A DNA stretch of 63,485 nucleotides, filler included, from Parachlamydiales bacterium (GTDB lineage Bacteria; Chlamydiota; Chlamydiia; Chlamydiales; Parachlamydiaceae): assembly GCA_020051075.1 (NCBI GenBank). It is 4 parts of 4 records of this genome, joined end to end, with 100 filler letters (N's around TTAATTAATTAA, not from the genome) between each part and the next. Parts side by side here need not be neighbours in the genome. Positions count along the whole stretch, not along the records: positions 1 to 16,676 come from JAGVJP010000037.1; 3 more parts are not named here. One strand, 5' to 3'. Both the position numbers and the translations under genes were made by a program. A model generated the notes under the pieces. It ran no database searches. It was not told the origin of the DNA and worked only from the letters and a program-made list of their open reading frames with translations. Below are positions 1-63,485 of the stretch, piece after piece (position 1 is the first letter of the stretch; the number at the start of each line of letters is the position of its first letter).

Positions 1-4
1 GTGA

Positions 5-97
5 ATAAACACATTAATTGGAGTGTTCGCTCTTTTTCAAGAAAGATCTTTATAAGATCGACTCGAAATCCAGCATAGCAACTGATGCGTATGGGAT
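5..97. mobile_element. 93-bp repeat at window start, probable IS end
   Basis: Identical to 16777-16869. The plus frame 1-78 is open up to a TAG (possible transposase tail), followed by CAACTGATGCGTATGGG, whose reverse complement resembles IS4-family terminal repeats. Confidence 0.5.
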
Positions 98-199
98 AGA
101 CAAGATCCGAATCTTTGCCCCTTCGTGTATCAAGTAATTTATTGACAATATTCGCGGGCACTAGCACATTCTGCTTAATAAGGATAACACCCCAGAGGA

Positions 200-958
200 A
201 TGCTTATGCCATTAAAACTTAAATATAAAGTTGCTCTCGTCACTGGCGCTTCCAAAGGAATTGGGGCTTCTATTGCAGAACATCTTGCTGCTGAAGGCGC
301 CGCGGTAGTCGTCAATTATTCCACAAGCAAAGAGGGAGCTGATCGCGTGGTCGCCGGGATTGTCAACAAAGGAGGGAAAGCGATCGCTGTTCAGGCTAAC
401 GTCACCAATCCAGCTGATATTAAGCGTCTTATTGCAGAAACAATAAAAACTTACGGAAAGCTCGACATTTTAGTGAATAATGCTGGTATCTATGAATTTC
501 TTCCTATAGAAGATGTCACTCCAGACCATTTCCATAAGATGTTCGATCTTAATGTCCTGGCTCTCATCCTCGTCACTCAGGAAGCCGTGAAGTATTTCAA
601 TCCTGAGGGCGGGAGCATTATCAATATCAGCTCCGTCGCAAGCGTCCTGACACTACCCTCCGCATCGGTCTACAGCGCAGCCAAAGCTGCAGTCGATGCT
701 GTGACAAAATCTTTAAGTAAAGAGCTTGGACCACGCAACATCCGCGTTAACGCCGTTAACCCTAGTCTGGTTGAAACAGAAGGCTCACGTAGCGGAGGAT
801 TTACTGAAGGCGATTTCCACGATGACCTTCTTGCAAAAACTCCGCTCGGCCGTGTCGGTCAGCCTCATGATATTGCCCTTCCTGTGGTTTTCTTTGCCTC
901 AGACGACGCTTCTTGGATCACAGGAGAAACGTTGGTGATCTCAGGGGGGTTGCGGTAA
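200..958 (+). CDS. SDR-family oxidoreductase (FabG/glucose dehydrogenase-like)
   Basis: TGASKGIG Rossmann motif, NNAG, and YSAAK catalytic motif. Confidence 0.93.
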   Translation: MLMPLKLKYKVALVTGASKGIGASIAEHLAAEGAAVVVNYSTSKEGADRVVAGIVNKGGKAIAVQANVTNPADIKRLIAETIKTYGKLDILVNNAGIYEFLPIEDVTPDHFHKMFDLNVLALILVTQEAVKYFNPEGGSIINISSVASVLTLPSASVYSAAKAAVDAVTKSLSKELGPRNIRVNAVNPSLVETEGSRSGGFTEGDFHDDLLAKTPLGRVGQPHDIALPVVFFASDDASWITGETLVISGGLR

Positions 959-992
959 TCATCTTTAAAGAATATCAAGAAAGGACAAACAG

Positions 993-1973
993 ATGAAAGC
1001 GATACAAATGTCTCAATACGGGGGACCGGAAGTCCTTCATATTCATGAAGTTTCGATAGGAAAACCTAATCGAGGGCAAGCCTTAGTTCGTGTGGAAGCC
1101 GCTGGAATCAACTTTATCGATGTCTACCAAAGACGCGGCACCTATCCCGTAAAGCTTCCTTACACTCCTGGCTTAGAAGGTTCTGGCATCGTTGAAGCCG
1201 TTGGGGAGGGGGTTAAAAACGTCAAACCTGGAGATAGAGTGGCTTATGTCCATGAACCGGGCTCCTATGCGGAGCAAAGTCTTGTCAAAGCAGAGCATTT
1301 GATCCCACTTCCTCCGGAACTTTCTTTCGAACAAGGAGCCGCTTTCCCCTTGCAAGGAATGACAGCGCATTATCTGCTTCATGAATTTCGAAAAGTTAAA
1401 GCCAACGACATCGTTTTAATCCATGCAGCAGCTGGAGGGATGGGGCTCCTGCTCGTTCAGTGGGCAAAGCATTTAGGAGCCAGGGTCTTGGGGACAGCCT
1501 CCACAGAGGAAAAAGCAAAAATCGCCAAAGAAGCCGGTGCCGAAGAGGTCATTCTTTATACAAAACAAGATGTTGTGGCTGAGGTCAATAGGCTCACGAA
1601 TGGACATGGTGCAGATTTAATCGTTGACGGCGTAGGGAAAACAACATTTGCAGGGAATCTGGAAGCTGCAGCACGTCGTGGCAATATCGTGATCTTCGGC
1701 GCAGCAAGCGGCCCTGCAGACCCCATTTCACCCAACGTTTTGATGAACCGTTCATTGACCCTATCTGGAGGGAGTTTATTTAATTACATCTTGACGACAG
1801 ATGAGCTGATGAGACGAGCCAATGCTGTCATAGAAGGCATACAAAAAGGGTGGTTGAAATTACGCATTGATCAGGTGTTTGCATTGGAAAAAGCCGCGGA
1901 AGCACATCAGAAACTTGAAGACAGAAAAACTTCTGGAAAACTTTTACTAACTCCAAAAACTACCCAAGGTTAA
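993..1973 (+). CDS. qor: NADPH:quinone oxidoreductase (zeta-crystallin/MDR family)
   Basis: GINFID, PGLEGSG and HAAAGGMG motifs; RBS AAGGA upstream. Confidence 0.9.
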   Translation: MKAIQMSQYGGPEVLHIHEVSIGKPNRGQALVRVEAAGINFIDVYQRRGTYPVKLPYTPGLEGSGIVEAVGEGVKNVKPGDRVAYVHEPGSYAEQSLVKAEHLIPLPPELSFEQGAAFPLQGMTAHYLLHEFRKVKANDIVLIHAAAGGMGLLLVQWAKHLGARVLGTASTEEKAKIAKEAGAEEVILYTKQDVVAEVNRLTNGHGADLIVDGVGKTTFAGNLEAAARRGNIVIFGAASGPADPISPNVLMNRSLTLSGGSLFNYILTTDELMRRANAVIEGIQKGWLKLRIDQVFALEKAAEAHQKLEDRKTSGKLLLTPKTTQG

Positions 1974-2068
1974 CGATGACCAACAATTCCACTCTACAAC
2001 CTTTTCACGTGAAGGATTGTACAGCTTAGAATCCACAGAGACCCAAATGACGCGCATAAGACTATGAC

Positions 2069-2097
2069 TTGACAAGAAGTAAAATTATTTCTATAAA
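2069..2097 (+). promoter_or_regulatory. sigma70/sigma66-type promoter of the aquaporin gene
   Basis: TTGACA-N17-TATAAA just upstream of the ORF. Confidence 0.6.
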
Positions 2098-2109
2098 TCA
2101 AGAAAATTC

Positions 2110-2757
2110 ATGCGGAGTATCTCTATGAAATATGTCTACGAGTTCATTGGAACATTTTTTTTAGTGTTGACTGTCGGAATGACCGTTCTTAATCCGAACC
2201 ATGCAGAGTGGTGGGCGCCATTAGCGATCGGATCGGCTCTTGCAGTCATGGTCTTTGCCGGAGGGCACATCTCCGGAGGGCATTACAACCCTGCTGTTTC
2301 ATTAGCAGCCTATTTAAGAAAGAAATTAGCGCTCAATGATTTATGGCTATATTGGGTTGCACAGCTTGCCGCTGGAGCCGCAGCTGCCTTCATCACCCTT
2401 TATCTCAAAGGAGAAGGATCTCAGACTCCTCTTGAACCCGACCACCTAAAAGCTCTTCTTGCCGAATTCCTGTTTACCTTTGCCTTATGCTATGTTGTAC
2501 TGAACGTTGCTACTGTCAAAGCGACAGCGGGAAATTCCTATTTCGGATGGGCAATTGGTTTTACAGTCCTTGTAGGGGCTTATGCCGTTGGAGCAATCTC
2601 AAGCGGTGCGTTTAACCCCGCAGTCGCTTTAGGCATTACGATTCTTAACTTGGGCCATTGGTCCAATATCTGGATCTATATAGTGGCAAACTTACTAGGC
2701 GGGGCTGCCGCTGCATTTGTTGTGAATGCAGCCCATCCTGAAGAGGAAAGAACGTAA
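2110..2757 (+). CDS. MIP-family channel (aquaporin)
   Basis: Two NPA motifs (HYNPAV, FNPAV), EFIGTF and multiple TM segments. The start may be ATG 2125 (GGAG upstream). Confidence 0.93.
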   Translation: MRSISMKYVYEFIGTFFLVLTVGMTVLNPNHAEWWAPLAIGSALAVMVFAGGHISGGHYNPAVSLAAYLRKKLALNDLWLYWVAQLAAGAAAAFITLYLKGEGSQTPLEPDHLKALLAEFLFTFALCYVVLNVATVKATAGNSYFGWAIGFTVLVGAYAVGAISSGAFNPAVALGITILNLGHWSNIWIYIVANLLGGAAAAFVVNAAHPEEERT

Positions 2758-2807
2758 TTATTCACGTCTCAGAGAGCTCTATTTTAACGCTGAGACGAAA
2801 GAGAAAA

Positions 2808-2870
2808 TCTTATCCTCATCATCATCCTTCTCATCTTTCCCATCCTGCCAATATTACAGGATGGGATGGA
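2808..2870. repeat. family A palindromic repeat (CCCATCCTG...CAGGATGGG)
   Basis: CTTATCCTCATCATC...CCCATCCTG-loop-CAGGATGGGA, closely matching 11592-11670. Confidence 0.75.
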
Positions 2871-2884
2871 TATAGACAGCACAA

Positions 2885-3208
2885 TCTGATGATCATGGAA
2901 AAACATGGTCTGAATTGAAAAAAACATCTCTCCCTAATCCCGATGCTGGAATTGAAGTATTATCAATCGGTGACGGAAAAGTTCTTGCCATCTATAACGA
3001 TTCGCATCTCTGCCGATATCCTCTGACCGTTGCACTATCTGAGGATCACGGAAATACGTGGACTCCTCTTTTTAACCTCGAAGAGGATTCTGGAGAATTT
3101 CCTTCTGCAGCCTTAGATTCACAAGGTTATGTTCATGTCATCTACGCCTGGACACCTCCTGGAAAGACGCAGAGAAGAATCAAGCATGTTGTACTGAACC
3201 TACATTAA
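2885..3208 (+). pseudogene. C-terminal remnant of a BNR/Asp-box (exo-alpha-sialidase-like) gene
   Basis: Two Asp-boxes in frame (SDDHGKTW at 2885, SEDHGNTW), then LPNPDAG and GEFPSA. The upstream part is broken and abuts a repeat. Confidence 0.75.
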
Positions 3209-4389
3209 TCATCGAATGATGTTCTTAACCAGATTGCAAAAAGGGGATCATCAAAAATAACAGTTCCTCTCCCCGCTCCTTCTTCATCCAGAATTTCTTT
3301 GTCTTTTAGCGACTTGATCGCGGAAGACAATGCAGGACCACCAGAAATCTCATATTTTCTCAAAATCTCTTTAGAAAAAATTTGTTTACCTTCCTTAGCA
3401 GCTAGTCTTAAAGTTCGTTGTTGAGTCGGTGTTAATGTGCTCAACAAAGTTTGATAAGCATACGCATTTTGTTGGACCACTATTTTCAAAGCATTATTAA
3501 CTTCTTCGATGGTAATGACCTCTTTGCCAAGAGCGACCAGATGGAAACACACCATTTGTACATAGTTGGGAGTATCTTGAACAATCTTCCTCAGATGCTT
3601 TATTGCAATAGGATCGCATTTAATCCCAACATCCTCAAACCTTTTTAAGACCCAATAAGTGAACTCATCACCAAATGAAGGAAACTCAATGGGTTGGCAA
3701 AACTTATACAATGGACGTGAATGATTATTCAACATGTCATAAATCACACTTCTTCTCGAACCTGTGAAAATAAACGAAACATTCCGCAATTGTTGCATAT
3801 AAGTACGTAAAGTGGCCTCTAACCATCCTCCATCGTCTATTTCTGTTATTTTCTGAAATTCGTCAATAGCTAGGATTAATCCTGTTCCTAATTTACCTAA
3901 ACCAGAAAGCAGATCTTGAATCAGTTCTTTAACATCACTTTCTGATGACACCGCTGTATCCAAGGTAAAATCAAAGGAATGTTGACCTGTATTTGCATCG
4001 AGTTGAGTTGACACTTTAGGACGTATCTTATTGATCGTTGCAAACATAGATTTTAGAGCATCCTTCCAACTCGCTCTAGCCTTCAATGCCCTTAGCATTT
4101 GATGTAGAAAATCCCTATGAGATGTAATGTTAAAAATATCAACAAAGATGTATGAATGCGATCGCTCTGAAAGTTTTTTTAGAAGGTTCAACAAGAACGA
4201 TGTTTTTCCGAAACGTCTAGGACCTATTAATACCACATGAATGCGGTTAACCAGAAATTGAGAAACTAGATTCTCTAGATCTGGGCGAGGAAGATAATAG
4301 TCACCCTCAACGGGATCGCCAAATTTGAATGGGTTGATTGGTAGCTTGCTCATACTACAATTTGTAACAAATCTGTTAATTATTGGCAA
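3205..4389 (-). CDS. AAA-family (archaeal ATPase-like) ATP-binding protein with probable C-terminal wHTH
   Basis: NPFKFG, Walker A GPRRFGKT, Walker B IDEFQ, FTGS, C-terminal FDDPLF. Probable start is ATG 4353. Confidence 0.85.
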   Translation of the reverse strand: MPIINRFVTNCSMSKLPINPFKFGDPVEGDYYLPRPDLENLVSQFLVNRIHVVLIGPRRFGKTSFLLNLLKKLSERSHSYIFVDIFNITSHRDFLHQMLRALKARASWKDALKSMFATINKIRPKVSTQLDANTGQHSFDFTLDTAVSSESDVKELIQDLLSGLGKLGTGLILAIDEFQKITEIDDGGWLEATLRTYMQQLRNVSFIFTGSRRSVIYDMLNNHSRPLYKFCQPIEFPSFGDEFTYWVLKRFEDVGIKCDPIAIKHLRKIVQDTPNYVQMVCFHLVALGKEVITIEEVNNALKIVVQQNAYAYQTLLSTLTPTQQRTLRLAAKEGKQIFSKEILRKYEISGGPALSSAIKSLKDKEILDEEGAGRGTVIFDDPLFAIWLRTSFDD

Positions 4390-4516
4390 GCACTATGGGC
4401 TAGATCGCAAGGCTAAATTACCTTAAAATCTTTATCTTATTGTCGATACCCGTCCATATTCAACTCATTTTTTTATTGTATCAAAGTGATTAATCAGAAA
4501 TAATGGAGCCTCTTTA

Positions 4517-5659
4517 TTGCATTCAGGGGTCATTTTGAACAAAACTAAGAAGAAACCACTAAGGATCTTACTCACAAATCACCACTTAATCTCTTATCAG
4601 GGTTCAGAAAATTTCACGTTTACGATCGCTGACTTTCTCACTCGGAATGGCCACCAAGTCACCGTTTATTCTGCCTATGTTGACCAGTTAAGAAACGATT
4701 TCGAAAACCTTGGGATCACCATCGTCTCAGACTTGAAGCTCTTAAAAGAGCAAAGTTTTGATCTGGCTCATGTCCATCACCACATAAACGCCTACGAAAT
4801 CAGATACTACTTTCCACATCTTCCAATTGTCCTGCTCTGTCATGGAGTCCCCTTTCTTGAACATCCACCGGCACTGGATTTGAAGATCTCTCAATACCTA
4901 GCCACAAGCGAAAGAGTCAGAGAATGCATGGCGACAAAAGGGGTCGCTAAAGACAAGATCATTATTTTTAGGAACATGGTCGATAGCGAAAAATTTTATC
5001 CTCGCTCCGAAATCAGTCCAAAGCCTCGCCGAGCTCTCATTATCAGCAACAAAATAGACAGTGATAGCGAAAATGTCATCCGGCAAGCCTGCGAGGCCCT
5101 TAAGATCAGCTGCGTTTTCATCGGACAACGTTTCCGTCCGGTCGATTATCATCAAATGCCATTGTTACTCAATGAAGCTGATATCGTGTTCTCATTAGGG
5201 AGAGGCGTCATTGAAGCCATGCTTTGCGGACGCATCCCGGTTGTTTTTGACTATGAAGGAGGTGATGGAATGGTCACACCTTCAACAATTATGCAAAATG
5301 TGACCTGCAATTTTTCTGGAAATTTGCACAATGCACACTATACTGTGGACGAACTCATTTCCATTCTTAGTTTATATCAGGCTGATGATGCCTTGCAATT
5401 GCGTCAGATTGCTCTTGAGAACTTTGCTGCGAGCAATAGAATCGGAACACTATTAGACATTTACTACAAACATATCGACACAAAGGTCGACGAACTCAGT
5501 GAAACCGACAAATCAATGTTAGCTTCATTTGTATTATCAATCGGTGAAACACGCAATTACGCCGCTCATTGTCAACGCCTAGAGTTTAAGCGCAATCCCA
5601 AACTTCCTCTCCTTCGAAGAGTAAAACGCTTCTTGGAAAGCTTCTATCTGAGTGCCTAG
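4517..5659 (+). CDS. GT-B (family 4-like) glycosyltransferase
   Basis: LRILLTNH..GSE N-terminus, and ADIVFSLGRGVIEAMLCG. Confidence 0.8.
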   Translation: MHSGVILNKTKKKPLRILLTNHHLISYQGSENFTFTIADFLTRNGHQVTVYSAYVDQLRNDFENLGITIVSDLKLLKEQSFDLAHVHHHINAYEIRYYFPHLPIVLLCHGVPFLEHPPALDLKISQYLATSERVRECMATKGVAKDKIIIFRNMVDSEKFYPRSEISPKPRRALIISNKIDSDSENVIRQACEALKISCVFIGQRFRPVDYHQMPLLLNEADIVFSLGRGVIEAMLCGRIPVVFDYEGGDGMVTPSTIMQNVTCNFSGNLHNAHYTVDELISILSLYQADDALQLRQIALENFAASNRIGTLLDIYYKHIDTKVDELSETDKSMLASFVLSIGETRNYAAHCQRLEFKRNPKLPLLRRVKRFLESFYLSA

Positions 5660-5733
5660 CCTACCCACGACTCACTATTTTTTAACGCAAAGCCTCTGAG
5701 ATCAACTTCTGTGTGTGCAGTCTTATTCTTAAC

Positions 5734-5818
5734 TTTATTAAACGCAAAGACACAGAGACGCAAAGAAGCGAATGAGGAATTCGCCCCTTTGCGTCTCTGT
5801 GTCTTTGCGTTTAATAAA
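5734..5818. repeat. family B palindromic repeat (AACGCAAAGACACAGAGACGCAAAG...reverse complement)
   Basis: About 32-bp perfect inverted arms. Related copies at 25504-25600 and 36877-36925. Confidence 0.85.
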
Positions 5819-5971
5819 AGCTATAGAAAATGCTGCATATACATACGATAATTTCAGCGGTTTTGCGATTAATAAAGCTAATGCGAGAGGTATACCGACA
5901 TCGAGTTGAAATTGTTAATATGGAAATTAATCGGATGCCAGTGTAGAAATAAGACAAATGAGAGGCTTTCC

Positions 5972-8446
5972 ATGAACCGCGACTTTGAGAAACCTGGCGC
6001 ATTCTATCTAGGTAAATTGGTTGATCCTTCAACAGGAAAATTGGAAGACGATTTACTCTTATACCAGTCCAAGAATCTGACAACGCATGCCGTCTGTGTT
6101 GGAATGACGGGCAGCGGAAAAACCGGATTGGGTATCGTTCTCCTCGAAGAAGCTGCTCTCAATAAAATTCCCGCGATTATCATCGATCCGAAAGGGGATC
6201 TCACCAACCTCTTTCTGACTTTTCCTAATCTGTCACCAGAAGAATTCAAACCTTGGGTTGATTTAGCTGAAGCTGAAAGGAAGGGAATGGATGTCGACCA
6301 ATATTCGGACTATATCGCCAAAACATGGAGAGATGGATTAGCCTCTTGGGGAGAAAATGCTGAAAGAATTAGAAATTTCAGAAATTCTGTCGACCTCGCC
6401 ATCTACACTCCAGCTAGCAACGCAGGAATCCCCATTTCCATTCTGAGTTCTTTCGCAGCTCCACCCAAAGAACAACTATTGGATTCAACAGCAGTCAGAG
6501 AGAGAATTCAATCTATCACATCAAGCCTCCTTGGTTTGTTAGGCATCGACGCTGATCCCATTAAGAGCCGCGAACACATCCTCATCTCTACCATTATCCT
6601 CCAAGGGTGGCAGAATGGCGTGGACCTTGATATCGCCGCTCTAATCCAACAAGTACAGAAACCCCCTTTTACTAAAATCGGTGCGTTAGACATCGACACC
6701 TTTTACCCCCAAAAAGACCGGATGGGATTGTCGATCGCATTAAATAACCTTCTAGCCTCACCTGGTTTTCAAGCTTGGATGGAAGGAGACCCCCTCGATA
6801 TTCAAGACTTCCTCTTCACAAGGGAGGGGGCTACTTTCACAATTTCGTCAGAAAAATCGGGCGAGCGATCTTCAACAGCTGCGGCTTCTCGCTCGCCCGA
6901 TTTTTCTGACGAAATTGTGAAAATAGCCCCCAAGGGAAAACCTAAGCTTTCCATCATTTCCATCGCACATCTATCGGATTCAGAGCGGATGTTTTTCGTC
7001 ACTCTTCTCCTTAATCAGATGCTAACTTGGATGCGTCGTCAATCTGGAACATCCAATTTGCGCGCATTACTGTACATGGATGAAATCTTCGGATTTTTTC
7101 CTCCAACAGCAGCGCCTCCCTCGAAATTGCCTATGTTGACATTGCTTAAACAGGCACGGGCGTTTGGCCTTGGAGTCGTCCTCGCCACACAAAACCCTGT
7201 CGATCTTGATTATAAAGGCCTAGCCAACTGCGGCACATGGTTTATTGGAAAACTTCAGACAGAAAGAGACAAAGCACGCGTCCTCGAAGGGCTTAAAACC
7301 TCTTCGATTGGCGATGTTGATGCCAGTGAACTCAACAAAATGCTCGCGTCAACTGGCAACCGGACCTTCATCATGCGTAGCATTTATGAGAAAAACCCAA
7401 TCCTTTTCCAAACACGTTGGAGCCTCTCCTACCTGCGAGGACCTTTGACGCTCACCCAGATTGCAACCTTGACAGGTAATTCAAAAGAAAAGAAAAAGGA
7501 AAAAGAGACAACGCCAGCCACACAGGAAAGGAAAGCTGTATCGAATTCTAAACCCAATGCACCTCCAGGGGTGAGTGAATTTTTTGTCCATCAAAACAAC
7601 TCTCAACTTCCTGTACATTATGAACCTAAAGTCGTTGGGATAGCAAAACTGCATTTTGTCGATGCAAAAATGAAAGTCGATACCTGGGAAGACATTGGCT
7701 ATGCGCTGCCCGCCGATAATGATGGTCAATCTGTTGACTGGACACAAGGCATAAATATTCCTGACCTGAAAAATCAAATGAAAAAAGACCCCATCCCGGG
7801 CAGCACTTTTGGAGAACTTCCCGCAGGGTTGATGCAAGAAAAAACCTATCTCATCTTCGCTAAAGAGCTCGCTGCAGTCCTCTATCAAAGTCAAACATAC
7901 ACGATCTACCAAACAACTGATCCAAACATGATCTCTGAAGCGGGAGAGTCTGAAAGAGATTTCCGTCTCCGAGTGGTGAATGAAATGCATGAAAAGCGGG
8001 AGGAGTTAGTAAAAAAGGTGCGGGAAAAATACTCTGAGAAAAGAACTGTTCTGTCAAATAAGATACAGCGTGCTCAAGAAAAAATGACACAAAAAAAGCA
8101 GAAAGCATGGTTGCAAAAGCTGCAGACGCTGATATCATTTGTATCGACATTGGTTGGGGCTCTCTTTGGCCGTCACGTGACCAAGGGGACCATATCCCAA
8201 ACAGGGACATCATTGCGGCGAGCCACTCAGATCGGCAAAGACTCCCAGGATGCAACCCAAGCTGAACAAGAAGTTGAAAATTATCAACAGCAATTACAAG
8301 ATCTTGACAATCAGATGAACGGGGAGATTTCTTCCCTTAATGCTGATGCCAATCCAGACAGCATCAAAGTGGTCACGACTTCTGTTCGGCCGCGCAAAAG
8401 TGATGTCTCTGTTGAGAAAATATCTTTAGCGTGGTGGTGGCGCTAG
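5972..8446 (+). CDS. HerA/DUF87-like P-loop ATPase with C-terminal coiled coil
   Basis: THAVCVGMTGSGKT, IIDPKGD, YMDEIFG, KQARAFGLGVVLATQNP. ATG 5972 is preferred (GAGG upstream). Confidence 0.88.
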   Translation: MNRDFEKPGAFYLGKLVDPSTGKLEDDLLLYQSKNLTTHAVCVGMTGSGKTGLGIVLLEEAALNKIPAIIIDPKGDLTNLFLTFPNLSPEEFKPWVDLAEAERKGMDVDQYSDYIAKTWRDGLASWGENAERIRNFRNSVDLAIYTPASNAGIPISILSSFAAPPKEQLLDSTAVRERIQSITSSLLGLLGIDADPIKSREHILISTIILQGWQNGVDLDIAALIQQVQKPPFTKIGALDIDTFYPQKDRMGLSIALNNLLASPGFQAWMEGDPLDIQDFLFTREGATFTISSEKSGERSSTAAASRSPDFSDEIVKIAPKGKPKLSIISIAHLSDSERMFFVTLLLNQMLTWMRRQSGTSNLRALLYMDEIFGFFPPTAAPPSKLPMLTLLKQARAFGLGVVLATQNPVDLDYKGLANCGTWFIGKLQTERDKARVLEGLKTSSIGDVDASELNKMLASTGNRTFIMRSIYEKNPILFQTRWSLSYLRGPLTLTQIATLTGNSKEKKKEKETTPATQERKAVSNSKPNAPPGVSEFFVHQNNSQLPVHYEPKVVGIAKLHFVDAKMKVDTWEDIGYALPADNDGQSVDWTQGINIPDLKNQMKKDPIPGSTFGELPAGLMQEKTYLIFAKELAAVLYQSQTYTIYQTTDPNMISEAGESERDFRLRVVNEMHEKREELVKKVREKYSEKRTVLSNKIQRAQEKMTQKKQKAWLQKLQTLISFVSTLVGALFGRHVTKGTISQTGTSLRRATQIGKDSQDATQAEQEVENYQQQLQDLDNQMNGEISSLNADANPDSIKVVTTSVRPRKSDVSVEKISLAWWWR
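6826..6931. mobile_element. 106-bp palindromic element inserted in frame in the ATPase gene (RPE/MITE-like)
   Basis: 43-bp arms with one mismatch around a 20-nt loop; GGGGG...CCCCC ends; the reading frame stays open on both strands. Confidence 0.8.
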
Positions 8447-9393
8447 CCTTTATAATCGGGAAGCATCTTGATTAATCTCTGTTTAATGTCCCATCTTTCA
8501 TACACGTCTCGAACTCTCTCGGAGATTTTCACATATATGTCAAAACAAGCCGATCGAACCTGACAGCCTAACGGTTCGTCCTGGATGACTTGTAAAGGCA
8601 ATACAAGATGATTCTCTTGTCTTTTTTTACGAATTTCATCCCATGCAGTGCTGTCGATCGATTCCGTTAATTCACAATAGACATTGCTTATTTTTCTCTT
8701 AACTCTTCCCACCCTGAACTTTCTACCGATGCGCCACCAAAGATCCCAGTAACACTCTTGAGAGAGGGCCGCGTCTTCGTCATATCCACCCACAAGATCT
8801 ATCGCTCCTCGCCTCACAATGACCGAACTAGGACTAATGAAATGAGTTGAATGGATTGCATTCCAGCTCCATTTCCCTCCAATACTTTTACTATCCTTTG
8901 TGTCACTTCCACAATAATGTGTGGCTAATCCGTAGACCATTCCATAATTTTTATAATGCCTTTCAATGCCTTGATAGAGCTCTTCTAATGCATTAAGTTC
9001 CCATTGATGATCATCGAACATGAATGCCACATATTTCCCGCGGCTCACTGAAATGCCGAAGTTATTCCTTTTAGCTGGAATCCTTGCAGCATCTTTAAAA
9101 TGATAGAATTGAACGCGTGGATCCCTCGCAACAATCTCCTTAAAGTACTCCTTAAAGTCATCATTGGAACAATCATCAATCAAAATTAACTCAAAGTTAG
9201 TGAATGACTGTTTTAAAATGGAATCTATCGCTCGTTTCAACCTCGATTCACGCTCTTCTTCTCCTTTGGAATGATGATGAAGCGAGAAAATGACAGAAAT
9301 TTCAGGAGCCTTGGTCGCCATTGCAGTGCGATATAAGTCAAAGTCTTTTCCAGCATGGCATGTATAGGCCCATTGGAGTTCGTTTGAAGCCAT
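8443..9393 (-). CDS. family 2 glycosyltransferase
   Basis: FELILIDDCSND, RNNFGI..SRGKYVAFMFDD, VGGYDE. Confidence 0.88.
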   Translation of the reverse strand: MASNELQWAYTCHAGKDFDLYRTAMATKAPEISVIFSLHHHSKGEEERESRLKRAIDSILKQSFTNFELILIDDCSNDDFKEYFKEIVARDPRVQFYHFKDAARIPAKRNNFGISVSRGKYVAFMFDDHQWELNALEELYQGIERHYKNYGMVYGLATHYCGSDTKDSKSIGGKWSWNAIHSTHFISPSSVIVRRGAIDLVGGYDEDAALSQECYWDLWWRIGRKFRVGRVKRKISNVYCELTESIDSTAWDEIRKKRQENHLVLPLQVIQDEPLGCQVRSACFDIYVKISERVRDVYERWDIKQRLIKMLPDYKG

Positions 9394-9542
9394 TTAAAAC
9401 CTTTAAACTTGAATATTGAAACGACTGTTGTACAAAAATCTTATATATCTTGGCAATTAAAATAAATAACAACATAAATTTTTATTTATACTTTTTACTT
9501 TAATAGGAAATTTTTATAGTGACTAGAAAAATCTACTCGAAT

Positions 9543-9727
9543 AAAATCAAACACATTCTGAATTACATTGGTGGCTTTATGTTGAAATCTCTCAGCAAGT
9601 TATCGTCCCTCTTGCTCATCTTGTTTTTGATGAAGAAGGAAACATGACAAATCCAAAATTGTATACCGAACTGCAAAATCTCATTCAGAGCGCCATCACC
9701 GCTACACAAACCATTCAAACGTTCTAG
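9543..9727 (+). pseudogene. possible C-terminal remnant of an NADPH-dependent FMN reductase-like gene
   Basis: KIKHILNYIGG, a frameshift, then VEISQQVIVPLAHLVFDEEGNMTNPKLYTELQNL. This resembles the C-terminus of flavodoxin-like FMN reductases. Confidence 0.4.
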
Positions 9728-10619
9728 GTTGAAAATGGAGCACACGCTTGGCTTTAGCGTTTGATACACCCCTTAATTTTGTTGCATAGTATACCGCATC
9801 AGCCCCGCTTTGCTTCAACCCCTCCTCTTCCGTGATCCACAAAGGCGACTCAGCCCTCACAAAACGGGCAAATGCTGGCAGCCATTCACGCATCTGAGAG
9901 GGGTGATCGTTGACAATGTTATAAGCGCCAGGAAAACCATAGACCGCAGATACAATAGCTTTAGCGGCGTCTTCAATATGAATAAAGTTCCAAACGCCTT
10001 CTCCTTTACCTATGATTGGAAATTTCTTCTGGTGTATTTGTTCAGCCACATTCCCAAGGGGATGGAACCACGTTCCCGGACCATAAAAAAAACCGAACCT
10101 CAACGCTACTCCTTCAATTTTATCAGATTGCAGAACTCTCTGCTCTAACTCCGCATAAACACGCGTGCCAGAAGCAATGCCAGGTGTTGCATCAAATGCA
10201 AATGGAGTGCTTTCATCAGCCAAGCCAACTCCAGGAGCATACCAAAATCCGCTTGACTGCACAATGTAACGCTTTGCTCCATGCGCCTCTGCCGCCGCTT
10301 GTAAATTGCCTCCTCCTTCTCTGCGAATCTTCGCATCCAATTCTGCAGCCTGACGCATCGAATCTGGGGTGTACTCTTTGGGCAGATGTGTCAACATATC
10401 GACCACAATTTCCGGTCTGATACTTGCGATAGCAGAAAAAACATCTGCCCGTTCGAGAACATTCAAAATGACAGGTTTTGCCCCCTTCCCTGCAATAATG
10501 AGGGCTCGATCTTCTGACTGTGTGACCCCATACACCGTATGTCCGTCTTGGATTAACAAATCAACTAACGGTTGACCGATAGCACCTGTCGCTCCAGCAA
10601 TAAGAATCTTCATAGGCAA
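9702..10619 (-). CDS. NAD-dependent epimerase/dehydratase (extended SDR)
   Basis: ILIAGATGAIG, LRFGFFYGPG, FIHIEDAA. Confidence 0.9.
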   Translation of the reverse strand: MPMKILIAGATGAIGQPLVDLLIQDGHTVYGVTQSEDRALIIAGKGAKPVILNVLERADVFSAIASIRPEIVVDMLTHLPKEYTPDSMRQAAELDAKIRREGGGNLQAAAEAHGAKRYIVQSSGFWYAPGVGLADESTPFAFDATPGIASGTRVYAELEQRVLQSDKIEGVALRFGFFYGPGTWFHPLGNVAEQIHQKKFPIIGKGEGVWNFIHIEDAAKAIVSAVYGFPGAYNIVNDHPSQMREWLPAFARFVRAESPLWITEEEGLKQSGADAVYYATKLRGVSNAKAKRVLHFQPRTFEWFV

Positions 10620-10749
10620 AACCTCAGGCTTTTCATCCAGTCATAGATAATTGGTCACTTGATTCCAATAGAATTTTTCACACTCATTTCACATGACAAT
10701 TATTATTAAATATGTTACAGTAAACTTTTATTTTAATTTTGGTGAGCTG

Positions 10750-11553
10750 ATGAAACAATTGCTTTTATACTTTTCTATGTTAACATTCACATTGACACTC
10801 ACGGCTAATGATCATGAAATCACCCAAGCCGTCCACATCGACAGTCTTATCTATCCGCATGAAACGGATAAAGAACTGCAGGAAGATCCAACATCTTCAT
10901 TGGAAACATCATTGCGCGAATTTAAGGCCAAGGGAGGAACTCTCATCCGCCTTGATGGGGATACGGTTCCTTATCAAATCCTTCCAGGCGACATGGTTTT
11001 TCCTTCCTGCTCTGGTGCACAGAATCGCTCGCAGACTCTCTGGAATTTATTGCGCCCTTACTCAGATAGAATCTCTCTGAAGCAACCCCACGCGACATTT
11101 TATGGCTTTGATCCCTATAACGGGAAAGCCAACTGGCTGCGTAAAAAATCAAGCGATCAAGTGCATAATGATGAATTTCACTTATGGGCAGGTGTGGCAA
11201 GATCTCCAAAGCTCGGTTGGAATATTTTTGAAGGGTGGTTCACAAGATCAGACGCAACGCCTGAAGTCCTCGAGACGATGTTGAATTATTACACTCGAGA
11301 ATATTTTAACCCTGACATCCCTGCAGAAACAAGAAGGATTTATATCACATTTCAAAGAAATGCCCACATTCATCTTTACAGACTCCATCAAACCAACGAC
11401 TCGCTGGAAAATGTTGTGGTCTTATTCTATCCAATCGACGACTTAATCAAACATCCGTTACCAGAATGGGATGCAGCCCCTCGATCTATAAAAACCTATA
11501 TTGAACTCGCAAAAAAATTAGAACGCCATCTAGATCTCAGCCAACTTCAGTAA
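10750..11553 (+). CDS. exported protein with a CX5RS (LMW-PTP-like) motif
   Basis: Signal-peptide-like MKQLLLYFSMLTFTLTLTA; motif CSGAQNRS. Confidence 0.6.
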   Translation: MKQLLLYFSMLTFTLTLTANDHEITQAVHIDSLIYPHETDKELQEDPTSSLETSLREFKAKGGTLIRLDGDTVPYQILPGDMVFPSCSGAQNRSQTLWNLLRPYSDRISLKQPHATFYGFDPYNGKANWLRKKSSDQVHNDEFHLWAGVARSPKLGWNIFEGWFTRSDATPEVLETMLNYYTREYFNPDIPAETRRIYITFQRNAHIHLYRLHQTNDSLENVVVLFYPIDDLIKHPLPEWDAAPRSIKTYIELAKKLERHLDLSQLQ

Positions 11554-11591
11554 GACTGCAACTTTCTAGCATAAAAAAAAGAAAAGTAATC

Positions 11592-11712
11592 TCATCTTAT
11601 CCTCATCATCATTCCTATCCTCCCATCCTGTAAAATTGACAGGATGGGAAGGATAAGAGGGATGATGGTGCGTTAAGATATTCGCTATCTTGCCCTATCT
11701 TGCCTATCCTAC
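11592..11712. repeat. family A palindromic repeat
   Basis: ATCCTCCCATCCTG-loop-CAGGATGGGAAGGAT with longer imperfect arms, lying between convergent genes. Confidence 0.75.
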
Positions 11713-13040
11713 CCATCTTGTAAATAGGAATTGCTGACCAATTGCTGAATTAATGTCTCTGCAAAAGATTTGTGATCTTTTCGATCATAATAAAATACAT
11801 TCGAATCATCCTGTGGAGAGGTTGAAAGATAACCTTGTTGATTCACAATCACTTTAACTGGCGTTGCTGTAAAAAAACCTGAATGATCGCTTAGAGCGAG
11901 GGCCACGATAACGTCTGACAGGGTAAATTGCAAACCAACCCTAGGTTGAATTTGAGCTGCAAAGTTGATTTGCCTCTTCAGTTGATCAAGTCTTTCTTCC
12001 ACTTCACCTGGCCTTTTTGAAGTAAATTCCGTGACTAAAGAAGAAATCTGATCAGAAAGAGAATCAAAGGTGTTTTCACTGCACTGCGCAATGAGTCTGT
12101 CTACTTCTTCAAGGATGCCCACCACCTTTCTCTGCTCTTGTGGGAATCCAGGGATGAGAGAGTTTAACGATGCTCTAATCTCTTTTAATTCCTCTTCGAA
12201 AAGGTACCTATTCCAATTGCTTACCAATCAAGTGAAAACAGGATAAAATGGATCATGACTCTGTTGGATATGCTCAGCAATCGGATTAGTCCATGGGAAC
12301 TTGAAATAGACAGACGATTGATCCCCTAAAACACCGTAGGATTCAATGATTCCGATCTTTTCAAAATTTTGTGCAAAATGCTGTAATAGAACCTCTAACT
12401 GAAAAGAGAGGGGTTCATCGGATGTGAAATTTAAAGAGTGGATCACCTCTTCATCCCTCAAGGTTTTGCGTAAGTTAAAACTGCCGTAAAGCAATACGGT
12501 CGTTTTGCGGGATAGAGCAGGATACAAAGAAAGTGCAACAAGTTCCTGAACAGGTTTGAGCTGGATAATCAAAGGCCGTTGAGAACGTTCGACAAATTGA
12601 ATCAGCGAATCCGTTCCTTCACCTGTCTGCGAATAAGGATGCTCGAGGAGCTGCTCTCTATTAAAGAGCTCTTCCCCATCATAAGGAAAGAGATTGTCTG
12701 AAGTGGATTTTGCTTCTTTGACTTCTATTTGCACTGATTCTGGCACCTCAAAATAGCCGTTTATCAACGCTTCCATCCGGAGTTTTTTGATCGAGCTATT
12801 CCCTTCCCCAACGAGAATCAATTGAATCGGGTATTTTTTCTCGGGATGTTGGTGATATAAGCGATTAGCCTCTTTGAAGATGAGTTTTAACGCCAAGACA
12901 TCATCAGGTTCAAGATCGGTCGCGATCACAACATCTTCATAGTCAGAAAGGAGTATCGTCTCTCTAGCCTGTTGTCCATAAACAAAACAAGTACAAATAA
13001 ACACAAAAAGAATAATAATCAATTTATACATAAAAACCAC
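11709..13040 (-). pseudogene. nucleoside-hydrolase-like exported protein split by one in-frame TGA
   Basis: ORFs 12228-13040 and 11709-12227 abut in the same frame (..PVFT*LVSNWN..). N-terminal IATDLEPDDVLAL and C-terminal LSDVIVALAL resemble IU-nucleoside hydrolase motifs. Confidence 0.65.
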
Positions 13041-13083
13041 TTATCGAATTATTTAATAATTGTAATGTGCATCAACGATAAAA

Positions 13084-15216
13084 TCAACCGATCATATATA
13101 ACATTTCATCCCGCGCAAATAACAACCTCGCATCAATCGTACTGGTTAATGGACCGATGGGTTCAAACCCTTCCTGAGAACCTTTATATAAGCATCTCTG
13201 CGTTTTATCCCACATCCAGATGGTGCCTGTTTCTGAATCGATCAGTAAAGGGGTATAATAAGGAGAAATCGGACGCTTTATCTCACGGACAGCTTTGTTT
13301 TGCAGATTGACAAAATAGATTCCTTCTAATGTACTATAGATCAGGGTATCTTGAGTGATACTAACGTTTTGGACATACCCAAAAGGAACTATATAGCTTC
13401 GGGGGGGACTTTCCGCTAGAACCAATTCGCTTCCTTCACTTATCTCTTGAATGATCACCTCCATCTTGCCAACTTCTTTTCTCTCAAAACGAACCAAATT
13501 CGTTCCAACAAGAGATAGATGTTCACACCCCCAAAAACTATGTTTGATAGCATTCGGTGTGACCAAATCAATTGAATCTTTGTTTTTGAAGATCACACAA
13601 TGTTCAAAACAACCAACCATCTCACCAGCGCAGTCCAACATCTGCCAAATCGTGGAGTGGTCGAGACTACTGGATAAAAGAGTGGCAACAAAAAGGATAT
13701 GCTCATCTTTACAATAAAAATAAACGTGTCCACCCGGAGTACAATATACCCTATCCATCTGTTGATAAACCCTCGGAAGTCCTATACACCCCTTCCTCAT
13801 TCCGGTCTCAACATCATAAAATTCCATTTCATTAGAATCTTGCTTGGGTATCGCAATTCCAAAAGGGGTATTTAAGATCATCCAACTCTGAACATCGTTT
13901 AGATCAAGACGCTGAGTCCAAACCACCTTCTCGGTCTTGATATGATAGGCTACACATACCCTGTTCCTGCTCTCATATAATCCGATGATCAGGTCTCCGA
14001 TGACTAATACAGGAGAATAAGAATTTAAATTCACTCTTCTTACACATGGAGGAGTAAAATAGTAATCTCGACACAACCCGTTAAATTCCGGATAGCGATT
14101 AAAAACACTTTCAATCCAACCTTTCGGTATCTGCCGTAAATTGTGCATGAGCTGAGAAAAATAATGATTGCTTTCACTTTGACCTGAATGAGTTAAAATA
14201 TTTAACATGTTCTGACCAATTATTGCTGTCCGTTCATCAGCATCAGAAGCGGCCAAAGAAGCTGCATCCCGATCCAATCGATCTCTACACAACTCAAAAT
14301 AGGCAATCAATACCCTCTCCTTATTGGGCCAATCGACAAAAGGTTTTTCTATCAACATCTGAAGAACAAACGCTCTAAAACCATCATTCGTAAGAACTAT
14401 CTTCGGTAAAACAGCCAGGACAATTTCAATGAGTCTTAAAGGATTTGGATGTTTGGAATATTCAACACTTCTCAAACTATCTTCAAAACATCCATTCAAA
14501 TCACACTCTTCGCCACTCACGATTTGCGGCAAGGCATGTTCATGCCAAATAGCCATTTTCAGAAGAATATGAAAAACCGTCTCCCTGAGTGGTTCTTGCT
14601 GTGTATTTGCATCCTTATAGTCCAAAAACATCTTGCCAATTTCATCACTGCTCACCGCGTTGACTAGCGTTTCAATTTCAATCCACACAGCGTTTCCAGG
14701 ATACAAACCATCCTCAATATAGTTGTCTTGGAGTTTTTGTTTAATCACCTGAGAGAGGTTGTGATATTTTCCTATTTCAAGCTCTTCTGTTAACCACTTT
14801 CTCCCCATCTCTCTCGATACAGCTGCGAAAGGAAACCCCATTCTCAATAGGTTGCTGGTGCTTCTTCCATAAGTGGAAGCAGCGTTCTGCAGATCCACTT
14901 CCTGTTGCAGTGACAGCGTTTCGCTCATCGAATAAGGGGGGTCAAACAAGTATTCTCTAGCTTTGATGGCCATCGAAGTTAACATCGAAGAAGATGAGCT
15001 TTCCTCTCTTCTGACAGATTGCCCGTCTATAGCCTCTGAGTGCCTTTGCTCTGAAGATGGTTGACTCCTTAATTCTTCTCTCACCAATTCATCAACAATA
15101 CTCACAGCAGCTTGAAAATCTGATTGATTAACTGGTTTCCAGTCAGGATAAGTCCCAAGATAACTCTCAATGACATAAGCTATCGAATGTAGAGAAGCTG
15201 AGCTCGTACTTGCCAT
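13084..15216 (-). CDS. hypothetical 710-aa protein, candidate secreted effector
   Basis: Long ORF with RBS GAGG, Ser-rich N-terminus, helical middle and beta-rich C-terminal half. Confidence 0.75.
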   Translation of the reverse strand: MASTSSASLHSIAYVIESYLGTYPDWKPVNQSDFQAAVSIVDELVREELRSQPSSEQRHSEAIDGQSVRREESSSSSMLTSMAIKAREYLFDPPYSMSETLSLQQEVDLQNAASTYGRSTSNLLRMGFPFAAVSREMGRKWLTEELEIGKYHNLSQVIKQKLQDNYIEDGLYPGNAVWIEIETLVNAVSSDEIGKMFLDYKDANTQQEPLRETVFHILLKMAIWHEHALPQIVSGEECDLNGCFEDSLRSVEYSKHPNPLRLIEIVLAVLPKIVLTNDGFRAFVLQMLIEKPFVDWPNKERVLIAYFELCRDRLDRDAASLAASDADERTAIIGQNMLNILTHSGQSESNHYFSQLMHNLRQIPKGWIESVFNRYPEFNGLCRDYYFTPPCVRRVNLNSYSPVLVIGDLIIGLYESRNRVCVAYHIKTEKVVWTQRLDLNDVQSWMILNTPFGIAIPKQDSNEMEFYDVETGMRKGCIGLPRVYQQMDRVYCTPGGHVYFYCKDEHILFVATLLSSSLDHSTIWQMLDCAGEMVGCFEHCVIFKNKDSIDLVTPNAIKHSFWGCEHLSLVGTNLVRFERKEVGKMEVIIQEISEGSELVLAESPPRSYIVPFGYVQNVSITQDTLIYSTLEGIYFVNLQNKAVREIKRPISPYYTPLLIDSETGTIWMWDKTQRCLYKGSQEGFEPIGPLTSTIDARLLFARDEMLYMIG

Positions 15217-15457
15217 TTTCTATTCCTCATTTGATGTGACGGGAAAAGAAACTATCACTTTCTTCATTTAGCCCACACCTCTTTTCCTTTGAATATAAAA
15301 AAACGATCATCCAATGTAAAAATTATTTTTTAGAACGGGCAATAGACAAGACATAAAGATAGCATTTTGCAAGCTGTTTTTCGTTCTATTCCTATTTGAA
15401 TTAAATTTATTTTATGGTATCGCTAAAGTTATTCTACCAGAATCTCATGGAGGGATT

Positions 15458-16477
15458 ATGCCAAAAATGCGTGTTGCTCAAGTCGCCGGTCCCAATGCTC
15501 CCTTTGAAATCGTCGAACGGGACATTCCTCAACCCTACCCCGGTTCAGTACGGATAAAAATTCAAGCGTGCGGCATCTGTCACTCCGACTCTTTTACAGT
15601 GGAAGGGACCTTCCCAGGTATTCAATATCCAAGAGTCCCTGGCCATGAAATCGCCGGTATTATCGATGAAGTCGGACCTGGAGTCGTCGGATGGAGTGTC
15701 GGACAGAAAGTTGGAGTCGGCTGGAATGGAGGCTATTGCGGCCATTGTACCTCATGCCGTCGCGGAGACTTTATCACATGCGAGAACATGCAGGTCCCAG
15801 GGATCTCGTACGATGGGGGCTATGCGGAATATATGATCGCGCCAGCAAACGCTTTGGCATTAGTACCAGAAGACCTTTCACCCACTGAAGTCGGCCCTTT
15901 GATGTGTGCCGGCATTACGACTTTCAATGCGCTGAGAAATAGCGGTGCGCGTCCCGGCGACCTGGTCGCTATATTAGGGATTGGCGGCCTGGGACACCTC
16001 GCCGTTCAATTTGCTGCTAAAATGGGATTCCATACCGTCGCCATCGCCCGCGGCAAAGACAAGGGACCTTTAGCCAAGCAACTTGGAGCGCATAAGTATA
16101 TCGACAGCGAAAGCGAAGACCCTGCAAAAGAGCTCCAGCAGCTAGGCGGCGCCAAAATCATCCTTGCAACTGTCACCAATGCCCACGCCATGAGCTCCGT
16201 CATCGACGGCTTAGGCATCAATGGCAAACTTCTCGTCGTGGGAGCTTCTATGGATCCCATCGAAGCGACTCCCTTGACGCTAATTAGAAAAAGGGTTGGA
16301 GTGGCAGGTTGGCCCTCAGGGACATCGATAGACTCTCAGGATACGCTAGCATTTAGCGCATTGACTGGAGTGAGGTCGATGAATCAGCTCTTCCCTCTCG
16401 AGCGTGCCGGTGAGGCCTATGCTTTAATGATGAGCGGCAAGGCCCGTTTCCGCGTTGTTTTGACTACCGGCAAATAG
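15458..16477 (+). CDS. zinc-dependent alcohol dehydrogenase
   Basis: CGICHSD, PGHE, structural-zinc CGHCTSC..C, GIGGLG. Confidence 0.95.
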   Translation: MPKMRVAQVAGPNAPFEIVERDIPQPYPGSVRIKIQACGICHSDSFTVEGTFPGIQYPRVPGHEIAGIIDEVGPGVVGWSVGQKVGVGWNGGYCGHCTSCRRGDFITCENMQVPGISYDGGYAEYMIAPANALALVPEDLSPTEVGPLMCAGITTFNALRNSGARPGDLVAILGIGGLGHLAVQFAAKMGFHTVAIARGKDKGPLAKQLGAHKYIDSESEDPAKELQQLGGAKIILATVTNAHAMSSVIDGLGINGKLLVVGASMDPIEATPLTLIRKRVGVAGWPSGTSIDSQDTLAFSALTGVRSMNQLFPLERAGEAYALMMSGKARFRVVLTTGK

Positions 16478-16502
16478 GCATAAATAAGGGACAAGGAACC
16501 CT

Positions 16503-16676
16503 CAAAGAGGTCATTGCAGAAGTCGAGCATGTAACTGCCTGAGCTTAGCTATCGCCGAAAACAGACTTTCATCAACTCACAGGTTCTTGTCAAAATTGAC
16601 CATAGAAAAGCGGAAGAGGACTTCCGCACTCCAAACGCTTCGCGAAGCCATATTTGTGTTTCGCGAAGCGTTTGGA
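16503..16676. repeat. family C composite palindromic repeat (CCAAACGCTTCGCG...CGCGAAGCGTTTGG), truncated by the contig end
   Basis: Aligns with 63239-63416; inner hairpin visible. Confidence 0.85.
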
Positions 16677-16776
16677 NNNNNNNNNNNNNNNNNNNNNNNN
16701 NNNNNNNNNNNNNNNNNNNNTTAATTAATTAANNNNNNNNNNNNNNNNNNNNNNNNNNNNNNNNNNNNNNNNNNNN
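16677..16776. other. artificial contig spacer
   Basis: 100 nt of N with a central TTAATTAATTAA. Confidence 0.98.
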
Positions 16777-16869
16777 ATAAACACATTAATTGGAGTGTTC
16801 GCTCTTTTTCAAGAAAGATCTTTATAAGATCGACTCGAAATCCAGCATAGCAACTGATGCGTATGGGAT
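16777..16869. mobile_element. second copy of the 93-bp probable IS end
   Basis: Identical to 5-97 and located at a contig start. Confidence 0.5.
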
Positions 16870-16881
16870 GGGGAGTTGCTA

Positions 16882-17667
16882 TTAACCTGCTGGCAATGTG
16901 AAGGGCAGCACTGCTGATAACAAAGCTTGAGTGTAGGGATGGGTGGGGGAGCGATACATCTGCTCGCTTGGCCCCCATTCGACAATTTGTCCTGCATGCA
17001 TGATTGCGATCTCATCGCACATGTAGTGTAGCGCTGCCAGATCATGCGAAATCACAACATAGGTCAATTCTTGATCTGCTTTCAACCGCATTAACAAATC
17101 GATGATTTGTGCTTGTACAGAGACGTCTAGGGCAGAAAAAGGCTCATCGCAGATCAGCAATCGAGGCTTGACTGCTAAAGCGCGGGCGATGGCGATGCGC
17201 TGCTTCTGTCCGCCGCTCAGCTCTTGCGGCATTCTTTTGAGGTAATGTGAGGAGAGGCCGACAAGCTCTAATAGCTCGACAATACGTTCTAACCACAGTT
17301 TTTGATCGAGATGACGGTGGATAATAAACGGTTCTTTCAAAATCTGTTCGATAGTCATACGAGGGTTGAGTGACGATGAGGGCTGTTGGAAGATCATCTG
17401 AATTTCTTTGCGCCATCTATTATCGCCTTGTTTGACAAGATCTTTGAGATTGATCCCATCAAAATAGATCGCACCGCTTGTTGGTTCTGTCAAAGCAATG
17501 AGGAGTTTTGCCAATGTTGATTTACCAGATCCGCTTTCGCCCCCGATCCCAAGAATATTTCCCTTATGCAATGTCAGACTGACATCAGACACCGCTTGGA
17601 TAATTTGAGAGCCGACTTGGAATGTTTTGGTGAGATTTTCGATTTTGAGCAAGAAAGGAACCGTCAT
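16882..17667 (-). CDS. oppF: oligopeptide ABC transporter ATP-binding subunit
   Basis: GESGSGKST, LSGGQKQR, CDEP, HPYTQALL. Confidence 0.9.
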   Translation of the reverse strand: MTVPFLLKIENLTKTFQVGSQIIQAVSDVSLTLHKGNILGIGGESGSGKSTLAKLLIALTEPTSGAIYFDGINLKDLVKQGDNRWRKEIQMIFQQPSSSLNPRMTIEQILKEPFIIHRHLDQKLWLERIVELLELVGLSSHYLKRMPQELSGGQKQRIAIARALAVKPRLLICDEPFSALDVSVQAQIIDLLMRLKADQELTYVVISHDLAALHYMCDEIAIMHAGQIVEWGPSEQMYRSPTHPYTQALLSAVLPFTLPAG

Positions 17668-17875
17668 AATGGATCGAAGAGGTTAAGTTTAGGGAGCTTA
17701 TTCATAGAAATTTTGTCAATCAAACCCACGCATTCCAATCATTATTCATCGGTGAGCTGGATGAAGAATCATAAGTTGATTTCAATAATCTCTCCACTAA
17801 AAATTTTTGTCTATGCTATACCAAAACAAACTCGAATGGGTATTGTTAAGGCTCTGATGACTGTAAACGGATGAT

Positions 17876-18838
17876 ATGTTTAGATTATTTCAATATAGTT
17901 GGCATTTGAATTTCACACGGATAATGATTTTATTCATTGCGATTATGCCTGGTGTAATATTTAGCATTTTCAGTGGACAATTATTCTGGCTGACCTCTTC
18001 TTTCTTAGCTGTGTGTAGCATACTGCCTTATCTCATCAGTTCCAAAAAACGTCTCTTTTCTCTTACAAATGCGATCATCATTTTTTCTTTGATTTACTTA
18101 GTCATCATATCGTTAGGAGCTGGTTGGATCTATTTGTTAATTTTACTTTCTGTGTTGTCATTGATTGCAGGCTTTTTGGATAATATGGATGAAGAATTAC
18201 ATGGATATACAACATGGTTAACTATAGGTACTGTTTATGGTGGCGAAAAGCTTGCTCATTATCACTTGAATCTTGAGCAATGGATTTTCATGATCCTGTT
18301 GACATTGCTTGGAATTGGATGTGCTATTTTTTTCTATTCAGATAAAATCATAAGCAAGTCTTTTGATTCGAAGATAGCATCAACAAAGAAGTTTATTTTT
18401 AATTTTAGATATCTGTTTCCAGTTGTCATTTCAGTTTTGGTTTGCCACTATTTTAATATAAGAGAACCACAATGGATGTTATGGTCGAGTTTGAGCGTTG
18501 TTTATCCCAATTTTGAGTCTGTTCTATTGAAAATGAAACATCGCCTTTTGGGTGTCTCCATTGGAGTGTCTTGCGGTTTGTTAATTGGAATGCTCTTGCC
18601 GAGTAGTGAAATTGTTACATATATTTGTTTTGTCATGATCATGCTTAGCTTTGGGATGTTTGAAGATTATGCCCCATGTTTCTTAACCCGCTGCTTTTTT
18701 ATTGTCTTATATGCAGGTAATGATTCACCAGAAATTGCGCTCACTCGTTTGAGTAATGTGATCATTGGGGGGATCATCGGTATTGTGTGTACGTTCCTTC
18801 TCTCAAAAATTGATCAGGTCAGTCACAGTCGTGGCTAA
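17876..18838 (+). CDS. FUSC-family/aromatic acid exporter-like membrane protein
   Basis: Multi-TM protein with PQWMLWSSLSV, HRLLGVSIGV and RLSNVIIGGIIG, matching the FUSC_2 pattern. Confidence 0.75.
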   Translation: MFRLFQYSWHLNFTRIMILFIAIMPGVIFSIFSGQLFWLTSSFLAVCSILPYLISSKKRLFSLTNAIIIFSLIYLVIISLGAGWIYLLILLSVLSLIAGFLDNMDEELHGYTTWLTIGTVYGGEKLAHYHLNLEQWIFMILLTLLGIGCAIFFYSDKIISKSFDSKIASTKKFIFNFRYLFPVVISVLVCHYFNIREPQWMLWSSLSVVYPNFESVLLKMKHRLLGVSIGVSCGLLIGMLLPSSEIVTYICFVMIMLSFGMFEDYAPCFLTRCFFIVLYAGNDSPEIALTRLSNVIIGGIIGIVCTFLLSKIDQVSHSRG

Positions 18839-19818
18839 TTTTGACTAGATGCCGGTATATGTTCTCTCCAGCATCTGACCTGATGGGATGCGTTTAAACA
18901 AATTTGTGGTGGAGAATTGATGCAAAGGTCCATTGCCGCTGGGCAGCGAGGGGAAAATGAGCAGCCTTTGAATTGCCGATTTAGGGGAGGAGGCGATCCT
19001 TCGATAATATGGAGCCGTTCGTTCTTGTTTCCTAATAAACTGTATTTGGACTTGAGCAGTGCTTGTGTATAGGGATGTTTAGGGGATGAAAAGAGTTCTT
19101 TGACAGGCGCCGACTCCACAATTTGCCCTGCGTACATCACTAAGACTCGGTCACAGAAGTTGGCAACGATCCCTAAATCGTGTGTGATAAGCAAAATGCT
19201 TGTGTTTTCTTGTTTTTGAAGAGCTGAAAGTAGGAGGAGGATCTGCAGCTGCACCGTCGTGTCGAGGGCTGTTGTCGGCTCATCTGCAATGAGGAGGGAG
19301 GGTTGGCAAATCAACGCCATGGCAATGAGGACCCGCTGTTTCATTCCACCGCTTAACTCATGCGGGTATTGCCGCATCCGTTCTGAAGGATTGTTTATCC
19401 CCACCTTTTCAAGCCAGACAATGCCTTCAGCGTAAGCCTGCTTCCAAGGGATTTTTTTATGGTGGCATAATCCTTCTACGAGTTGGGTGCCGATCGAAAG
19501 AACGGGGTTCAGCGCTTGTCCTGGATCTTGCAAGATTAGGCTCAGTCGATTTCCGCGCACTCGCATGAGTTCTTGACTTGTTTTTTCTAATAAGTTGTCT
19601 CCTTCGAATAGAATTTTTCCTGTTATCTGATGCGAAGGGTGGAGGAGTCCCATCATCGCAGAAGCCGTTAAACTTTTCCCTGAGCCGGATTCCCCGACAA
19701 GGCCGACAACCTCTCCTTCTTCAATCGTGAAAGAAAGTCCATGCAGAGCTTTAAACAGCCCTGAGGGGACTGATAGAGTGAGGTGGAGATCTTCTACCGC
19801 CAGTAAAGGGGATTTCAT
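18835..19818 (-). CDS. oppD: oligopeptide ABC transporter ATP-binding subunit
   Basis: GESGSGKS, YPHELSGGMKQR, ADEPTTALD and a C-terminal Cys cluster. The start ATG overlaps the oppC stop (ATGA). Confidence 0.92.
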   Translation of the reverse strand: MKSPLLAVEDLHLTLSVPSGLFKALHGLSFTIEEGEVVGLVGESGSGKSLTASAMMGLLHPSHQITGKILFEGDNLLEKTSQELMRVRGNRLSLILQDPGQALNPVLSIGTQLVEGLCHHKKIPWKQAYAEGIVWLEKVGINNPSERMRQYPHELSGGMKQRVLIAMALICQPSLLIADEPTTALDTTVQLQILLLLSALQKQENTSILLITHDLGIVANFCDRVLVMYAGQIVESAPVKELFSSPKHPYTQALLKSKYSLLGNKNERLHIIEGSPPPLNRQFKGCSFSPRCPAAMDLCINSPPQICLNASHQVRCWREHIPASSQN

Positions 19819-20750
19819 GATAAGCCTTCTTCGAGAGAGGTCTCGAAGGCAGATTTCACCCCTTCTCCAATTAAATTGAAGGCCAGCATCGTCAAGCTGA
19901 TGAAGAAAGCGGGAAAGAAAAGACGCCAAGGGTAAAACTGCAGGGCTGGCAGCCCTTCATTGGCCATCGTCCCCCAGCTGGCCAGCGGCGCCTGGATTCC
20001 TAATCCAATAAAACTGAGAAAAGCCTCAGAAAATATTGCTGATGGGATTGTTAGGGTAAGAACTGCTAAAATAGGCCCTTGGGCATTTGGCAGAAGATGA
20101 CGGAAAAGGAGCCTTGTAGAAGATGCTCCGAGGGCTCGGGCAGCCATGGCATAGTCGACTTCTTTGAGTAGAAGGATCTGTCCTCTGACGATCCGCGCCA
20201 TCGTGATCCATCCTGTCAAGGTGATCGCAACCAGTATTGAAAATAGGCCATTTCCCAAGAGCACTGTCAACAAGATGACCACGAGCAGATAGGGCAAAGA
20301 ATAGAGTGTGTCAGCGCATCGCATCATGATTTCATCACAGCGTCCTCCGACTAATCCGGCGATCCCTCCCCAGAGGATACCGATGATGAGGTCGATAAAT
20401 GCTGCTAGCAGCCCTACAGCAAGAGAGATTCGAGCTCCGTAGCAGATTCGGGTGAAGATATCTCTTCCTAGATCATCTGTGCCGAACCAAAACTGCAGTG
20501 AAGGGGAATGATTTTTAAAAGCGAGCTGTTGTCCTTCATAACTATACCCGCTTAGACTCGGTCCAAACAGCAGCAGTAAAAGAACTGGAAGGAATAGCAG
20601 CAGCCCTGTTAATGCAAGGGTATTCATTTTTAGACATTTCCATGGAGTGAGGCAGGTTTCATCGAGAGGCAACTCTTCTCCTTGGATTTGCTTTCTGTAA
20701 GGATTTAAATGAGTGTCTGTTGCAGACTGTTGCGAATGATCACTAATCAT
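19815..20750 (-). CDS. oppC: oligopeptide ABC transporter permease
   Basis: FGTDDLGRD, EAA-like loop, EAFLSFIGLG. Confidence 0.92.
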   Translation of the reverse strand: MISDHSQQSATDTHLNPYRKQIQGEELPLDETCLTPWKCLKMNTLALTGLLLFLPVLLLLLFGPSLSGYSYEGQQLAFKNHSPSLQFWFGTDDLGRDIFTRICYGARISLAVGLLAAFIDLIIGILWGGIAGLVGGRCDEIMMRCADTLYSLPYLLVVILLTVLLGNGLFSILVAITLTGWITMARIVRGQILLLKEVDYAMAARALGASSTRLLFRHLLPNAQGPILAVLTLTIPSAIFSEAFLSFIGLGIQAPLASWGTMANEGLPALQFYPWRLFFPAFFISLTMLAFNLIGEGVKSAFETSLEEGLS

Positions 20751-20754
20751 CGGA

Positions 20755-21684
20755 TCACCTTGTTCTCAGTCGGATACGCGGATCAACCACCCCATAGAGA
20801 AGATCGACAACGAAGACAGCAAACAATAATATTGCGCTGTAGAATATTGTCAGACCCATGATAAGGGGATAATCTCGGTTGCCTACGCTGTGAATGAACC
20901 ATTGACCCAATCCAGGGATGCTGAAGAGTTTTTCGACGACGAAGCTGCCGACGAGGACATTGGCTAGAAGCTGTCCAAGGTAGCTGAGAACGGGTAATAG
21001 CACATTAGGCAGGGCGTGGCGGCAGATCCAATAGAGAGGAGGAAGTCCTTTTGCTTTCGCCAATTTTATATAGTCCGTTTGGAGAACTTCCCTCATTCCG
21101 GAACGAGTAAGCCGTGTGATAAAAGCCATCGGACCTAACGCCAGAGCAATCGTTGGAAGAATCGTCTGTTCGAATGTCCCCCAACGGGCAAGGGGGAGCC
21201 AATGGAGCTGGATCGCAAAAAGATACTGGATCAGAGCAGCCAGAAGGAAGCTTGGAATGGAGATGCTTGCAGTAGTGATAATGAGAATGATGTTCTCCTG
21301 CCATTGGTGCGAATATAACGTTGAGCATATTCCGAGGATAATTCCGCAGCCAGTCGCTAAGATGAAAGCTTGTGCTCCTAACGTTGCAGAAACGATAAAG
21401 CCCTCTTGGATAATTGCTGTGACGCTTCTTCCAGGATATTTAATAGAATACCCGAGATCTCCCCGCAGAAGGTTGCTTAGGTAGTCCTTGTATTGGGCGA
21501 TCCAAGAGCGGTCCAACCCATAATGACGTTGCAGAGAAGATTGCATGTCTTGGCGGAGCGATTGTTCATCGCTGAAGGGGTCGCCTGGAGAGGCCATCAT
21601 CAGAAAGAAAGTCAATGTAACGATAGCGAGCAGGGAACTTGCCAAAGCTGCAAATTTTTTTAAGAAGTAGAGCACAAAATCCAT
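20755..21684 (-). CDS. oppB: oligopeptide ABC transporter permease
   Basis: PGDP, GDLGYS, DYIKLAKAKGL, VDPRIR. Confidence 0.92.
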   Translation of the reverse strand: MDFVLYFLKKFAALASSLLAIVTLTFFLMMASPGDPFSDEQSLRQDMQSSLQRHYGLDRSWIAQYKDYLSNLLRGDLGYSIKYPGRSVTAIIQEGFIVSATLGAQAFILATGCGIILGICSTLYSHQWQENIILIITTASISIPSFLLAALIQYLFAIQLHWLPLARWGTFEQTILPTIALALGPMAFITRLTRSGMREVLQTDYIKLAKAKGLPPLYWICRHALPNVLLPVLSYLGQLLANVLVGSFVVEKLFSIPGLGQWFIHSVGNRDYPLIMGLTIFYSAILLFAVFVVDLLYGVVDPRIRLRTR

Positions 21685-21689
21685 AAGCG

Positions 21690-23285
21690 TTATTGAATGT
21701 AGGCGCGTCTAAAATCGAGGTAGCCGAGATCGGAGAAAGTGACTCCCTTGACTTCAGGTCTTTTGACATAATTATAGGAGTCATAGAATAGAGGGATGAC
21801 AGGCATCTCGCTGATAAAAATCCTTTCAGCTTCTTTCAGCTGATCGTTTCGTTTTTTACTGTTGTCAATCGAAGTCGATTGATCGAGTAAAGTGATGAAG
21901 CGGTGGTTTTCCCATTGCGTGTTATTTGTTCCATTATCTTTGAATTTAAAGACTTCCAGGAAGTTGATGGGATCCCGGATGTCGGCAAACCAAGAGCCGA
22001 TGCTGACATCGTAGTCGAGGTTTTTCAGTTTTTCCATAAAAGTCTTGCCTTCACATCTGTTCAACTGAACATCTATTCCTAAAGCTTGCTTCCATTGCTG
22101 CTGAACGACCTGAGCAATTTTATGTGCCCTTTCAGTGGAACCATAGCAGATGGCGATAGAAGGAAATGTATTTTGGCTTAGATGAATTTCTGCTAATCCT
22201 TTTTTGAACAGTTCTCTTGCTTTTTCAACTGAATTGTCATTGAAATAGGGTTGGCTTTCAATCCAGGAGGGGGGGATAAGTCCGAATGCTGGCTGCTGGT
22301 TTCCTTGTAATACATGGTTGACAAGCTCTTCTCTGTTTATTGCGAAGGCAAGGGCTTTTCGTATTCTAGGGTTGCTTAATGACGCTTTGCCAGTGTTTAT
22401 TCGCATCAATGAGACACCGGCCGAAGGTTTGATTTCGAGCTGTCCTGATTCTTTCAATGAATTCAAGGCCTCTGGAGATAGCGTTGAGAGTGGAGATCCA
22501 ATCCAGTCTAAACTCCCTTGTTGGTAAGCTTGGAGGGCTGTGGAGTTGTCGAGGAGAATGAATGTGATCTGATCGAGTCGAATATTGTCTCGATTCCAAT
22601 AATAGGGATTCGGTTCGACTGTCAGCTCATTTTGCCGCTTCCAACTCACTAGTTTGAAGGGACCATTGGTGACAATATCAGTATCTGCAATCGATTGACT
22701 TGTATTGAGTGGGTGGTGCCTCAATGAGCCGTGGACGGGAAAGCAGAAATGACTGGCTGTCAGATGGAGAAAATAGGGAGTTGGAATTTCAAGTTCAACT
22801 TCAAGTGTTGAGTCGTCGAGAGCCCTGACACCGACATTCTCAATATCAGTCCGACCCTCTTTTGCTGCCTGGCCATTTTTGATGACATAGAGTTGATAGG
22901 CATTAGGGGAGGGGAATTCAGGGTCAAGAGTGCTTTTCCATGATCTCTCAAAATCGAATGCGGTGACTTTCTGACCGTTTGACCAATGGCTTGGCTTCAA
23001 TTTAAAGAGGTATTTCTTTTGGTCGGGAGAGATGATGATTTCTTCAGCTATTGCTGGCTGAGGCTTCCCTTGGTCATCGTAGTAAGTTAAGCCCTCGTAT
23101 AGCATGTGGATTGTTGTCACTGAGGCTAAATCTCGATTCCGCCGAGGATCTAGAGAGTAGGGTTCTGTTTCGCAGCTGATCCGGAGGACTTTTTGCTGGC
23201 TAGCGATGGGGGTCGGTTCCCGACAAGCTGTGAAAGCAAGCAGGCAAAATGGAATTAATAGCAGACAGCTGTACTTTCTTAACAT
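21690..23285 (-). CDS. oppA: oligopeptide-binding lipoprotein
   Basis: Lipobox AFTAC, SLDP, YEGL, WSNG, NGPFKL. Confidence 0.92.
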   Translation of the reverse strand: MLRKYSCLLLIPFCLLAFTACREPTPIASQQKVLRISCETEPYSLDPRRNRDLASVTTIHMLYEGLTYYDDQGKPQPAIAEEIIISPDQKKYLFKLKPSHWSNGQKVTAFDFERSWKSTLDPEFPSPNAYQLYVIKNGQAAKEGRTDIENVGVRALDDSTLEVELEIPTPYFLHLTASHFCFPVHGSLRHHPLNTSQSIADTDIVTNGPFKLVSWKRQNELTVEPNPYYWNRDNIRLDQITFILLDNSTALQAYQQGSLDWIGSPLSTLSPEALNSLKESGQLEIKPSAGVSLMRINTGKASLSNPRIRKALAFAINREELVNHVLQGNQQPAFGLIPPSWIESQPYFNDNSVEKARELFKKGLAEIHLSQNTFPSIAICYGSTERAHKIAQVVQQQWKQALGIDVQLNRCEGKTFMEKLKNLDYDVSIGSWFADIRDPINFLEVFKFKDNGTNNTQWENHRFITLLDQSTSIDNSKKRNDQLKEAERIFISEMPVIPLFYDSYNYVKRPEVKGVTFSDLGYLDFRRAYIQ

Positions 23286-23432
23286 ATGACATCACCTCGC
23301 TGTAAAAGAGAGGTCATTGTAAGAAATTAGCTTAAATGTGCAAAGAAAAAACGTCACTATTCACGTCCCCTCCTTTTTTTAACGCAAATGAAGCGATTGT
23401 GGGTGAGGAAATGGCCGTCCTCTCACAATAGG

Positions 23433-23522
23433 AAGGGACCTAAGGGTAAGGGACAAGGGACCTAAGGGTAAGGGACAAGGGACCAAAAGGACCTAAGGGA
23501 CGAAAGGGACCTAAAAAAGGAC
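23433..23522. repeat. AAGGGAC-based tandem repeat tract
   Basis: Two exact 22-nt units AAGGGACCTAAGGGTAAGGGAC, followed by degenerate ~9-nt units. Confidence 0.8.
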
Positions 23523-23623
23523 ATAAAGAACACATTAATGTATTAACGTTCAATCTGTTACGAATTAATTAATGAATTCCCTCTTCGTCCCTTATAGATC
23601 CCTTTTAAGTGTGAAGAATAATC

Positions 23624-23672
23624 TTTCTTATCCTGTCTATCTTGCCGCGAAGCGATCCTGCCTATCCTGTTC
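23624..23672. repeat. family A half element
   Basis: ATCTTGCCGCGAAGCGATCCTGCCTATCCTG, similar to 28985-29020. Confidence 0.65.
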
Positions 23673-23693
23673 ATATTGAGTTGCAGTAGTGGA

Positions 23694-24122
23694 TTAATCC
23701 AAGACTGTCACTTTAACGTCGACATTGCCCCGCGTTGCATTAGAATAAGGGCACACTTGGTTATGGGCTTCAGCAACAAGCGCTTCTGCTTCTGCGTGAG
23801 AAACGCCAGCAAGCCGGACGTCGAGTTCGACTCCCAGTTCAAAGCCTCCTTTATCTCTTGGTCCGATGCTCACTCGAGCAGTGACTTGAATATCTTTAAG
23901 AGTTTTCTTGTGCTGGTGGGCAACATATTCAATGGCTCCTCCAAAGCAAGCGGAATACCCGATGGCAAAAAGCTGTTCGGGGTTGACTCCAACTTTTCCG
24001 GTGCCTCCCATTTCCTTAGGGACTGCTAAATCTAGTTTAAGAGAACCATCTGACGTTTCGCCATGGCCGTTGCGTCCCCCAATGGAAGTTGCTTCTGCGG
24101 TATATAATTTTGTTTTCATCAT
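23694..24122 (-). CDS. ohr: organic hydroperoxide resistance protein
   Basis: GGRNG, NPEQLFAIGYSACF, VCPYSNATRGN. Confidence 0.95.
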   Translation of the reverse strand: MMKTKLYTAEATSIGGRNGHGETSDGSLKLDLAVPKEMGGTGKVGVNPEQLFAIGYSACFGGAIEYVAHQHKKTLKDIQVTARVSIGPRDKGGFELGVELDVRLAGVSHAEAEALVAEAHNQVCPYSNATRGNVDVKVTVLD

Positions 24123-24155
24123 ATCAATCTCCTTTTCTTGTAACGATGTATTGAT

Positions 24156-25016
24156 TCAGCCGTTTTCAGTGACAGTATTTTCAAAACGTCGACGAGAGCC
24201 TCTGAAAACTCCCCGTGCTTGATTTTTTATTGCTACATTGAGGGCTTGAATCACTTTAACGCCTTTCTCGACGTGATCTTGCGTATAGTTTTCAAAGACG
24301 ATTTTAGAACTTTGTTTTGTCTTGATCCCGTTCGAATCTAGAGGAAGGTCTGAAATTAACAGCAAGGCTCCCAATGGAAGGCGTTGATGGTATCCGGCAA
24401 TAAACAGCGTTGCACATTCCATTTCGATCGATTGTGCACGTGACGCCTTCAGCCGATCTTTGAAATTTTTATCAAATTCCCAGAACCGTTTATTTGTCGT
24501 ATGGGTTATTCCTACATGGTAATGAGCTTCTTCTTCATCGAGAACATTAGTCACGATTTTCTGCACAAGGAAATTTGACATCGCAGGAACTTCAGCAGGG
24601 AAATAGAAATCGGAAGTTCCTTCACCTCTGATGCTTGCGACAGGGACAAAGTAATCTCCCACTTGATAAGTGCGTCGAAGGCCGCCGCACATCCCCAATA
24701 AAAGGCCCGCTCGAATGGGGAGGAAAGCGCAGATATCGACGACTAATGCCGCTGCTGGAGATCCGATTTTGAAGTCTAAGATGGTGATATTTTCTTTGGG
24801 CGAGTGGGCAACTTTGAACGTTGATCCTTCATGAATGTCTAGCCCTCTGCTCTCGGCGAAATATTGGACATAGCGAGAAAAGTTTGTCAGCAAGATATAA
24901 GACTGGAAATCCTCTACACTGGAACCGGAATAGCGTTCTAATGTATCGCGTGCAATCTTTTCTTGCAGAAGCATTTCTTGATTTGAAGGAGTGTGTGTTG
25001 AGTCTTCTGAAGGCAT
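24156..25016 (-). CDS. amn: AMP nucleosidase
   Basis: LERYSGS, ILLTNF, GMCGGL, RGEGTSD, EMECATLF, LLISDLP. Probable start is ATG 25016. Confidence 0.9.
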   Translation of the reverse strand: MPSEDSTHTPSNQEMLLQEKIARDTLERYSGSSVEDFQSYILLTNFSRYVQYFAESRGLDIHEGSTFKVAHSPKENITILDFKIGSPAAALVVDICAFLPIRAGLLLGMCGGLRRTYQVGDYFVPVASIRGEGTSDFYFPAEVPAMSNFLVQKIVTNVLDEEEAHYHVGITHTTNKRFWEFDKNFKDRLKASRAQSIEMECATLFIAGYHQRLPLGALLLISDLPLDSNGIKTKQSSKIVFENYTQDHVEKGVKVIQALNVAIKNQARGVFRGSRRRFENTVTENG

Positions 25017-25038
25017 ATTTTGATCACTTTTTTTAAAC

Positions 25039-25269
25039 TTACGATATTTCTGGGTCATGGCCCAAAAGAGGCCCAAAGGTATGTTGGATTTTTTTTAATA
25101 CCTTAAATGATTTATTGCAACGGGGACAATTCACTTCTTTCTGAACGACGCTGAAGCGCTGCTCGTATTTTTCTCGGCATTCGGTGACATAGCCACAATG
25201 TGGACAGCGGTGGTAGTGGAGAACCATATCCCAGGTGTGGTTGCCATGCTGTTGTTTTGATTGAGTCAC
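25039..25269 (-). CDS. small zinc-ribbon protein
   Basis: CPHC...CPRC; overlaps the neighbouring upstream ORF by 4 nt. Confidence 0.65.
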   Translation of the reverse strand: MTQSKQQHGNHTWDMVLHYHRCPHCGYVTECREKYEQRFSVVQKEVNCPRCNKSFKVLKKIQHTFGPLLGHDPEIS

Positions 25270-25493
25270 GAGTGATTTCTCTTGTTAAACCAATATGTCA
25301 TCAACCTGCTCCATAAGCTCTTTTTTCTCTTCCCTGTTTTATGGTGATTGAGGCCCCAGCCGTTGAGATCGTGCATTTCACAACCGATAATTCCCTTTCC
25401 TGGCTCCACCTTTTCTTTGATGAGCGGGCGATCGATGCGATAATCGCGATATTCTCTAAACCACATTTCATCTTCCTTTAACTCAGACCACAC
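25266..25493 (-). CDS. small hypothetical protein
   Basis: 75-aa ORF whose stop overlaps the next ORF. Confidence 0.5.
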   Translation of the reverse strand: MWSELKEDEMWFREYRDYRIDRPLIKEKVEPGKGIIGCEMHDLNGWGLNHHKTGKRKKSLWSRLMTYWFNKRNHS

Positions 25494-25503
25494 ACTCTCT
25501 CTC

Positions 25504-25600
25504 TTTAACGCAAAGACACAAAGAGAGTGACAAGGTTTGGGGTGGAGAGTTTCATCCCTTCTTTGCGCCTTTGCACCTCTTGTGCTCCTTTGCGTTAAAA
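25504..25600. repeat. family B palindromic repeat
   Basis: TTTAACGCAAAG...CTTTGCGTTAAA arms. Confidence 0.7.
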
Positions 25601-25721
25601 AAAGGACCTGCTTTTTTTCTTATCTTATGAATTTGTTGAATTCTTGCATACTCTTCAGTTATATTATTATTCACAATATGAAAGTGTGTAAGAAGCCCCA
25701 ACCCCCCAAACGAGGATATTT

Positions 25722-26297
25722 ATGGCTCAGCAAGCGAGTACTAACGAAATTAAACCCGGATTTAAGGTTGAAGTTGATGGACAGCCTTATGTGGTTATCA
25801 TCAATGATTTTGTCAAGCCTGGAAAAGGTCAAGCGATTAACAGAATTAAAATTAAGCATCTGTTAACAGGACGGGTGATTGAACGTACCTACAAATCTGG
25901 AGATAAACTTGATCTCGCTGATGTTGCGGAAGAAAAAATGCGGCTTCTTTATAAAGAGGCTGATGGTTTTGTCTTTATGGATGAAAAGACCTATGAGCAA
26001 ATTAAAATTCCTTTTGACAGTATTGGAGATACCGCTCAGTGGCTCCTTGACGATCATCTCTATGAGGTGATCTTCTACAACGGCACCCCCGTTAACGTTG
26101 AGCCGCCGACTTTTATTGAAATGGTCATCACAGAGACTTTACCCGGAGCTCGGGGCGATACGGTGTCAGGCCGTGTACTAAAGCCTGCGGTCTTGGAGAG
26201 CGGTGCAAAGGTTCAAGTGCCGATTTTCATTGAACAGGGAGAAAAAATCAAAGTGGATACGCGAACTGGAGAGTATGTTTCACGTGTTACAGGATGA
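25722..26297 (+). CDS. efp: elongation factor P
   Basis: KPGKGQA, PGARGDT, KPAVLESG, DTRTGEY. Confidence 0.97.
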   Translation: MAQQASTNEIKPGFKVEVDGQPYVVIINDFVKPGKGQAINRIKIKHLLTGRVIERTYKSGDKLDLADVAEEKMRLLYKEADGFVFMDEKTYEQIKIPFDSIGDTAQWLLDDHLYEVIFYNGTPVNVEPPTFIEMVITETLPGARGDTVSGRVLKPAVLESGAKVQVPIFIEQGEKIKVDTRTGEYVSRVTG

Positions 26298-27261
26298 CGT
26301 CTACACTGAAAATCTTTACGACACGAAAGTCAAACGGTTAAAAGATCGGGCAGCCCTTCTTAAAAGAGCTCGGGACTTTTTTGATCTGAGGGGAGTGCTT
26401 GAAGTCGATTGTCCCATTTTGTCAGCATATGCTTCTGTGGATGCTCACATCGATCTGTTGACAGCTAACTATCGAGAGAAAGAAATTTATTATATGCATT
26501 CTTCCCCAGAATATGGGATGAAGCGGCTGATTGCTGAAGGCATCGGCGACATCTATCAGCTGTCGCATGTGTTCCGGGATGGGGAGTTGAGTCACAAGCA
26601 CAATCCTGAGTTCACAATGGCTGAATGGTACCGGATAGGGTTTACTTTCGAACAGATGATCGAGGAAACGGTCGATTTTATTCGCCTTTTTTTAGGGCAG
26701 TATCCGAGTCGAATCGTGAGCTATCGGGAATTATTCTTGCAGAAAACAGGAGTTGATTACACCCTGTCTTCTGAGGAAGACCTCTTTGCCTATATTCAAC
26801 GCCATTCCATCCCCTATTATCCTAGTGTGGTTGAAGAGGGAAGGGACGCGCTTCTCAACCTGATCCTTGGGAGTGTCATTGAACCCGAGCTAGGCAAAGA
26901 TGAGCTCACCGTCCTGGCCTATTACCCCTCTTCACAAGCTGCTCTTGCAAGGCGGCGTTGGCACGGACAAGAAGAGGTTGCTGAGCGGTTTGAAGTTTAC
27001 TTCCAAGGCGTTGAGCTCGCCAATGGCTATCATGAACTGGCTGATGCTGTCGAGCAGCGGCTCCGTTTTGGAGAGTCAAATCAGCAGAGGGTGGCTCTTG
27101 GGAAAAAAACACTCCCTCTCGATGAATTCTTCTTGAAAGCTCTCGAGAAAGGGTTGCCTGACTGTTGCGGGGTGGCGGTAGGATTTGACCGGTTGGTGAT
27201 GATTCGGCAAGGTCAGCACGACATCGCTGAATCGATTCCTTGGGGTTGGAAGCTGACTTGA
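26275..27261 (+). CDS. epmA: EF-P lysine aminoacylase EpmA (GenX/PoxA)
   Basis: SSPEYGMKRL, HNPEFTMAEWY, ELANGYHEL, GVAVGFDRL; adjacent to efp. Confidence 0.93.
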   Translation: MFHVLQDDVYTENLYDTKVKRLKDRAALLKRARDFFDLRGVLEVDCPILSAYASVDAHIDLLTANYREKEIYYMHSSPEYGMKRLIAEGIGDIYQLSHVFRDGELSHKHNPEFTMAEWYRIGFTFEQMIEETVDFIRLFLGQYPSRIVSYRELFLQKTGVDYTLSSEEDLFAYIQRHSIPYYPSVVEEGRDALLNLILGSVIEPELGKDELTVLAYYPSSQAALARRRWHGQEEVAERFEVYFQGVELANGYHELADAVEQRLRFGESNQQRVALGKKTLPLDEFFLKALEKGLPDCCGVAVGFDRLVMIRQGQHDIAESIPWGWKLT

Positions 27262-27402
27262 AACTGACCTTGTATTTGAAATAGAATTTTGATATGGAAA
27301 ATAATTGTGAAACCAGACAAAGTGATAGAAGGTTTCTAATCAAGAAGAGACAAAAAAGTAAGAAGATATAATTCAATTATCCACATAAGAATCGCGTAAC
27401 TC

Positions 27403-28773
27403 ATGGCTATTTCAACATCTCCTTATGACTGGGTCAGAACTCTTAAACCTCATTTAAAAGAACTGGATGCTATTCCCCTGACAGGAACTGCCCCTTCTTT
27501 TCCTTGGGAAGAACTTTCCGATCGACTCTCTGCGGCTTTTGAAAATGAAACTTTCTGCATTCGTCCAGGGGAAATTGCTTGGAGATCGAAGGAAGCTTTA
27601 TTCGAAGGGTTGGAAGAATCTCCTAAGCCTTTTCAATTCACCCTTCCCTCTCTTCAAGGAAATGCGTGGTGGCTGATCCCTAACTATCAGCTGCTTAAGT
27701 TGGGACGTTCGCTTCTGACTGACCCCTCTCATCGATCAGAGCTGCTTGATGAAGGGATTGCTGGAACGTTCACTCAATTCCTTTTGTACGAGATCCTGTT
27801 TCAAATTGAGCAGCTTCCTACCAGCACGATCCTGTCTCCTGTGCTTAATTCGGTCTCTTCACTGCCTAATGAAGACGCTCTTTGTTTAGAGATCATGATT
27901 TCTATCGATGGTCAAGCGATTCTCAGTCGTTTGGTGATTTCGCCGGAGCTGCGTCAATCTTGGGTGGAATACCATCAACAGCATTATGAGAGATCTGTTT
28001 TATATGAGGAGTTAGCTAAAATCGTCGATGTGACGTTGCATATTGAAGTGGGTAAAACTGAACTAACCCTTCAAGAATGGTCGACCGTAGAATTAGGCGA
28101 CTGCATTCTCCTGGACCACTGTTCGCTCAAAAACGATACGTTAGAGGGTAAAGTGGTGATGACCATTGATCGACGGGAAGCTCTTCGAGCTAAGCTTAAA
28201 GACGGCAATCTTAAAATATTAGAACTTCCCATATTTCACGAGGTGGATATCCCTATGGATGAACAAAATGAACATGATGATGAAGACGAAGACGAAGATT
28301 TATTCAGCGATTTAGAATTTCCTGAAGAGGATAACGACGATGAAGATTTCAACGATTTTGATGAAGATGAGGATCTTATCAGTGAGTTGGATGAAGATCA
28401 TCTTGAAGAAGAAGGTGTTTCAGAAGAGATTTCTGAGGCTGCTGAAGCTGGTGAAACTGAAACCACTGCTGAGTTAGCTGAAGAGAAAGCAGAGTTTGAA
28501 GAGCCAGTGATGGCTGCCCCTGTCGAAGAAGAAAAAGGGCCAATGACACCAGGAGAGATTCCTGTGACTGTTGTGATTGAAGCGGGGTGCGTGCAGATGA
28601 CAATGGATCAGCTGCTGCAGCTTGAACCAGGCAACTTATTAGAGCTAAATATCCGCCCTGAAAGCGGCGTCGACCTGACCATCAATGGAAAAATCGTTGG
28701 CAAGGGTGAACTGATTAAATTGGGCGAGACCCTTGGCGTGCGGGTTCTGAAGCTGGGACGGCGTCAGTTGTAA
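27403..28773 (+). CDS. sctQ: type III secretion cytoplasmic ring protein SctQ/CdsQ
   Basis: C-terminal SpoA domain (LLQLEPGNLLEL..VDLTINGKIVGKGELIKLGETLGVRVL) and a long acidic linker; followed by pkn5 as in Chlamydia. Confidence 0.9.
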   Translation: MAISTSPYDWVRTLKPHLKELDAIPLTGTAPSFPWEELSDRLSAAFENETFCIRPGEIAWRSKEALFEGLEESPKPFQFTLPSLQGNAWWLIPNYQLLKLGRSLLTDPSHRSELLDEGIAGTFTQFLLYEILFQIEQLPTSTILSPVLNSVSSLPNEDALCLEIMISIDGQAILSRLVISPELRQSWVEYHQQHYERSVLYEELAKIVDVTLHIEVGKTELTLQEWSTVELGDCILLDHCSLKNDTLEGKVVMTIDRREALRAKLKDGNLKILELPIFHEVDIPMDEQNEHDDEDEDEDLFSDLEFPEEDNDDEDFNDFDEDEDLISELDEDHLEEEGVSEEISEAAEAGETETTAELAEEKAEFEEPVMAAPVEEEKGPMTPGEIPVTVVIEAGCVQMTMDQLLQLEPGNLLELNIRPESGVDLTINGKIVGKGELIKLGETLGVRVLKLGRRQL

Positions 28774-28780
28774 CTCACAA

Positions 28781-29039
28781 GATAGACAGGATAAGGGACA
28801 AAAACAGGATGAGCAGGATCGCTTCGCGGCAGGATAGGCAAGATAAAAATTGACAGGATGGGAAGGATTAGAAGGATGGGAAAGCATTTTATTTAATGGA
28901 AAGTCATTCGTTATCTTGCCTAAAATCTCATCATCATCTTTTCTATCCTTCCCATCTTGTCAATTTTTTTGTTTTTTATTTTGCCTATCCTGCCGCGAAG
29001 CGATCCTGCCCCTCCTGTTTTGTCCCTTATCTTGTCTCT
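28781..29039. repeat. ~260-bp family A inverted repeat between sctQ and pkn5
   Basis: The left arm (GACAGGATAAGGGACAAAA..GCAGGATCGCTTCGCGGCAGGATAGGCAA..TTGACAGGATGGGAAGGAT) is mirrored at 28940-29039. Confidence 0.88.
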
Positions 29040-29092
29040 CTAGTTTATCATTGACAGTTCTTGATGATTTGCTCTATTTTGTTGCTCAATAA

Positions 29093-30700
29093 GTGGCGAT
29101 GGACGATTTGGCTATGTTAGAACCAGATTTTAATGCTTTAAAAAACTTGGCCATGGCGTCAAGCAAGGCGCACTTTAAAGAAAACCTCCCAAAAGAAATC
29201 GGCCCTTACAAAATCGAATCCCTCCTTAGAAAAGGGGGGATGAGCTACCTATTTTTAGGGGTCCATCCGGAAACAAAAGATCCGATTACCATCAAGGTTC
29301 TCTTCCCAGAGTTCCTTTCCAATCCTGAGATGGTGCAGCGCTTTGGAAGAGAGGCGGATATCATTGCATTAGCCGACCACCCCAATATCGTGAAACTTTA
29401 TGGCCAGGGGCAATGGGAGGGGGGACTATATATCGCGATGGAATACATTCAGGGAGTGTCATTGAGGCAGTATTTATTGCGCAATCTGATCTCTTTGAAA
29501 CATGCTCTTGAGATTGTGATGGAGATCTCAATGGCATTATGCCATCTGCATGTCCATGGAGTGATTCACCGTGACCTGAAACCTGAGAATATTTTAATTA
29601 CAGACACTGAAGGGGTTAAAGTCATCGATTTCGGCATCGCACAGCTGTTGACGGCGCCAGCAGCAGATACTGCTTCAAAGCGGCGGTTGATAGGAACACC
29701 AATCTACATGTCTCCTGAACAAAAAAATGATCCTGAATCTACGTCATATCCCTCCGACATCTATTCTTTAGGGATTATCACCTATGAATTGGTCTTAGGA
29801 AAACTTAGTCATGGGCAGATCCACCTCTCTATTATGCCTAAAGGGCTGCAAAAAATTCTAGCCAAAGCGTTGCAGAGCAAGCCAGAAGATCGTTACCAAG
29901 ATATTGTTGATTTCATGAGCGATATCTCGGATTATTTGCATTCCCCCTCGTTTCACAAAGAGAATAAAGAACTGACGCCTCTGAGCGACTTATCCGAAAG
30001 CCTACGCCACGCACAGAGCTGCTTAGTTCCTCAATATCCCCCTTATTGGCCTGGCATTCAAATCGGCTTTGCAACCTATAAGACATTAGGAACTTCTAGC
30101 CTCTACTACGATTTTTTTTCCCTGCCAAATCATGCTTTTGGCATCATTCTTGGAGAGCCCTCGGTTAAAGGATCTCCTGGAATCGTTTATTCGTCGGTGT
30201 TAAGAGGGATGGTTCGTTCTCTCTGTCAACTCACCGAGCATCCTCAGGAGATGGCTACAGTTTTAAATGCTTTGTTATTAGACGATCCAATGAAGCAGCA
30301 TTTTGCTTTCAGCTATCTCGTCCTGCTCCCTGCTGAAAACTTATTCCGATTCATCTCTTGCGGCTGTGGACAGCTATTCCTTGTTAAGTCAGCGACTTCC
30401 CGCACCGCCATCTCTTCCTCTCATACTCCTTTAGGAATAGAGCACGAGGCGCATTTTACCGAAATCGAACATCGATGGGACAAAAGCGATACGATATTGT
30501 TGTCCGCTTCTTCGAGTCATTCTCACCCCTCCAAGCAGGAGGCTCTATTTACTGACGAACAGCTGGACGTGTGTTTGAAGGAAGCAGGCGCATCGGATTC
30601 TCAGAGATTAGTCAACACCATCCTACGAAAAGCTAAATTCACTTTGAGCCGTCCCCATGACGAGCGCTCGGCTGTGATCATCGGCCTAAAACAAGAGTAG
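29093..30700 (+). CDS. pkn5: Ser/Thr protein kinase with C-terminal SpoIIE/PP2C-like region (Pkn5-like)
   Basis: HRDLKPEN, DFG, GTPIYMSPE, SDIYSLG; C-terminal YYDFF..GIILGE..DERSAVII; lies downstream of sctQ. Confidence 0.85.
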   Translation: MAMDDLAMLEPDFNALKNLAMASSKAHFKENLPKEIGPYKIESLLRKGGMSYLFLGVHPETKDPITIKVLFPEFLSNPEMVQRFGREADIIALADHPNIVKLYGQGQWEGGLYIAMEYIQGVSLRQYLLRNLISLKHALEIVMEISMALCHLHVHGVIHRDLKPENILITDTEGVKVIDFGIAQLLTAPAADTASKRRLIGTPIYMSPEQKNDPESTSYPSDIYSLGIITYELVLGKLSHGQIHLSIMPKGLQKILAKALQSKPEDRYQDIVDFMSDISDYLHSPSFHKENKELTPLSDLSESLRHAQSCLVPQYPPYWPGIQIGFATYKTLGTSSLYYDFFSLPNHAFGIILGEPSVKGSPGIVYSSVLRGMVRSLCQLTEHPQEMATVLNALLLDDPMKQHFAFSYLVLLPAENLFRFISCGCGQLFLVKSATSRTAISSSHTPLGIEHEAHFTEIEHRWDKSDTILLSASSSHSHPSKQEALFTDEQLDVCLKEAGASDSQRLVNTILRKAKFTLSRPHDERSAVIIGLKQE

Positions 30701-30707
30701 AAGAGAT

Positions 30708-30744
30708 CCTTGTAATTTCGAATTGTAACTTCGAATTTACAAGG
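30708..30744. repeat. 37-bp palindromic site, copy 1 (overlaps the ATPase stop codon)
   Basis: CCTTGTAATTTCGAA-TTGTAAC-TTCGAATTTACAAGG. Confidence 0.9.
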
Positions 30745-31897
30745 ATGGTATTGTTTTCTGACATAATTTTTGTAAGCTTGTGACTGAAATATTGTCTGAA
30801 AGAGAATACTGACGTGTTCCTGGATAGATGACATAAAGATGATCTAAGTTTAAATCGTTCAGGGCAATCTGCATAGATTTTGTTAATTTAGGTGTGTCTG
30901 AAAACTTAAATTCAAAACCGAGTCGTTTGCCATCCTTGATAATGAGCAAGTCTAGCTCGGCACCTGATTGAGTTCCCCAGAAGAAACATTCTCCAATATC
31001 TACTTGATAGAACCGAATGATTTCTTCTAAAGCAAATCCTTCCCAAAATGAACCCATTCTTGGGTTAGACATTAAAGTTGTTTCATTTTCTATGCTTAAT
31101 AGAGCATGGAGTATTCCACTATCTCTGAAGTAGACTTTGGGGGATTTCACTTGCCGTTTACTCAGGTTCTCGAACCAAGGAGACAATAAACGCATCATAA
31201 ACGTCCCAATCAGAATGTCGAGGTATTTGCGCACAGTGTGGTCTGACACTCCTAAAGATCGACCGATTTCGCTTCCGTTAAATATTTGTCCATGAGAATG
31301 GGCAAGCATTAACCAAAAACGTCTGATCTGATTTGGAGGGATTTGAAAACCTAGTGATGGAATGTCTCTTTCTAAGAATGTTGAGATATAAGCCATTCTC
31401 CATTTGTAGCTATCTAGATCGGTTTTGGCTAAATAGGACTTTGGAAGTCCTCCTCGAAGCCAAAGTCTATCCATGTTATGGACCTCACTCAAAGAAAAAG
31501 GGGGGAGCTCAATGTAGCCAATGCGTCCCGCTAATGTTTCAGAGGACTGACGGATAAGATCTCGGGAAGCGCTCCCTAAGATAAGAAATCGCAGCTTTTT
31601 TTCAGATTTATCTACCAAAACCCGGAGAACAGGGAAGAGCTCAGGACGAAGCTGTATTTCATCAATGATAATTAATTTGTTTGATAATTTTGAAAGAGTC
31701 AGCATCGGATTTTCCATTAACCCAAGATCCTGCGGATCTTCTAGATCGAAAAAATGAACCTCTTGTTCAGGGTGTAAATCCATATACATGTGAGCGAGTG
31801 TTGTTTTACCCACTTGACGAGGCCCAAGCAATGCACAAACAGAATGTATACGAAACTGTGCTTCAATTTCTTCTATGAACCGGCGGCGCTCTTTCAT
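30737..31897 (-). CDS. AAA_14/DUF4143-type ATP-binding protein
   Basis: GPRQVGKT, IDEIQ, LGSAS, ETLAGR, RGGLP, KSPKVYFRDSG, ELDL..GFEFK. Confidence 0.9.
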   Translation of the reverse strand: MKERRRFIEEIEAQFRIHSVCALLGPRQVGKTTLAHMYMDLHPEQEVHFFDLEDPQDLGLMENPMLTLSKLSNKLIIIDEIQLRPELFPVLRVLVDKSEKKLRFLILGSASRDLIRQSSETLAGRIGYIELPPFSLSEVHNMDRLWLRGGLPKSYLAKTDLDSYKWRMAYISTFLERDIPSLGFQIPPNQIRRFWLMLAHSHGQIFNGSEIGRSLGVSDHTVRKYLDILIGTFMMRLLSPWFENLSKRQVKSPKVYFRDSGILHALLSIENETTLMSNPRMGSFWEGFALEEIIRFYQVDIGECFFWGTQSGAELDLLIIKDGKRLGFEFKFSDTPKLTKSMQIALNDLNLDHLYVIYPGTRQYSLSDNISVTSLQKLCQKTIPSL

Positions 31898-31908
31898 GAC
31901 TGACTTGA

Positions 31909-31945
31909 CCTTGTAATTTCGAACTCTAACTTCGAATTTACAAGG
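31909..31945. repeat. 37-bp palindromic site, copy 2 (11 nt upstream of the ATPase start)
   Basis: CCTTGTAATTTCGAA-CTCTAAC-TTCGAATTTACAAGG. Confidence 0.9.
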
Positions 31946-32020
31946 TAAAATAGTTTGTTGTCAACCACTAAACATCCATAATCTCCATTCTTCAAATCGA
32001 CATCGTTCGTAATCATCTAA

Positions 32021-33952
32021 TTATTCTGGCTGGTATTCGAGTTTGCCTTGCTCCACGACGACTTCAGGAGCCACTTCAATCGAAGGTTCCGCAAAGTCTG
32101 GGATAGCAGTGATGGGGGCGGCGAGTCCTGCTGCTTTAGCAGCTTCACTATTGAGAAGATCATGTGCGCGGAAGAACGCTTTTTGAACAGATTGATGCGG
32201 GTGCCGTTCATCAAAGATCAAGAGGTTGTTTTTTCCAATCAGATCAACCATTCCAGAGTCGCTGAGAACATCCCATATTTGGTGTGTGATGCCGCAGCCG
32301 ATGAGGTGGCGTCCTGATTTCCTTAGGTATTCATAGAGCTGCTGTATGGCAAGGCATGAAGTGGCATCGATATCGCGTGCATTTTTGAGTTGCAGGATAA
32401 TCACACGAGTTGCAGTGTCGTCTTCAGTAATCGATTTCAGAGCACTTTGAAAGAGGTCCGCAGCGCCGAAGAAGAGCTCACCCTCAACTTTAATCAATCT
32501 GATTCTGCGAGGTTCATGCTGATTGGTGCGGTCGATGCTGTGAAGAACTCCTCCTTCGTCGACTGTAAACTCTACAAGCTGTGGAATTGCTGCTTTTTTC
32601 AAATAGAGGGAGATCGACATGATGACGCCGATATAGAAAGCGACATCCAAGCTAAGGAAGATGCATGAGGCGATCGTGATCATGAGGACAAAGAAATCCG
32701 AGCGTGTTGCTTTTAAGCAGAGAAAAAGCTGTTTGAAGTTGACAATGCTTGCGGAAGAGATAATCAACAGAGCGGCAAAAGCAGCGATAGGGATATGTTG
32801 AATGAGGAATCCAAAGGCGAATAGCAATAACCAAACAAACATAGAATTGAAGATCGAAGCTAATCGAGTTTTTGCCCCATTTTCATAGCTCAATGCCGTC
32901 CGTGAGGGGCTTCCTGAGAGAGGCATTCCACCGATGAATGCAGAAAAGAAATTTCCCAACCCTAATCCAAAGATTTCTTGATTGATAGAAAGGTGCTGCC
33001 CGGAGTTTGCCGCCGTCGATTTGGCAGCAGATGTGGCCTCCATCACTGACAATAGAGCAATTGCGAAGGCAATAGAGATCAGATGGTTGATGATCTGCGG
33101 ATTAAAAAATGGCAGATTCCATGAAGGGATTAACCCTTCGCTGCGAGTATCTCCAACGAGTTGAATATCTTTGGTCATTGCCTCAATGTTGGACCAATCG
33201 AGAAATTGGAATTCGTTTGCTGCAAAATAATTAAATAAATAGTTCGTAAAATAAGCTGTCAGGGCGACAATGACGAGCATGATCGCTCCGACTGGGAGCT
33301 TAGAGCCCATGCGCTTCAATGACAAGACCAGGGCGAGGCAAGACAATCCGATGAGAGCTGTCGGTCCATGCATCGCATCGAAATGAGTTAAGATATAAAG
33401 CGCTCTTGCGTAAAGTGAGGAGACGTTGGCAGGAACTTCCATGCCTAATAGAGGGAAGGCTTGGTTAATAATCAATGCAAGAGCAACACCTGAGACATAG
33501 CCAATGATCACAGTATGGCTGACAAAATGTGTGAGCCGCCCGAGTTTAAAGAAAGCGGCTAAGATCTGAATCGTACCAATGAGTAATGCCAGCTGAGTTA
33601 AGATCTGCATGGCCAGCTCATCCCTTTCAGGTCCTGTGACATTTCTGTAATAGGTAAAGAGGATATCTGAGATTCCGGCTTGAATCAAAATGGCGATGGC
33701 GTTGCTTGGACCAACAACCAAGTGGCGGGAAGATCCAAAGAATGCGACGATCATCGATGAGAAGATTGCTGCGTAGAGGCCTGCCGATATCGGGAGTCCG
33801 GCAACGATCGCATAAGCGAGTGCTTGAGGAACTGTTAGCATTGCAACAGCAAGACCCGACATCATGTCGGAACGCAGCGCATTAAACGAATAACGTTCAA
33901 AGTCTTTTCGAAAAGCCGTTAATGAAATTTCATCTTGCAACGTGTGAGACAT
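32021..33952 (-). CDS. SulP-family anion transporter with STAS domain
   Basis: PQALAYAIVAGLP, GSSRHLVVGP, GELFFGAA, IDAT. Confidence 0.93.
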   Translation of the reverse strand: MSHTLQDEISLTAFRKDFERYSFNALRSDMMSGLAVAMLTVPQALAYAIVAGLPISAGLYAAIFSSMIVAFFGSSRHLVVGPSNAIAILIQAGISDILFTYYRNVTGPERDELAMQILTQLALLIGTIQILAAFFKLGRLTHFVSHTVIIGYVSGVALALIINQAFPLLGMEVPANVSSLYARALYILTHFDAMHGPTALIGLSCLALVLSLKRMGSKLPVGAIMLVIVALTAYFTNYLFNYFAANEFQFLDWSNIEAMTKDIQLVGDTRSEGLIPSWNLPFFNPQIINHLISIAFAIALLSVMEATSAAKSTAANSGQHLSINQEIFGLGLGNFFSAFIGGMPLSGSPSRTALSYENGAKTRLASIFNSMFVWLLLFAFGFLIQHIPIAAFAALLIISSASIVNFKQLFLCLKATRSDFFVLMITIASCIFLSLDVAFYIGVIMSISLYLKKAAIPQLVEFTVDEGGVLHSIDRTNQHEPRRIRLIKVEGELFFGAADLFQSALKSITEDDTATRVIILQLKNARDIDATSCLAIQQLYEYLRKSGRHLIGCGITHQIWDVLSDSGMVDLIGKNNLLIFDERHPHQSVQKAFFRAHDLLNSEAAKAAGLAAPITAIPDFAEPSIEVAPEVVVEQGKLEYQPE

Positions 33953-34063
33953 AAAATTAGAATGGTTGAAAATCTCATTTTAACAAACTAAGGTTTATTT
34001 CTGTAGGATTTATTTAAAGATTCGTCTATATTTTGTTCTAAATTAAAGTACGAGAACCCAGAT

Positions 34064-35464
34064 ATGAAACATCTTCCCAAACTCGCTATAGTCGGACGGC
34101 CCAATGTCGGAAAATCAGCTCTTTTTAATCGGATCTGCAAGCAGAAAATTGCCATTGTCGATGAGGCGGAAGGGATTACAAGAGATCGCTTGTATGCTGA
34201 AAGCGAATTTTTTGGTTTCCATTTCTTAGCGATTGACACTGGAGGGATAAATAAAAAATCAAAAGTTCCCTTTAACGAAGAGATCAAACGGCAAGCCGAA
34301 ATTGCTATTGAAGAAGCAGATGCCATCATTCAAGTTGTCGATGGGCAAGTGGGTGTGACTGACCTCGACCAGGAAGTGGCTAAAATTTTATTGCGGACAA
34401 AAAAGCCGGTCTGTTTAGCAGTTAATAAGATAGATAACCTAGACCAAATGCCATTGATGCACGCCTTCCATGGATTGGGCATTGAAAGGATGGTCCCGGT
34501 GTCAGCGGCTCAAGGGTGGCAGATTGCTGAGATGCTCGAAGCTGCTTTTAAAGATATTCCCGAACAGGCAAATGAAGAAGAAGAGGTCGAAGAGGCAATT
34601 AAAATTGCCATCGTGGGGCGGCCGAATGTTGGGAAATCGTCGCTTGTTAATTTCTTTTTGGATGAAGAGCGCTGCATTGTCAGTCCAATCCCTGGAACAA
34701 CAAGAGACAGCGTCGATGTTTCTTTCGGATATGAAGACCGATTATATACTTTGATTGACACTGCTGGGATAAGACGTAAACGAGCAGAACATGAAGTGGT
34801 CGACAAGTTTGCAGCGATTCGTACCGATCGGTCGATCGAGAGGGCTGATCTTTGCTTGTTGATGCTCGATGTTCAAGAAGGGTTGACAACCCAAGATAAA
34901 AAAATCGCCAACCGCATTGAAGAGGCCGGAAAAGGGTGCATTCTCCTCTTTAACAAGTGGGACTTGGTCAAGGGGTTCCGCATGGAACATTGTCTGAAAA
35001 GTATTGAAGACGAGATCCCATTTTTGAAACACTGTCCAAAGTTGTTTATTTCTGCTAAGACTGGCAGGAACCTCGATAAAATCTTCCCTGTCATCGTCGA
35101 AGTTTACGAGAATATGAAGACAAGGGTGACAACGCACCAACTCAATAAATTTCTTGTCGATGCGATGCAGAAGAACCATCCTCCCATGATCATGGGAAAA
35201 CGTCTGCGCATCTATTATATGGCTCAAGTCGATGTTAATCCTCCTAAGTTCATCCTTTTTGTCAATTATCCTAACTTGATGACCGATACCTACAAAAAAT
35301 ATCTCTATAATCAGTTTAGAGAAGTTTATCCATTTGACGGCGCTCCAATCAACATCTACATGAAGGGAAAAGAGCGGAAGGAACGACCGTTTTCTAGCCC
35401 TTCTCACGAATATGAGCATCATCATGAGGATGAGGAAGAGAATGAGTATGAGATAGAATCATAA
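34064..35464 (+). CDS. der: ribosome biogenesis GTPase Der/EngA
   Basis: Two GRPNVGKS G-domains, TRD, DTGG/DTAG, NKxD and a KH-like C-terminus. Confidence 0.97.
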   Translation: MKHLPKLAIVGRPNVGKSALFNRICKQKIAIVDEAEGITRDRLYAESEFFGFHFLAIDTGGINKKSKVPFNEEIKRQAEIAIEEADAIIQVVDGQVGVTDLDQEVAKILLRTKKPVCLAVNKIDNLDQMPLMHAFHGLGIERMVPVSAAQGWQIAEMLEAAFKDIPEQANEEEEVEEAIKIAIVGRPNVGKSSLVNFFLDEERCIVSPIPGTTRDSVDVSFGYEDRLYTLIDTAGIRRKRAEHEVVDKFAAIRTDRSIERADLCLLMLDVQEGLTTQDKKIANRIEEAGKGCILLFNKWDLVKGFRMEHCLKSIEDEIPFLKHCPKLFISAKTGRNLDKIFPVIVEVYENMKTRVTTHQLNKFLVDAMQKNHPPMIMGKRLRIYYMAQVDVNPPKFILFVNYPNLMTDTYKKYLYNQFREVYPFDGAPINIYMKGKERKERPFSSPSHEYEHHHEDEEENEYEIES

Positions 35465-35489
35465 GGGAACTTGGTAAAATGGTTCGCTG

Positions 35490-35558
35490 CAAAAGCGCAA
35501 GAGGACTTGCGCACTCCAAACGCTTCGCGGAGCCAAATTTGTGTTACGCGAAGCGTGT
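35490..35558. repeat. family C partial repeat
   Basis: AAAAGCGCAAGAGGACTTGCGCACTCCAAACGCTTCGCG...CGCGAAGCGT. Confidence 0.8.
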
Positions 35559-35608
35559 GAATCTCCCATCTTTTGACTTTTTCGCAAAGCTCTGCAAAAT
35601 AGTCGGGT

Positions 35609-35904
35609 ATGAAAAGATATCAAAAAGACGCGATCATTCGTGATTTAAAAAAGAAAATGGTTCTTTTAGCGGGTCCAAGGCAAGCCGGCAAGAAGTCGAT
35701 TTTGCTCTAGTATGCGATAATCAAATTGAGAAGATGATTGAAGTCAAAAATTCAGATCATACCGTTAATGGAGGCCTAAGATATTTTCACGAAAAATATA
35801 AACTTCCAGCGATTCAAGTTGTGAAAGATCTCAGATATGGGAAAGTGGACAATGGGATTGAAATTGTTCAAGCATTGGATTTCCTAAAAACTCTCTATTT
35901 ATAG
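35609..35904 (+). pseudogene. internally deleted AAA_14/DUF4143 ATPase gene
   Basis: MKRYQ..MVLLAGPRQAGK is fused out of frame to a C-terminal EVDFALV..MIEVK..FLKTLYL*. Confidence 0.8.
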
Positions 35905-35921
35905 TACAAGAATACCCTTAT

Positions 35922-35972
35922 ATCTTGCTTATCCTGCCGCTTGCGATCCTGCATATCCTGTTTATCTATCCT
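35922..35972. repeat. family A half element
   Basis: ATCCTGCCGCTTGCGATCCTGCATATCCTG. Confidence 0.6.
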
Positions 35973-36020
35973 GGGGGGTTGAGAATCTGCAACTGTGCAA
36001 CGTTTTCCGTATCCTGTGTA

Positions 36021-36857
36021 TCACTGTCCGAATTTCTCTGGGTTGACGAGGCTCCATTTTTCAATGAGGGCGTCGTAGGTCCCATTTTCTTTTAATTGTT
36101 CCAATCCTTTGTTAAAAGCCTCGATCAATTCCTCTCCTTTCGGTTTCTTCAAAGTGACTAAACGCAAGCCGTCATCATTGAGGGGAGCAGTCACAATTTT
36201 AAGTTCTTTAGAATAAAAAGTCTGGATGTAAAAAGAGGCTGGGATCACCGAGAAGACGGCGGCATCGATCGCACCGGTATTGAGATCAGATAATGCTTTG
36301 AGGATGTCCCGATATAAGCGGATCTCCGTCGAAGGGTCATGCTCGAGAGCGAGGCTATTGGCTTGATCGCTTTCGATTCCGATGATTTTATGCCCTTTTT
36401 CGTTCCATCCGTTCTGAGGCCATGACGAGGGAACAATCAAAACAGGCCCTATGAGGAAAAATGGCTGAGAAAACAACATGTGTTGTTGATTGAAGCTGTT
36501 TGGCTCAAGATCCGTTAAGATTCCAACAACATCCCCATCTTCGAGGCTGTCGATCAAATCTAAATGAGGAATAAATGCGACTTTGAATTGAATTTGCTGT
36601 TCTTTTCCCAGTGCAGTCAATAAATTTTTAGTAAATGCAGCGAATTCCCGCTGTTTACCCATGACGTTGATCGTGCGCCATTGTGCGTCTTCGCCAATCG
36701 TAAAAGCTTTTTCTGAAGGAGTTTCGCTTCCACAGCTTTTCATAATAAGGAGAAGGAGAAGAGTGGCTGCCGCAATGCCAATCACCCAAAATTTTTTTTG
36801 CGAAAAGAAATTTTTCATCGTTTCTATATTTTTCATACTTAATTTTTTTATTTCCAC
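36021..36857 (-). CDS. amino-acid ABC transporter substrate-binding protein (SBP family 3)
   Basis: N-terminal hydrophobic/lipoprotein segment, FSQPF, and FNKGLEQLKENGTYDALIEKW. Confidence 0.85.
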   Translation of the reverse strand: MEIKKLSMKNIETMKNFFSQKKFWVIGIAAATLLLLLIMKSCGSETPSEKAFTIGEDAQWRTINVMGKQREFAAFTKNLLTALGKEQQIQFKVAFIPHLDLIDSLEDGDVVGILTDLEPNSFNQQHMLFSQPFFLIGPVLIVPSSWPQNGWNEKGHKIIGIESDQANSLALEHDPSTEIRLYRDILKALSDLNTGAIDAAVFSVIPASFYIQTFYSKELKIVTAPLNDDGLRLVTLKKPKGEELIEAFNKGLEQLKENGTYDALIEKWSLVNPEKFGQ

Positions 36858-36876
36858 TTTTTATTCTAATTCACTT

Positions 36877-36925
36877 CTTTGTCTCTACGCGTCTTTGCGC
36901 CTCTTATGCTCCTTTGCGTTAAAAA
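36877..36925. repeat. family B half element
   Basis: CTTTGCGCCTCTTATGCTCCTTTGCGTTAAAAAAAGG, like 25561-25605. Confidence 0.65.
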
Positions 36926-37090
36926 AAGGAGGCGTGAATAGTTGCACATTTATCTTTGCTATCCGGATCATAGCATCTTTGGGTAAATACTCAAAGTTCT
37001 CCTTCCACTCACGAGAACTCTTTTATTAAAATGGGGGGGTGTGCTAGGTTTGCGATTTAAGGCTCCCGAACTATTAACCCCCTTTATAAT

Positions 37091-38446
37091 ATGACTACAA
37101 CATCCTTTGCAAGTTATCTGTCGACAAGAAAGCTATCAATTCCAGAACAGAAAGCCTCTTCAATCAATATGCAATTGGTGGCGAGCATTATCCTCGGAGG
37201 TGGGGAAGGAACGCGCCTTCATCCATTAACACTGACCCGATGCAAACCAGCAATAAATTTTGGCGGTAAATACCGGCTCATCGATGTTCCGATCTCTAAC
37301 TCTATTCATGCCGATTGCGGGAAAATTTATGTTCTCACCCAATTTCTATCTTCTTCGTTGCATCACCATATCTTCCAAACCTATATGCAAGGTGGGAGAA
37401 CATCCGGCATGATTGAAGTGCTCACCGCGGAGCAAAGACCGAGTCAAAAAACTTGGTATCAAGGAACTGCTGATGCTGTGAGACAAAATATTGATTATTT
37501 GCTTGAAAGCCCTGTCGAATATTTCCTCATTCTGTCGGGAGATCAGCTCTACAATATTAACTTTTGTGAGATGACTCAATTTGCCCTGCAGACAGATGCT
37601 GACGTTGTCATTGCGTCGCTTCCCGTCACTGCTCAGAATGCAACGCGTATGGGAATCATGAAGGTCAATGAAAGCAGTTTTATTACCGAATTCGTTGAAA
37701 AACCTCAGGAGACAGCTCTTTTGCAGAGACTGCGAAGCCCTGCTGAAGTGATTGAACGCCTTGGAATCCCTTCAGATAGTAAGAGGCACTATTTGGGGTC
37801 GATGGGGATCTACCTTTTTAAAAGAAAAGCATTGGTGAATATCCTTAAACAAGACCCCAGAGAAGACTTTGGCAAGCACCTGATTCCAGCCCTTGTGCAA
37901 TCAGGAAAAGCTGCAGCTTATCTCTATGATGGCTATTGGGAAGATATTGGCACTATCGAAAGCTTTTATCAGGCGAATATGGCCCTCACTTCCCCCTATC
38001 CAGATTTCAGCTTCCATCAAGAGAACCGCCCGATCTTCACGAGCCGCTACGACCTGCCCCCAGCAAAATTTTCAAACACACAAATCAAGCAAACGATCCT
38101 TTGCGAGGGATCTGTCATCGATGCCGACGAAATTTCTCGTTCGATCCTGGGGCCTCGCTCTGTGATTGATAAAGGCTCCATTATCCGTGACTCCTACATC
38201 ATGGGAAATGATTATTATGAAGCTCCGGTGATTGCTGATCGCCACGGACTTCCAATCAACCCCCATATTGGAGAAAATTGCATCATCACCCGTTCGATTG
38301 TAGACAAAAATGTTTGCATTGGAAAAGGTGTACAGTTGATCAATAAACAGCAGTTGTCGCATTATAATGGCGAAAATATCTTCATTCGAGATGGCGTCAT
38401 TATTGTTCCTCGTGGAGCGGCTATTCCGGATGGATTCATCCTGTAG
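37091..38446 (+). CDS. glgC: glucose-1-phosphate adenylyltransferase
   Basis: LGGGEGTRLHPLT, KPA, WYQGTADAVR, SGDQ, FVEKP, SMGIY, DFG, YWEDIGT. Confidence 0.96.
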   Translation: MTTTSFASYLSTRKLSIPEQKASSINMQLVASIILGGGEGTRLHPLTLTRCKPAINFGGKYRLIDVPISNSIHADCGKIYVLTQFLSSSLHHHIFQTYMQGGRTSGMIEVLTAEQRPSQKTWYQGTADAVRQNIDYLLESPVEYFLILSGDQLYNINFCEMTQFALQTDADVVIASLPVTAQNATRMGIMKVNESSFITEFVEKPQETALLQRLRSPAEVIERLGIPSDSKRHYLGSMGIYLFKRKALVNILKQDPREDFGKHLIPALVQSGKAAAYLYDGYWEDIGTIESFYQANMALTSPYPDFSFHQENRPIFTSRYDLPPAKFSNTQIKQTILCEGSVIDADEISRSILGPRSVIDKGSIIRDSYIMGNDYYEAPVIADRHGLPINPHIGENCIITRSIVDKNVCIGKGVQLINKQQLSHYNGENIFIRDGVIIVPRGAAIPDGFIL

Positions 38447-38460
38447 CAATAAGGAATACA

Positions 38461-39210
38461 ATGGCCGTCTGGGCAATCGCGGATCTTCATCTCTCTTTTG
38501 GCGTTCCGAACAAAGCAATGGCAATTTTTGGCCCTCAATGGGAAGGGTATACAGAGAAGATTGAAGAGGCATGGACTCAGAAGATCTCACCGGAAGATCT
38601 AGTTTTGATTGCCGGCGACATTTCTTGGGCAAAGTTGCCGGAAGAGGCGCGTCCCGACTTTGAGTGGATAGGTAAGCTCCCAGGAACGAAATATCTGATT
38701 AAAGGCAACCACGATTATTGGTGGGGGTCGTTAGCTAAGATAAAACCGATTCTTCCCCCTTCTTGCCATCTCATACAAAACAATAGCTTGATGTGGAAGG
38801 ATATTGCTGTCGGAGGGACACGCTTGTGGGATTGCCCTGAACTCAGTTTCAATGAAGTGATCAACTATCAGCCTCATAGCAGTGTAAAAAATAGTGTCGA
38901 GAATGAAGACCGAGAGGAATCTTTACGCCTCTATCAACGAGAGTTAGGAAGGCTTGAAGCTAGCCTTAAAACCCTTAATCCAAATGCTAAAACACGTGTT
39001 GTGATGACGCATTATCCCCCAATCGGCGTCAATTTCGAAGAGACGGAGGCTTCGCGGCTGCTTGAAAAATACCGTGTCGATATCTGCGTATTTGGGCATT
39101 TGCATAACGTCAAGCCAAACACTGCCTTGTTTGGAACACATCACGGCATTCGTTATTATTTAACCTCATGCGATTCGCTAGAAGGGTTTTCTCCTATCAG
39201 GATTATCTAA
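38461..39210 (+). CDS. calcineurin-like metallophosphoesterase
   Basis: DLH, GD, GNHD, HYPP, GHLH. Confidence 0.92.
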   Translation: MAVWAIADLHLSFGVPNKAMAIFGPQWEGYTEKIEEAWTQKISPEDLVLIAGDISWAKLPEEARPDFEWIGKLPGTKYLIKGNHDYWWGSLAKIKPILPPSCHLIQNNSLMWKDIAVGGTRLWDCPELSFNEVINYQPHSSVKNSVENEDREESLRLYQRELGRLEASLKTLNPNAKTRVVMTHYPPIGVNFEETEASRLLEKYRVDICVFGHLHNVKPNTALFGTHHGIRYYLTSCDSLEGFSPIRII

Positions 39211-39218
39211 AAAAAATC

Positions 39219-39332
39219 TATCTTCTTCCCCATCCTGTTAAACATGTCAGAGGTGAGGTTGGCTCGAATCTGTGGGAATGACAGGATGGGAAGGATGTGT
39301 TGGAGCTGACAATATCTTTCCCATCCTGTCAC
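39219..39332. repeat. family A repeat cluster
   Basis: CCCATCCTGT / GACAGGATGGGAAG / TTCCCATCCTGTC. Confidence 0.7.
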
Positions 39333-39512
39333 TATCTTAAGAGTCAATCAGAGATGTCACCTATTGGAGAAGCATTTTGTGGTTTGTTTTGTAATTTAAA
39401 GGGTATAATGGAATATACATGCTTAAGTGTTTTTATTTCTATAACAAATTTTGTAACTTATTAGGATATGGAGTGAAACAAGTCGTCACCTAATGCTGTC
39501 GCCTGACTTTCC

Positions 39513-39541
39513 TTGCTAGAAAAAGATCTGAGCATTATGGT
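39513..39541 (+). promoter_or_regulatory. possible sigma66 promoter of eno
   Basis: TTGCTA-N17-TATGGT. Confidence 0.4.
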
Positions 39542-39574
39542 AAGTTTTTAACCCGTTTATGCAAGCGAGGAACG

Positions 39575-40900
39575 ATGTCTTATGTTCGATCTCTAAAGGG
39601 AAGAGAAGTACTAGATTCCCGAGGCCACCCCACTGTAGAGGCAGAAATCATCACCGATGATAACATTTCTGTCAAAGCATCCGTCCCTTCAGGGGCATCA
39701 ACAGGCGAAAATGAGGCGTTAGAGCTGCGCGATGGAGATCCAAGCTATTACTTTGGCAAAGGAGTCCTTAAAGCTGTTGCCAATATCAATGGTCCTCTTG
39801 CTCAAATCATCGTTGGCGAACACGTCTATGATCAAAAACGGTTAGACCAGATGATGATCGATGCAGATGGGACAGAAAACAAAGGACGTTTCGGAGCAAA
39901 CGCCATCTTGGCGGTTTCACTGGCTTTAGCCCGGGCAGGAGCCTTAACGGCAAAGCTTCCCTTATACCGATACATTGGTGGAATGCATGCCCATGTTCTC
40001 CCTTGTCCAATGATCAATGTCATCAACGGGGGAGCTCACGCTGATAACGGCCTTGACTTCCAAGAATTTATGATACGTCCTGTCGGAGCTGCGACCTTTC
40101 GCGAAGCCATCCGTTGGGGAAGTGAAATCTTTCATACGCTCAAGACAGTCCTAAAAAAGATTTCTCATATTACTGCTGTTGGTGACGAAGGGGGATTTGC
40201 TCCTCGCTTGAGATCGAACGAAGAGGCCTTAGATTTAATTGTCGAAGCGATTCAACTTGCTGGTTATAAACCAGGAAGCCAGGTTTCACTTGCTTTGGAC
40301 TGCGCTGCTTCAGAATTTTATGACAAAGGCAGCCATCGCTATATTGAAAAGAAGAAAAAGGAAAGCAACGCAGATTATATTGAACGGACAACTGATGAGC
40401 AGATCGACTACTTAGAAAAATTATGTCAAAAGTACCCAATAGATTCGATTGAAGATGGCCTTGCCGAGTGGGATTGGAGCGGCTGGCAGCAAATGACTAA
40501 AAAACTCGGCAGCAAAGTTCAAATTGTTGGGGACGACATTTTCGTGACAAACGAGAAATTTTTATTGAAGGGGATTCACTTTGGTGTAGGCAACTCTATT
40601 CTTATTAAAGTGAATCAGATTGGAACTTTGTCAGAAACACTAGAAACTGTCCGTTTAGCTCAAACGCACGGGTATTCAACGATTATTTCGCATCGGTCTG
40701 GTGAAACTGAGGATAGTTTTATTGTAGACATCTGCGTCGCTGTGAATGCTGGCCAGATTAAAACAGGGTCTGTTTCGCGTTCAGAGCGAGTCGCAAAATA
40801 TAATCGCCTTCTGGCCATAGAGTCTGGCCTTGGTTTAACTGCACTCTATCGCGACAGTAATCGATTTCGTCCTCAGCATTTGTTAAAACATGCGGGTTAA
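39575..40900 (+). CDS. eno: enolase
   Basis: [37 protein letters not shown]. Confidence 0.97.
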
Positions 40901-41293
40901 ATGCCAATGAATTATACGATTGTTCTTTTTGGTGAGGCTGAGAGAGGGGAATATAAAACTGCCTATTACTGTGAAAGCCTTGATCAATTGGATGAATACT
41001 TTGGGAATCCTCCCCATCAAAGCAATGGACTCTATTACGCCGTTCAGGCAATCCTGTTTCGACGCGATTTGATTTTTTTTCGCGTTCCTGAAGAAGGGTT
41101 TAGTCACGAAGATTATTTTTTTGGAGTTAAACTTCTCGAAGAGCAGAAGTTAATTACACATCTTGATGCAATCTGTGTTCCAGGATTAGGCGACCCTCAG
41201 GTGTTGAATGCTCTTGAACCCATATTAAAGCTTTATCATAGCATTCTCATTACCACAGAGTCGGACTTCTATGACTATCTCACCTCAAGGTAG
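40901..41293 (+). CDS. hypothetical protein directly following eno
   Basis: 130-aa ORF starting immediately after the eno stop, with globular composition. Confidence 0.75.
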   Translation: MPMNYTIVLFGEAERGEYKTAYYCESLDQLDEYFGNPPHQSNGLYYAVQAILFRRDLIFFRVPEEGFSHEDYFFGVKLLEEQKLITHLDAICVPGLGDPQVLNALEPILKLYHSILITTESDFYDYLTSR

Positions 41294-41379
41294 CTCTAGA
41301 CCGGTATCTAGTTGAAATTGCCCATCTGGACTGTGCCAAAGCTCCCGCGGTTGAACGATCGTAAATCAACCCATATTGA

Positions 41380-41479
41380 NNNNNNNNNNNNNNNNNNNNN
41401 NNNNNNNNNNNNNNNNNNNNNNNTTAATTAATTAANNNNNNNNNNNNNNNNNNNNNNNNNNNNNNNNNNNNNNNNNNNN
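41380..41479. other. artificial contig spacer
   Basis: 100 nt of N with TTAATTAATTAA. Confidence 0.98.
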
Positions 41480-41577
41480 CTTGTCAATTGTAAACTAGAA
41501 CTAGAGCTAGAGCTACAACTTGGGATTGAACTAGAAGGTGATTGCTCGGAAGCATCTGAAATAGGAATCTTATTCAT
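41480..41577 (-). CDS. 5' fragment of a Ser-rich ORF running off the contig
   Basis: MNKIPISDASEQSPSSSIPSCSSSSSSSLQLT, open up to the gap. Confidence 0.45.
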
Positions 41578-41827
41578 AAAAAATCCAGCTTCCTCAAAAA
41601 TCCTTAAACCGTCCGTCGGCTAATTGCCAAGTATTGCCTGAATGATGGTAGGTAATGTAATCTTTTATCTTAATCTCACTGAACAGCTCACCTTAACGCA
41701 AGTTTAAATCAATGGTGAATTAACCAGAAATTAATTTTAAAGACACCTCGATAATAGAATCTATCTTATTCAATTTAAGCAATATAACATTCACGAAGTT
41801 TTATAACCGTTCACGATGTAAAAACAC

Positions 41828-41927
41828 GAACCCGAGCCCGAAAAGCTCTTGCTAAATTCGCACCTGTCTATCAGCTCACTTTGTAAAGTTTGATCGGTCG
41901 GAAACAACGATTTTCGGACTCGGATTC
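41828..41927. repeat. 100-bp element with 17-bp imperfect terminal inverted repeats
   Basis: GAACCCGAGCCCGAAAA ... TTTTCGGACTCGGATTC. Confidence 0.55.
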
Positions 41928-42061
41928 CTACCCCGTAAATAAAAAGCAAACCCTACTTGTTGTAAAATCTTCGATTACCTATTAGAGCAACCTTGAATCG
42001 CATTAAAAAATGCTAAACTCGAGTCTGTGCCTCTGCGGTCATGTATCCAACGCCCTTCTGA

Positions 42062-45000
42062 CTATTCCATCTTGACTTCGATTCGATTATAGTGATTGCC
42101 TTCACGAATGTAAGCCATGGTATGTTCAATCGAGATCACCTCTTCAGTGGCTTCAGGATTAATAATACGAGGGGGGTTAAACTTGTTCTCGAAGACCATC
42201 ACTTTAGCCTTTGGCTTGAATATGTGAGCTGCCAATGCCAGCTCTTCAAAATCAAGATAATAATTCCTATCCAGAACAAGCTTCTCGTATATCTCAAAAT
42301 GATCTTGAACGAACTCAATGATGCGTTGCTCTCGTTCTACTTCAGCTACTTTCTTATTCTCCTTCTCTTCAAGGAACCGAGTCCAATTTGAATCCTCAAT
42401 GCCTGCTTGTTTGAGTTCATCAAAACTTGCATCAATACAATTCGCAAGACTGTCAGCAATATCTTCCGCCCCCTCTTCTAATCTATTTTGCAGACCTGTA
42501 AACTCTTTTTCTGTGTGTGCAAAGATCGGATCAAATTTTTCTTTATTGCTCAAATAGAATTCACGAGTCAATTGTGATCTCATTCTCTCCTTTATGGTCC
42601 GGTGTTCCACATCATGTTGTTGATCCCATTCCTTAAATTCTAATGTTTCTCTCAACGCCAAGCGAACAGAAGTGAATAATATCGGTTTAAGGGGATGGGA
42701 TTCGCTATGGAATATGGGTTTAAGTGCATCAATAAAGGTTTGCTTCGCAAACCTTTGGATCATGTCCCCCTCCCGATTGACATCCAATTCTGCCGGATTC
42801 CAAATATATTGAATGCAATCTCTGCTAGCCAATCGCGTTCGCGTTCCTAATAAAGAGTGCAGCGCGCAGGCCCCATCCCCACAAGTGTCAACCTCCCTCT
42901 GATAGATAGTGCCATTGTAGCTAAATGTAAGCCGATCTTCAGAACCACATCCACTGGAAGATGAAGAAGAACTATCTTCCGATGAACCCTCAACAAAACG
43001 CGCCATGCTAATCGATAAACCGTCGCTGGAATTGGTGACCCCTTCACTAGAGGACCTTGCTCCATCAGCTTGACTGCCTTCAGTCAAATGGTTTTGCAGT
43101 TCTCGACCAATCTCGGAAGTGAGGGTACCAATCTCTCTGGAATCCTTTGCTGACATTTCTTCGGCTATTTGAAGAACTTGTGTCAGAACGAGCGCAGCTT
43201 GTTCCGTACACTCAGTCAAAAACTGAGGGTCGCTAAAATTTGATTTCACAATATGAACTCTTGCTTGAACACGACTATCAATCAATGCTAGATTGTCATG
43301 ATAAGATGTCTTTATCTTTTCGATGTTCATTAAGCGAGCCTCTCGATCTTCTATCTGAACAGCCTCCAATATTTCTTTTAAAAATTTCCCATAGTTTTCT
43401 TCGATCATTCTTCCAATGACGGTTTGATGTGAAACGATGTTTGCGATGAGTGTCTGGCTTCTATCCCCCATGCCGAGGATCTCTTTTTGAAGTTCGGATT
43501 GATCTAAAAGTGATCGTTTCGCCATCTTTAAGGCCATGCATTGAACTCTTTCACGAGCAGCATCTGACATCCTATCGGCTTCAATAATCGCTTGGACGAT
43601 GTTGCCAACTTGCTGTACCACCATCCCTTGCATCATCATCTGCTCAGATAGCCCCCCTTTTCCAGCAAGCAGACCTAATTCATTCTTCCTCTCAATAAGT
43701 CTCCACGTGTTGGTTAACAATTCATTCGGATGGATTTGATTCAAATAGTTTGAGATTACCGTGCTTTCTTTCTGTTTTAATTCTTGATATTTCGCCCACC
43801 CTTTCTCTAATGTCCTTATGCATACATAAACTTCTGCTTTCTTTGAATCTTTTCCAATCTGCCTCAATTCTGGAATCACTGGGTCTTGACCTCTTTCATA
43901 AGCTTCCAAAGATAGATCATAAATTCTCGTCACATTTTGATGCAGTTTTTCTTTTTCTTGCTCATTAAAACGGCTCATGGATGAACTTGCGGCAAGAAGA
44001 AGTCCTATCACGCACCTCAATCGCTTAATTTGTTCGCTCATTAATTTGCGATAGAGCTCTGCCATTTTCTGACCACTTGAAATGATAGCCTCGTTAAGCA
44101 AGTCCTTTTTTATTGCTTCTTTCGCTTTTGAACTTTGACGTAATTCATTTTTAAAATACTCTGTAATGAATCCAATAGCGAAATCACCAGAACTTTCCAT
44201 GACAAGGTTGTAGCTACCAGTAAAAGAGGATGAGCTGTCTCTTTGAACACGATTTCCATTGCTTTGCCGACTCCTTCTCCCAATTTTACCATCTGGAATA
44301 ATGCCTGGAGAAGGTCTGCCAACCCTTTGACTATCACCGAATACTGGCGGAGGCCCCCCCACACCCCCAGGAGGATGTGCCCTGTCAGTTCCAATAGGCA
44401 TCGTTGGCGGTGTTGGACTGCTAGTACTAAATCCCCGACCAGAAGAACTGGCTCCAGGAGGGGGCCCCGAAGAAGGATCGCTACCAGGAATTATTCCAGG
44501 TGGAGTCCATCCGTCTTTTCTCATCTTTGAATTTAATGACAATTGATCACTGCTTCCTGGTGATGGAGCCCCAATCCCCTCTGGAGGATGAGCCGTACCT
44601 GAAAAAAATATGGCATTCGGTGGAAGTGTAACTGTCTCTCCAGAATCGTTTTTGAAAACCCATCGCGAAGCATCGCCAAATCCTGGTGGTGGAGCCCCCG
44701 TCACTCCTGGAGGAGGGGCCATGCCTGTTTCCATTGCCATCGGCGGCGGTGCTGGACTGTTTGCATTAAACCCTCGACGAGAAGAACTATGAGCTTCACC
44801 AGGAGGCGGTCGTCTTGATGGTCTAGATACATCTTGTTTAAATTTTTTTGAAACAGCTTCTGTCCCCTTGTCTATCATTTTCCCTGCAGTTTTGTGTAAA
44901 ACCTCATTCGTTAGGTCGACGACGGTTGTTAAATTATGGAACAGCTCTTTAGAAAAATCGCTCGTCATTTTCTCTATGATTTCTCTTTTTTTACAAAGAT

Positions 45001-48000
45001 AATAGTCACGTAGAAACCGTGCATAAGTTAAGCACGCTGGAAGGATCAAATTAGAATGGTCGAAGGTGAAACGATCGAGATTATAGTGCTTGACATCATA
45101 CACTGCATCTTTGGATAAGGGCCTCTCAGAGGGGGTGAGATACTTCACAATAATGAAAAGATCAATTTCACCATTAGTATCAATGATTTTCTCATTTCTA
45201 AGCCAAGCACAACCTGCCTTAATTTCTTCCGAAGTCAATCCAATGGATTTTTTATTCAATATATCTTCAAGATCTTTTAAGTGGTTAAAGCGTTGAGATA
45301 AGAACTCATTAAATGGCTTTTCGAATTGAAGTATGATTTTTTTGTTAAATTCACTAATGTCTAGCATGTTAAATTTGGCACTTAAAATTAGAGTGTTGAT
45401 CTTGCTCGAAATAATAGTAAATTCCTCGCAAGAATTTAAAAAAGCATCGACAGCAAGTGCTTTATTCAAGATTCTTTGCCAGTGGTCTTTGTGAAACATG
45501 TCCTGAATGTCCCGTTTCATATTTTGTACTAAGCTTGGTTCGACCCCTTTAAGGAATGATCCGCTTGTCCTCGTCAGAGTCCTTTGCACCCCTTGTTTCA
45601 AAGAACCTTGAACGATCCCTTTGAATCCACTTTTGACATGATCAAGACCAACAGTTTTCGTTGTGTGAAGGACTTTTTTACCAACTGTAAGTGCCACTTG
45701 AATCATCTCGTCTCCGTGTTCCATCAAATAGCCTCTGATATTATCAAGCTTCCGTACAGTTTTTTTTACGGCTTTAACTCCACTGAGTCCACAAGAACTC
45801 AAGTTCATTGCAACACTTAATGATTTTTGCAACATAAACGTTGAGCCGTCAAACTCTCGATTGGTCACAGCTGAAAAAATCCGAGTTGCATCGCCAATGC
45901 CTTCTGAAATTAAGGCTGAACCTGCAGCAGCTCCCGCTCCTCCTGAAAATGTCGTGATGACCACCCCCCCAGCAATTTGCAACAAACTTAATGTTGTTAA
46001 TAAAGCTAAACCTTTTCTTGGTAGAGGGTTTCTTTCATTAATGTCATAAAGATAATGCAAGCCATTCAATTGCTGACGGACTACAAAAGAAGGATTAGCG
46101 CAAATTTTCTCAAGTTCAGCCTTGATGGGATGGTGAAAGATAGAGAAATCCTCTTCTTTACGATCAGCTGCTTTGATGATCGTTTGTGCTGTATCGGCAT
46201 CTATTTCATTAATCGAAAGGGTCGCATTGTTATGTTCTGCCAAAGTCATTCGAGCAATATTAATGGCTTGCTTATGGTCCAGATCAACAAAACTTAAAAC
46301 CATTGAACGAGGAGATTTCTTCTTCTGGTTACCATTATCCCATTCCAACTGCATTGAGCTTTCCGAGGCTCGATCTTCTAAGCTTTGTGTGCCAGAGGAA
46401 GTGACTATCTTAATCCATTGACTGGCAGTTGCTTGTTTTAACCGATGTAAGACTAAGTTCGACGTCAATAAAGGGTCTTGACTGTCTAAGAAATCCAAGA
46501 GATTTTGCAATTGATCATAAGAACATTCCAAAATGGATATTTCTCCTTCCGGCCTGTCCAAAACAGGGTCAGAAAGGCTGACGGATATAGGTTCATTGTG
46601 TTTCAGAATTCCTTCCTGATCTCGTTGTGGTGGGAACCAAACTGATACATGCATTTGAGGACACTTTATTTTTAAAAGCTCCAATAGTGCCGTTGTTATC
46701 TTTATTGGACCAATTCCAAAAACTGTCCCTCTTAAAATTGATTTTCTGTCGACCTTGGGGGCTACTTTGGAGATTGTTTCCGATGAAGTTGAAGTTGTCT
46801 TCGCTGGTTTCGAAGAAGAAGTAAACTTCTCTAGCAGTTCTCTCATCCCTTTAACCGTTAAATCTCGTATTGTCAAGGTTGCAGGAACTACTTCTGTCCC
46901 ATTATCGGAAGAACGCCAATCGTTAAATTTATCAATTTTTTCAACCACAACATGTTTGCCAGATTTCATGGCTTTAGATACCTTGCTACTCACATGACTT
47001 ACCAATTCTGTTGATTTTGCAGCGATAGCGGCCCCTCGATCTGCCAATGTAATTACAGGTGCCTGATGAGAACTAGCAGTTTTCGATGATGCGTCAGCTG
47101 GATTGGAGGTGGATGATCTATCATCCGAAGAGGCATCCATTAAACGCTCATTCTGTCTAATTTTTTTTCGACATGCAGGTAAAAGAGCTCTCAGATGATA
47201 TTTTTGACCCTGCTCTGAATAGAGTTTATCGCCGTCAAAAGATAGTGTGATAGGGATCTGAGAAGGGATTTTTTCAATCGTGTGTTCTAGTTGAGAAGTC
47301 TTGGTAATGTCTACATGGGTTTTTAAATGATGAAATGTGAGACGGAATTTGGCTTGAATGCCGGAAGGGGGAGGAATTCCCAATCGTTTCATCACCCGTT
47401 TTGTCGTATATTTGTCGGAGTATGTTTGACTAAAAGATGGCACACCAGAATCTATTGCAATGAGCTTTTGAGATTCCTCAATCTGTTGAACGGCTCGTTT
47501 TGCAGAATCTAGCAACAAATAATACACTTGTAATTGTTGCTGAAATTGAGTGTTTAAAAAATCTTTGCCAAAAGATAAGGAAGAATTGTTATATTGACTG
47601 AGTAAAAGATAAGTTGCCTGGTGCTGTCGGAGAGGCCCATTCATGAGCGCTTGCTGCATCTTTTCGAAATTTTCCTTAAGGTTTTTCTTATACCCATCCT
47701 TTTTTAACTGAATGACGGCATATGCTCGATGATAATAGGCGATAAAAGAGAAAATCTCATCCATTGCAATGGCTGCGTCATAGGCCTGGATGGCCTTTTC
47801 ATAAAAAGTATTTTTTGAAAAGTAGTGGCGGTAACGACTCGCTCGATTGAGCAGCTGATTTCCTAAACGAATGTAGTAGATGGGATTGTCAATAATCGTT
47901 TCTTGGCGATAAGCCTCCAACATCTGCTCTTTAAATATCAGAAACTTGCTTGTTGCTTCTGTTTTATCCTCTTGACTGAGAATATCCCTTAGCCACCTCC

Positions 48001-51000
48001 CCCATCGTTCTTCTAAAGCACTTCTTTTTATCTCACACAACTCTTCAAAGTAGATTCGATCAACAGAAATTTGTTTTTTTATTCGATCAACACCGAATTT
48101 TGAATGTTGAGCTTGATCAATTTGCTTGATTTCTTCTAACAATGAAAGATAGCCTCGAAATAACTTCTGCTGCTGTTTGATATTTGGCAAATGAACAGTT
48201 TTGATTTTTTCTAATTTTTCACATTCCTGTGCATCGGGAAGATTCTTGGCCAGCTTCGGATCCTTTTCCAATCCTTCAATGTTGCATGATGGAAATTGAT
48301 CCTTGATAGCTTGTAGATCCAAAATTAATTGAACAGTCCCCGGCTCGCCACGCCTTGAAGTACGGCCAAAAGCTTGATTTCTCACGCGCTTATCGGGTGG
48401 GAGAAATGTCAAACAAACATGCAATCCCCCCTTTTTGATAACATCCTGAGAGACCCGGATGTCGGTCCCTCTCCCCGCTAAGTTCGTTGCTACAACTATC
48501 GTTCCCGGACTTTGCTCTTTCTGTAGAAAATATTTTGAATCATTTTTATCATCATAATAGAGGAATAATGACGGTTTGGCATATCTATCTTGGAAACGCC
48601 CATGTAGTTCTTCAGCAGTATTAATTGTTTCACATATGATCAACACAACCCGTCCCAAATTCGCATCTCTAATCGCATTTAGAACGATCGCCTCCATCCA
48701 TAACTCTTGATTTTGCAGCAATTGTGGGGATAGTGTTAGCCTATTCCTCGGCAAAAAGGTAGGGATTTCAACACAGTCGTAACGATAGGTCTCTTTTAAG
48801 AGCTCTTGCAAGCCAGGCGATCCAAGAGTTCCAGTGATCCCAAGTCGGTGATGATATCGCTTAATATAAGAATAAATCGATGAATAATTGGTCACAAGTG
48901 TCATGGGTTCGATCATCAATGAATGATTAAGTTGAAGAAACTGCTGCAATCCTTCGCCCCATGATGTTCCTAACTGAATTGCTCCAGTATTGGCGAAATC
49001 AACAGGGGCGATACACTCGACATCTTCAGGATTTTTCTCGATACGATAATCACGCCCCTCTTCATATTGATATTTTGCCAGCCATGCACTTTGAATCCAA
49101 TGCTTCGCTTGACTCTTCACAAATGGTTTTAAGTGTTTAGGAATTTGCATTCCACCTTCTGCATCCTCTACAATCATATTAATATAAGAAAGCAGTTCCG
49201 TTTCGATCACCTTTTTTACGACTGCATCGTCTGTGATATCTACCTGATTGAAGGGATTTTTCTTTTCACTTTCAGGAGAACTAGAAGTGTCTTCCAGTTC
49301 AATGTCATCGGATGACTCTGTTTTTTCACTTTCAATATCACTAGAGTCTTCTCCCAACTCAATCCCTTCGGATGAATCTGATTCTTCACTTTCAAGGTCT
49401 CTGTTGTCTTTCAACTCGATTAAGTGAAGAAATCTCATCCAAAGGCAAACTAACAATGGGGTGAGCTCTTGCATGCATGGCATAGGACTGGCTAGCATCG
49501 TAAGGCTGTCATTACTCTCAATGAGAACATTATCCACTTCATCCATGACAACCAAATCAAATCCTCGTTCACCTCTCGTTTTTAACCCACCATATTCATG
49601 ACGGAGAACATCCCATTGAAAATGGCTTGGATCGCCATAGACCACATCGACATCTTTTGCGTAACATTTCTTCATTCCCGATTCATACTGATGATCTTCG
49701 TTGCTAGCGACCTTTAATGAAAATAATTCATAAAATGGTTTATAATCTTTTACATCCCTTTTAGCTAGTTCCGACGAACTTGTGATCACATCAACTTTTT
49801 TGCCTTGCAATGCCTTGAGCGCGGCAAACATCGCGATGATCAGGGATTTACCTTCCCCTGTCGAAATCTGTGCAAGAATCCCCCGAAGGGATTTAGCTTC
49901 CCCTGTTGAAATCTGTGCAAGAATCTTCGGATCTGTTCGTTCAGCTAGCAACAATAGTGCGACTAACTGCACCTCTCTAGGGGGGTAGCCAAACAGCAAA
50001 ATACATGCTCGCTTAAAAACAGCTAAGCATTCCGGCAAAATTGTTGCCTCAAAACTAACATGGGAATGTGAGGATGAGGAAGAGCTGATCAAACTAGTTT
50101 GATCCATCTGTTTAATTTGACCCGCCCATTTCTTAATATGTTCCTTGGACCATTCGTTCACAGGTAAGGGCGATACAACATCTCCAGAAATGCGGGGCTT
50201 TTTCGCTGGTGACCAATAAAGTTGGTCTACTAAAGCCAAGGTCTCCCTTATCTCATCGATATAACTCTGTTCCATTAAACGAGAGTCTTTCTGATTAATT
50301 GAAGAGGACCTAATCTCCTCAATTAATTTGGGTAAGCTTTTTATCTTATCATACGAGGTTAAATGACGATTCACCACATAGGCATGCAAAATCTCTGGAA
50401 TAATGATTTTTCCCTGAGCAAATTGTTTTTCCACAAGCGCGTAAAAACTAACCTCTCCAATCTGCTCCTGATAATTGCATGTCAAAGTCAAAATCTCTGA
50501 CATGTTTCTAATGTCGATCGCATTTAGCTTTCCTTCCTCAACATCTTCATTGATTTTCCTTAACCAATCCATGAGTGCTGTGAAACTCCATCCCTGTTTG
50601 CAAAGAGAAAAGGCACTAAGAACCGATTGCCTTAACCATTCCGATGTGCGATCATTCACCTCCTGGGCTTTGGAGCCGTCCGAAAGGGCAATTTTGACTA
50701 GATGCTGACATAAAAGGTATTCCTTTAGAGCAGAAGTCAAATTGCTTACCGACACTCCCTTGCCATCGTTGAAGTCTTCAACGACATCTAGACCAATCGA
50801 AAAATCATGAATCAATGTCAACAATGTAGACAACTCATCGAGTGTTGCATCTGTCGATAGTTTGCCAAAGAGTGCCTTTGCCCTGATGGGAAACCAATCT
50901 AACTTCTGATACACTTTGAGTAGCGATTGCTTACTATCAAACGACACTCGTTTAACTGAAGCGAACGGCGAGAGCAATCGGTCAAAAAAGAATGCTCTAA

Positions 51001-54000
51001 TCTCAGTCAAATTTCCGCGAAGTAATTCAAAAGGCTCTTCAGAAAAGCTACAGAAGATTGCAAGTAGCTCATTCATTTCGGCTAAGTTGTTTTCTTCTTC
51101 ATTTTGCTTGAACAACAAAATTCTAAGCACTTGCCGATAATTGACTTTAGGATGATTCTTTTTTACGATCAACAGCAAATCAAGGAAAAGCTTTTGATCT
51201 TCTGAGGGGGGATCGCCCTTTGAAATCATCTCTTTAAGACGTTCTGTAAGGTCATCCTCGGATGGTATTGGGACAAGTTTGGCTCTTTGCTCGAATCGAT
51301 CAAAAAAACCGGCTGATTTTTCACTCTCGATGACAAAAGCAAGCAGATCTAATAAAAGAGGAGCTTCCTCTTTAGAATCGATTGGGAAATCAGGAGGTTT
51401 CCAAGATATGGCCCTCACCGCTGAACTAAATCGATTTTTAAGAATTCCTAGAAAAGTTGAAAGCTGAGAAGAAGAGGCAGGGGTTGGCACCTCTATTTGC
51501 TGAAGACCTTCTAATTTTGTCACTAAACGAGTCAATGTGTTCAGCAACATCTCAGACCAGATGGGCAACCCAATCAAATTTTGGAAAATAAAATAAATGA
51601 TTTTGTTTCTTGTTTCAGAATCCTCAATAAAGAAATAGAAATCGATCATCTTGATAACTAAATCTTGATTCAATTGAAGATTTCGGTGTTTTGCTAAAAA
51701 AAAGAGCATATCGAATTGACCAATTGTCATTCTTCGGCTATTCAAAATATTAGTGCTCAGCTCTTCGAATAACACCACCTCCTCAGTAGGATCGACTTTC
51801 CGATCTAATAAAATCTGGCGACAAAAATTAACGTAAAAGTAGTGATATTTCCTGTACCAGAACGAGAAGAATTCTTTTTTGTATGCTATGAATATTTGCT
51901 GACAAATTGTCCTAGGCAATTTAGATTTCACTTCATCAAAAATTATCAAGATTTTTTGTTTGTGTTCACTACGAGGGAAACGTGTTAAAAGAAGTTCTGC
52001 ATTCCCGAGGCTTAATTCTCCTCCATCGCCCACATGTTTGAAAATACGATCAATGTCGAGGCACTCCGCATCAGTACATTCAACGTCGACTAAGGTTCGT
52101 AATGCTTGATGGAAGGGGCTTAAGCTTAATTCTCTGGATTCCACACTCACATCTTCGTTCGTAAGATTTTCCTGTAATCGGTTAATGGTTTTCTGAGGAG
52201 GAGACAAGGCGAAGTAAACCGAAATCCACTCAATCGTTTGATTGAGAATTTCAAATGACTTTCCACGACAATATTGATTTGACGTCTCAAGGAAGATGGT
52301 TTTTAACATCATTAACACTTGGTCATTCAAATGGTGTTTCTTCATGATGCATTCAAGGATGTCGAAAGAATTTTTTAAATGTTTATCTGGCAAAGAAAGG
52401 AGCGATTCTACAATGGGATCGGAGAGGGATTGGTGCTCCTCAATCGTTTTTAATAAATCAAGAAGATGATCAAGTTCCCGATTTTGAAAAACTTTTAACA
52501 GATGTTCGACGACGGCAAAAAAATCGGAAGACAAGCGCGGTGTTTTCAACACAAATTTGGTTGTGGCGTGATTACCCTCTTCTAAAATTCTTGAATGAGT
52601 GACTTCACTCTCTGACTCGGCTATGGGAGATGGTTCATGAGACGAACTTGTCAGAATAGCTGTGATTGTCCCAAAAGAATTGATGATATCTTCATGAGCA
52701 ATCTGGCCGGATAGTCCTTTAGATTTTTCAATTATCTCTTTCTCAGCTTCTTTAAAAGCAATCATTTTCAAGTACGCATCGGAGAAATCATTGACTGCGC
52801 GAGACATTTGAAGTTTTAACAGTTGACAAAGTTGATATTCTTGTTCAAAACTATCTGTGGCATTAATACTCTCATAGATAGCTTGGAGTTGATTCAACTC
52901 CAATGTGATGAAGTGATTCAGGCGAGCGATCAAGCCAGTTAATTTTTTCCGTATCTTCTTTGATGACGTTTTTCCGACTAACCAAAGCAATTGATCAATA
53001 TGATGCGGTGCTTGAGGTTGATCGAAAGTATCTGCACTAAATACATTCATCAAGATTTCTGCAACACGATATATCTCTCTATTCTTAGAAAGGAGGGCCC
53101 ACAATTTTTCGAGCGTCTTTGATTGAATCACAGGTTTCTGTTTCACGATAGCGTCTAGAGCACCTAAATAGAGAAGGATCTCTCGATCATCAACGTCTGC
53201 TAAAAACCCCTCTTCTACCAAGGGAAATGCAACTGGATCGACCGGAATATTTTTTTTAAGACATCGAGCAACTAGAAGACTGCGATGCCGTTGAGTATCA
53301 ACAGAAAGTCCTCCCCCCTCCAAACGAGATAGGGATTGCAACATGAAAGGAGGAACCATATCCTCATGATAGAAGACGGCCTCGCAAAACTCGAAAATCG
53401 ATCTAAGCAACCCTTGTTCAGAATCATCTGAATAAGAAAATCGATCTGTCCATTCTATGAGAGTCTGAAAGACACTTGCTGTCATGCGATATCGTGATTC
53501 GACAAAGCGAATCAGTGATCCTATCGATTCTAATTTTTTTTCGTTTGTTCCGTCTCTAAACGAAAGAACGACCCCTTGAATTTCAAATATCTCTTTAGAA
53601 GTACTTTTCAGTTCACTCTGATATTTCTCTAAGATCGCAAAAACATTTTGAGAAGTCTCAATATCAGATTCAATATACAAACACGTTGCAATTTCTTCTA
53701 GATCATCTGAAGACAGGTTATTGTATCCTAAAGCTACCATCCGAGCTAGAACAAGAATTGCGTCACGTTGTTGTTTTTCGTCTCGCAAACAAGGAATAAC
53801 CCCATCGACGATTTCACTTATACACGTATTTCCATTCGAGATAGGAACGGCTAAATGTGGAATTTGCAAGGATAACAATCGCATCGCTAAAACACGAATT
53901 TTCTCATTTTGATCGCTTAAAAGGCCAATTAATTGTTCAAGTAAGGGAACAGGAAAGCTCAAAGAACTCTTTTCTGAGAAATGAATCAATACTGAACAAG

Positions 54001-55423
54001 CCTTAAAACGTATATTCGAGGGATTATAACCTGTTGCTGCAATCTTCATTAATGACTCTAAGCTCTTACTAGCAAGCGCTCCATCGTTGCTTCTTAAAGA
54101 GGCAATGTTCCTCTTATTCAACATCATCACACACGAAAGCACAACCTCTTCCCGATCAGAAGAGAGGCCCTGGATAATTCGCTCCATCACTCTTTTAGAG
54201 AAAACTTGTCCTTTTTCTGCCGTTGCTTCCAATAGTGAAGTAGCAGCAAGTTGGGCTTGTGAGCTATCATCCAAGATGATATTGACAAGGAGATCTAAAC
54301 ACTTTTCATTGATCTGCCATCCTCTTTCCACTAATTCAAGAAACACCTCGCATGCCATCTCCACTGTCTTTTCTTTACCTAGTAACACAGCAAGTTGATC
54401 CATCTGAGGATCTGTCAAAGGCTCCGCTAACAGCTTCATGTAATGACATAATAATGAAAAATCATCCATTAAGTCCTTTTTATCCACCGACTGGCATAAG
54501 CGAATTAATAGATCGAAAAAATCCTGAGACCATCTCATTGTCGTTTGAGATAGCAAGACAGCTGCCATCGTTCGGGCGCAACATTGTTGTAAGGAGAGAT
54601 TTGTAGAGGATAAAGCATTTATAATAAGGGTGTCTATAAGCTGATCTGGAAATAAAAAACCCTTTTCCGCAGCTCTTCCTAAGAGACTCATCAGAGACAT
54701 CTTTTTCTTGATTGAAAGATCCGTTGCTAACAAATTGACGATTTTTTCAAATAAGCGACTAAATTCTTTTTGAAAATGAGGGGCCTTTATCGTATTCACC
54801 CAAACAAATAAAACAGTACATGAAGTGCTTAGCAACTTTTTATTCCCTAGAGAGTCAATCAATCCTAGTAAAAGCGGCTCACAAATGACATTATCAGGAT
54901 AATCGGGTAGCATCACTCCTAGTAATCGCAGAGAAGCTTCTTTCAAATCAATATCTAGTTCTGGGGTATTAACCGTTTTAATGGCATCTTCAACAACCCT
55001 AATCATGGCGTCCGCTGGCAGCTCTCTTTTGATCTTATTCTGATTCTCAACAATATATCGAATCGTAGCCGTTGCATTGATCAAAGCACCTAAAGGAAAA
55101 TGTTTATAATTTATGATTAAGTCCACAATTTCACAAATGGTCGTAGGAGGAATCTCGTCACCGTCACGAGCTTTAATAAAAAAAGCCTCGATCAATAGAA
55201 CACAAAAATCGGGATGACACAATAATCCCCCAGAATCGTTCGTTGTTTTGTCGAACAAAAACAAAATATAACGAACAAGTAGACGCAAATCATCCATTTT
55301 TTTTATATCAGAGGTACTCATTTGAGAGGTGCTATCGATGGCGTTTAATAAGCTCTTCCAAATTTCGACTCCGAGAAATTGGGAACGATCAATCCGTTCA
55401 AGATGAGATCTCAATGCAGACAT
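42062..55423 (-). CDS. giant (>4450 aa, probably 5'-truncated) HEAT/ARM-repeat, SecA-like helicase, OTU-like protease protein
   Basis: SecA-type motifs: STGEGKS, VDVITSSSELAKRD, DEVD, GITGT, ATNLAGRGTDI, QAFGRTSRRGEPG. C-terminal GDGACALHS...NHY. The frame is open up to the gap. Confidence 0.88.
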   Translation of the reverse strand: MSALRSHLERIDRSQFLGVEIWKSLLNAIDSTSQMSTSDIKKMDDLRLLVRYILFLFDKTTNDSGGLLCHPDFCVLLIEAFFIKARDGDEIPPTTICEIVDLIINYKHFPLGALINATATIRYIVENQNKIKRELPADAMIRVVEDAIKTVNTPELDIDLKEASLRLLGVMLPDYPDNVICEPLLLGLIDSLGNKKLLSTSCTVLFVWVNTIKAPHFQKEFSRLFEKIVNLLATDLSIKKKMSLMSLLGRAAEKGFLFPDQLIDTLIINALSSTNLSLQQCCARTMAAVLLSQTTMRWSQDFFDLLIRLCQSVDKKDLMDDFSLLCHYMKLLAEPLTDPQMDQLAVLLGKEKTVEMACEVFLELVERGWQINEKCLDLLVNIILDDSSQAQLAATSLLEATAEKGQVFSKRVMERIIQGLSSDREEVVLSCVMMLNKRNIASLRSNDGALASKSLESLMKIAATGYNPSNIRFKACSVLIHFSEKSSLSFPVPLLEQLIGLLSDQNEKIRVLAMRLLSLQIPHLAVPISNGNTCISEIVDGVIPCLRDEKQQRDAILVLARMVALGYNNLSSDDLEEIATCLYIESDIETSQNVFAILEKYQSELKSTSKEIFEIQGVVLSFRDGTNEKKLESIGSLIRFVESRYRMTASVFQTLIEWTDRFSYSDDSEQGLLRSIFEFCEAVFYHEDMVPPFMLQSLSRLEGGGLSVDTQRHRSLLVARCLKKNIPVDPVAFPLVEEGFLADVDDREILLYLGALDAIVKQKPVIQSKTLEKLWALLSKNREIYRVAEILMNVFSADTFDQPQAPHHIDQLLWLVGKTSSKKIRKKLTGLIARLNHFITLELNQLQAIYESINATDSFEQEYQLCQLLKLQMSRAVNDFSDAYLKMIAFKEAEKEIIEKSKGLSGQIAHEDIINSFGTITAILTSSSHEPSPIAESESEVTHSRILEEGNHATTKFVLKTPRLSSDFFAVVEHLLKVFQNRELDHLLDLLKTIEEHQSLSDPIVESLLSLPDKHLKNSFDILECIMKKHHLNDQVLMMLKTIFLETSNQYCRGKSFEILNQTIEWISVYFALSPPQKTINRLQENLTNEDVSVESRELSLSPFHQALRTLVDVECTDAECLDIDRIFKHVGDGGELSLGNAELLLTRFPRSEHKQKILIIFDEVKSKLPRTICQQIFIAYKKEFFSFWYRKYHYFYVNFCRQILLDRKVDPTEEVVLFEELSTNILNSRRMTIGQFDMLFFLAKHRNLQLNQDLVIKMIDFYFFIEDSETRNKIIYFIFQNLIGLPIWSEMLLNTLTRLVTKLEGLQQIEVPTPASSSQLSTFLGILKNRFSSAVRAISWKPPDFPIDSKEEAPLLLDLLAFVIESEKSAGFFDRFEQRAKLVPIPSEDDLTERLKEMISKGDPPSEDQKLFLDLLLIVKKNHPKVNYRQVLRILLFKQNEEENNLAEMNELLAIFCSFSEEPFELLRGNLTEIRAFFFDRLLSPFASVKRVSFDSKQSLLKVYQKLDWFPIRAKALFGKLSTDATLDELSTLLTLIHDFSIGLDVVEDFNDGKGVSVSNLTSALKEYLLCQHLVKIALSDGSKAQEVNDRTSEWLRQSVLSAFSLCKQGWSFTALMDWLRKINEDVEEGKLNAIDIRNMSEILTLTCNYQEQIGEVSFYALVEKQFAQGKIIIPEILHAYVVNRHLTSYDKIKSLPKLIEEIRSSSINQKDSRLMEQSYIDEIRETLALVDQLYWSPAKKPRISGDVVSPLPVNEWSKEHIKKWAGQIKQMDQTSLISSSSSSHSHVSFEATILPECLAVFKRACILLFGYPPREVQLVALLLLAERTDPKILAQISTGEAKSLRGILAQISTGEGKSLIIAMFAALKALQGKKVDVITSSSELAKRDVKDYKPFYELFSLKVASNEDHQYESGMKKCYAKDVDVVYGDPSHFQWDVLRHEYGGLKTRGERGFDLVVMDEVDNVLIESNDSLTMLASPMPCMQELTPLLVCLWMRFLHLIELKDNRDLESEESDSSEGIELGEDSSDIESEKTESSDDIELEDTSSSPESEKKNPFNQVDITDDAVVKKVIETELLSYINMIVEDAEGGMQIPKHLKPFVKSQAKHWIQSAWLAKYQYEEGRDYRIEKNPEDVECIAPVDFANTGAIQLGTSWGEGLQQFLQLNHSLMIEPMTLVTNYSSIYSYIKRYHHRLGITGTLGSPGLQELLKETYRYDCVEIPTFLPRNRLTLSPQLLQNQELWMEAIVLNAIRDANLGRVVLIICETINTAEELHGRFQDRYAKPSLFLYYDDKNDSKYFLQKEQSPGTIVVATNLAGRGTDIRVSQDVIKKGGLHVCLTFLPPDKRVRNQAFGRTSRRGEPGTVQLILDLQAIKDQFPSCNIEGLEKDPKLAKNLPDAQECEKLEKIKTVHLPNIKQQQKLFRGYLSLLEEIKQIDQAQHSKFGVDRIKKQISVDRIYFEELCEIKRSALEERWGRWLRDILSQEDKTEATSKFLIFKEQMLEAYRQETIIDNPIYYIRLGNQLLNRASRYRHYFSKNTFYEKAIQAYDAAIAMDEIFSFIAYYHRAYAVIQLKKDGYKKNLKENFEKMQQALMNGPLRQHQATYLLLSQYNNSSLSFGKDFLNTQFQQQLQVYYLLLDSAKRAVQQIEESQKLIAIDSGVPSFSQTYSDKYTTKRVMKRLGIPPPSGIQAKFRLTFHHLKTHVDITKTSQLEHTIEKIPSQIPITLSFDGDKLYSEQGQKYHLRALLPACRKKIRQNERLMDASSDDRSSTSNPADASSKTASSHQAPVITLADRGAAIAAKSTELVSHVSSKVSKAMKSGKHVVVEKIDKFNDWRSSDNGTEVVPATLTIRDLTVKGMRELLEKFTSSSKPAKTTSTSSETISKVAPKVDRKSILRGTVFGIGPIKITTALLELLKIKCPQMHVSVWFPPQRDQEGILKHNEPISVSLSDPVLDRPEGEISILECSYDQLQNLLDFLDSQDPLLTSNLVLHRLKQATASQWIKIVTSSGTQSLEDRASESSMQLEWDNGNQKKKSPRSMVLSFVDLDHKQAINIARMTLAEHNNATLSINEIDADTAQTIIKAADRKEEDFSIFHHPIKAELEKICANPSFVVRQQLNGLHYLYDINERNPLPRKGLALLTTLSLLQIAGGVVITTFSGGAGAAAGSALISEGIGDATRIFSAVTNREFDGSTFMLQKSLSVAMNLSSCGLSGVKAVKKTVRKLDNIRGYLMEHGDEMIQVALTVGKKVLHTTKTVGLDHVKSGFKGIVQGSLKQGVQRTLTRTSGSFLKGVEPSLVQNMKRDIQDMFHKDHWQRILNKALAVDAFLNSCEEFTIISSKINTLILSAKFNMLDISEFNKKIILQFEKPFNEFLSQRFNHLKDLEDILNKKSIGLTSEEIKAGCAWLRNEKIIDTNGEIDLFIIVKYLTPSERPLSKDAVYDVKHYNLDRFTFDHSNLILPACLTYARFLRDYYLCKKREIIEKMTSDFSKELFHNLTTVVDLTNEVLHKTAGKMIDKGTEAVSKKFKQDVSRPSRRPPPGEAHSSSRRGFNANSPAPPPMAMETGMAPPPGVTGAPPPGFGDASRWVFKNDSGETVTLPPNAIFFSGTAHPPEGIGAPSPGSSDQLSLNSKMRKDGWTPPGIIPGSDPSSGPPPGASSSGRGFSTSSPTPPTMPIGTDRAHPPGGVGGPPPVFGDSQRVGRPSPGIIPDGKIGRRSRQSNGNRVQRDSSSSFTGSYNLVMESSGDFAIGFITEYFKNELRQSSKAKEAIKKDLLNEAIISSGQKMAELYRKLMSEQIKRLRCVIGLLLAASSSMSRFNEQEKEKLHQNVTRIYDLSLEAYERGQDPVIPELRQIGKDSKKAEVYVCIRTLEKGWAKYQELKQKESTVISNYLNQIHPNELLTNTWRLIERKNELGLLAGKGGLSEQMMMQGMVVQQVGNIVQAIIEADRMSDAARERVQCMALKMAKRSLLDQSELQKEILGMGDRSQTLIANIVSHQTVIGRMIEENYGKFLKEILEAVQIEDREARLMNIEKIKTSYHDNLALIDSRVQARVHIVKSNFSDPQFLTECTEQAALVLTQVLQIAEEMSAKDSREIGTLTSEIGRELQNHLTEGSQADGARSSSEGVTNSSDGLSISMARFVEGSSEDSSSSSSSGCGSEDRLTFSYNGTIYQREVDTCGDGACALHSLLGTRTRLASRDCIQYIWNPAELDVNREGDMIQRFAKQTFIDALKPIFHSESHPLKPILFTSVRLALRETLEFKEWDQQHDVEHRTIKERMRSQLTREFYLSNKEKFDPIFAHTEKEFTGLQNRLEEGAEDIADSLANCIDASFDELKQAGIEDSNWTRFLEEKENKKVAEVEREQRIIEFVQDHFEIYEKLVLDRNYYLDFEELALAAHIFKPKAKVMVFENKFNPPRIINPEATEEVISIEHTMAYIREGNHYNRIEVKME

Positions 55424-55430
55424 TGCATAA

Positions 55431-55530
55431 NNNNNNNNNNNNNNNNNNNNNNNNNNNNNNNNNNNNNNNNNNNNTTAATTAATTAANNNNNNNNNNNNNN
55501 NNNNNNNNNNNNNNNNNNNNNNNNNNNNNN
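55431..55530. other. artificial contig spacer
   Basis: 100 nt of N with TTAATTAATTAA. Confidence 0.98.
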
Positions 55531-55623
55531 ATGCCGCCGGCGCCCTTATATTTCCTTCAATATTAGGGCGCCGGCGGCATCGCAACCGCGGGAGCTTTGG
55601 CTTCAGCCGAAATACCGCTCCCG
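55531..55623. repeat. GC-rich hairpins upstream of aroA
   Basis: Perfect 16-bp arms ATGCCGCCGGCGCCCT/AGGGCGCCGGCGGCAT, then CGGGAGC...GCTCCCG. Confidence 0.65.
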
Positions 55624-55653
55624 GCGCGTAAGGTGAGTTCTAAGGAGCAGTCA

Positions 55654-56937
55654 ATGAATCGATACATCATCCAATCAAATCGTTTGAATGGGGTCATGAC
55701 CATTCCTGCCTCGAAGTCGCATACTCTAAGAGCGATCCTCTTTGGCTCGCTAGGCCATGGGAAAAGCATGATCCACCATTATCTCCCCTCTACTGATACC
55801 CAAACAATGGTAGAGGCATGCCGTCACTTTGGCGCCAAAATCACCCTCTCCCCAACGACAATAGAGATAGAGGGGATAGAAGGTAAAATCAACCATACTG
55901 AAGATGTGATCAATGCCTGTAATTCTGGCATCGTCCTCCGCTTCTGCGCCGCTGTTGGAGCTTTAGCCAAAACACCTGTTGTTGTGACTGGTGATCATTC
56001 CATCAGACATCAAAGACCGATTAAACCCCTCCTAGACGCTCTTGACCAACTTGGCGTCTCCACAGCTTCAATGCGAGGAGATCATTATGCGCCTGTCATT
56101 ATCCAGGGTCCACTGAAGAGCGGAAAAGCCGTCATGGATGGGGAGGATTCTCAACCCGTCTCAGCATTGCTGATCGCGTCGGCTTTTGCTGAAGGCCCAA
56201 TCGAAATCAATGTTCGCAATCCTGGAGAGAAGCCCTGGGTTGCCCTGACGCTTGATTGGTTTAATCGTCTTGGGATTTCATATGAAAATCGATCGTTTGA
56301 ACACTATCGCATCGAAGGAAATGCGCGCTATCAAGGCTTTGAATATGTTGTTCCCGGCGACTTCAGCTCTGCTGCATTTCCTATTGCCGCTGCGCTAATC
56401 ACCCGATCAGAGCTGACTCTAAGAAATGTCGATATGAACGATTCGCAAGGAGATAAAGAGCTCATCGCTGTGTTCCAGAAGATGGGTGCCAAAATCGATT
56501 ACGACGAACGAAACAAAACTTTGTTTATCAAGAAATCTCCTCCCCTCTCAGGACTTACCGTCGACATCAACAACTTCATCGATGCAATCACGATTTTAGC
56601 AGTGGTGGGCTGCTATGCGGAAGGAGAAACGGTCATTCAAAATGCGGCTATTGCAAAACAAAAAGAGTGCAATCGAATACACTCTATCGTGACTGAACTG
56701 AAAAAGATGGGTGCTGATATTAGAGAAACTGAAGATGGACTATGTGTCAGAAAATCTCGCCTCATCGGCACAGCAGTACATTCCCACCACGATCAGCGAA
56801 TGGTCATGTCTCTTGCTGTCGCAGGGTTAGGTGCTGAAGGGGAAACGATTGTCTCTCCTGTGGAATCAGTGTCCAAAACCTTCCCTACCTTCGTCCATGA
56901 TTTTAATGCGTTAGGCGCCGCAATCAGGGAGCTTTAA
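55654..56937 (+). CDS. aroA: EPSP synthase
   Basis: SKSHTLRA, NSG, DSQPVS, PGDFSSAAF, KECNRI, HDQRMVM, KTFP. RBS AAGGAG precedes ATG 55654. Confidence 0.95.
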   Translation: MNRYIIQSNRLNGVMTIPASKSHTLRAILFGSLGHGKSMIHHYLPSTDTQTMVEACRHFGAKITLSPTTIEIEGIEGKINHTEDVINACNSGIVLRFCAAVGALAKTPVVVTGDHSIRHQRPIKPLLDALDQLGVSTASMRGDHYAPVIIQGPLKSGKAVMDGEDSQPVSALLIASAFAEGPIEINVRNPGEKPWVALTLDWFNRLGISYENRSFEHYRIEGNARYQGFEYVVPGDFSSAAFPIAAALITRSELTLRNVDMNDSQGDKELIAVFQKMGAKIDYDERNKTLFIKKSPPLSGLTVDINNFIDAITILAVVGCYAEGETVIQNAAIAKQKECNRIHSIVTELKKMGADIRETEDGLCVRKSRLIGTAVHSHHDQRMVMSLAVAGLGAEGETIVSPVESVSKTFPTFVHDFNALGAAIREL

Positions 56938-57470
56938 TGAACATCATTCTCTGCGGACTGCCCATGAGCGGGAAAACGACAATAGGAAAACGATTGTCAA
57001 AACAACTAAATTGGAATTTCATCGATACCGACCAAATGATCGAAGAGGCCTATCTGAAGAAAACTGGGAGACAGCAGTCCTGTCCGCAAATCTATATCGC
57101 TGAAGGAGGAAAGCGCTTTCGCGAGCTTGAAAAAGAACAAATCGCACTCCTTAACTGCTCATCAAAAAGTGTTATCGCCTTGGGTGGAGGAACCCTTTGC
57201 GATCCCGACAACCTCAAAGTGCTGCAATTAGCTGGTGATCTGATCTATTTAAAAACCCCTACAGACATCATTTGGATGAAATTACAAAAAGACGGCATCC
57301 CCTCCTATCTTGATCAAAACAATCCTGAGAAAGATTTTTATGCGGTGGCTGAAAAACGAATCCCCCTCTATGAGCAAGCTGCAGATCATATCATTGAAAC
57401 AAACCATTTAAACGAAGAAGGCATTGTGGCTGCTATTTTGAGTCATCGGAAGGAAGGAAATGGCGAGTAA
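56937..57470 (+). CDS. aroL: shikimate kinase
   Basis: GLPMSGKTT, DTD, FRELE, ALGGG. Confidence 0.9.
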   Translation: MNIILCGLPMSGKTTIGKRLSKQLNWNFIDTDQMIEEAYLKKTGRQQSCPQIYIAEGGKRFRELEKEQIALLNCSSKSVIALGGGTLCDPDNLKVLQLAGDLIYLKTPTDIIWMKLQKDGIPSYLDQNNPEKDFYAVAEKRIPLYEQAADHIIETNHLNEEGIVAAILSHRKEGNGE

Positions 57471-58551
57471 CTCTTTTGGAAATATCTTTAAAATCACCAC
57501 ATGGGGAGAATCTCACGGCAAGGCGATCGGCGTGGTGATCGATGGCTGCCCAGCAGGATTAGAGCTTGACGAGAGCGACATCAACGCTGCCTTAGCTCTT
57601 CGAACCCCAGGACGAAACCCATACACCTCGCCGCGAAAAGAAAAAGACCATGCAGAGATTCTTTCAGGTGTATTTGAAGGCAAAACAACTGGAACTCCCA
57701 TCTGCATCATCATCCCGAATACAGATAGCGATTCAAGTCAATATGAACCTGTCAAAGACTTACTCAAACCAGGACATGCTAATTATCCCTATTTGGAGAA
57801 ATATGGAATCTTCGATTACAGGGGCGGGGGGCGCTCCTCAGCGCGAGAAACAGCATGCCGCGTCGCTGCAGGTGCCGTTGCAAGGAAAATCCTCGTCGCC
57901 TGCGGCATTCAGTTGACAGCTTATATTAAACAAATTGGTATGGTTGAAGCGATCATCAACCCAGCAGATCTCGCGCTCATCCAGACACTCACCTATCAAA
58001 GCTCGATCTTCTGTCCCGATGAAGAAGCCTCTTCTAAAATGATAGCTTTAATCGAATCATGCAAAATTGAAGGCGATTCTTTAGGGGGCATCGTCGAATT
58101 TATTGCTTCTTCAGTCCCTGTTGGCATTGGCGATCCCATCTATGAAAAGCTTGAGGCCAACCTTGCCCATGCCATGATGAGTTTGCCTGCAACGAAAGGG
58201 TTTGAAATCGGGTCCGGGTTCCAATCCGCAGTGATGTCAGGATCTGTCCATAACGACCGATTCAGAAACAACAATGGGAAAATTCAAACAGAGACAAATT
58301 ACGCAGGAGGGACTTTAGGAGGGATTTCTACAGGCATGCCGATCATTGGGAGGGTTGCATTCAAACCCGCCTCGAGCATCAAGAAGCCTCAAGAGACCTT
58401 GACGACATCAGGAGAGACTGCGACATATCAACTTCCAGCTAACTCAAGAAATGATCCATGCGTCGCTATTCGAGCTGTTCCTGTTGTTGAAGCCATGGCT
58501 GCATTAGTCCTCGTCGATGCACTCCTCCTCAATAGGTGCGCAAAACTATGA
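57460..58551 (+). CDS. aroC: chorismate synthase
   Basis: WGESHG, GGGRSSARET, GDSLGG, GGTLGGIS, FKP. Confidence 0.96.
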   Translation: MASNSFGNIFKITTWGESHGKAIGVVIDGCPAGLELDESDINAALALRTPGRNPYTSPRKEKDHAEILSGVFEGKTTGTPICIIIPNTDSDSSQYEPVKDLLKPGHANYPYLEKYGIFDYRGGGRSSARETACRVAAGAVARKILVACGIQLTAYIKQIGMVEAIINPADLALIQTLTYQSSIFCPDEEASSKMIALIESCKIEGDSLGGIVEFIASSVPVGIGDPIYEKLEANLAHAMMSLPATKGFEIGSGFQSAVMSGSVHNDRFRNNNGKIQTETNYAGGTLGGISTGMPIIGRVAFKPASSIKKPQETLTTSGETATYQLPANSRNDPCVAIRAVPVVEAMAALVLVDALLLNRCAKL

Positions 58552-59675
58552 ATCAACAGCTAATCTGTGCAATTCGACCATCAGCGAGTTCTTATGCTAT
58601 AGATATTGACAACGGCATCTTATCCAGTAAAACAAGGATTGTTGAAACGTTAAGAAACTTCTCTTCAACTTTCGCAGTCATTACAGATGACATTGTTGCT
58701 GAACTGTACGGGAAGCAGTTATGTCAAGCACTCTCCTCCGCTCATCTAAATGCCCACTTATTCTCTTTTCCTAGCGGAGAACAGCATAAAACACGAGCGA
58801 CCAAAGAAGCATTAGAAGATCAACTATTTGAAAAGGGATTTGGAAGCGATATCTGTGTGATTGGGCTTGGAGGTGGTGTTGTGACCGACCTGGCAGGATA
58901 TCTCGCAGCAACCTATTGCCGAGGCGTTCCCTTTGTCACTATCCCTACAACTCTTCTCGGAATGGTCGATGCGAGCATCGGAGGCAAAGGAGGCGTCAAT
59001 GTTCCATGTGGAAAAAATATGCTTGGATGCATCTACCAACCAAATAAAGTCATCATCGACCCTTCTTCTCTGCAGACACTGTCAAAAAAAGAACTGAGGA
59101 ATGGCGCCGTCGAAATGATCAAACATGGGTTAATCGCTGACGAGCAGTATTTTGAGTTCCTTGAAAACAATGTTGAACAACTTCTCGCTTTAGACTCAAC
59201 ACCCCTCAAACGAGCGATATTTGAAAGCTGCCGCATTAAAAAAGAAATCGTAGAACATGATGTAAGAGGCCAGGGGAAACGGCACCTTCTGAATTTTGGA
59301 CATACTGTCGGACACGCCTTAGAACATTTAACCGACTACTCCCTCCCTCATGGAGAAGCTGTTGCAATAGGGATGCTGGTCGAAGGACATCTCGCCATGC
59401 AATTAGAGCACATTGACCTTGATTCTTTCGATAGAATACGCAAAATTTTAATCAGTTATGGACTCCCTTTGCACCTCCCCTGCCAATACCCTATACAAGC
59501 CATTCTCAATACGATGGCGTCGGATAAAAAATCCCTTAACGGGGAGCCCCGTTTTGTGCTCCTTGACAAGATTGGTTCATGCTCTACCTATGGTTCGCAC
59601 TATTGCGTGCATGTCAGTAAAAGTCTTTTAAACAACGCTTTACAATGGATGCTCAATGCTTTGTGTCATCATTAA
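58548..59675 (+). CDS. aroB: 3-dehydroquinate synthase
   Basis: GGGVVTDLAG, PTTLLGMVDASIGGK, LNFGHT, HGEAV, DKK. Confidence 0.95.
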   Translation: MNQQLICAIRPSASSYAIDIDNGILSSKTRIVETLRNFSSTFAVITDDIVAELYGKQLCQALSSAHLNAHLFSFPSGEQHKTRATKEALEDQLFEKGFGSDICVIGLGGGVVTDLAGYLAATYCRGVPFVTIPTTLLGMVDASIGGKGGVNVPCGKNMLGCIYQPNKVIIDPSSLQTLSKKELRNGAVEMIKHGLIADEQYFEFLENNVEQLLALDSTPLKRAIFESCRIKKEIVEHDVRGQGKRHLLNFGHTVGHALEHLTDYSLPHGEAVAIGMLVEGHLAMQLEHIDLDSFDRIRKILISYGLPLHLPCQYPIQAILNTMASDKKSLNGEPRFVLLDKIGSCSTYGSHYCVHVSKSLLNNALQWMLNALCHH

Positions 59676-61143
59676 AGGCCCCTCTATCGAAGAGGCCCAT
59701 CAACAAATCGTAAATGCTCTAGAACAGGCTGATATCGTCGAACTGCGGCTCGATTACTTTGATCGATTAGACTTATCATCCCTCGAAACCCTCCGCCTTC
59801 AATACTCCATTCCAATGATTTTTTCTTTAAGGAGTCAACTGCAAGGGGGAAATTATTCACAGACTGAAGAGAAACGCTTGGCTGATATCGAGCAGCTTGC
59901 GGCCTTAAAACCCGATTACCTCGATTTAGAGAATTTTATCGCGCCCGATTTTGTCAGTAAGATCTCTTCTCAGTTCCCTGAGATTAAGATCATCCTCTCC
60001 ACCCACAACTGCGAGGAAACACCTGATGATGAAAACCTGGAGAAACTTTATCTCGACATGAAAAAAATTCCAGCATTTTTCTATAAAATCGCTGTCACAG
60101 CTCGCCATCCATCAGATCCCTTGCGACTCCTATCCTGGGCTAAGAAATTCGACAAAAAACTCATTGCGATAAGTATGGGGATGGATGGACAGATCAGCCG
60201 CATTCTAGGTCCGATGTTTGGAAATCCGGTGACCTACGCTGCACTTGACGAAAACCAACAAAGCGCTCCTGGACAACTGACAGCTCAATTACTCCTTAAC
60301 CGCTATCGCCATCATTCTTTAAATCCCCTGACAAGGATCTATGGACTGATAGGCAACCCAGTCGAACCAAGCATTAGCGATGAAACTCATAATGGATTGA
60401 TCGCAGCCTGTGGATTGGATGCTGTTTATTTAAAAATCAATGTCAGACCATCCGAGTTGGCCGATTTTTTAAAATTAGCCAAACAACTCCCTTTCAGCGG
60501 ATTGAGCGTGACGATGCCTTTGAAAGAATACATCATCCCCTGTTTGGATGAGATTAACCCTCAAGCCGATGCGATTGGAGCTGTCAACACACTCCTTTTT
60601 GAAAATGGTAACATCATCGGATTCAACACCGATGGCATCGGAGCACTCAATGCCATTGAAAACATCTGCCCGGTTCAAGGCAAACGTATCGTGATGATTG
60701 GCGCTGGCGGTGCAGCCAAAGCGATAGCTTATGAAGCGATTCGCAGAGGGGGAAAGGTCATCATTCTCAACCGAGACGCTCAGAAGGCTGTTCAGATGGC
60801 TGAAAGCTTTTCTTGTGAAGGAAAAGGATTAGAAGAGATGGCTGCTTGTGCTGAATCCGGTTATGATATTTTGATCAATAGCACCCCTTCTCCGCTTCCA
60901 ATCGACCCGGCTCATATCCTTCCACAAGCGATTGTAATGGATATTAAGACCAAACCCAAAGACACTCTTTTTCTGAAACATGCAAAAGAAAAAGGATGCC
61001 GCGTCATCTACGGCTACCAGATGTTTATCGAACAAGCGATTGGACAATTTCATCTTTGGTTCAACACTCACATTCAGGCAAAAGATTGGACAAAACTCCT
61101 TAAAGATAAAGTTGTCGAGGCAATCGAAAACAAACATCCTTAG
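59656..61143 (+). CDS. aroDE: fused type I dehydroquinate dehydratase / shikimate dehydrogenase
   Basis: ELRLD and SAPGQ in the N-terminal half; SVTMPLK, GAVNT, NTDG and GAGGAA in the C-terminal half. Confidence 0.93.
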   Translation: MLCVIIKGPSIEEAHQQIVNALEQADIVELRLDYFDRLDLSSLETLRLQYSIPMIFSLRSQLQGGNYSQTEEKRLADIEQLAALKPDYLDLENFIAPDFVSKISSQFPEIKIILSTHNCEETPDDENLEKLYLDMKKIPAFFYKIAVTARHPSDPLRLLSWAKKFDKKLIAISMGMDGQISRILGPMFGNPVTYAALDENQQSAPGQLTAQLLLNRYRHHSLNPLTRIYGLIGNPVEPSISDETHNGLIAACGLDAVYLKINVRPSELADFLKLAKQLPFSGLSVTMPLKEYIIPCLDEINPQADAIGAVNTLLFENGNIIGFNTDGIGALNAIENICPVQGKRIVMIGAGGAAKAIAYEAIRRGGKVIILNRDAQKAVQMAESFSCEGKGLEEMAACAESGYDILINSTPSPLPIDPAHILPQAIVMDIKTKPKDTLFLKHAKEKGCRVIYGYQMFIEQAIGQFHLWFNTHIQAKDWTKLLKDKVVEAIENKHP

Positions 61144-61238
61144 ACCCCTAACTCTTAGCTCTTTGTTTTCACTTGGCTGAATCGTTTGAAATTATTCGAA
61201 AATTTATGTATAAAATAAGTATTTGAGCCAGAGAAAAG

Positions 61239-61952
61239 ATGAAAACATTCAACATCTATTGCGATGAATCTTGTCATCTAGAAAACGACCAACAACAGGT
61301 GATGATCCTTGGTGCGTTATGCTGTCCGGCCGAACTCTCAAGAAGCATTGCCAAAGGGATCAAAGCGGTTAAGGTCAAGCACAACTTAAGTCCAACTTTT
61401 GAAATCAAATGGACCAAAGTGTCTCCAGGAAAGCTCGATTTCTACATGGATCTTTTAGACTTTTTTTTTCAAGAAAAACACCTTCACTTTCGCGCTCTGA
61501 TCGTTCCTGATAAAACAAAACTTTGCCATGATGCTTTCAAACACGACCATGACACGTGGTATTACAAAATGTATTTTGAGTTACTGAAAGTTCTGCTCAA
61601 CCCTCAAGACCGCTTTCGCGTCTATCTAGATATTAAAGACTCAAGATCTGGTGACAAAGTGGCAAAGCTCCACGAAGTTCTTTCCAACAACAATTATGAC
61701 TTTGAACGGCAAATCGTTGGAAAAATACAAAATGTCCATTCTCACGAAATTGAGCAAGTGCAGTTAGCCGATCTCCTCATTGGTTGTGTACTCGCAGCGA
61801 ATAAGAATAATAACGAAAGCTTTTCTAAGCGGGCGTTAGTAGAGAAAATGCGCGATGTTCTAGAGTGTTGCTTGACTCAATCCACTCCCCTCTGGCAAAG
61901 AAAAGTTAACCTGTTCCGCTGGTCGAGTCGAGAGGTCAAGAATGGAGAATGA
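61239..61952 (+). CDS. DUF3800-family protein
   Basis: N-terminal IYCDESCHL, EIKW, and C-terminal QLADLLIG. Confidence 0.82.
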   Translation: MKTFNIYCDESCHLENDQQQVMILGALCCPAELSRSIAKGIKAVKVKHNLSPTFEIKWTKVSPGKLDFYMDLLDFFFQEKHLHFRALIVPDKTKLCHDAFKHDHDTWYYKMYFELLKVLLNPQDRFRVYLDIKDSRSGDKVAKLHEVLSNNNYDFERQIVGKIQNVHSHEIEQVQLADLLIGCVLAANKNNNESFSKRALVEKMRDVLECCLTQSTPLWQRKVNLFRWSSREVKNGE

Positions 61953-62493
61953 AACCCCTTCCTGGCTGCCGGCTCTACTCCTCTTTGAAAACTTCCAGGG
62001 CAACTGGGAGTGCTACATCCATGCAGTCCACCAACACTTTCATCAAGACTTCGTCGTCACCCGTCCCTCATTTGAACAACTGCCGATTTTCATCAGATCT
62101 CATCCTGTTCACGAGAAGAAAGGAGCAACCTTTTGGCACCTGATCTCAGAAGGAAGTGAAGAACCCGAGCGAACACCGGATCTTAGGCGTTGTGAGAGAA
62201 TCAGCTGGCCCAGGCCGCTCATCGAGAAAACAGATGCTGAAGAGGTGAAAATTTGGGAAACCATCCGTCCGTGGAAAAACCAACAACAGCGGAGAATCAA
62301 CTTCAGCCTCGATAATTTCAGCTATATTGTTGTCATTGCAGAAACGCACAGAGGATTTGACCTTGTCACTGCTTTCTACGTAGAAAGAATGCATCGACGA
62401 GAAAAACTCAGGAAAGAATATGAATTGTCTTCAGACAAAAAAAAGAGGGCTCCGCTGTTAAGACGGGCCCCAAACTCCTTCTACGCATGGTAG
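61942..62493 (+). CDS. hypothetical protein overlapping the DUF3800 gene (possible BECR/RelE-like RNase)
   Basis: 11-nt overlap with the upstream gene; FWHLIS, PDLRRCERISW and YIVVI..LVTAFYV. Confidence 0.75.
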   Translation: MENETPSWLPALLLFENFQGNWECYIHAVHQHFHQDFVVTRPSFEQLPIFIRSHPVHEKKGATFWHLISEGSEEPERTPDLRRCERISWPRPLIEKTDAEEVKIWETIRPWKNQQQRRINFSLDNFSYIVVIAETHRGFDLVTAFYVERMHRREKLRKEYELSSDKKKRAPLLRRAPNSFYAW

Positions 62494-62500
62494 ATGAGCA
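62437..62500 (-). ncRNA. candidate ~65-nt antisense structured RNA ending in an intrinsic terminator
   Basis: Minus-strand TTGACA-N18-GATAAT (62536-62507), hairpin CTCATCTAC..GTAGAAGGAG, hairpin GGGCCCG..CGGAGCCC, then a U-tract. Confidence 0.5.
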
Positions 62501-62614
62501 GTCTTTATTATCCTCTTTTTGTTCAGTTTATGTCAAGTTCAAGATTATAAACAAACTCAACAGCATTAGTTAATGCAAAAAGAAGTCTTAAAACAAACAT
62601 CACTCTATTTCAAG

Positions 62615-63145
62615 TTAAGGTTTAAGCACAGATGTAGAGTCGTTGCCATTTCTCCAGTCGATATAATCTTTTAAAACTTGAGCATGGTCAAAAGCAAGTT
62701 CTGTCCAAGGAATATCCTCAAGTTTCACAATAAACGCCTTAGCTGCATCATCACCCGCTTTAGGTTCTTGAAAAGCTTTGGCAACATGTGCCACTTCAAC
62801 AGAATGGTGCCTAAAATCTCTTGCAGGGTCGGAGTAAACGTGAAATTGCCTTAAATCGTTCAAACTGAGATTGACCTCTTCCAACATCTCTCGTCGTACG
62901 GCATTTTCAACGGTTTCGCCATATTCAACCTTACCTCCGGGAATCGCTTTGCCAAAAGGAGCTTTTCCTCGCTCAATCAAGACGATGCCTTTAAATTGAC
63001 CAGCCTCATAAATCTCAATAATTGCAGTGGTCGTTAGAATGGGAGGTTTATGTTCCTGCGGCAATTTTTGCTCTATCGCGAATCCTACAAAAGGTAGGCA
63101 CGACAATATAAAAAAGATCACATATTTATTCAGTGTTTGTGTCAT
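62615..63145 (-). CDS. Nudix hydrolase (ADP-ribose pyrophosphatase-like) with signal-peptide-like N-terminus
   Basis: Nudix box PGGKVEYGETVENAVRREMLEEVNL, YSDPARD, AGDDA, LAFDH. RBS GGAG precedes ATG 63145. Confidence 0.9.
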   Translation of the reverse strand: MTQTLNKYVIFFILSCLPFVGFAIEQKLPQEHKPPILTTTAIIEIYEAGQFKGIVLIERGKAPFGKAIPGGKVEYGETVENAVRREMLEEVNLSLNDLRQFHVYSDPARDFRHHSVEVAHVAKAFQEPKAGDDAAKAFIVKLEDIPWTELAFDHAQVLKDYIDWRNGNDSTSVLKP

Positions 63146-63238
63146 AAAAGAACTCCTTTTTTGTTTGTGAAGAAGAAAATATAACAATCAAAAAAACGAT
63201 TTGCAAGGAAAACAATTCACCACAAGAGCAAGGGACCA

Positions 63239-63483
63239 AAAGAGGTAATTGCAGAAGTAGAGCCCGAACCAGATCTGCGAGCCATCGCCGAAAACAGACT
63301 TTTATCAACTCACAGGTTCTTGCCAAAAATTGACCATCGAAAAGCGGAAGAAGACTTCCGCACTCCAAACGCTTCGCGTATTCAATACGATTTGTTGGAT
63401 ACGCGAAGCGTTTGGAGTGCGAAAGCCCCCTTTCGCTTTTCCGCCAAAGGATGTTGATCAGAACCTGTGCGCTTATAAAAGTT
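63239..63483. repeat. family C composite palindromic element, most complete copy
   Basis: Inner 22-bp perfect arms at 63360-63420; imperfect outer arms at 63298-63320 and 63460-63482. Confidence 0.85.
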
Positions 63484-63485
63484 GG

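Follow-up and report, generated by a model that had tools for sequence, protein, structure and literature searches.

The locus and its palindromic element

We analyzed a stretch of 63,485 nucleotides from a Parachlamydiales genome (the window, in which runs of N separate several contigs; the source genome is G000 below), where contig C104 carries a gene for a HerA-like ATPase with a palindromic insertion. The ATPase reading frame begins with an ATG at 5972, preceded by a GAGAGG motif. The features of the locus, in window positions, are as follows.

5972..8446, plus strand: ATPase gene, encoding an 824-aa DUF87/HerA-like P-loop ATPase with intact Walker A and Walker B
6821..6828, plus strand: target-site duplication, left copy, AGGGAGGG, equal to the empty allele; 8 bp by comparison with the family
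6829..6928, no strand: MITE, 100 bp, non-autonomous, with one stop-free frame per strand
6829..6850, plus strand: left terminal inverted repeat, 22 bp, matching both ends of the DUF6399 elements L103, L092, and L104
6851..6868, plus strand: inner left arm, placed by hairpin arm scan and subfamily alignment
6869..6888, plus strand: loop, 20 nt, a remnant of the interior of a 157-bp subfamily
6889..6906, plus strand: inner right arm, a perfect complement of the left arm in this copy only; siblings differ at 6884-6901, and template switching likely rewrote it
6907..6928, minus strand: right terminal inverted repeat, 22 bp, whose sole open frame reads DEIVKIA
6929..6936, plus strand: target-site duplication, right copy, CCCAAGGG, altered, 4/8 match

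The arms of the hairpin (6826-6868 and 6889-6931) are 43 nt each and 98% complementary, with a single mismatch and a 20-nt loop, exactly as an initial sequence-only reading had described the 106-bp structure. Its folding energy is -85.9 kcal/mol (z = -12.7), and none of 200 shuffled sequences was as stable. An Rfam scan of the hairpins returned no family at the gathering score and five sub-threshold matches.

The sequence-only reading had taken the entire palindrome (6826-6931, 106 bp) to be the mobile unit, with GGGGGC ends. Comparison with the family corrects both points. Because units running from GGCTA to TAGCC carry 8-bp flanking repeats in the family, the element is limited to 6829-6928 (100 bp), and its ends are GGCTAY. 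Three of the outer G/C pairs of the hairpin are target site and lie outside the element; they form where the CCC of the right duplication meets the GGG of the left one. The duplication is likewise not the AAGGGA repeat (6820-6825 and 6932-6937) to which the initial reading had pointed while leaving the matter undecided, but the 8 bp at 6821-6828 and 6929-6936. A 106-bp element with a duplication of 2, 5, or 6 bp was rejected, since family copies show 8 bp; the 5- and 6-bp options would also give an offset of 112, which is out of frame. A 100-bp element and an 8-bp duplication together make 108 nt, and thus the reading frame is kept and 36 codons are gained. Read in frame +1, the element has no stop on either strand, and its two encoded peptides are identical at 25 of 33 residues.

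Translation places the 36-aa peptide, in full and in frame, within an ORF that is open across 824 codons and has a DUF87/HerA domain. We aligned the protein with the best 120 proteins listed, from which the window's own protein was removed (n = 119). All 119 homologs have a 36-residue gap exactly at the place of the insert, so the segment is not one shared among orthologs, and removal of the 108 nt restores the spacing of the homologs as had been anticipated. The closest homolog among the matches listed is 789 aa long and 89% identical, and the filled ATPase forms a protein cluster with a single member. Of 216 columns that are at least 95% conserved among the 119 homologs, the ATPase retains 215, which is no worse than in five close homologs. 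The host protein shows no sign of decay. In the structure model, insert residues 286-320 lie between a helix (277-281) and a strand (324-330). The low pLDDT of this segment is not evidence of disorder, because its columns have no alignment rows. The model predicts that the insert leaves the ATPase fold intact. Most likely, the insert is a neutrally tolerated loop.

Sequencing runs provided an empty allele, in which 6824 is joined to 6933 with zero letters between and 108 nt skipped (4/4 runs, from one study). At this joint, four letters fit either side. In one run followed over a wider stretch, the two pieces of the empty allele show 18 differences from the window in 271 letters and 12 in 367. 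The empty allele thus identifies AGGGAGGG, on the left, as the original target, so that it is the right copy that was changed, to CCCAAGGG. The filled allele is supported by one assembly and was spanned by none of the public runs searched, none of which had half of the search words; no RNA run was listed among the matches. The insertion in the ATPase gene is recent, real, and in frame.

The window copy aligns as an internal deletion of the 157-bp subfamily. Its arms within the element are 40 bp, compared with 22 to 26 bp in seven relatives. When it is compared with a sibling present in the empty-allele runs, the differences are concentrated in the right arm, where substitutions and indels at 6879-6901 add up to a net change of 3 nt. 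Template switching between imperfect arms yields arm-perfecting changes of this type, according to the excerpted text of PMC5941160. The 40/43-bp arms are likely secondary products of such switching, which would have altered the right arm and part of the right duplication. A single switch does not explain letter 6932 or the retained arm mismatch (6834/6923), and therefore two or more patches, or substitutions acquired afterwards, would be required.

Other palindromic repeats occur in the window. An intergenic hairpin with 40-bp arms (5734-5818) lies upstream of the ATPase gene, has sub-threshold Rfam matches only, and is related to repeats near 23369, 25499, and 36884. Another family (D20) has degenerate end copies at 5891-5924, just upstream of the gene, and at 41297-41330; elsewhere in G000, a 165-bp hairpin of this family (C6:21546-21710) lies inside a 1466-codon ORF. 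A further palindromic family is found at 16547-16674, 35476-35559, and 63280-63455, with two copies at contig ends. Modular purine/pyrimidine-skewed palindromic repeats are located at 2805-2871, 11592-11670, 23621-23671, 28777-29044, and 39270-39335, and similar skewed modules form the interior of longer G000 MITEs with DUF6399-type ends.

The MITE family and its stop-free forms

Related copies, which the initial reading had proposed to look for, do exist. BLASTN of the hairpin against G000 recovered one close sibling (C18:15562-15654, 84% identity) together with many 22-bp matches to the arm ends. By motif scan, G000 contains 39 ends, made up of 9 pairs and 21 single ends (about 30 elements), and a weight-matrix scan gave 38 terminal-repeat matches of at least 20 bits, compared with none in the reversed genome. 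The flanking 8-bp repeat is perfect in four of the nine pairs and matches at 7/8 in one more. Across all sources, 32 of 43 paired copies, two of which repeat a site, have a duplication of 7/8 or 8/8. Only 2 of the 39 G000 terminal-repeat matches fall in a long ORF, and these are the two ends of the window copy, making it the sole genic one of about 30. Prokaryotic MITEs are about 90% intergenic in the portion of PMC11602168 that bears on this point.

These copies have the properties of a MITE. They are short, lack a transposase, carry 22-bp terminal inverted repeats, are dispersed, and have an empty site. The duplication is of fixed length (8 bp in the family; in the window copy the length is right and 4/8 letters agree), and the ends are held in common with autonomous elements (L103, L092, and L104), a partner of this type being absent from the search of G000. 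ORFs adjoining single ends in the genome loci were considered as transposases and rejected, as they are host genes.

The 93-bp sibling (C18:15562-15654; L053:1501-1593) has a perfect 8-bp duplication and lies directly upstream of a gene that we take, from a motif, to be cyclophilin-like, whose expression it could affect. In G003/G062, loci L052-L070 (about 1440-1650) combine the interior of the 157-bp subfamily with other terminal repeats, of GGCYGTGTTCACTTCTTCGGTCA type. Several of these MITEs have 8-bp duplications, one (L062) overlaps a 570-codon ORF, and their ends resemble those of the DUF6399 element L152. Two longer stretches are bounded by terminal repeats. One (L090:1781-4029, 2249 bp, between family terminal repeats) holds a gene for a group II intron reverse transcriptase/maturase and probably arose when an intron inserted into a MITE. 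The other (L072:2501 onward and L082 up to 2522) has an IS110 transposase gene between two family repeats about 2.57 kb apart and likely represents a 572-bp MITE invaded by an IS110.

One frame in each terminal repeat is free of stops. In that frame, both strands of the 100-bp and 157-bp forms are open, and with the duplication these forms are a multiple of three in length (3n), whereas the 93-, 96-, 127- to 132-, and 162-bp forms tested are not open. In G061, stop-free 157-bp copies were located in ORFs in 3/6 cases (3/5 distinct sites), compared with 0/15 stop-bearing copies (0/14 sites). The difference between sites is significant (Fisher P = 0.010) in a small sample in which kin copies are not independent. 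One of the three genic copies in G061 is in GcvT, where the insert is about 55 aa relative to PDB homologs. A LAB_N protein has a 57-aa gap in its alignment with the G000 ortholog.

A profile of the encoded peptide matched 14 proteins of at least 92 aa and 44 cluster representatives. Seven multi-stretch, low-complexity proteins among the 44 are likely spurious and were not considered further; short ORFs consisting mostly of the element make up many of the 44. We left five N-terminal matches that may be gene-calling artifacts (P0243, P0245, P0249, P0254, and P0271) out of the internal inserts. By position, internal inserts occur in DabA, the LAB_N protein, a RecC-like protein, TamB, a phosphatase, and a NUDIX protein; the LAB_N and DabA cases are the ones with support beyond position. 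Searched by tblastn against G000, the L028, L032, and L033 proteins had no insert-free homolog that could serve for comparison, and the inserts at L028 and L032 are therefore placed by ORF position and duplication only. In L017 of G003, a palindromic insertion at about 915-1015 that is unrelated to the family puts a gene, presumably of the YhcG/DUF1016 type, out of frame.

DUF6399 elements and a predicted transposase

An exact-pattern scan of metagenomes for the ends of the MITE yielded 35 loci. Among these loci and related ones, elements bounded by MITE-type ends and encoding DUF6399 are 1.85 to 1.97 kb long. Three of them have ends as in the window MITE and perfect 8-bp duplications: L103 (1872 bp, with one 592-aa ORF), L092 (1866 bp), and L104 (1848 bp), the latter two with split ORFs. 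The autonomous insertion sequence that the sequence-only reading had suggested searching for was thus found in the form of DUF6399 elements with GGCTAY-type ends, but outside G000. G161, a single-contig genome of the same order, has three 1966-bp DUF6399 copies with three different perfect 8-bp duplications, and on Thiodictyon and Acaryochloris plasmids DUF6399 genes are flanked by GG ends and 8-bp duplications. A survey of 300 genomes of the phylum detected the family in 9. We found no DUF6399 gene in G000, G061, or 32 sampled genomes of the same family, and G003/G062 and G063 have DUF6399 fragments only, which end in the family's terminal repeat. A scripted search detected no ends at L115 (Crinalium) or at several chlamydial DUF6399 loci, some of which are too short.

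In Pfam, the proteins of L103, L092, and L104 match DUF6399 and, weakly, an HTH domain; no Pfam transposase model and no NCBIfam model matches the L103 protein. Searched by sequence against the PDB, the DUF6399 profile gave weak HTH matches only. Residues D160, D215, D235, and E487 are invariant in 116/116 aligned homologs, and H238 is found in 115/116. D235 and H238 form a D-x2-H motif, with 19 residues between D215 and D235. An AlphaFold model (pLDDT 87.9) matched Hermes transposase best in Foldseek (E = 8e-5), followed by ISCth4 (E = 3e-3), and aligned with retroviral integrase cores with Z up to 14.8 (rmsd 2.9, 146 aligned). From the invariant residues and the model, we predict that DUF6399 acts as a DDE transposase having an RNase H fold with D, D, and E.

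ISL3 and IS1595 have GG ends and an 8-bp duplication. Both were rejected as partner, since their Pfam families were not found in any of five MITE-carrying genomes; the L103 protein has neither family profile and matches only DUF6399 and HTH. In the main texts of the open literature searched, we found no paper on DUF6399 or on chlamydial in-frame MITEs; the family may already have an IS name in ISfinder, subscription papers, or supplements.

Interpretation and comparison with known systems

We propose, with a probability of about 0.85, that a 100-bp MITE with its 8-bp duplication has added 36 in-frame codons to the ATPase gene, that the predicted DDE transposase, DUF6399, likely placed it there in trans, and that it is likely neutral. 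A 157-bp stop-free MITE would have lost its interior to give the 93- to 100-bp forms. The empty allele shows that one such copy reached the gene after divergence from a strain about 93 to 97% identical; it was likely moved in trans by the DUF6399 protein of an unnamed IS family with matching ends. With one stop-free frame per repeat and a length that becomes a multiple of three when 8 is added, about one-third of genic insertions would keep the frame in either orientation, and selection would remove those that break it. Template switching could later have perfected the right arm and overwritten part of the right duplication. The insert is predicted to be flanked by a short helix on one side and a core strand on the other, with the ATPase fold intact.

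The main departure from this proposal concerns the protein. The insertion could be real while the fusion is not made or not functional, so that the gene is a very young pseudogene. A hairpin of -85.9 kcal/mol in the mRNA could block translation or destabilize the message, and decay may not show yet after a recent insertion. This seems unlikely, however, given the frame open over 824 codons, the 215 of 216 conserved columns kept, the several changes that the copy has persisted long enough to collect, and the retention in genes of stop-free copies but not stop-bearing ones. In addition, a guanylate kinase with an RPE insert stayed active, as reported in the consulted part of PMC2229807. We regard it as quite improbable that the insert is instead adaptive, with the hairpin or peptide regulating the ATPase operon through mRNA processing or a new surface loop. 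Unusually perfect arms and a frame that survived a net +3 difference from a sibling could be read in that way, but the insert is in one genome and is absent from a close strain and from 119 homologs, the hairpin has no Rfam family at the gathering score, and arm perfection is expected from template switching (PMC5941160, in the text excerpted).

Two further alternatives concern the origin of the element. A palindrome of RPE or REP type might have been moved by an unrelated enzyme (e.g., an IS1595, ISL3, or HUH transposase). G000 yielded no DUF6399 gene, and in G003 the same interior carries a second pair of ends; yet that second pair resembles the DUF6399 element L152, the 22-bp ends and 8-bp duplication match DUF6399 elements, and neither ISL3 nor IS1595 Pfam families were found in the five MITE-carrying genomes, which leaves little probability for another enzyme. 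Similarly, the perfect hairpin, or the entire insertion, would be an artifact of assembly or amplification only in a very improbable case. In favor of an artifact are the lack of a run across the filled allele, a contamination rating of 5.7% for the genome, and the imperfect duplication. Against it, only four letters at the joints are common to the gene and the element, which is too few for a graph mis-join; the added sequence is exactly as long as the element plus 8; the arm mismatch typical of the family ends has been kept; and the flanking sequence runs collinearly with the empty allele.

Beyond the in-frame insertion at this locus, we think it reasonably probable that an RPE-like family of protein-extending MITEs is present in environmental chlamydiae and is moved by DUF6399, the DDE transposase of an undescribed, multi-phylum IS family. 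Its terminal repeats are readable in one frame on both strands, and for this reason stop-free 3n derivatives would have entered GcvT, DabA, a RecC-like protein, TamB, and the ATPase. If true, this would provide a testable model for the origin of RPE-type inserts, with filled and empty alleles in close strains. In a 2007 review, the movement of coding palindromes such as RPEs is unsettled, and the excerpted text gives no experimental mobilization of them (PMC2229807). Combined here are the element, its 8-bp footprint, an empty allele, an intact partner element, and a within-genome control in which only stop-free copies persist in genes. DUF6399 gains a predicted function, and profile-based IS finders would likely miss its elements. 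The weight of the finding lies in the transposase family and the clean selection filter more than in the single insert, which is probably neutral.

Among known transposases, the p-MULT/IS256 superfamily shares with modeled DUF6399 a predicted RNase H fold, a DDE triad, and an alpha-helical insertion between D2 and E. The Mutator-type C/D(2)H motif of that superfamily, 11 to 19 aa after D2 in the available section of PMC3942029, is present in DUF6399 (19), whereas the helical insert of 99 to 138 aa given there contrasts with about 270 aa from D215 to E487. Because this insertion is about twice the p-MULT length, DUF6399 is not filed under p-MULT/IS256, from which its N-terminal HTH also distinguishes it. 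The hAT transposase Hermes resembles the DUF6399 model in having a large helical insertion domain. Hermes is eukaryotic, and with 12% identity and a TM-score of about 0.26 to 0.3, the likeness is one of shared architecture only. The hAT transposases make an 8-bp target duplication.

Like the window MITE, the Correia/NEMIS, RUP, Nezha, and Chunjie MITEs are non-autonomous, have IS-type terminal repeats and a target duplication, occur as filled and empty sites, and are mostly intergenic, as described in excerpts of PMC2229807 and PMC3184786. In contrast to those MITEs, the partner IS here is labeled only DUF6399, the 8-bp duplication comes without TA ends, and one subfamily, of 3n length, is free of stops whichever way it is inserted.

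Palindromic elements of Rickettsia (RPE) are reportedly the subject of Ogata et al. 2000 and Abergel et al. 2006. In the excerpts of PMC2229807, PMC3184786, and PMC10969869, RPEs are, like the window MITE, 100- to 160-bp hairpin repeats; they have terminal inverted repeats, belong to an intracellular-type bacterium, and lie in frame inside conserved genes, adding a related peptide to unrelated proteins. In-frame insertion of this kind was found here in the window ATPase, GcvT, and the LAB_N protein. The same excerpts list the RPE target duplication as "?" and name no mobilizing enzyme, in contrast to the 8 bp and candidate transposase of the present family, and they describe RPEs as nearly half genic, compared with 1 of about 30 copies in G000. 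The hosts also differ, being Rickettsia/Rickettsiales for RPEs and Parachlamydiaceae, Parachlamydiales, and Waddliaceae for the homologs and the genomes bearing our terminal inverted repeats. The initial suggestion of an RPE-like family in a chlamydia thus holds as far as it concerns a mobile, palindromic, in-frame insertion in a chlamydia-like genome, and gives way to an IS-derived MITE that is mostly non-genic in G000. The window element works like an RPE yet is a DUF6399-type MITE, and the likeness is one of behavior.

Follow-up and report, generated by a model that had tools for sequence, protein, structure and literature searches.

SecA is a motor that needs SecYEG. Divergent relatives have been described in giant proteins: according to the available part of a report on Omnitrophota, giant chains with a SecA-like domain exist there in addition to an ordinary SecA; they are polytopic, combine several enzymes and are described as lacking scaffold and wing (bioRxiv 2023.11.21.568195). 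According to the available text of PMC5062602, the SecA domains of the eukaryotic association module of phage WO are closer to invertebrate than to bacterial sequences and reside in very large genes. C-terminal OTU domains have been noted for Amoebophilus, Waddlia and Wolbachia, where they belong to large proteins, and SecA-like domains have been listed for Amoebophilus effectors (Zhang et al., 2012; PMC3482391, available part). The accessible portions of three further articles (PMC7397232, PMC8163844, PMC9111745) mention ordinary SecA only.

Here, a giant gene of a Parachlamydiales bacterium (GCA_020051075.1) is compared with these systems. As in SecA and SecA2, the domains NBD1 and NBD2, the clamp and the scaffold and finger helices superpose (in the model of a relative) and the ATPase motifs are intact, but the motor is part of a chain of about 4900 aa, has apparently no wing, a short finger tip and a hydrophobic module of its own, and is not an orthologue. 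A SecA domain in a very large gene is shared with the phage WO module, but there is no phage context. Unlike the Omnitrophota giants, the family has one hydrophobic module, has kept the scaffold and finger helices, and contains HEAT repeats and a single terminal cargo. The C-terminus has the predicted OTU fold of Legionella LotA/B/C, Wolbachia wMelOTU and Simkania SnOTU, but it lacks a sequence match to solved chains, belongs to a separate module family and is fused behind a motor. A constant N-terminal body and a variable C-terminal toxin, with an immunity gene in some relatives, are also typical of polymorphic toxin systems, whereas our copy has no adjacent immunity gene. With regard to chlamydial Inc proteins and type III effectors, a hydrophobic hairpin is present, and the complete paralogues have a Ser-rich leader (24 and 26 Ser among the first 40 aa); the N-terminus of our own copy, where a secretion signal would be expected, lies beyond the contig edge. 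The available part of PMC3482391 describes neither a chassis of SecA motor and hairpin as a trafficking module nor animal or ciliate members. While single domains have been noted piecemeal in print, the chassis as a unit appears to be undescribed in the literature searched; subscription journals and supplements (e.g., the architecture files of PMC3482391) may hold a description.

A Giant Reading Frame at a Contig Edge

The window, i.e., the whole stretch of DNA that was analyzed (63,485 nucleotides), consists of four contigs joined by 100-base N-linkers at 16677-16776, 41380-41479 and 55431-55530. Because the remaining sequence stems from other contigs, the real genomic context of the giant gene is 41480-55430, and gene-neighborhood arguments from the aro operon, enolase and SctQ, which are located on other contigs, were rejected. 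The gene occupies 42062..55423 on the minus strand, as do all of its features given below, and encodes 4453 aa in a single uninterrupted frame that is open at the 5' contig edge. The preliminary description had started the frame at the ATG at 55423. The frame is real, but this ATG is not the true start, because the contig ends 7 bases upstream of it with the frame still open (the artificial linker at 55431..55530 cuts the 5' end of the gene), and because the collinear complete paralogues have 413-437 additional N-terminal residues, no break at this position, and Leu instead of our Met. Judged from this alignment, about 415-440 N-terminal residues are missing, and the full-length protein probably comprises ~4870-4890 aa.

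The frame is not a misassembly, which had been considered earlier: a paralogue is collinear, and all 30 bins are covered by contigs from independent runs, which also span the OTU junction. A binning artefact is also unlikely in view of the single-copy genes of the paralogue contig C132, the tetranucleotide composition and shared intergenic repeats. C132 carries ORFs that we take, from their sequences, to be hemB, a tsaB-like gene, a dGTPase gene and sucCD-like genes, none of which has a second copy elsewhere in the genome. The tetranucleotide r was 0.94, the 33rd lowest among 98 contigs, and contig C109 has intergenic repeats in common with other contigs. An ORF scan of the downstream spacer to the contig end (41480..42061, 582 bp) yielded no ORF of more than 52 aa and no immunity-type gene; one terminator-like hairpin is present at 41827-41840. 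All motifs that had been listed in the preliminary description were verified in the sequence.

The Motor Retains the Polypeptide-Handling Parts of SecA

Pfam, sequence motifs and the model of a relative delimit a SecA-type ATPase with NBD1, NBD2 and an inserted preprotein-binding (clamp) domain at aa 1750-2370 (48314..50176). The Pfam models SecA_DEAD (E 6e-31), P-loop_SecA (E 8e-10) and DEAD (E 1e-8) matched the giant protein. Walker A (TGEGKS, 49861-49844), DEVD (49543-49532), motif V and motif VI (48376-48347) are intact, and a 14-residue tandem duplication with a degenerate first copy is located just before Walker A (49841..49924). Among 120 relatives, the ATPase motifs were retained in 102-119 and the SecA-specific clamp stem motif in 112.

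By transfer from the relative's model through the alignment, aa ~2382-2506 (47906..48280) would form the long scaffold helix and an equivalent of the two-helix finger, with a shortened tip and without a wing. In that model the scaffold helix (628-670) runs straight into the finger (674-720), leaving no room for a wing domain, and the two elements were aligned to residue 775 of Bacillus subtilis SecA and residue 826 of Escherichia coli SecA. The finger was in register with a SecA sequence profile, at a match that was not significant (P 0.13), and its tip is ~16 residues shorter than that of SecA. The SecA_SW model did not match any of 12 segments.

The structural comparison was performed with the model of the compact relative L025, which is ~30% identical and, like other AlphaFold models, may copy conformations of solved structures. 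It superposed on the substrate-engaged SecA 6itc over 614 residues at 3.1 Å (Z 38.0), and the superposition extends to the clamp and to the scaffold and finger helices. With only the motor domains, 397 residues were aligned, in comparison to at most 363 for any non-SecA helicase. In a structure search with the model, ranks 1-28 were SecA chains (Z 25-39), and RNA/DNA helicases had Z values of at most 24.9. All four SecY-bound SecA chains aligned over at least 600 residues at 3.5 Å or less, while free SecA chains gave either ~505-527 aligned residues or deviations of 6-8 Å. Because the polypeptide-handling parts of SecA are retained, the label "helicase", which had been given to the core, is wrong, and the motor probably acts on polypeptide. 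The SF2 fold, the DEAD match and the public labels of relatives as helicases would fit a nucleic-acid helicase or a sensor gating the effector, but this is highly improbable in view of the much longer alignments with SecA chains and the conserved clamp stem motif.

That the core is not the translocase SecA, as had been proposed, was verified: in an AU test (2000 replicates, 64 rows), a tree constrained to orthology with housekeeping SecA was worse by 369 lnL (p-AU 1e-12), and the ordinary SecA is encoded separately in the same genome, on contig C86. The similarity of the relative's model to SecY-bound SecA could also indicate that the domain acts in the producing bacterium, where it would use either the SecYEG of the cell or helices of its own for the export or insertion of the very chain to which it belongs, the OTU domain being released later. 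Self-export has been proposed for other giant SecA-DEAD proteins, namely those of Omnitrophota and actinobacterial giants (available parts of bioRxiv 2023.11.21.568195 and PMC8195603), and a figure legend in PMC5062602 puts SecA under secretion. Nevertheless, such a private export motor is unlikely. A wing domain was not found and the finger tip is shortened, as judged from the relative's model and the alignment; an OTU domain that had only crossed the inner membrane would still be apart from host ubiquitin; and in fish and Hydra the same chassis is encoded on contigs of chromosome scale. The cytosol of these animals does not contain SecYEG.

Solenoid, TPR-Like Helices and Hydrophobic Hairpin

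The N-terminal Leu-rich region (aa 1-1700, 50324..55423) had been described as a HEAT/ARM-like helical solenoid. Its HEAT-like character is supported by HEAT Pfam matches in relatives and by a profile grown from the HEAT region of one of them, which matched five times within residues 68-1062 (best E 4e-13; 0 of 50 shuffles). A direct Pfam match is lacking: a search with the whole giant protein retrieved no OTU, HEAT or TPR model at E ≤1. TPR-like helices at aa ~2514-2580 (47684..47884), which include KAIQAYDAAI at 47797-47768, were assigned from a relative's model, the alignment and TPR matches in relatives; of 11 relatives, 5 gave TPR matches in the corresponding segment (E ≤0.05; best 2e-7), and ours gave none. 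A variable insert (aa ~2700-3090, 46154..47326), corresponding to a spacing of 237-874 aa in relatives, separates the motor from the hairpin.

The conserved Gly/Ala-rich hydrophobic hairpin with a third apolar helix (aa 3136-3214, 45782..46018) is a predicted membrane-inserting module. Two of its helices are strongly apolar and the third is weaker (KD 1.25, 0.48, 0.60), and no 19-residue window of the protein is more hydrophobic than that in the stretch 46012-45890 (KD 1.94). With a profile based on 98 of the 120 relatives, the hairpin was found in 116. When the profile was made from 13 animal rows only, it detected ours at E 4e-16 and 31 of 42 bacterial loci, and in this genome it retrieved the four giants only. 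No firm match was obtained in Pfam, PDB and NCBIfam, and the matches to known pore families (NheB in 4 of 25 members, E 8e-4 at best) were not convincing.

A C-Terminal OTU Domain

The preliminary description had recognized an OTU-like pattern (GDGAC ... HY) at the C-terminus, and structure prediction bore this out. Predicted structure, fold search and homologue alignment define an OTU-fold cysteine protease at aa 4164-4453 (42065..42934). The OTU boxes contain Asp4183, Cys4186 (42866-42868; GDGAC at 42880-42866), His4444 (42092-42094) and Asn4446 (NHYN at 42097-42086), so that the catalytic triad Cys4186-His4444-Asn4446 appears to be intact from the sequence; in homologues, the Cys is present in 10 of 11 rows covering the site and the His in 11 of 12. 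The last 290 aa were predicted with a pLDDT of 91 and a pTM of 0.81. The first 29 rows of a wide fold search were all OTU-family chains; the best match was OTUD3 (Z 10.1, rmsd 3.3, 132 aligned), and others were wMelOTU (Z 9.3), Ceg23/LotB (Z 8.1) and SnOTU (Z 6.7). In the Atlas the best match to OTU clusters scored 0.92, with a recognition value of 2282, just under the bar of 2300. According to these models the OTU fold is virtually certain.

A helical lobe of ~198 aa separates the Cys loop from the variable loop, and the lobes of the LOT enzymes have 178-210 aa (PMC7690952, available part). The OTU domain aligned with Ceg23 (Z 8.1, rmsd 4.8, 175 aligned) and Lpg2529 (Z 5.6, rmsd 6.9); death-fold matches on the lobe (Z 4.0-4.7) were read as common helical packing and discarded. 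This long insertion splits the OTU domain. Pfam PF02338 did not match our domain, and one homologue was matched at E 0.009, under the cut-off. No solved chain was matched in a PDB sequence search, and a word-based homologue search retrieved 0 of 973 candidates. The module family was found in 25 of 301 genomes of the phylum Chlamydiota, and elsewhere the module occurs alone and on unrelated proteins. The module by itself represents a candidate deubiquitinase family that is invisible to Pfam and occurs in environmental chlamydiae.

Deubiquitinase activity of the domain is likely. Some bacterial OTUs have been proposed to be processing peptidases (PMC3482391, available part), and the missing Pfam match would be compatible with such a role, i.e., cleavage of the giant chain or of a non-ubiquitin target. 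This is improbable, because the domain is terminal, is missing from two paralogues, occurs alone and on unrelated effectors, and has a lobe as long as the ubiquitin-binding lobes of the LOT enzymes (PMC7690952, available part).

Relatives With Exchangeable Cargo and a Possible Mechanism

The motor, the TPR helices and the hydrophobic hairpin together constitute a chassis, which recurs in 476 giant proteins from intracellular bacteria, ciliates and animals. The named bacterial loci belong mostly to intracellular lineages, and the chassis was found on four plasmids of symbionts and Legionella. Behind the hairpin, 7 of 28 bacterial regions matched toxin-type enzymes and 17 had no Pfam match; among selected relatives, 8 of 15 proteins had toxin-type enzymes at this site. 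The cargo types include nucleases (colicin-type RNase, DNase), lysozyme, amidase and ADP-ribosyltransferase, and 107 C-terminal ends fell into 53 clusters. A swappable C-terminus, which had been suspected, was thus found across the family and also within the genome, where two of four giant paralogues end before the OTU domain. A member with a WHH nuclease is followed by a SUKH immunity gene (E 2e-19). An adjacent immunity gene was detected in L029, with weak cases in L032 and L020, and 6 of 9 small ORFs downstream of relatives had no Pfam match. A search of 40 related genomes revealed no close orthologue; the best match (E 3e-42) belonged to another SecA-like class. Nor was one found in 399 genomes of the phylum, in which two candidates per genome were scored (four weak matches, E ~1e-4). 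Viral contigs contained no family member, and a phage collection gave matches only at the level of ordinary SecA, with no WO record among the 20 of 21 matches listed.

The protein may tentatively be assigned to a family of single-chain "motor-anchor-cargo" effectors, in which it would be a chlamydial member with a deubiquitinase as cargo. A host-directed role of the giant effector is probable. It would be exported into the eukaryotic host cell, where ATP and ubiquitin both occur, probably by type III secretion, in keeping with the Ser-rich leader of the complete paralogues. The HEAT solenoid would pick the target surface, the hydrophobic helices would insert into a membrane, and the motor clamp would grip polypeptide and push it at the membrane without SecYEG. 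In most relatives, the motor would push the toxin at the C-terminus of the same chain into a rival bacterium or organelle; threading of the cargo through the membrane module of the protein itself is a possibility for the family that we hold with reserve. In our copy, the cargo slot would hold a deubiquitinase for the removal of ubiquitin from the vacuole or host targets, and an immunity gene would then not be needed.

For this copy threading poses a topological conflict: a motor in the host cytosol that pushes the OTU domain across a membrane would take it away from ubiquitin. All 8 relatives with a ubiquitin-system protease carry it on the motor side, N-terminal of the hairpin, and our copy is the exception; the OTU domain of our copy may therefore not be threaded. 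The same observation would fit an anchored scaffold without self-threading, in which the hairpin would act as in a giant Inc and anchor the protein in the membrane of the inclusion or in another host membrane, both ends would be cytosolic, and motor and OTU domain would act together as membrane-bound extractor or unfoldase and deubiquitinase on host proteins. The logic of such a scaffold parallels p97 plus OTU. Two strong apolar helices and a weaker third permit a same-side topology, two paralogues have no C-terminal enzyme, and SnOTU of Simkania has a transmembrane helix (PMC10643670, available part). However, the lysozyme, the amidase and the colicin-type RNase and DNase of relatives, one with SUKH, must cross a membrane into a bacterium, and we regard the scaffold as fairly unlikely.

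Returning to the motor-driven delivery of cargo, it is tempting to speculate, with considerable doubt, that the whole family is a one-polypeptide delivery machine with its own motor, its own conduit and host ATP, which injects an exchangeable toxin into rival bacteria or organelles. It would have been spread on plasmids by intracellular bacteria and adopted by ciliates, rotifers, cnidarians and fish, plausibly as a cell-autonomous antibacterial weapon, and the chlamydial copy would have been re-aimed at host ubiquitin. If true, the fusion of a SecA-type motor to its own hydrophobic module and to exchangeable toxins would amount to a trafficking mode new among polymorphic toxins, many unexplained "SecA-like" genes of fish, rotifers, Hydra and ciliates would gain a function, and it would become visible how intracellular symbionts fight one another and their hosts.

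Linker and Helical Domain in Front of the OTU Domain

Two further segments are located between hairpin and OTU domain. The Pro/Gly-rich linker (44264..44836, 36% P+G), defined by composition and by comparison of paralogues and strains, is the least conserved part among the paralogues and is rearranged between strains. It is followed by an all-helical domain (aa 3726-4122, 43058..44248), delimited by paralogue comparison, for which no Atlas, Pfam or PDB family was found; a database search retrieved only three small proteins of the genome itself. The domain is common to the four giant paralogues and to four small stand-alone ORFs of the same genome; these ORFs, which lie behind two of the paralogues, contain the pre-cargo helical domain and no recognizable toxin. 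Weak profile matches to this domain were detected in P0014, P0015, L024 and L043.

The Giant Open Reading Frame and Its Contig

The giant ORF at 42062-55423 (-) is stop-free over 4453 aa, and every motif named in the preliminary description was located where it had been placed. Pfam recognised the SecA-type core alone (SecA_DEAD, E 6e-31; P-loop_SecA, E 8e-10). At Walker A a tandem duplication of 14 residues was seen (49841-49924), with a degenerate first and an intact second copy. The ORF fills its contig C109 (41480-55430), and thus the aro, enolase and type III genes in the flanks are not its neighbours. Artificial N-linkers of 100 bases with stops in six frames (16677-16776, 41380-41479 and 55431-55530) join the separate contigs C104, C105, C109 and C117, so that neighbourhoods apparent across them are false.

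Judged from the sequence, the giant ORF is 5'-truncated by the contig edge. The open frame reaches this edge, 7 bases upstream, and residue 1 aligns with residues 414 and 438 of two complete paralogues, which have Leu at its first Met and continue through that point. The family profile starts at position 6-11 in complete paralogues versus position 92 in the giant ORF, and two contigs from another run reach about 1010-1020 bases beyond the cut edge. The terminal 99 bases of C109 are identical to those of the paralogue contig C54, which would be the outcome if assembly broke off at a 5' repeat common to both. A misassembly was rejected on the strength of a full-length collinear paralogue (58%) and of contigs from other runs. 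Contigs in 3 of the 4 runs compared, mostly 90-99% alike or below, span 30 of 30 bins of the ORF, and records from those runs bridge the junction preceding the OTU domain.

The SecA-Type Motor

With the core as query, 476 proteins were retrieved, 2449-7793 aa in length. Among the best 120 are proteins of symbionts and metagenomes, and others that carry the label rotifer, fish, Tetrahymena, Hydra or tardigrade; several of the eukaryote-labelled ones sit on contigs of 27-64 Mb, and some of the animal-labelled short contigs could stem from symbionts. In a tree of 66 cores the giant ORF was grouped with its paralogues (support 1.0), with a Coxiellaceae genome protein as neighbour, and chlamydial SecA was distant. 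The claim that it is not the translocase SecA was borne out, since grouping with housekeeping SecA was 369 log-likelihood units worse and was rejected (p-AU 1e-12; 64 rows after removal of two very long branches, 2000 replicates). In the same tree L017, from a Francisellaceae-labelled genome and ending in a lysozyme, and the Tetrahymena protein P0069 were unusually close (branches 0.14 and 0.11) and had Hydra as their neighbour; their closeness may be due to recent transfer or a mislabelled contig.

In a profile comparison with chlamydial SecA, NBD1, clamp stem and NBD2 were aligned (probability 100), and the match faded past motif VI. Therefore, the conserved part of the compact relative L025 was folded (1186 aa, 42 rows, pLDDT 78.6, pTM 0.73). 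The model fitted substrate-engaged SecA (6itc) over 614 residues at 3.1 A, the entire two-helix finger included, versus 397 residues for isolated motor domains and at most 363 for non-SecA helicases. All four SecY-bound SecA chains fitted over at least 600 residues at 3.5 A or less, whereas free SecA did not. The long helix of the model and its next two helices correspond in the alignment to aa ~2382-2506 of the giant ORF; by sequence, the finger is in register with that of SecA but weak (P 0.13), its tip is shorter by about 16 residues, and the model leaves no space for a wing domain in the motor. Because the superposition runs through the finger, beyond helicase lengths, the motor is read as polypeptide-handling and not as an RNA helicase, from a predicted conformation that is no proof of mechanism. 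Of the proposed "SecA-like helicase", the first word thus stood, by profile and model, and the second did not. That the core is a nucleic-acid sensor is highly improbable beside these alignment lengths, although non-SecA helicases do match part of it.

The Hydrophobic Module and the Cargo Behind It

In the giant ORF the TPR helices are followed by a variable insert and then by the hydrophobic module, a hairpin. It was found in 116 of the best 120 of the 476 proteins with a profile built from 98 of them. An independent profile of 13 animal rows found it in the giant ORF (E 4e-16) and at 31 of 42 bacterial loci, several of the 11 missed ones ending at contig edges, and had no match in any SecA. 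Where named below class, the 42 loci belong to Coxiellaceae, Legionellales, Francisellaceae, Rickettsiales, Amoebophilaceae/Cardinium, Chlamydiae and one Neisseriaceae genome; for the others the label goes no further than Gamma- or Alphaproteobacteria or Cytophagales. Members are also present on four plasmids, in one case in tandem. At loci L044, L046 and L034 members are preceded by runs of large same-strand ORFs, which include, at L044 and L046, a second degenerate SecA-like gene and, at L034, a DnaJ-domain protein.

Among 28 post-hairpin regions, 7 matched toxin-type enzymes (lysozyme, WHH nuclease, colicin D, colicin-E3-like, two hydrolases, ADP-ribosyltransferase; some below cut-off), 4 matched LysM and 17 had no match. 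C-terminal nucleases, deaminase, amidase, ADP-ribosyltransferase or peptidase were present in 8 of 15 proteins chosen for extra domains. A SUKH gene lies directly behind the WHH-nuclease member, and nine ORFs adjoining members yielded one SUKH, two DUFs and six without match. Cargo aimed at bacteria, together with immunity, is an argument for threading of the C-terminus across a membrane in this family. On C109 no immunity-type gene was found next to the giant ORF, which fits an OTU target absent from bacteria. In 8 of 8 relatives having an OTU, Ulp1 or RickCE domain, that domain precedes the hairpin in the chain, which speaks against a simple cargo picture; among the best 120 of 476, only the giant ORF and its paralogue have this OTU at the C-terminal end. 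As the OTU may be either threaded or merely tethered, an anchored scaffold was kept as a rather unlikely alternative.

The C-Terminal OTU Domain

The AlphaFold model of the C-terminal domain (pLDDT 91, pTM 0.81) agreed with the OTU-like end suggested in the preliminary description. In a wide fold search rows 1-29 were OTU-family chains (top Z 10.1, rmsd 3.3, 132 residues), two of which were assigned to the family from the identity of their entry. The top Foldseek match was yeast Otu2 (E 0.005, probability 1.0), with no match at E<=0.001; the viral structure library and the Atlas likewise indicated OTU, the Atlas match lying just below the recognition bar. The predicted fold makes the domain a candidate deubiquitinase; a processing peptidase would be a quite improbable use of it. 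The Cys loop lies about 198 residues from the variable loop, a spacing that explains why Pfam misses the domain; an insertion of like size at this place is reported for Legionella LOT enzymes in PMC7690952. Within this lobe (42272-42772), CARD/DED/death domains came up repeatedly as weak matches (Z 4.0-4.7), probably through common helical packing.

An exhaustive search (E<=0.001) gave 12 proteins; besides ours these are stand-alone proteins or fragments, and fusions with ankyrin repeats, lipase, AAA ATPase, CHAT domain or DUF6119. The Cys box, a Y-[YH]-L-x3-E-L segment and the His box are kept in their alignment. Of 301 genomes of the phylum, 29 gave a match, which in 4 lay outside the OTU part, leaving 25 with the module; some genomes were alignment sources. 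A 1365-aa ORF of a same-order genome matches an alignment including a Ca. Neptunochlamydia protein (E 4e-239). Pfam does not see the long-lobe module (proteins P0121-P0131, phylum genomes), which sits at the C-terminus of many chlamydial proteins as a mobile unit; in P0123 the catalytic Cys and His are both missing, and P0124 has an altered Cys box. A conventional Pfam OTU match (E 4e-7) lies in a separate 392-aa ORF of this genome (contig C6, 15330-15758).

Paralogues in the Genome

The genome encodes four giants: the present one, C54a, one split across C54/C132, and C132a. The latter three are in tandem, and with four small ORFs they form an array (C54 1-21334, C132 11842-36142; L055-L057). 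C54a likewise ends in an OTU-like domain, and the split giant and C132a end directly after the helical domain (aa 3726-4122). As 2 of 4 giants stop before the OTU, the C-terminus is exchangeable within the genome, as had been proposed. Behind each OTU-less giant lie two small ORFs (198, 347, 407 and 601 aa, stop to stop) related to this helical domain and composed of it and Ser/Pro-rich tails. No relatives of these were found beyond this genome; they could be chaperone-like partners or cassette remnants. Two more SecA-sized ORFs are present, an ordinary one on C86 and a second class on C9 (7494-10820), preceded by a 2311-aa ORF. This class, distinct from housekeeping SecA and giants alike, also occurs at L002-L006 and L008 of related genomes (~1100-2000 aa; Walker A near residue 310-350 of the available stretch).

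Proposed Mechanism

The giant ORF is real and is read as a polymorphic toxin/effector with a putative, undescribed trafficking module. That it acts as a host-exposed motor-anchor-cargo effector has somewhat less than an even chance. The protein would be exported into the host cell, the HEAT solenoid would pick the target, the hairpin would insert into a membrane, and the SecA-type clamp and finger would push polypeptide, driven by ATP; in this copy the predicted OTU would strip ubiquitin. Eukaryotic members argue that SecYEG is unnecessary. Self-export has been proposed for other giants in an Omnitrophota preprint and in PMC8195603; here, private export by the SecA-like motor seems unlikely. 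PMC3482391 describes large proteins of Amoebophilus, Waddlia and Wolbachia with terminal OTUs and lists SecA-like domains among Amoebophilus effector modules; PMC5062602 reports eukaryote-like SecA domains in phage WO, and PMC10643670 one otubain-like OTU in Simkania. In the passages reached by literature searches, the motor and hairpin were nowhere treated together as one system.

Other Genes in the Window

Genes on the other contigs, namely SctQ and an AroDE fusion, indicate that the genome is chlamydia-like. The type III secretion gene SctQ is followed by a Ser/Thr kinase gene (27403-30700). An 846-aa ORF at 5906-8446 (+) has weak HerA/TraD-type ATPase and serine-rich matches. Short repeats at 63209-63485, 16486-16676 and contig ends occur in many copies genome-wide, often at contig ends.
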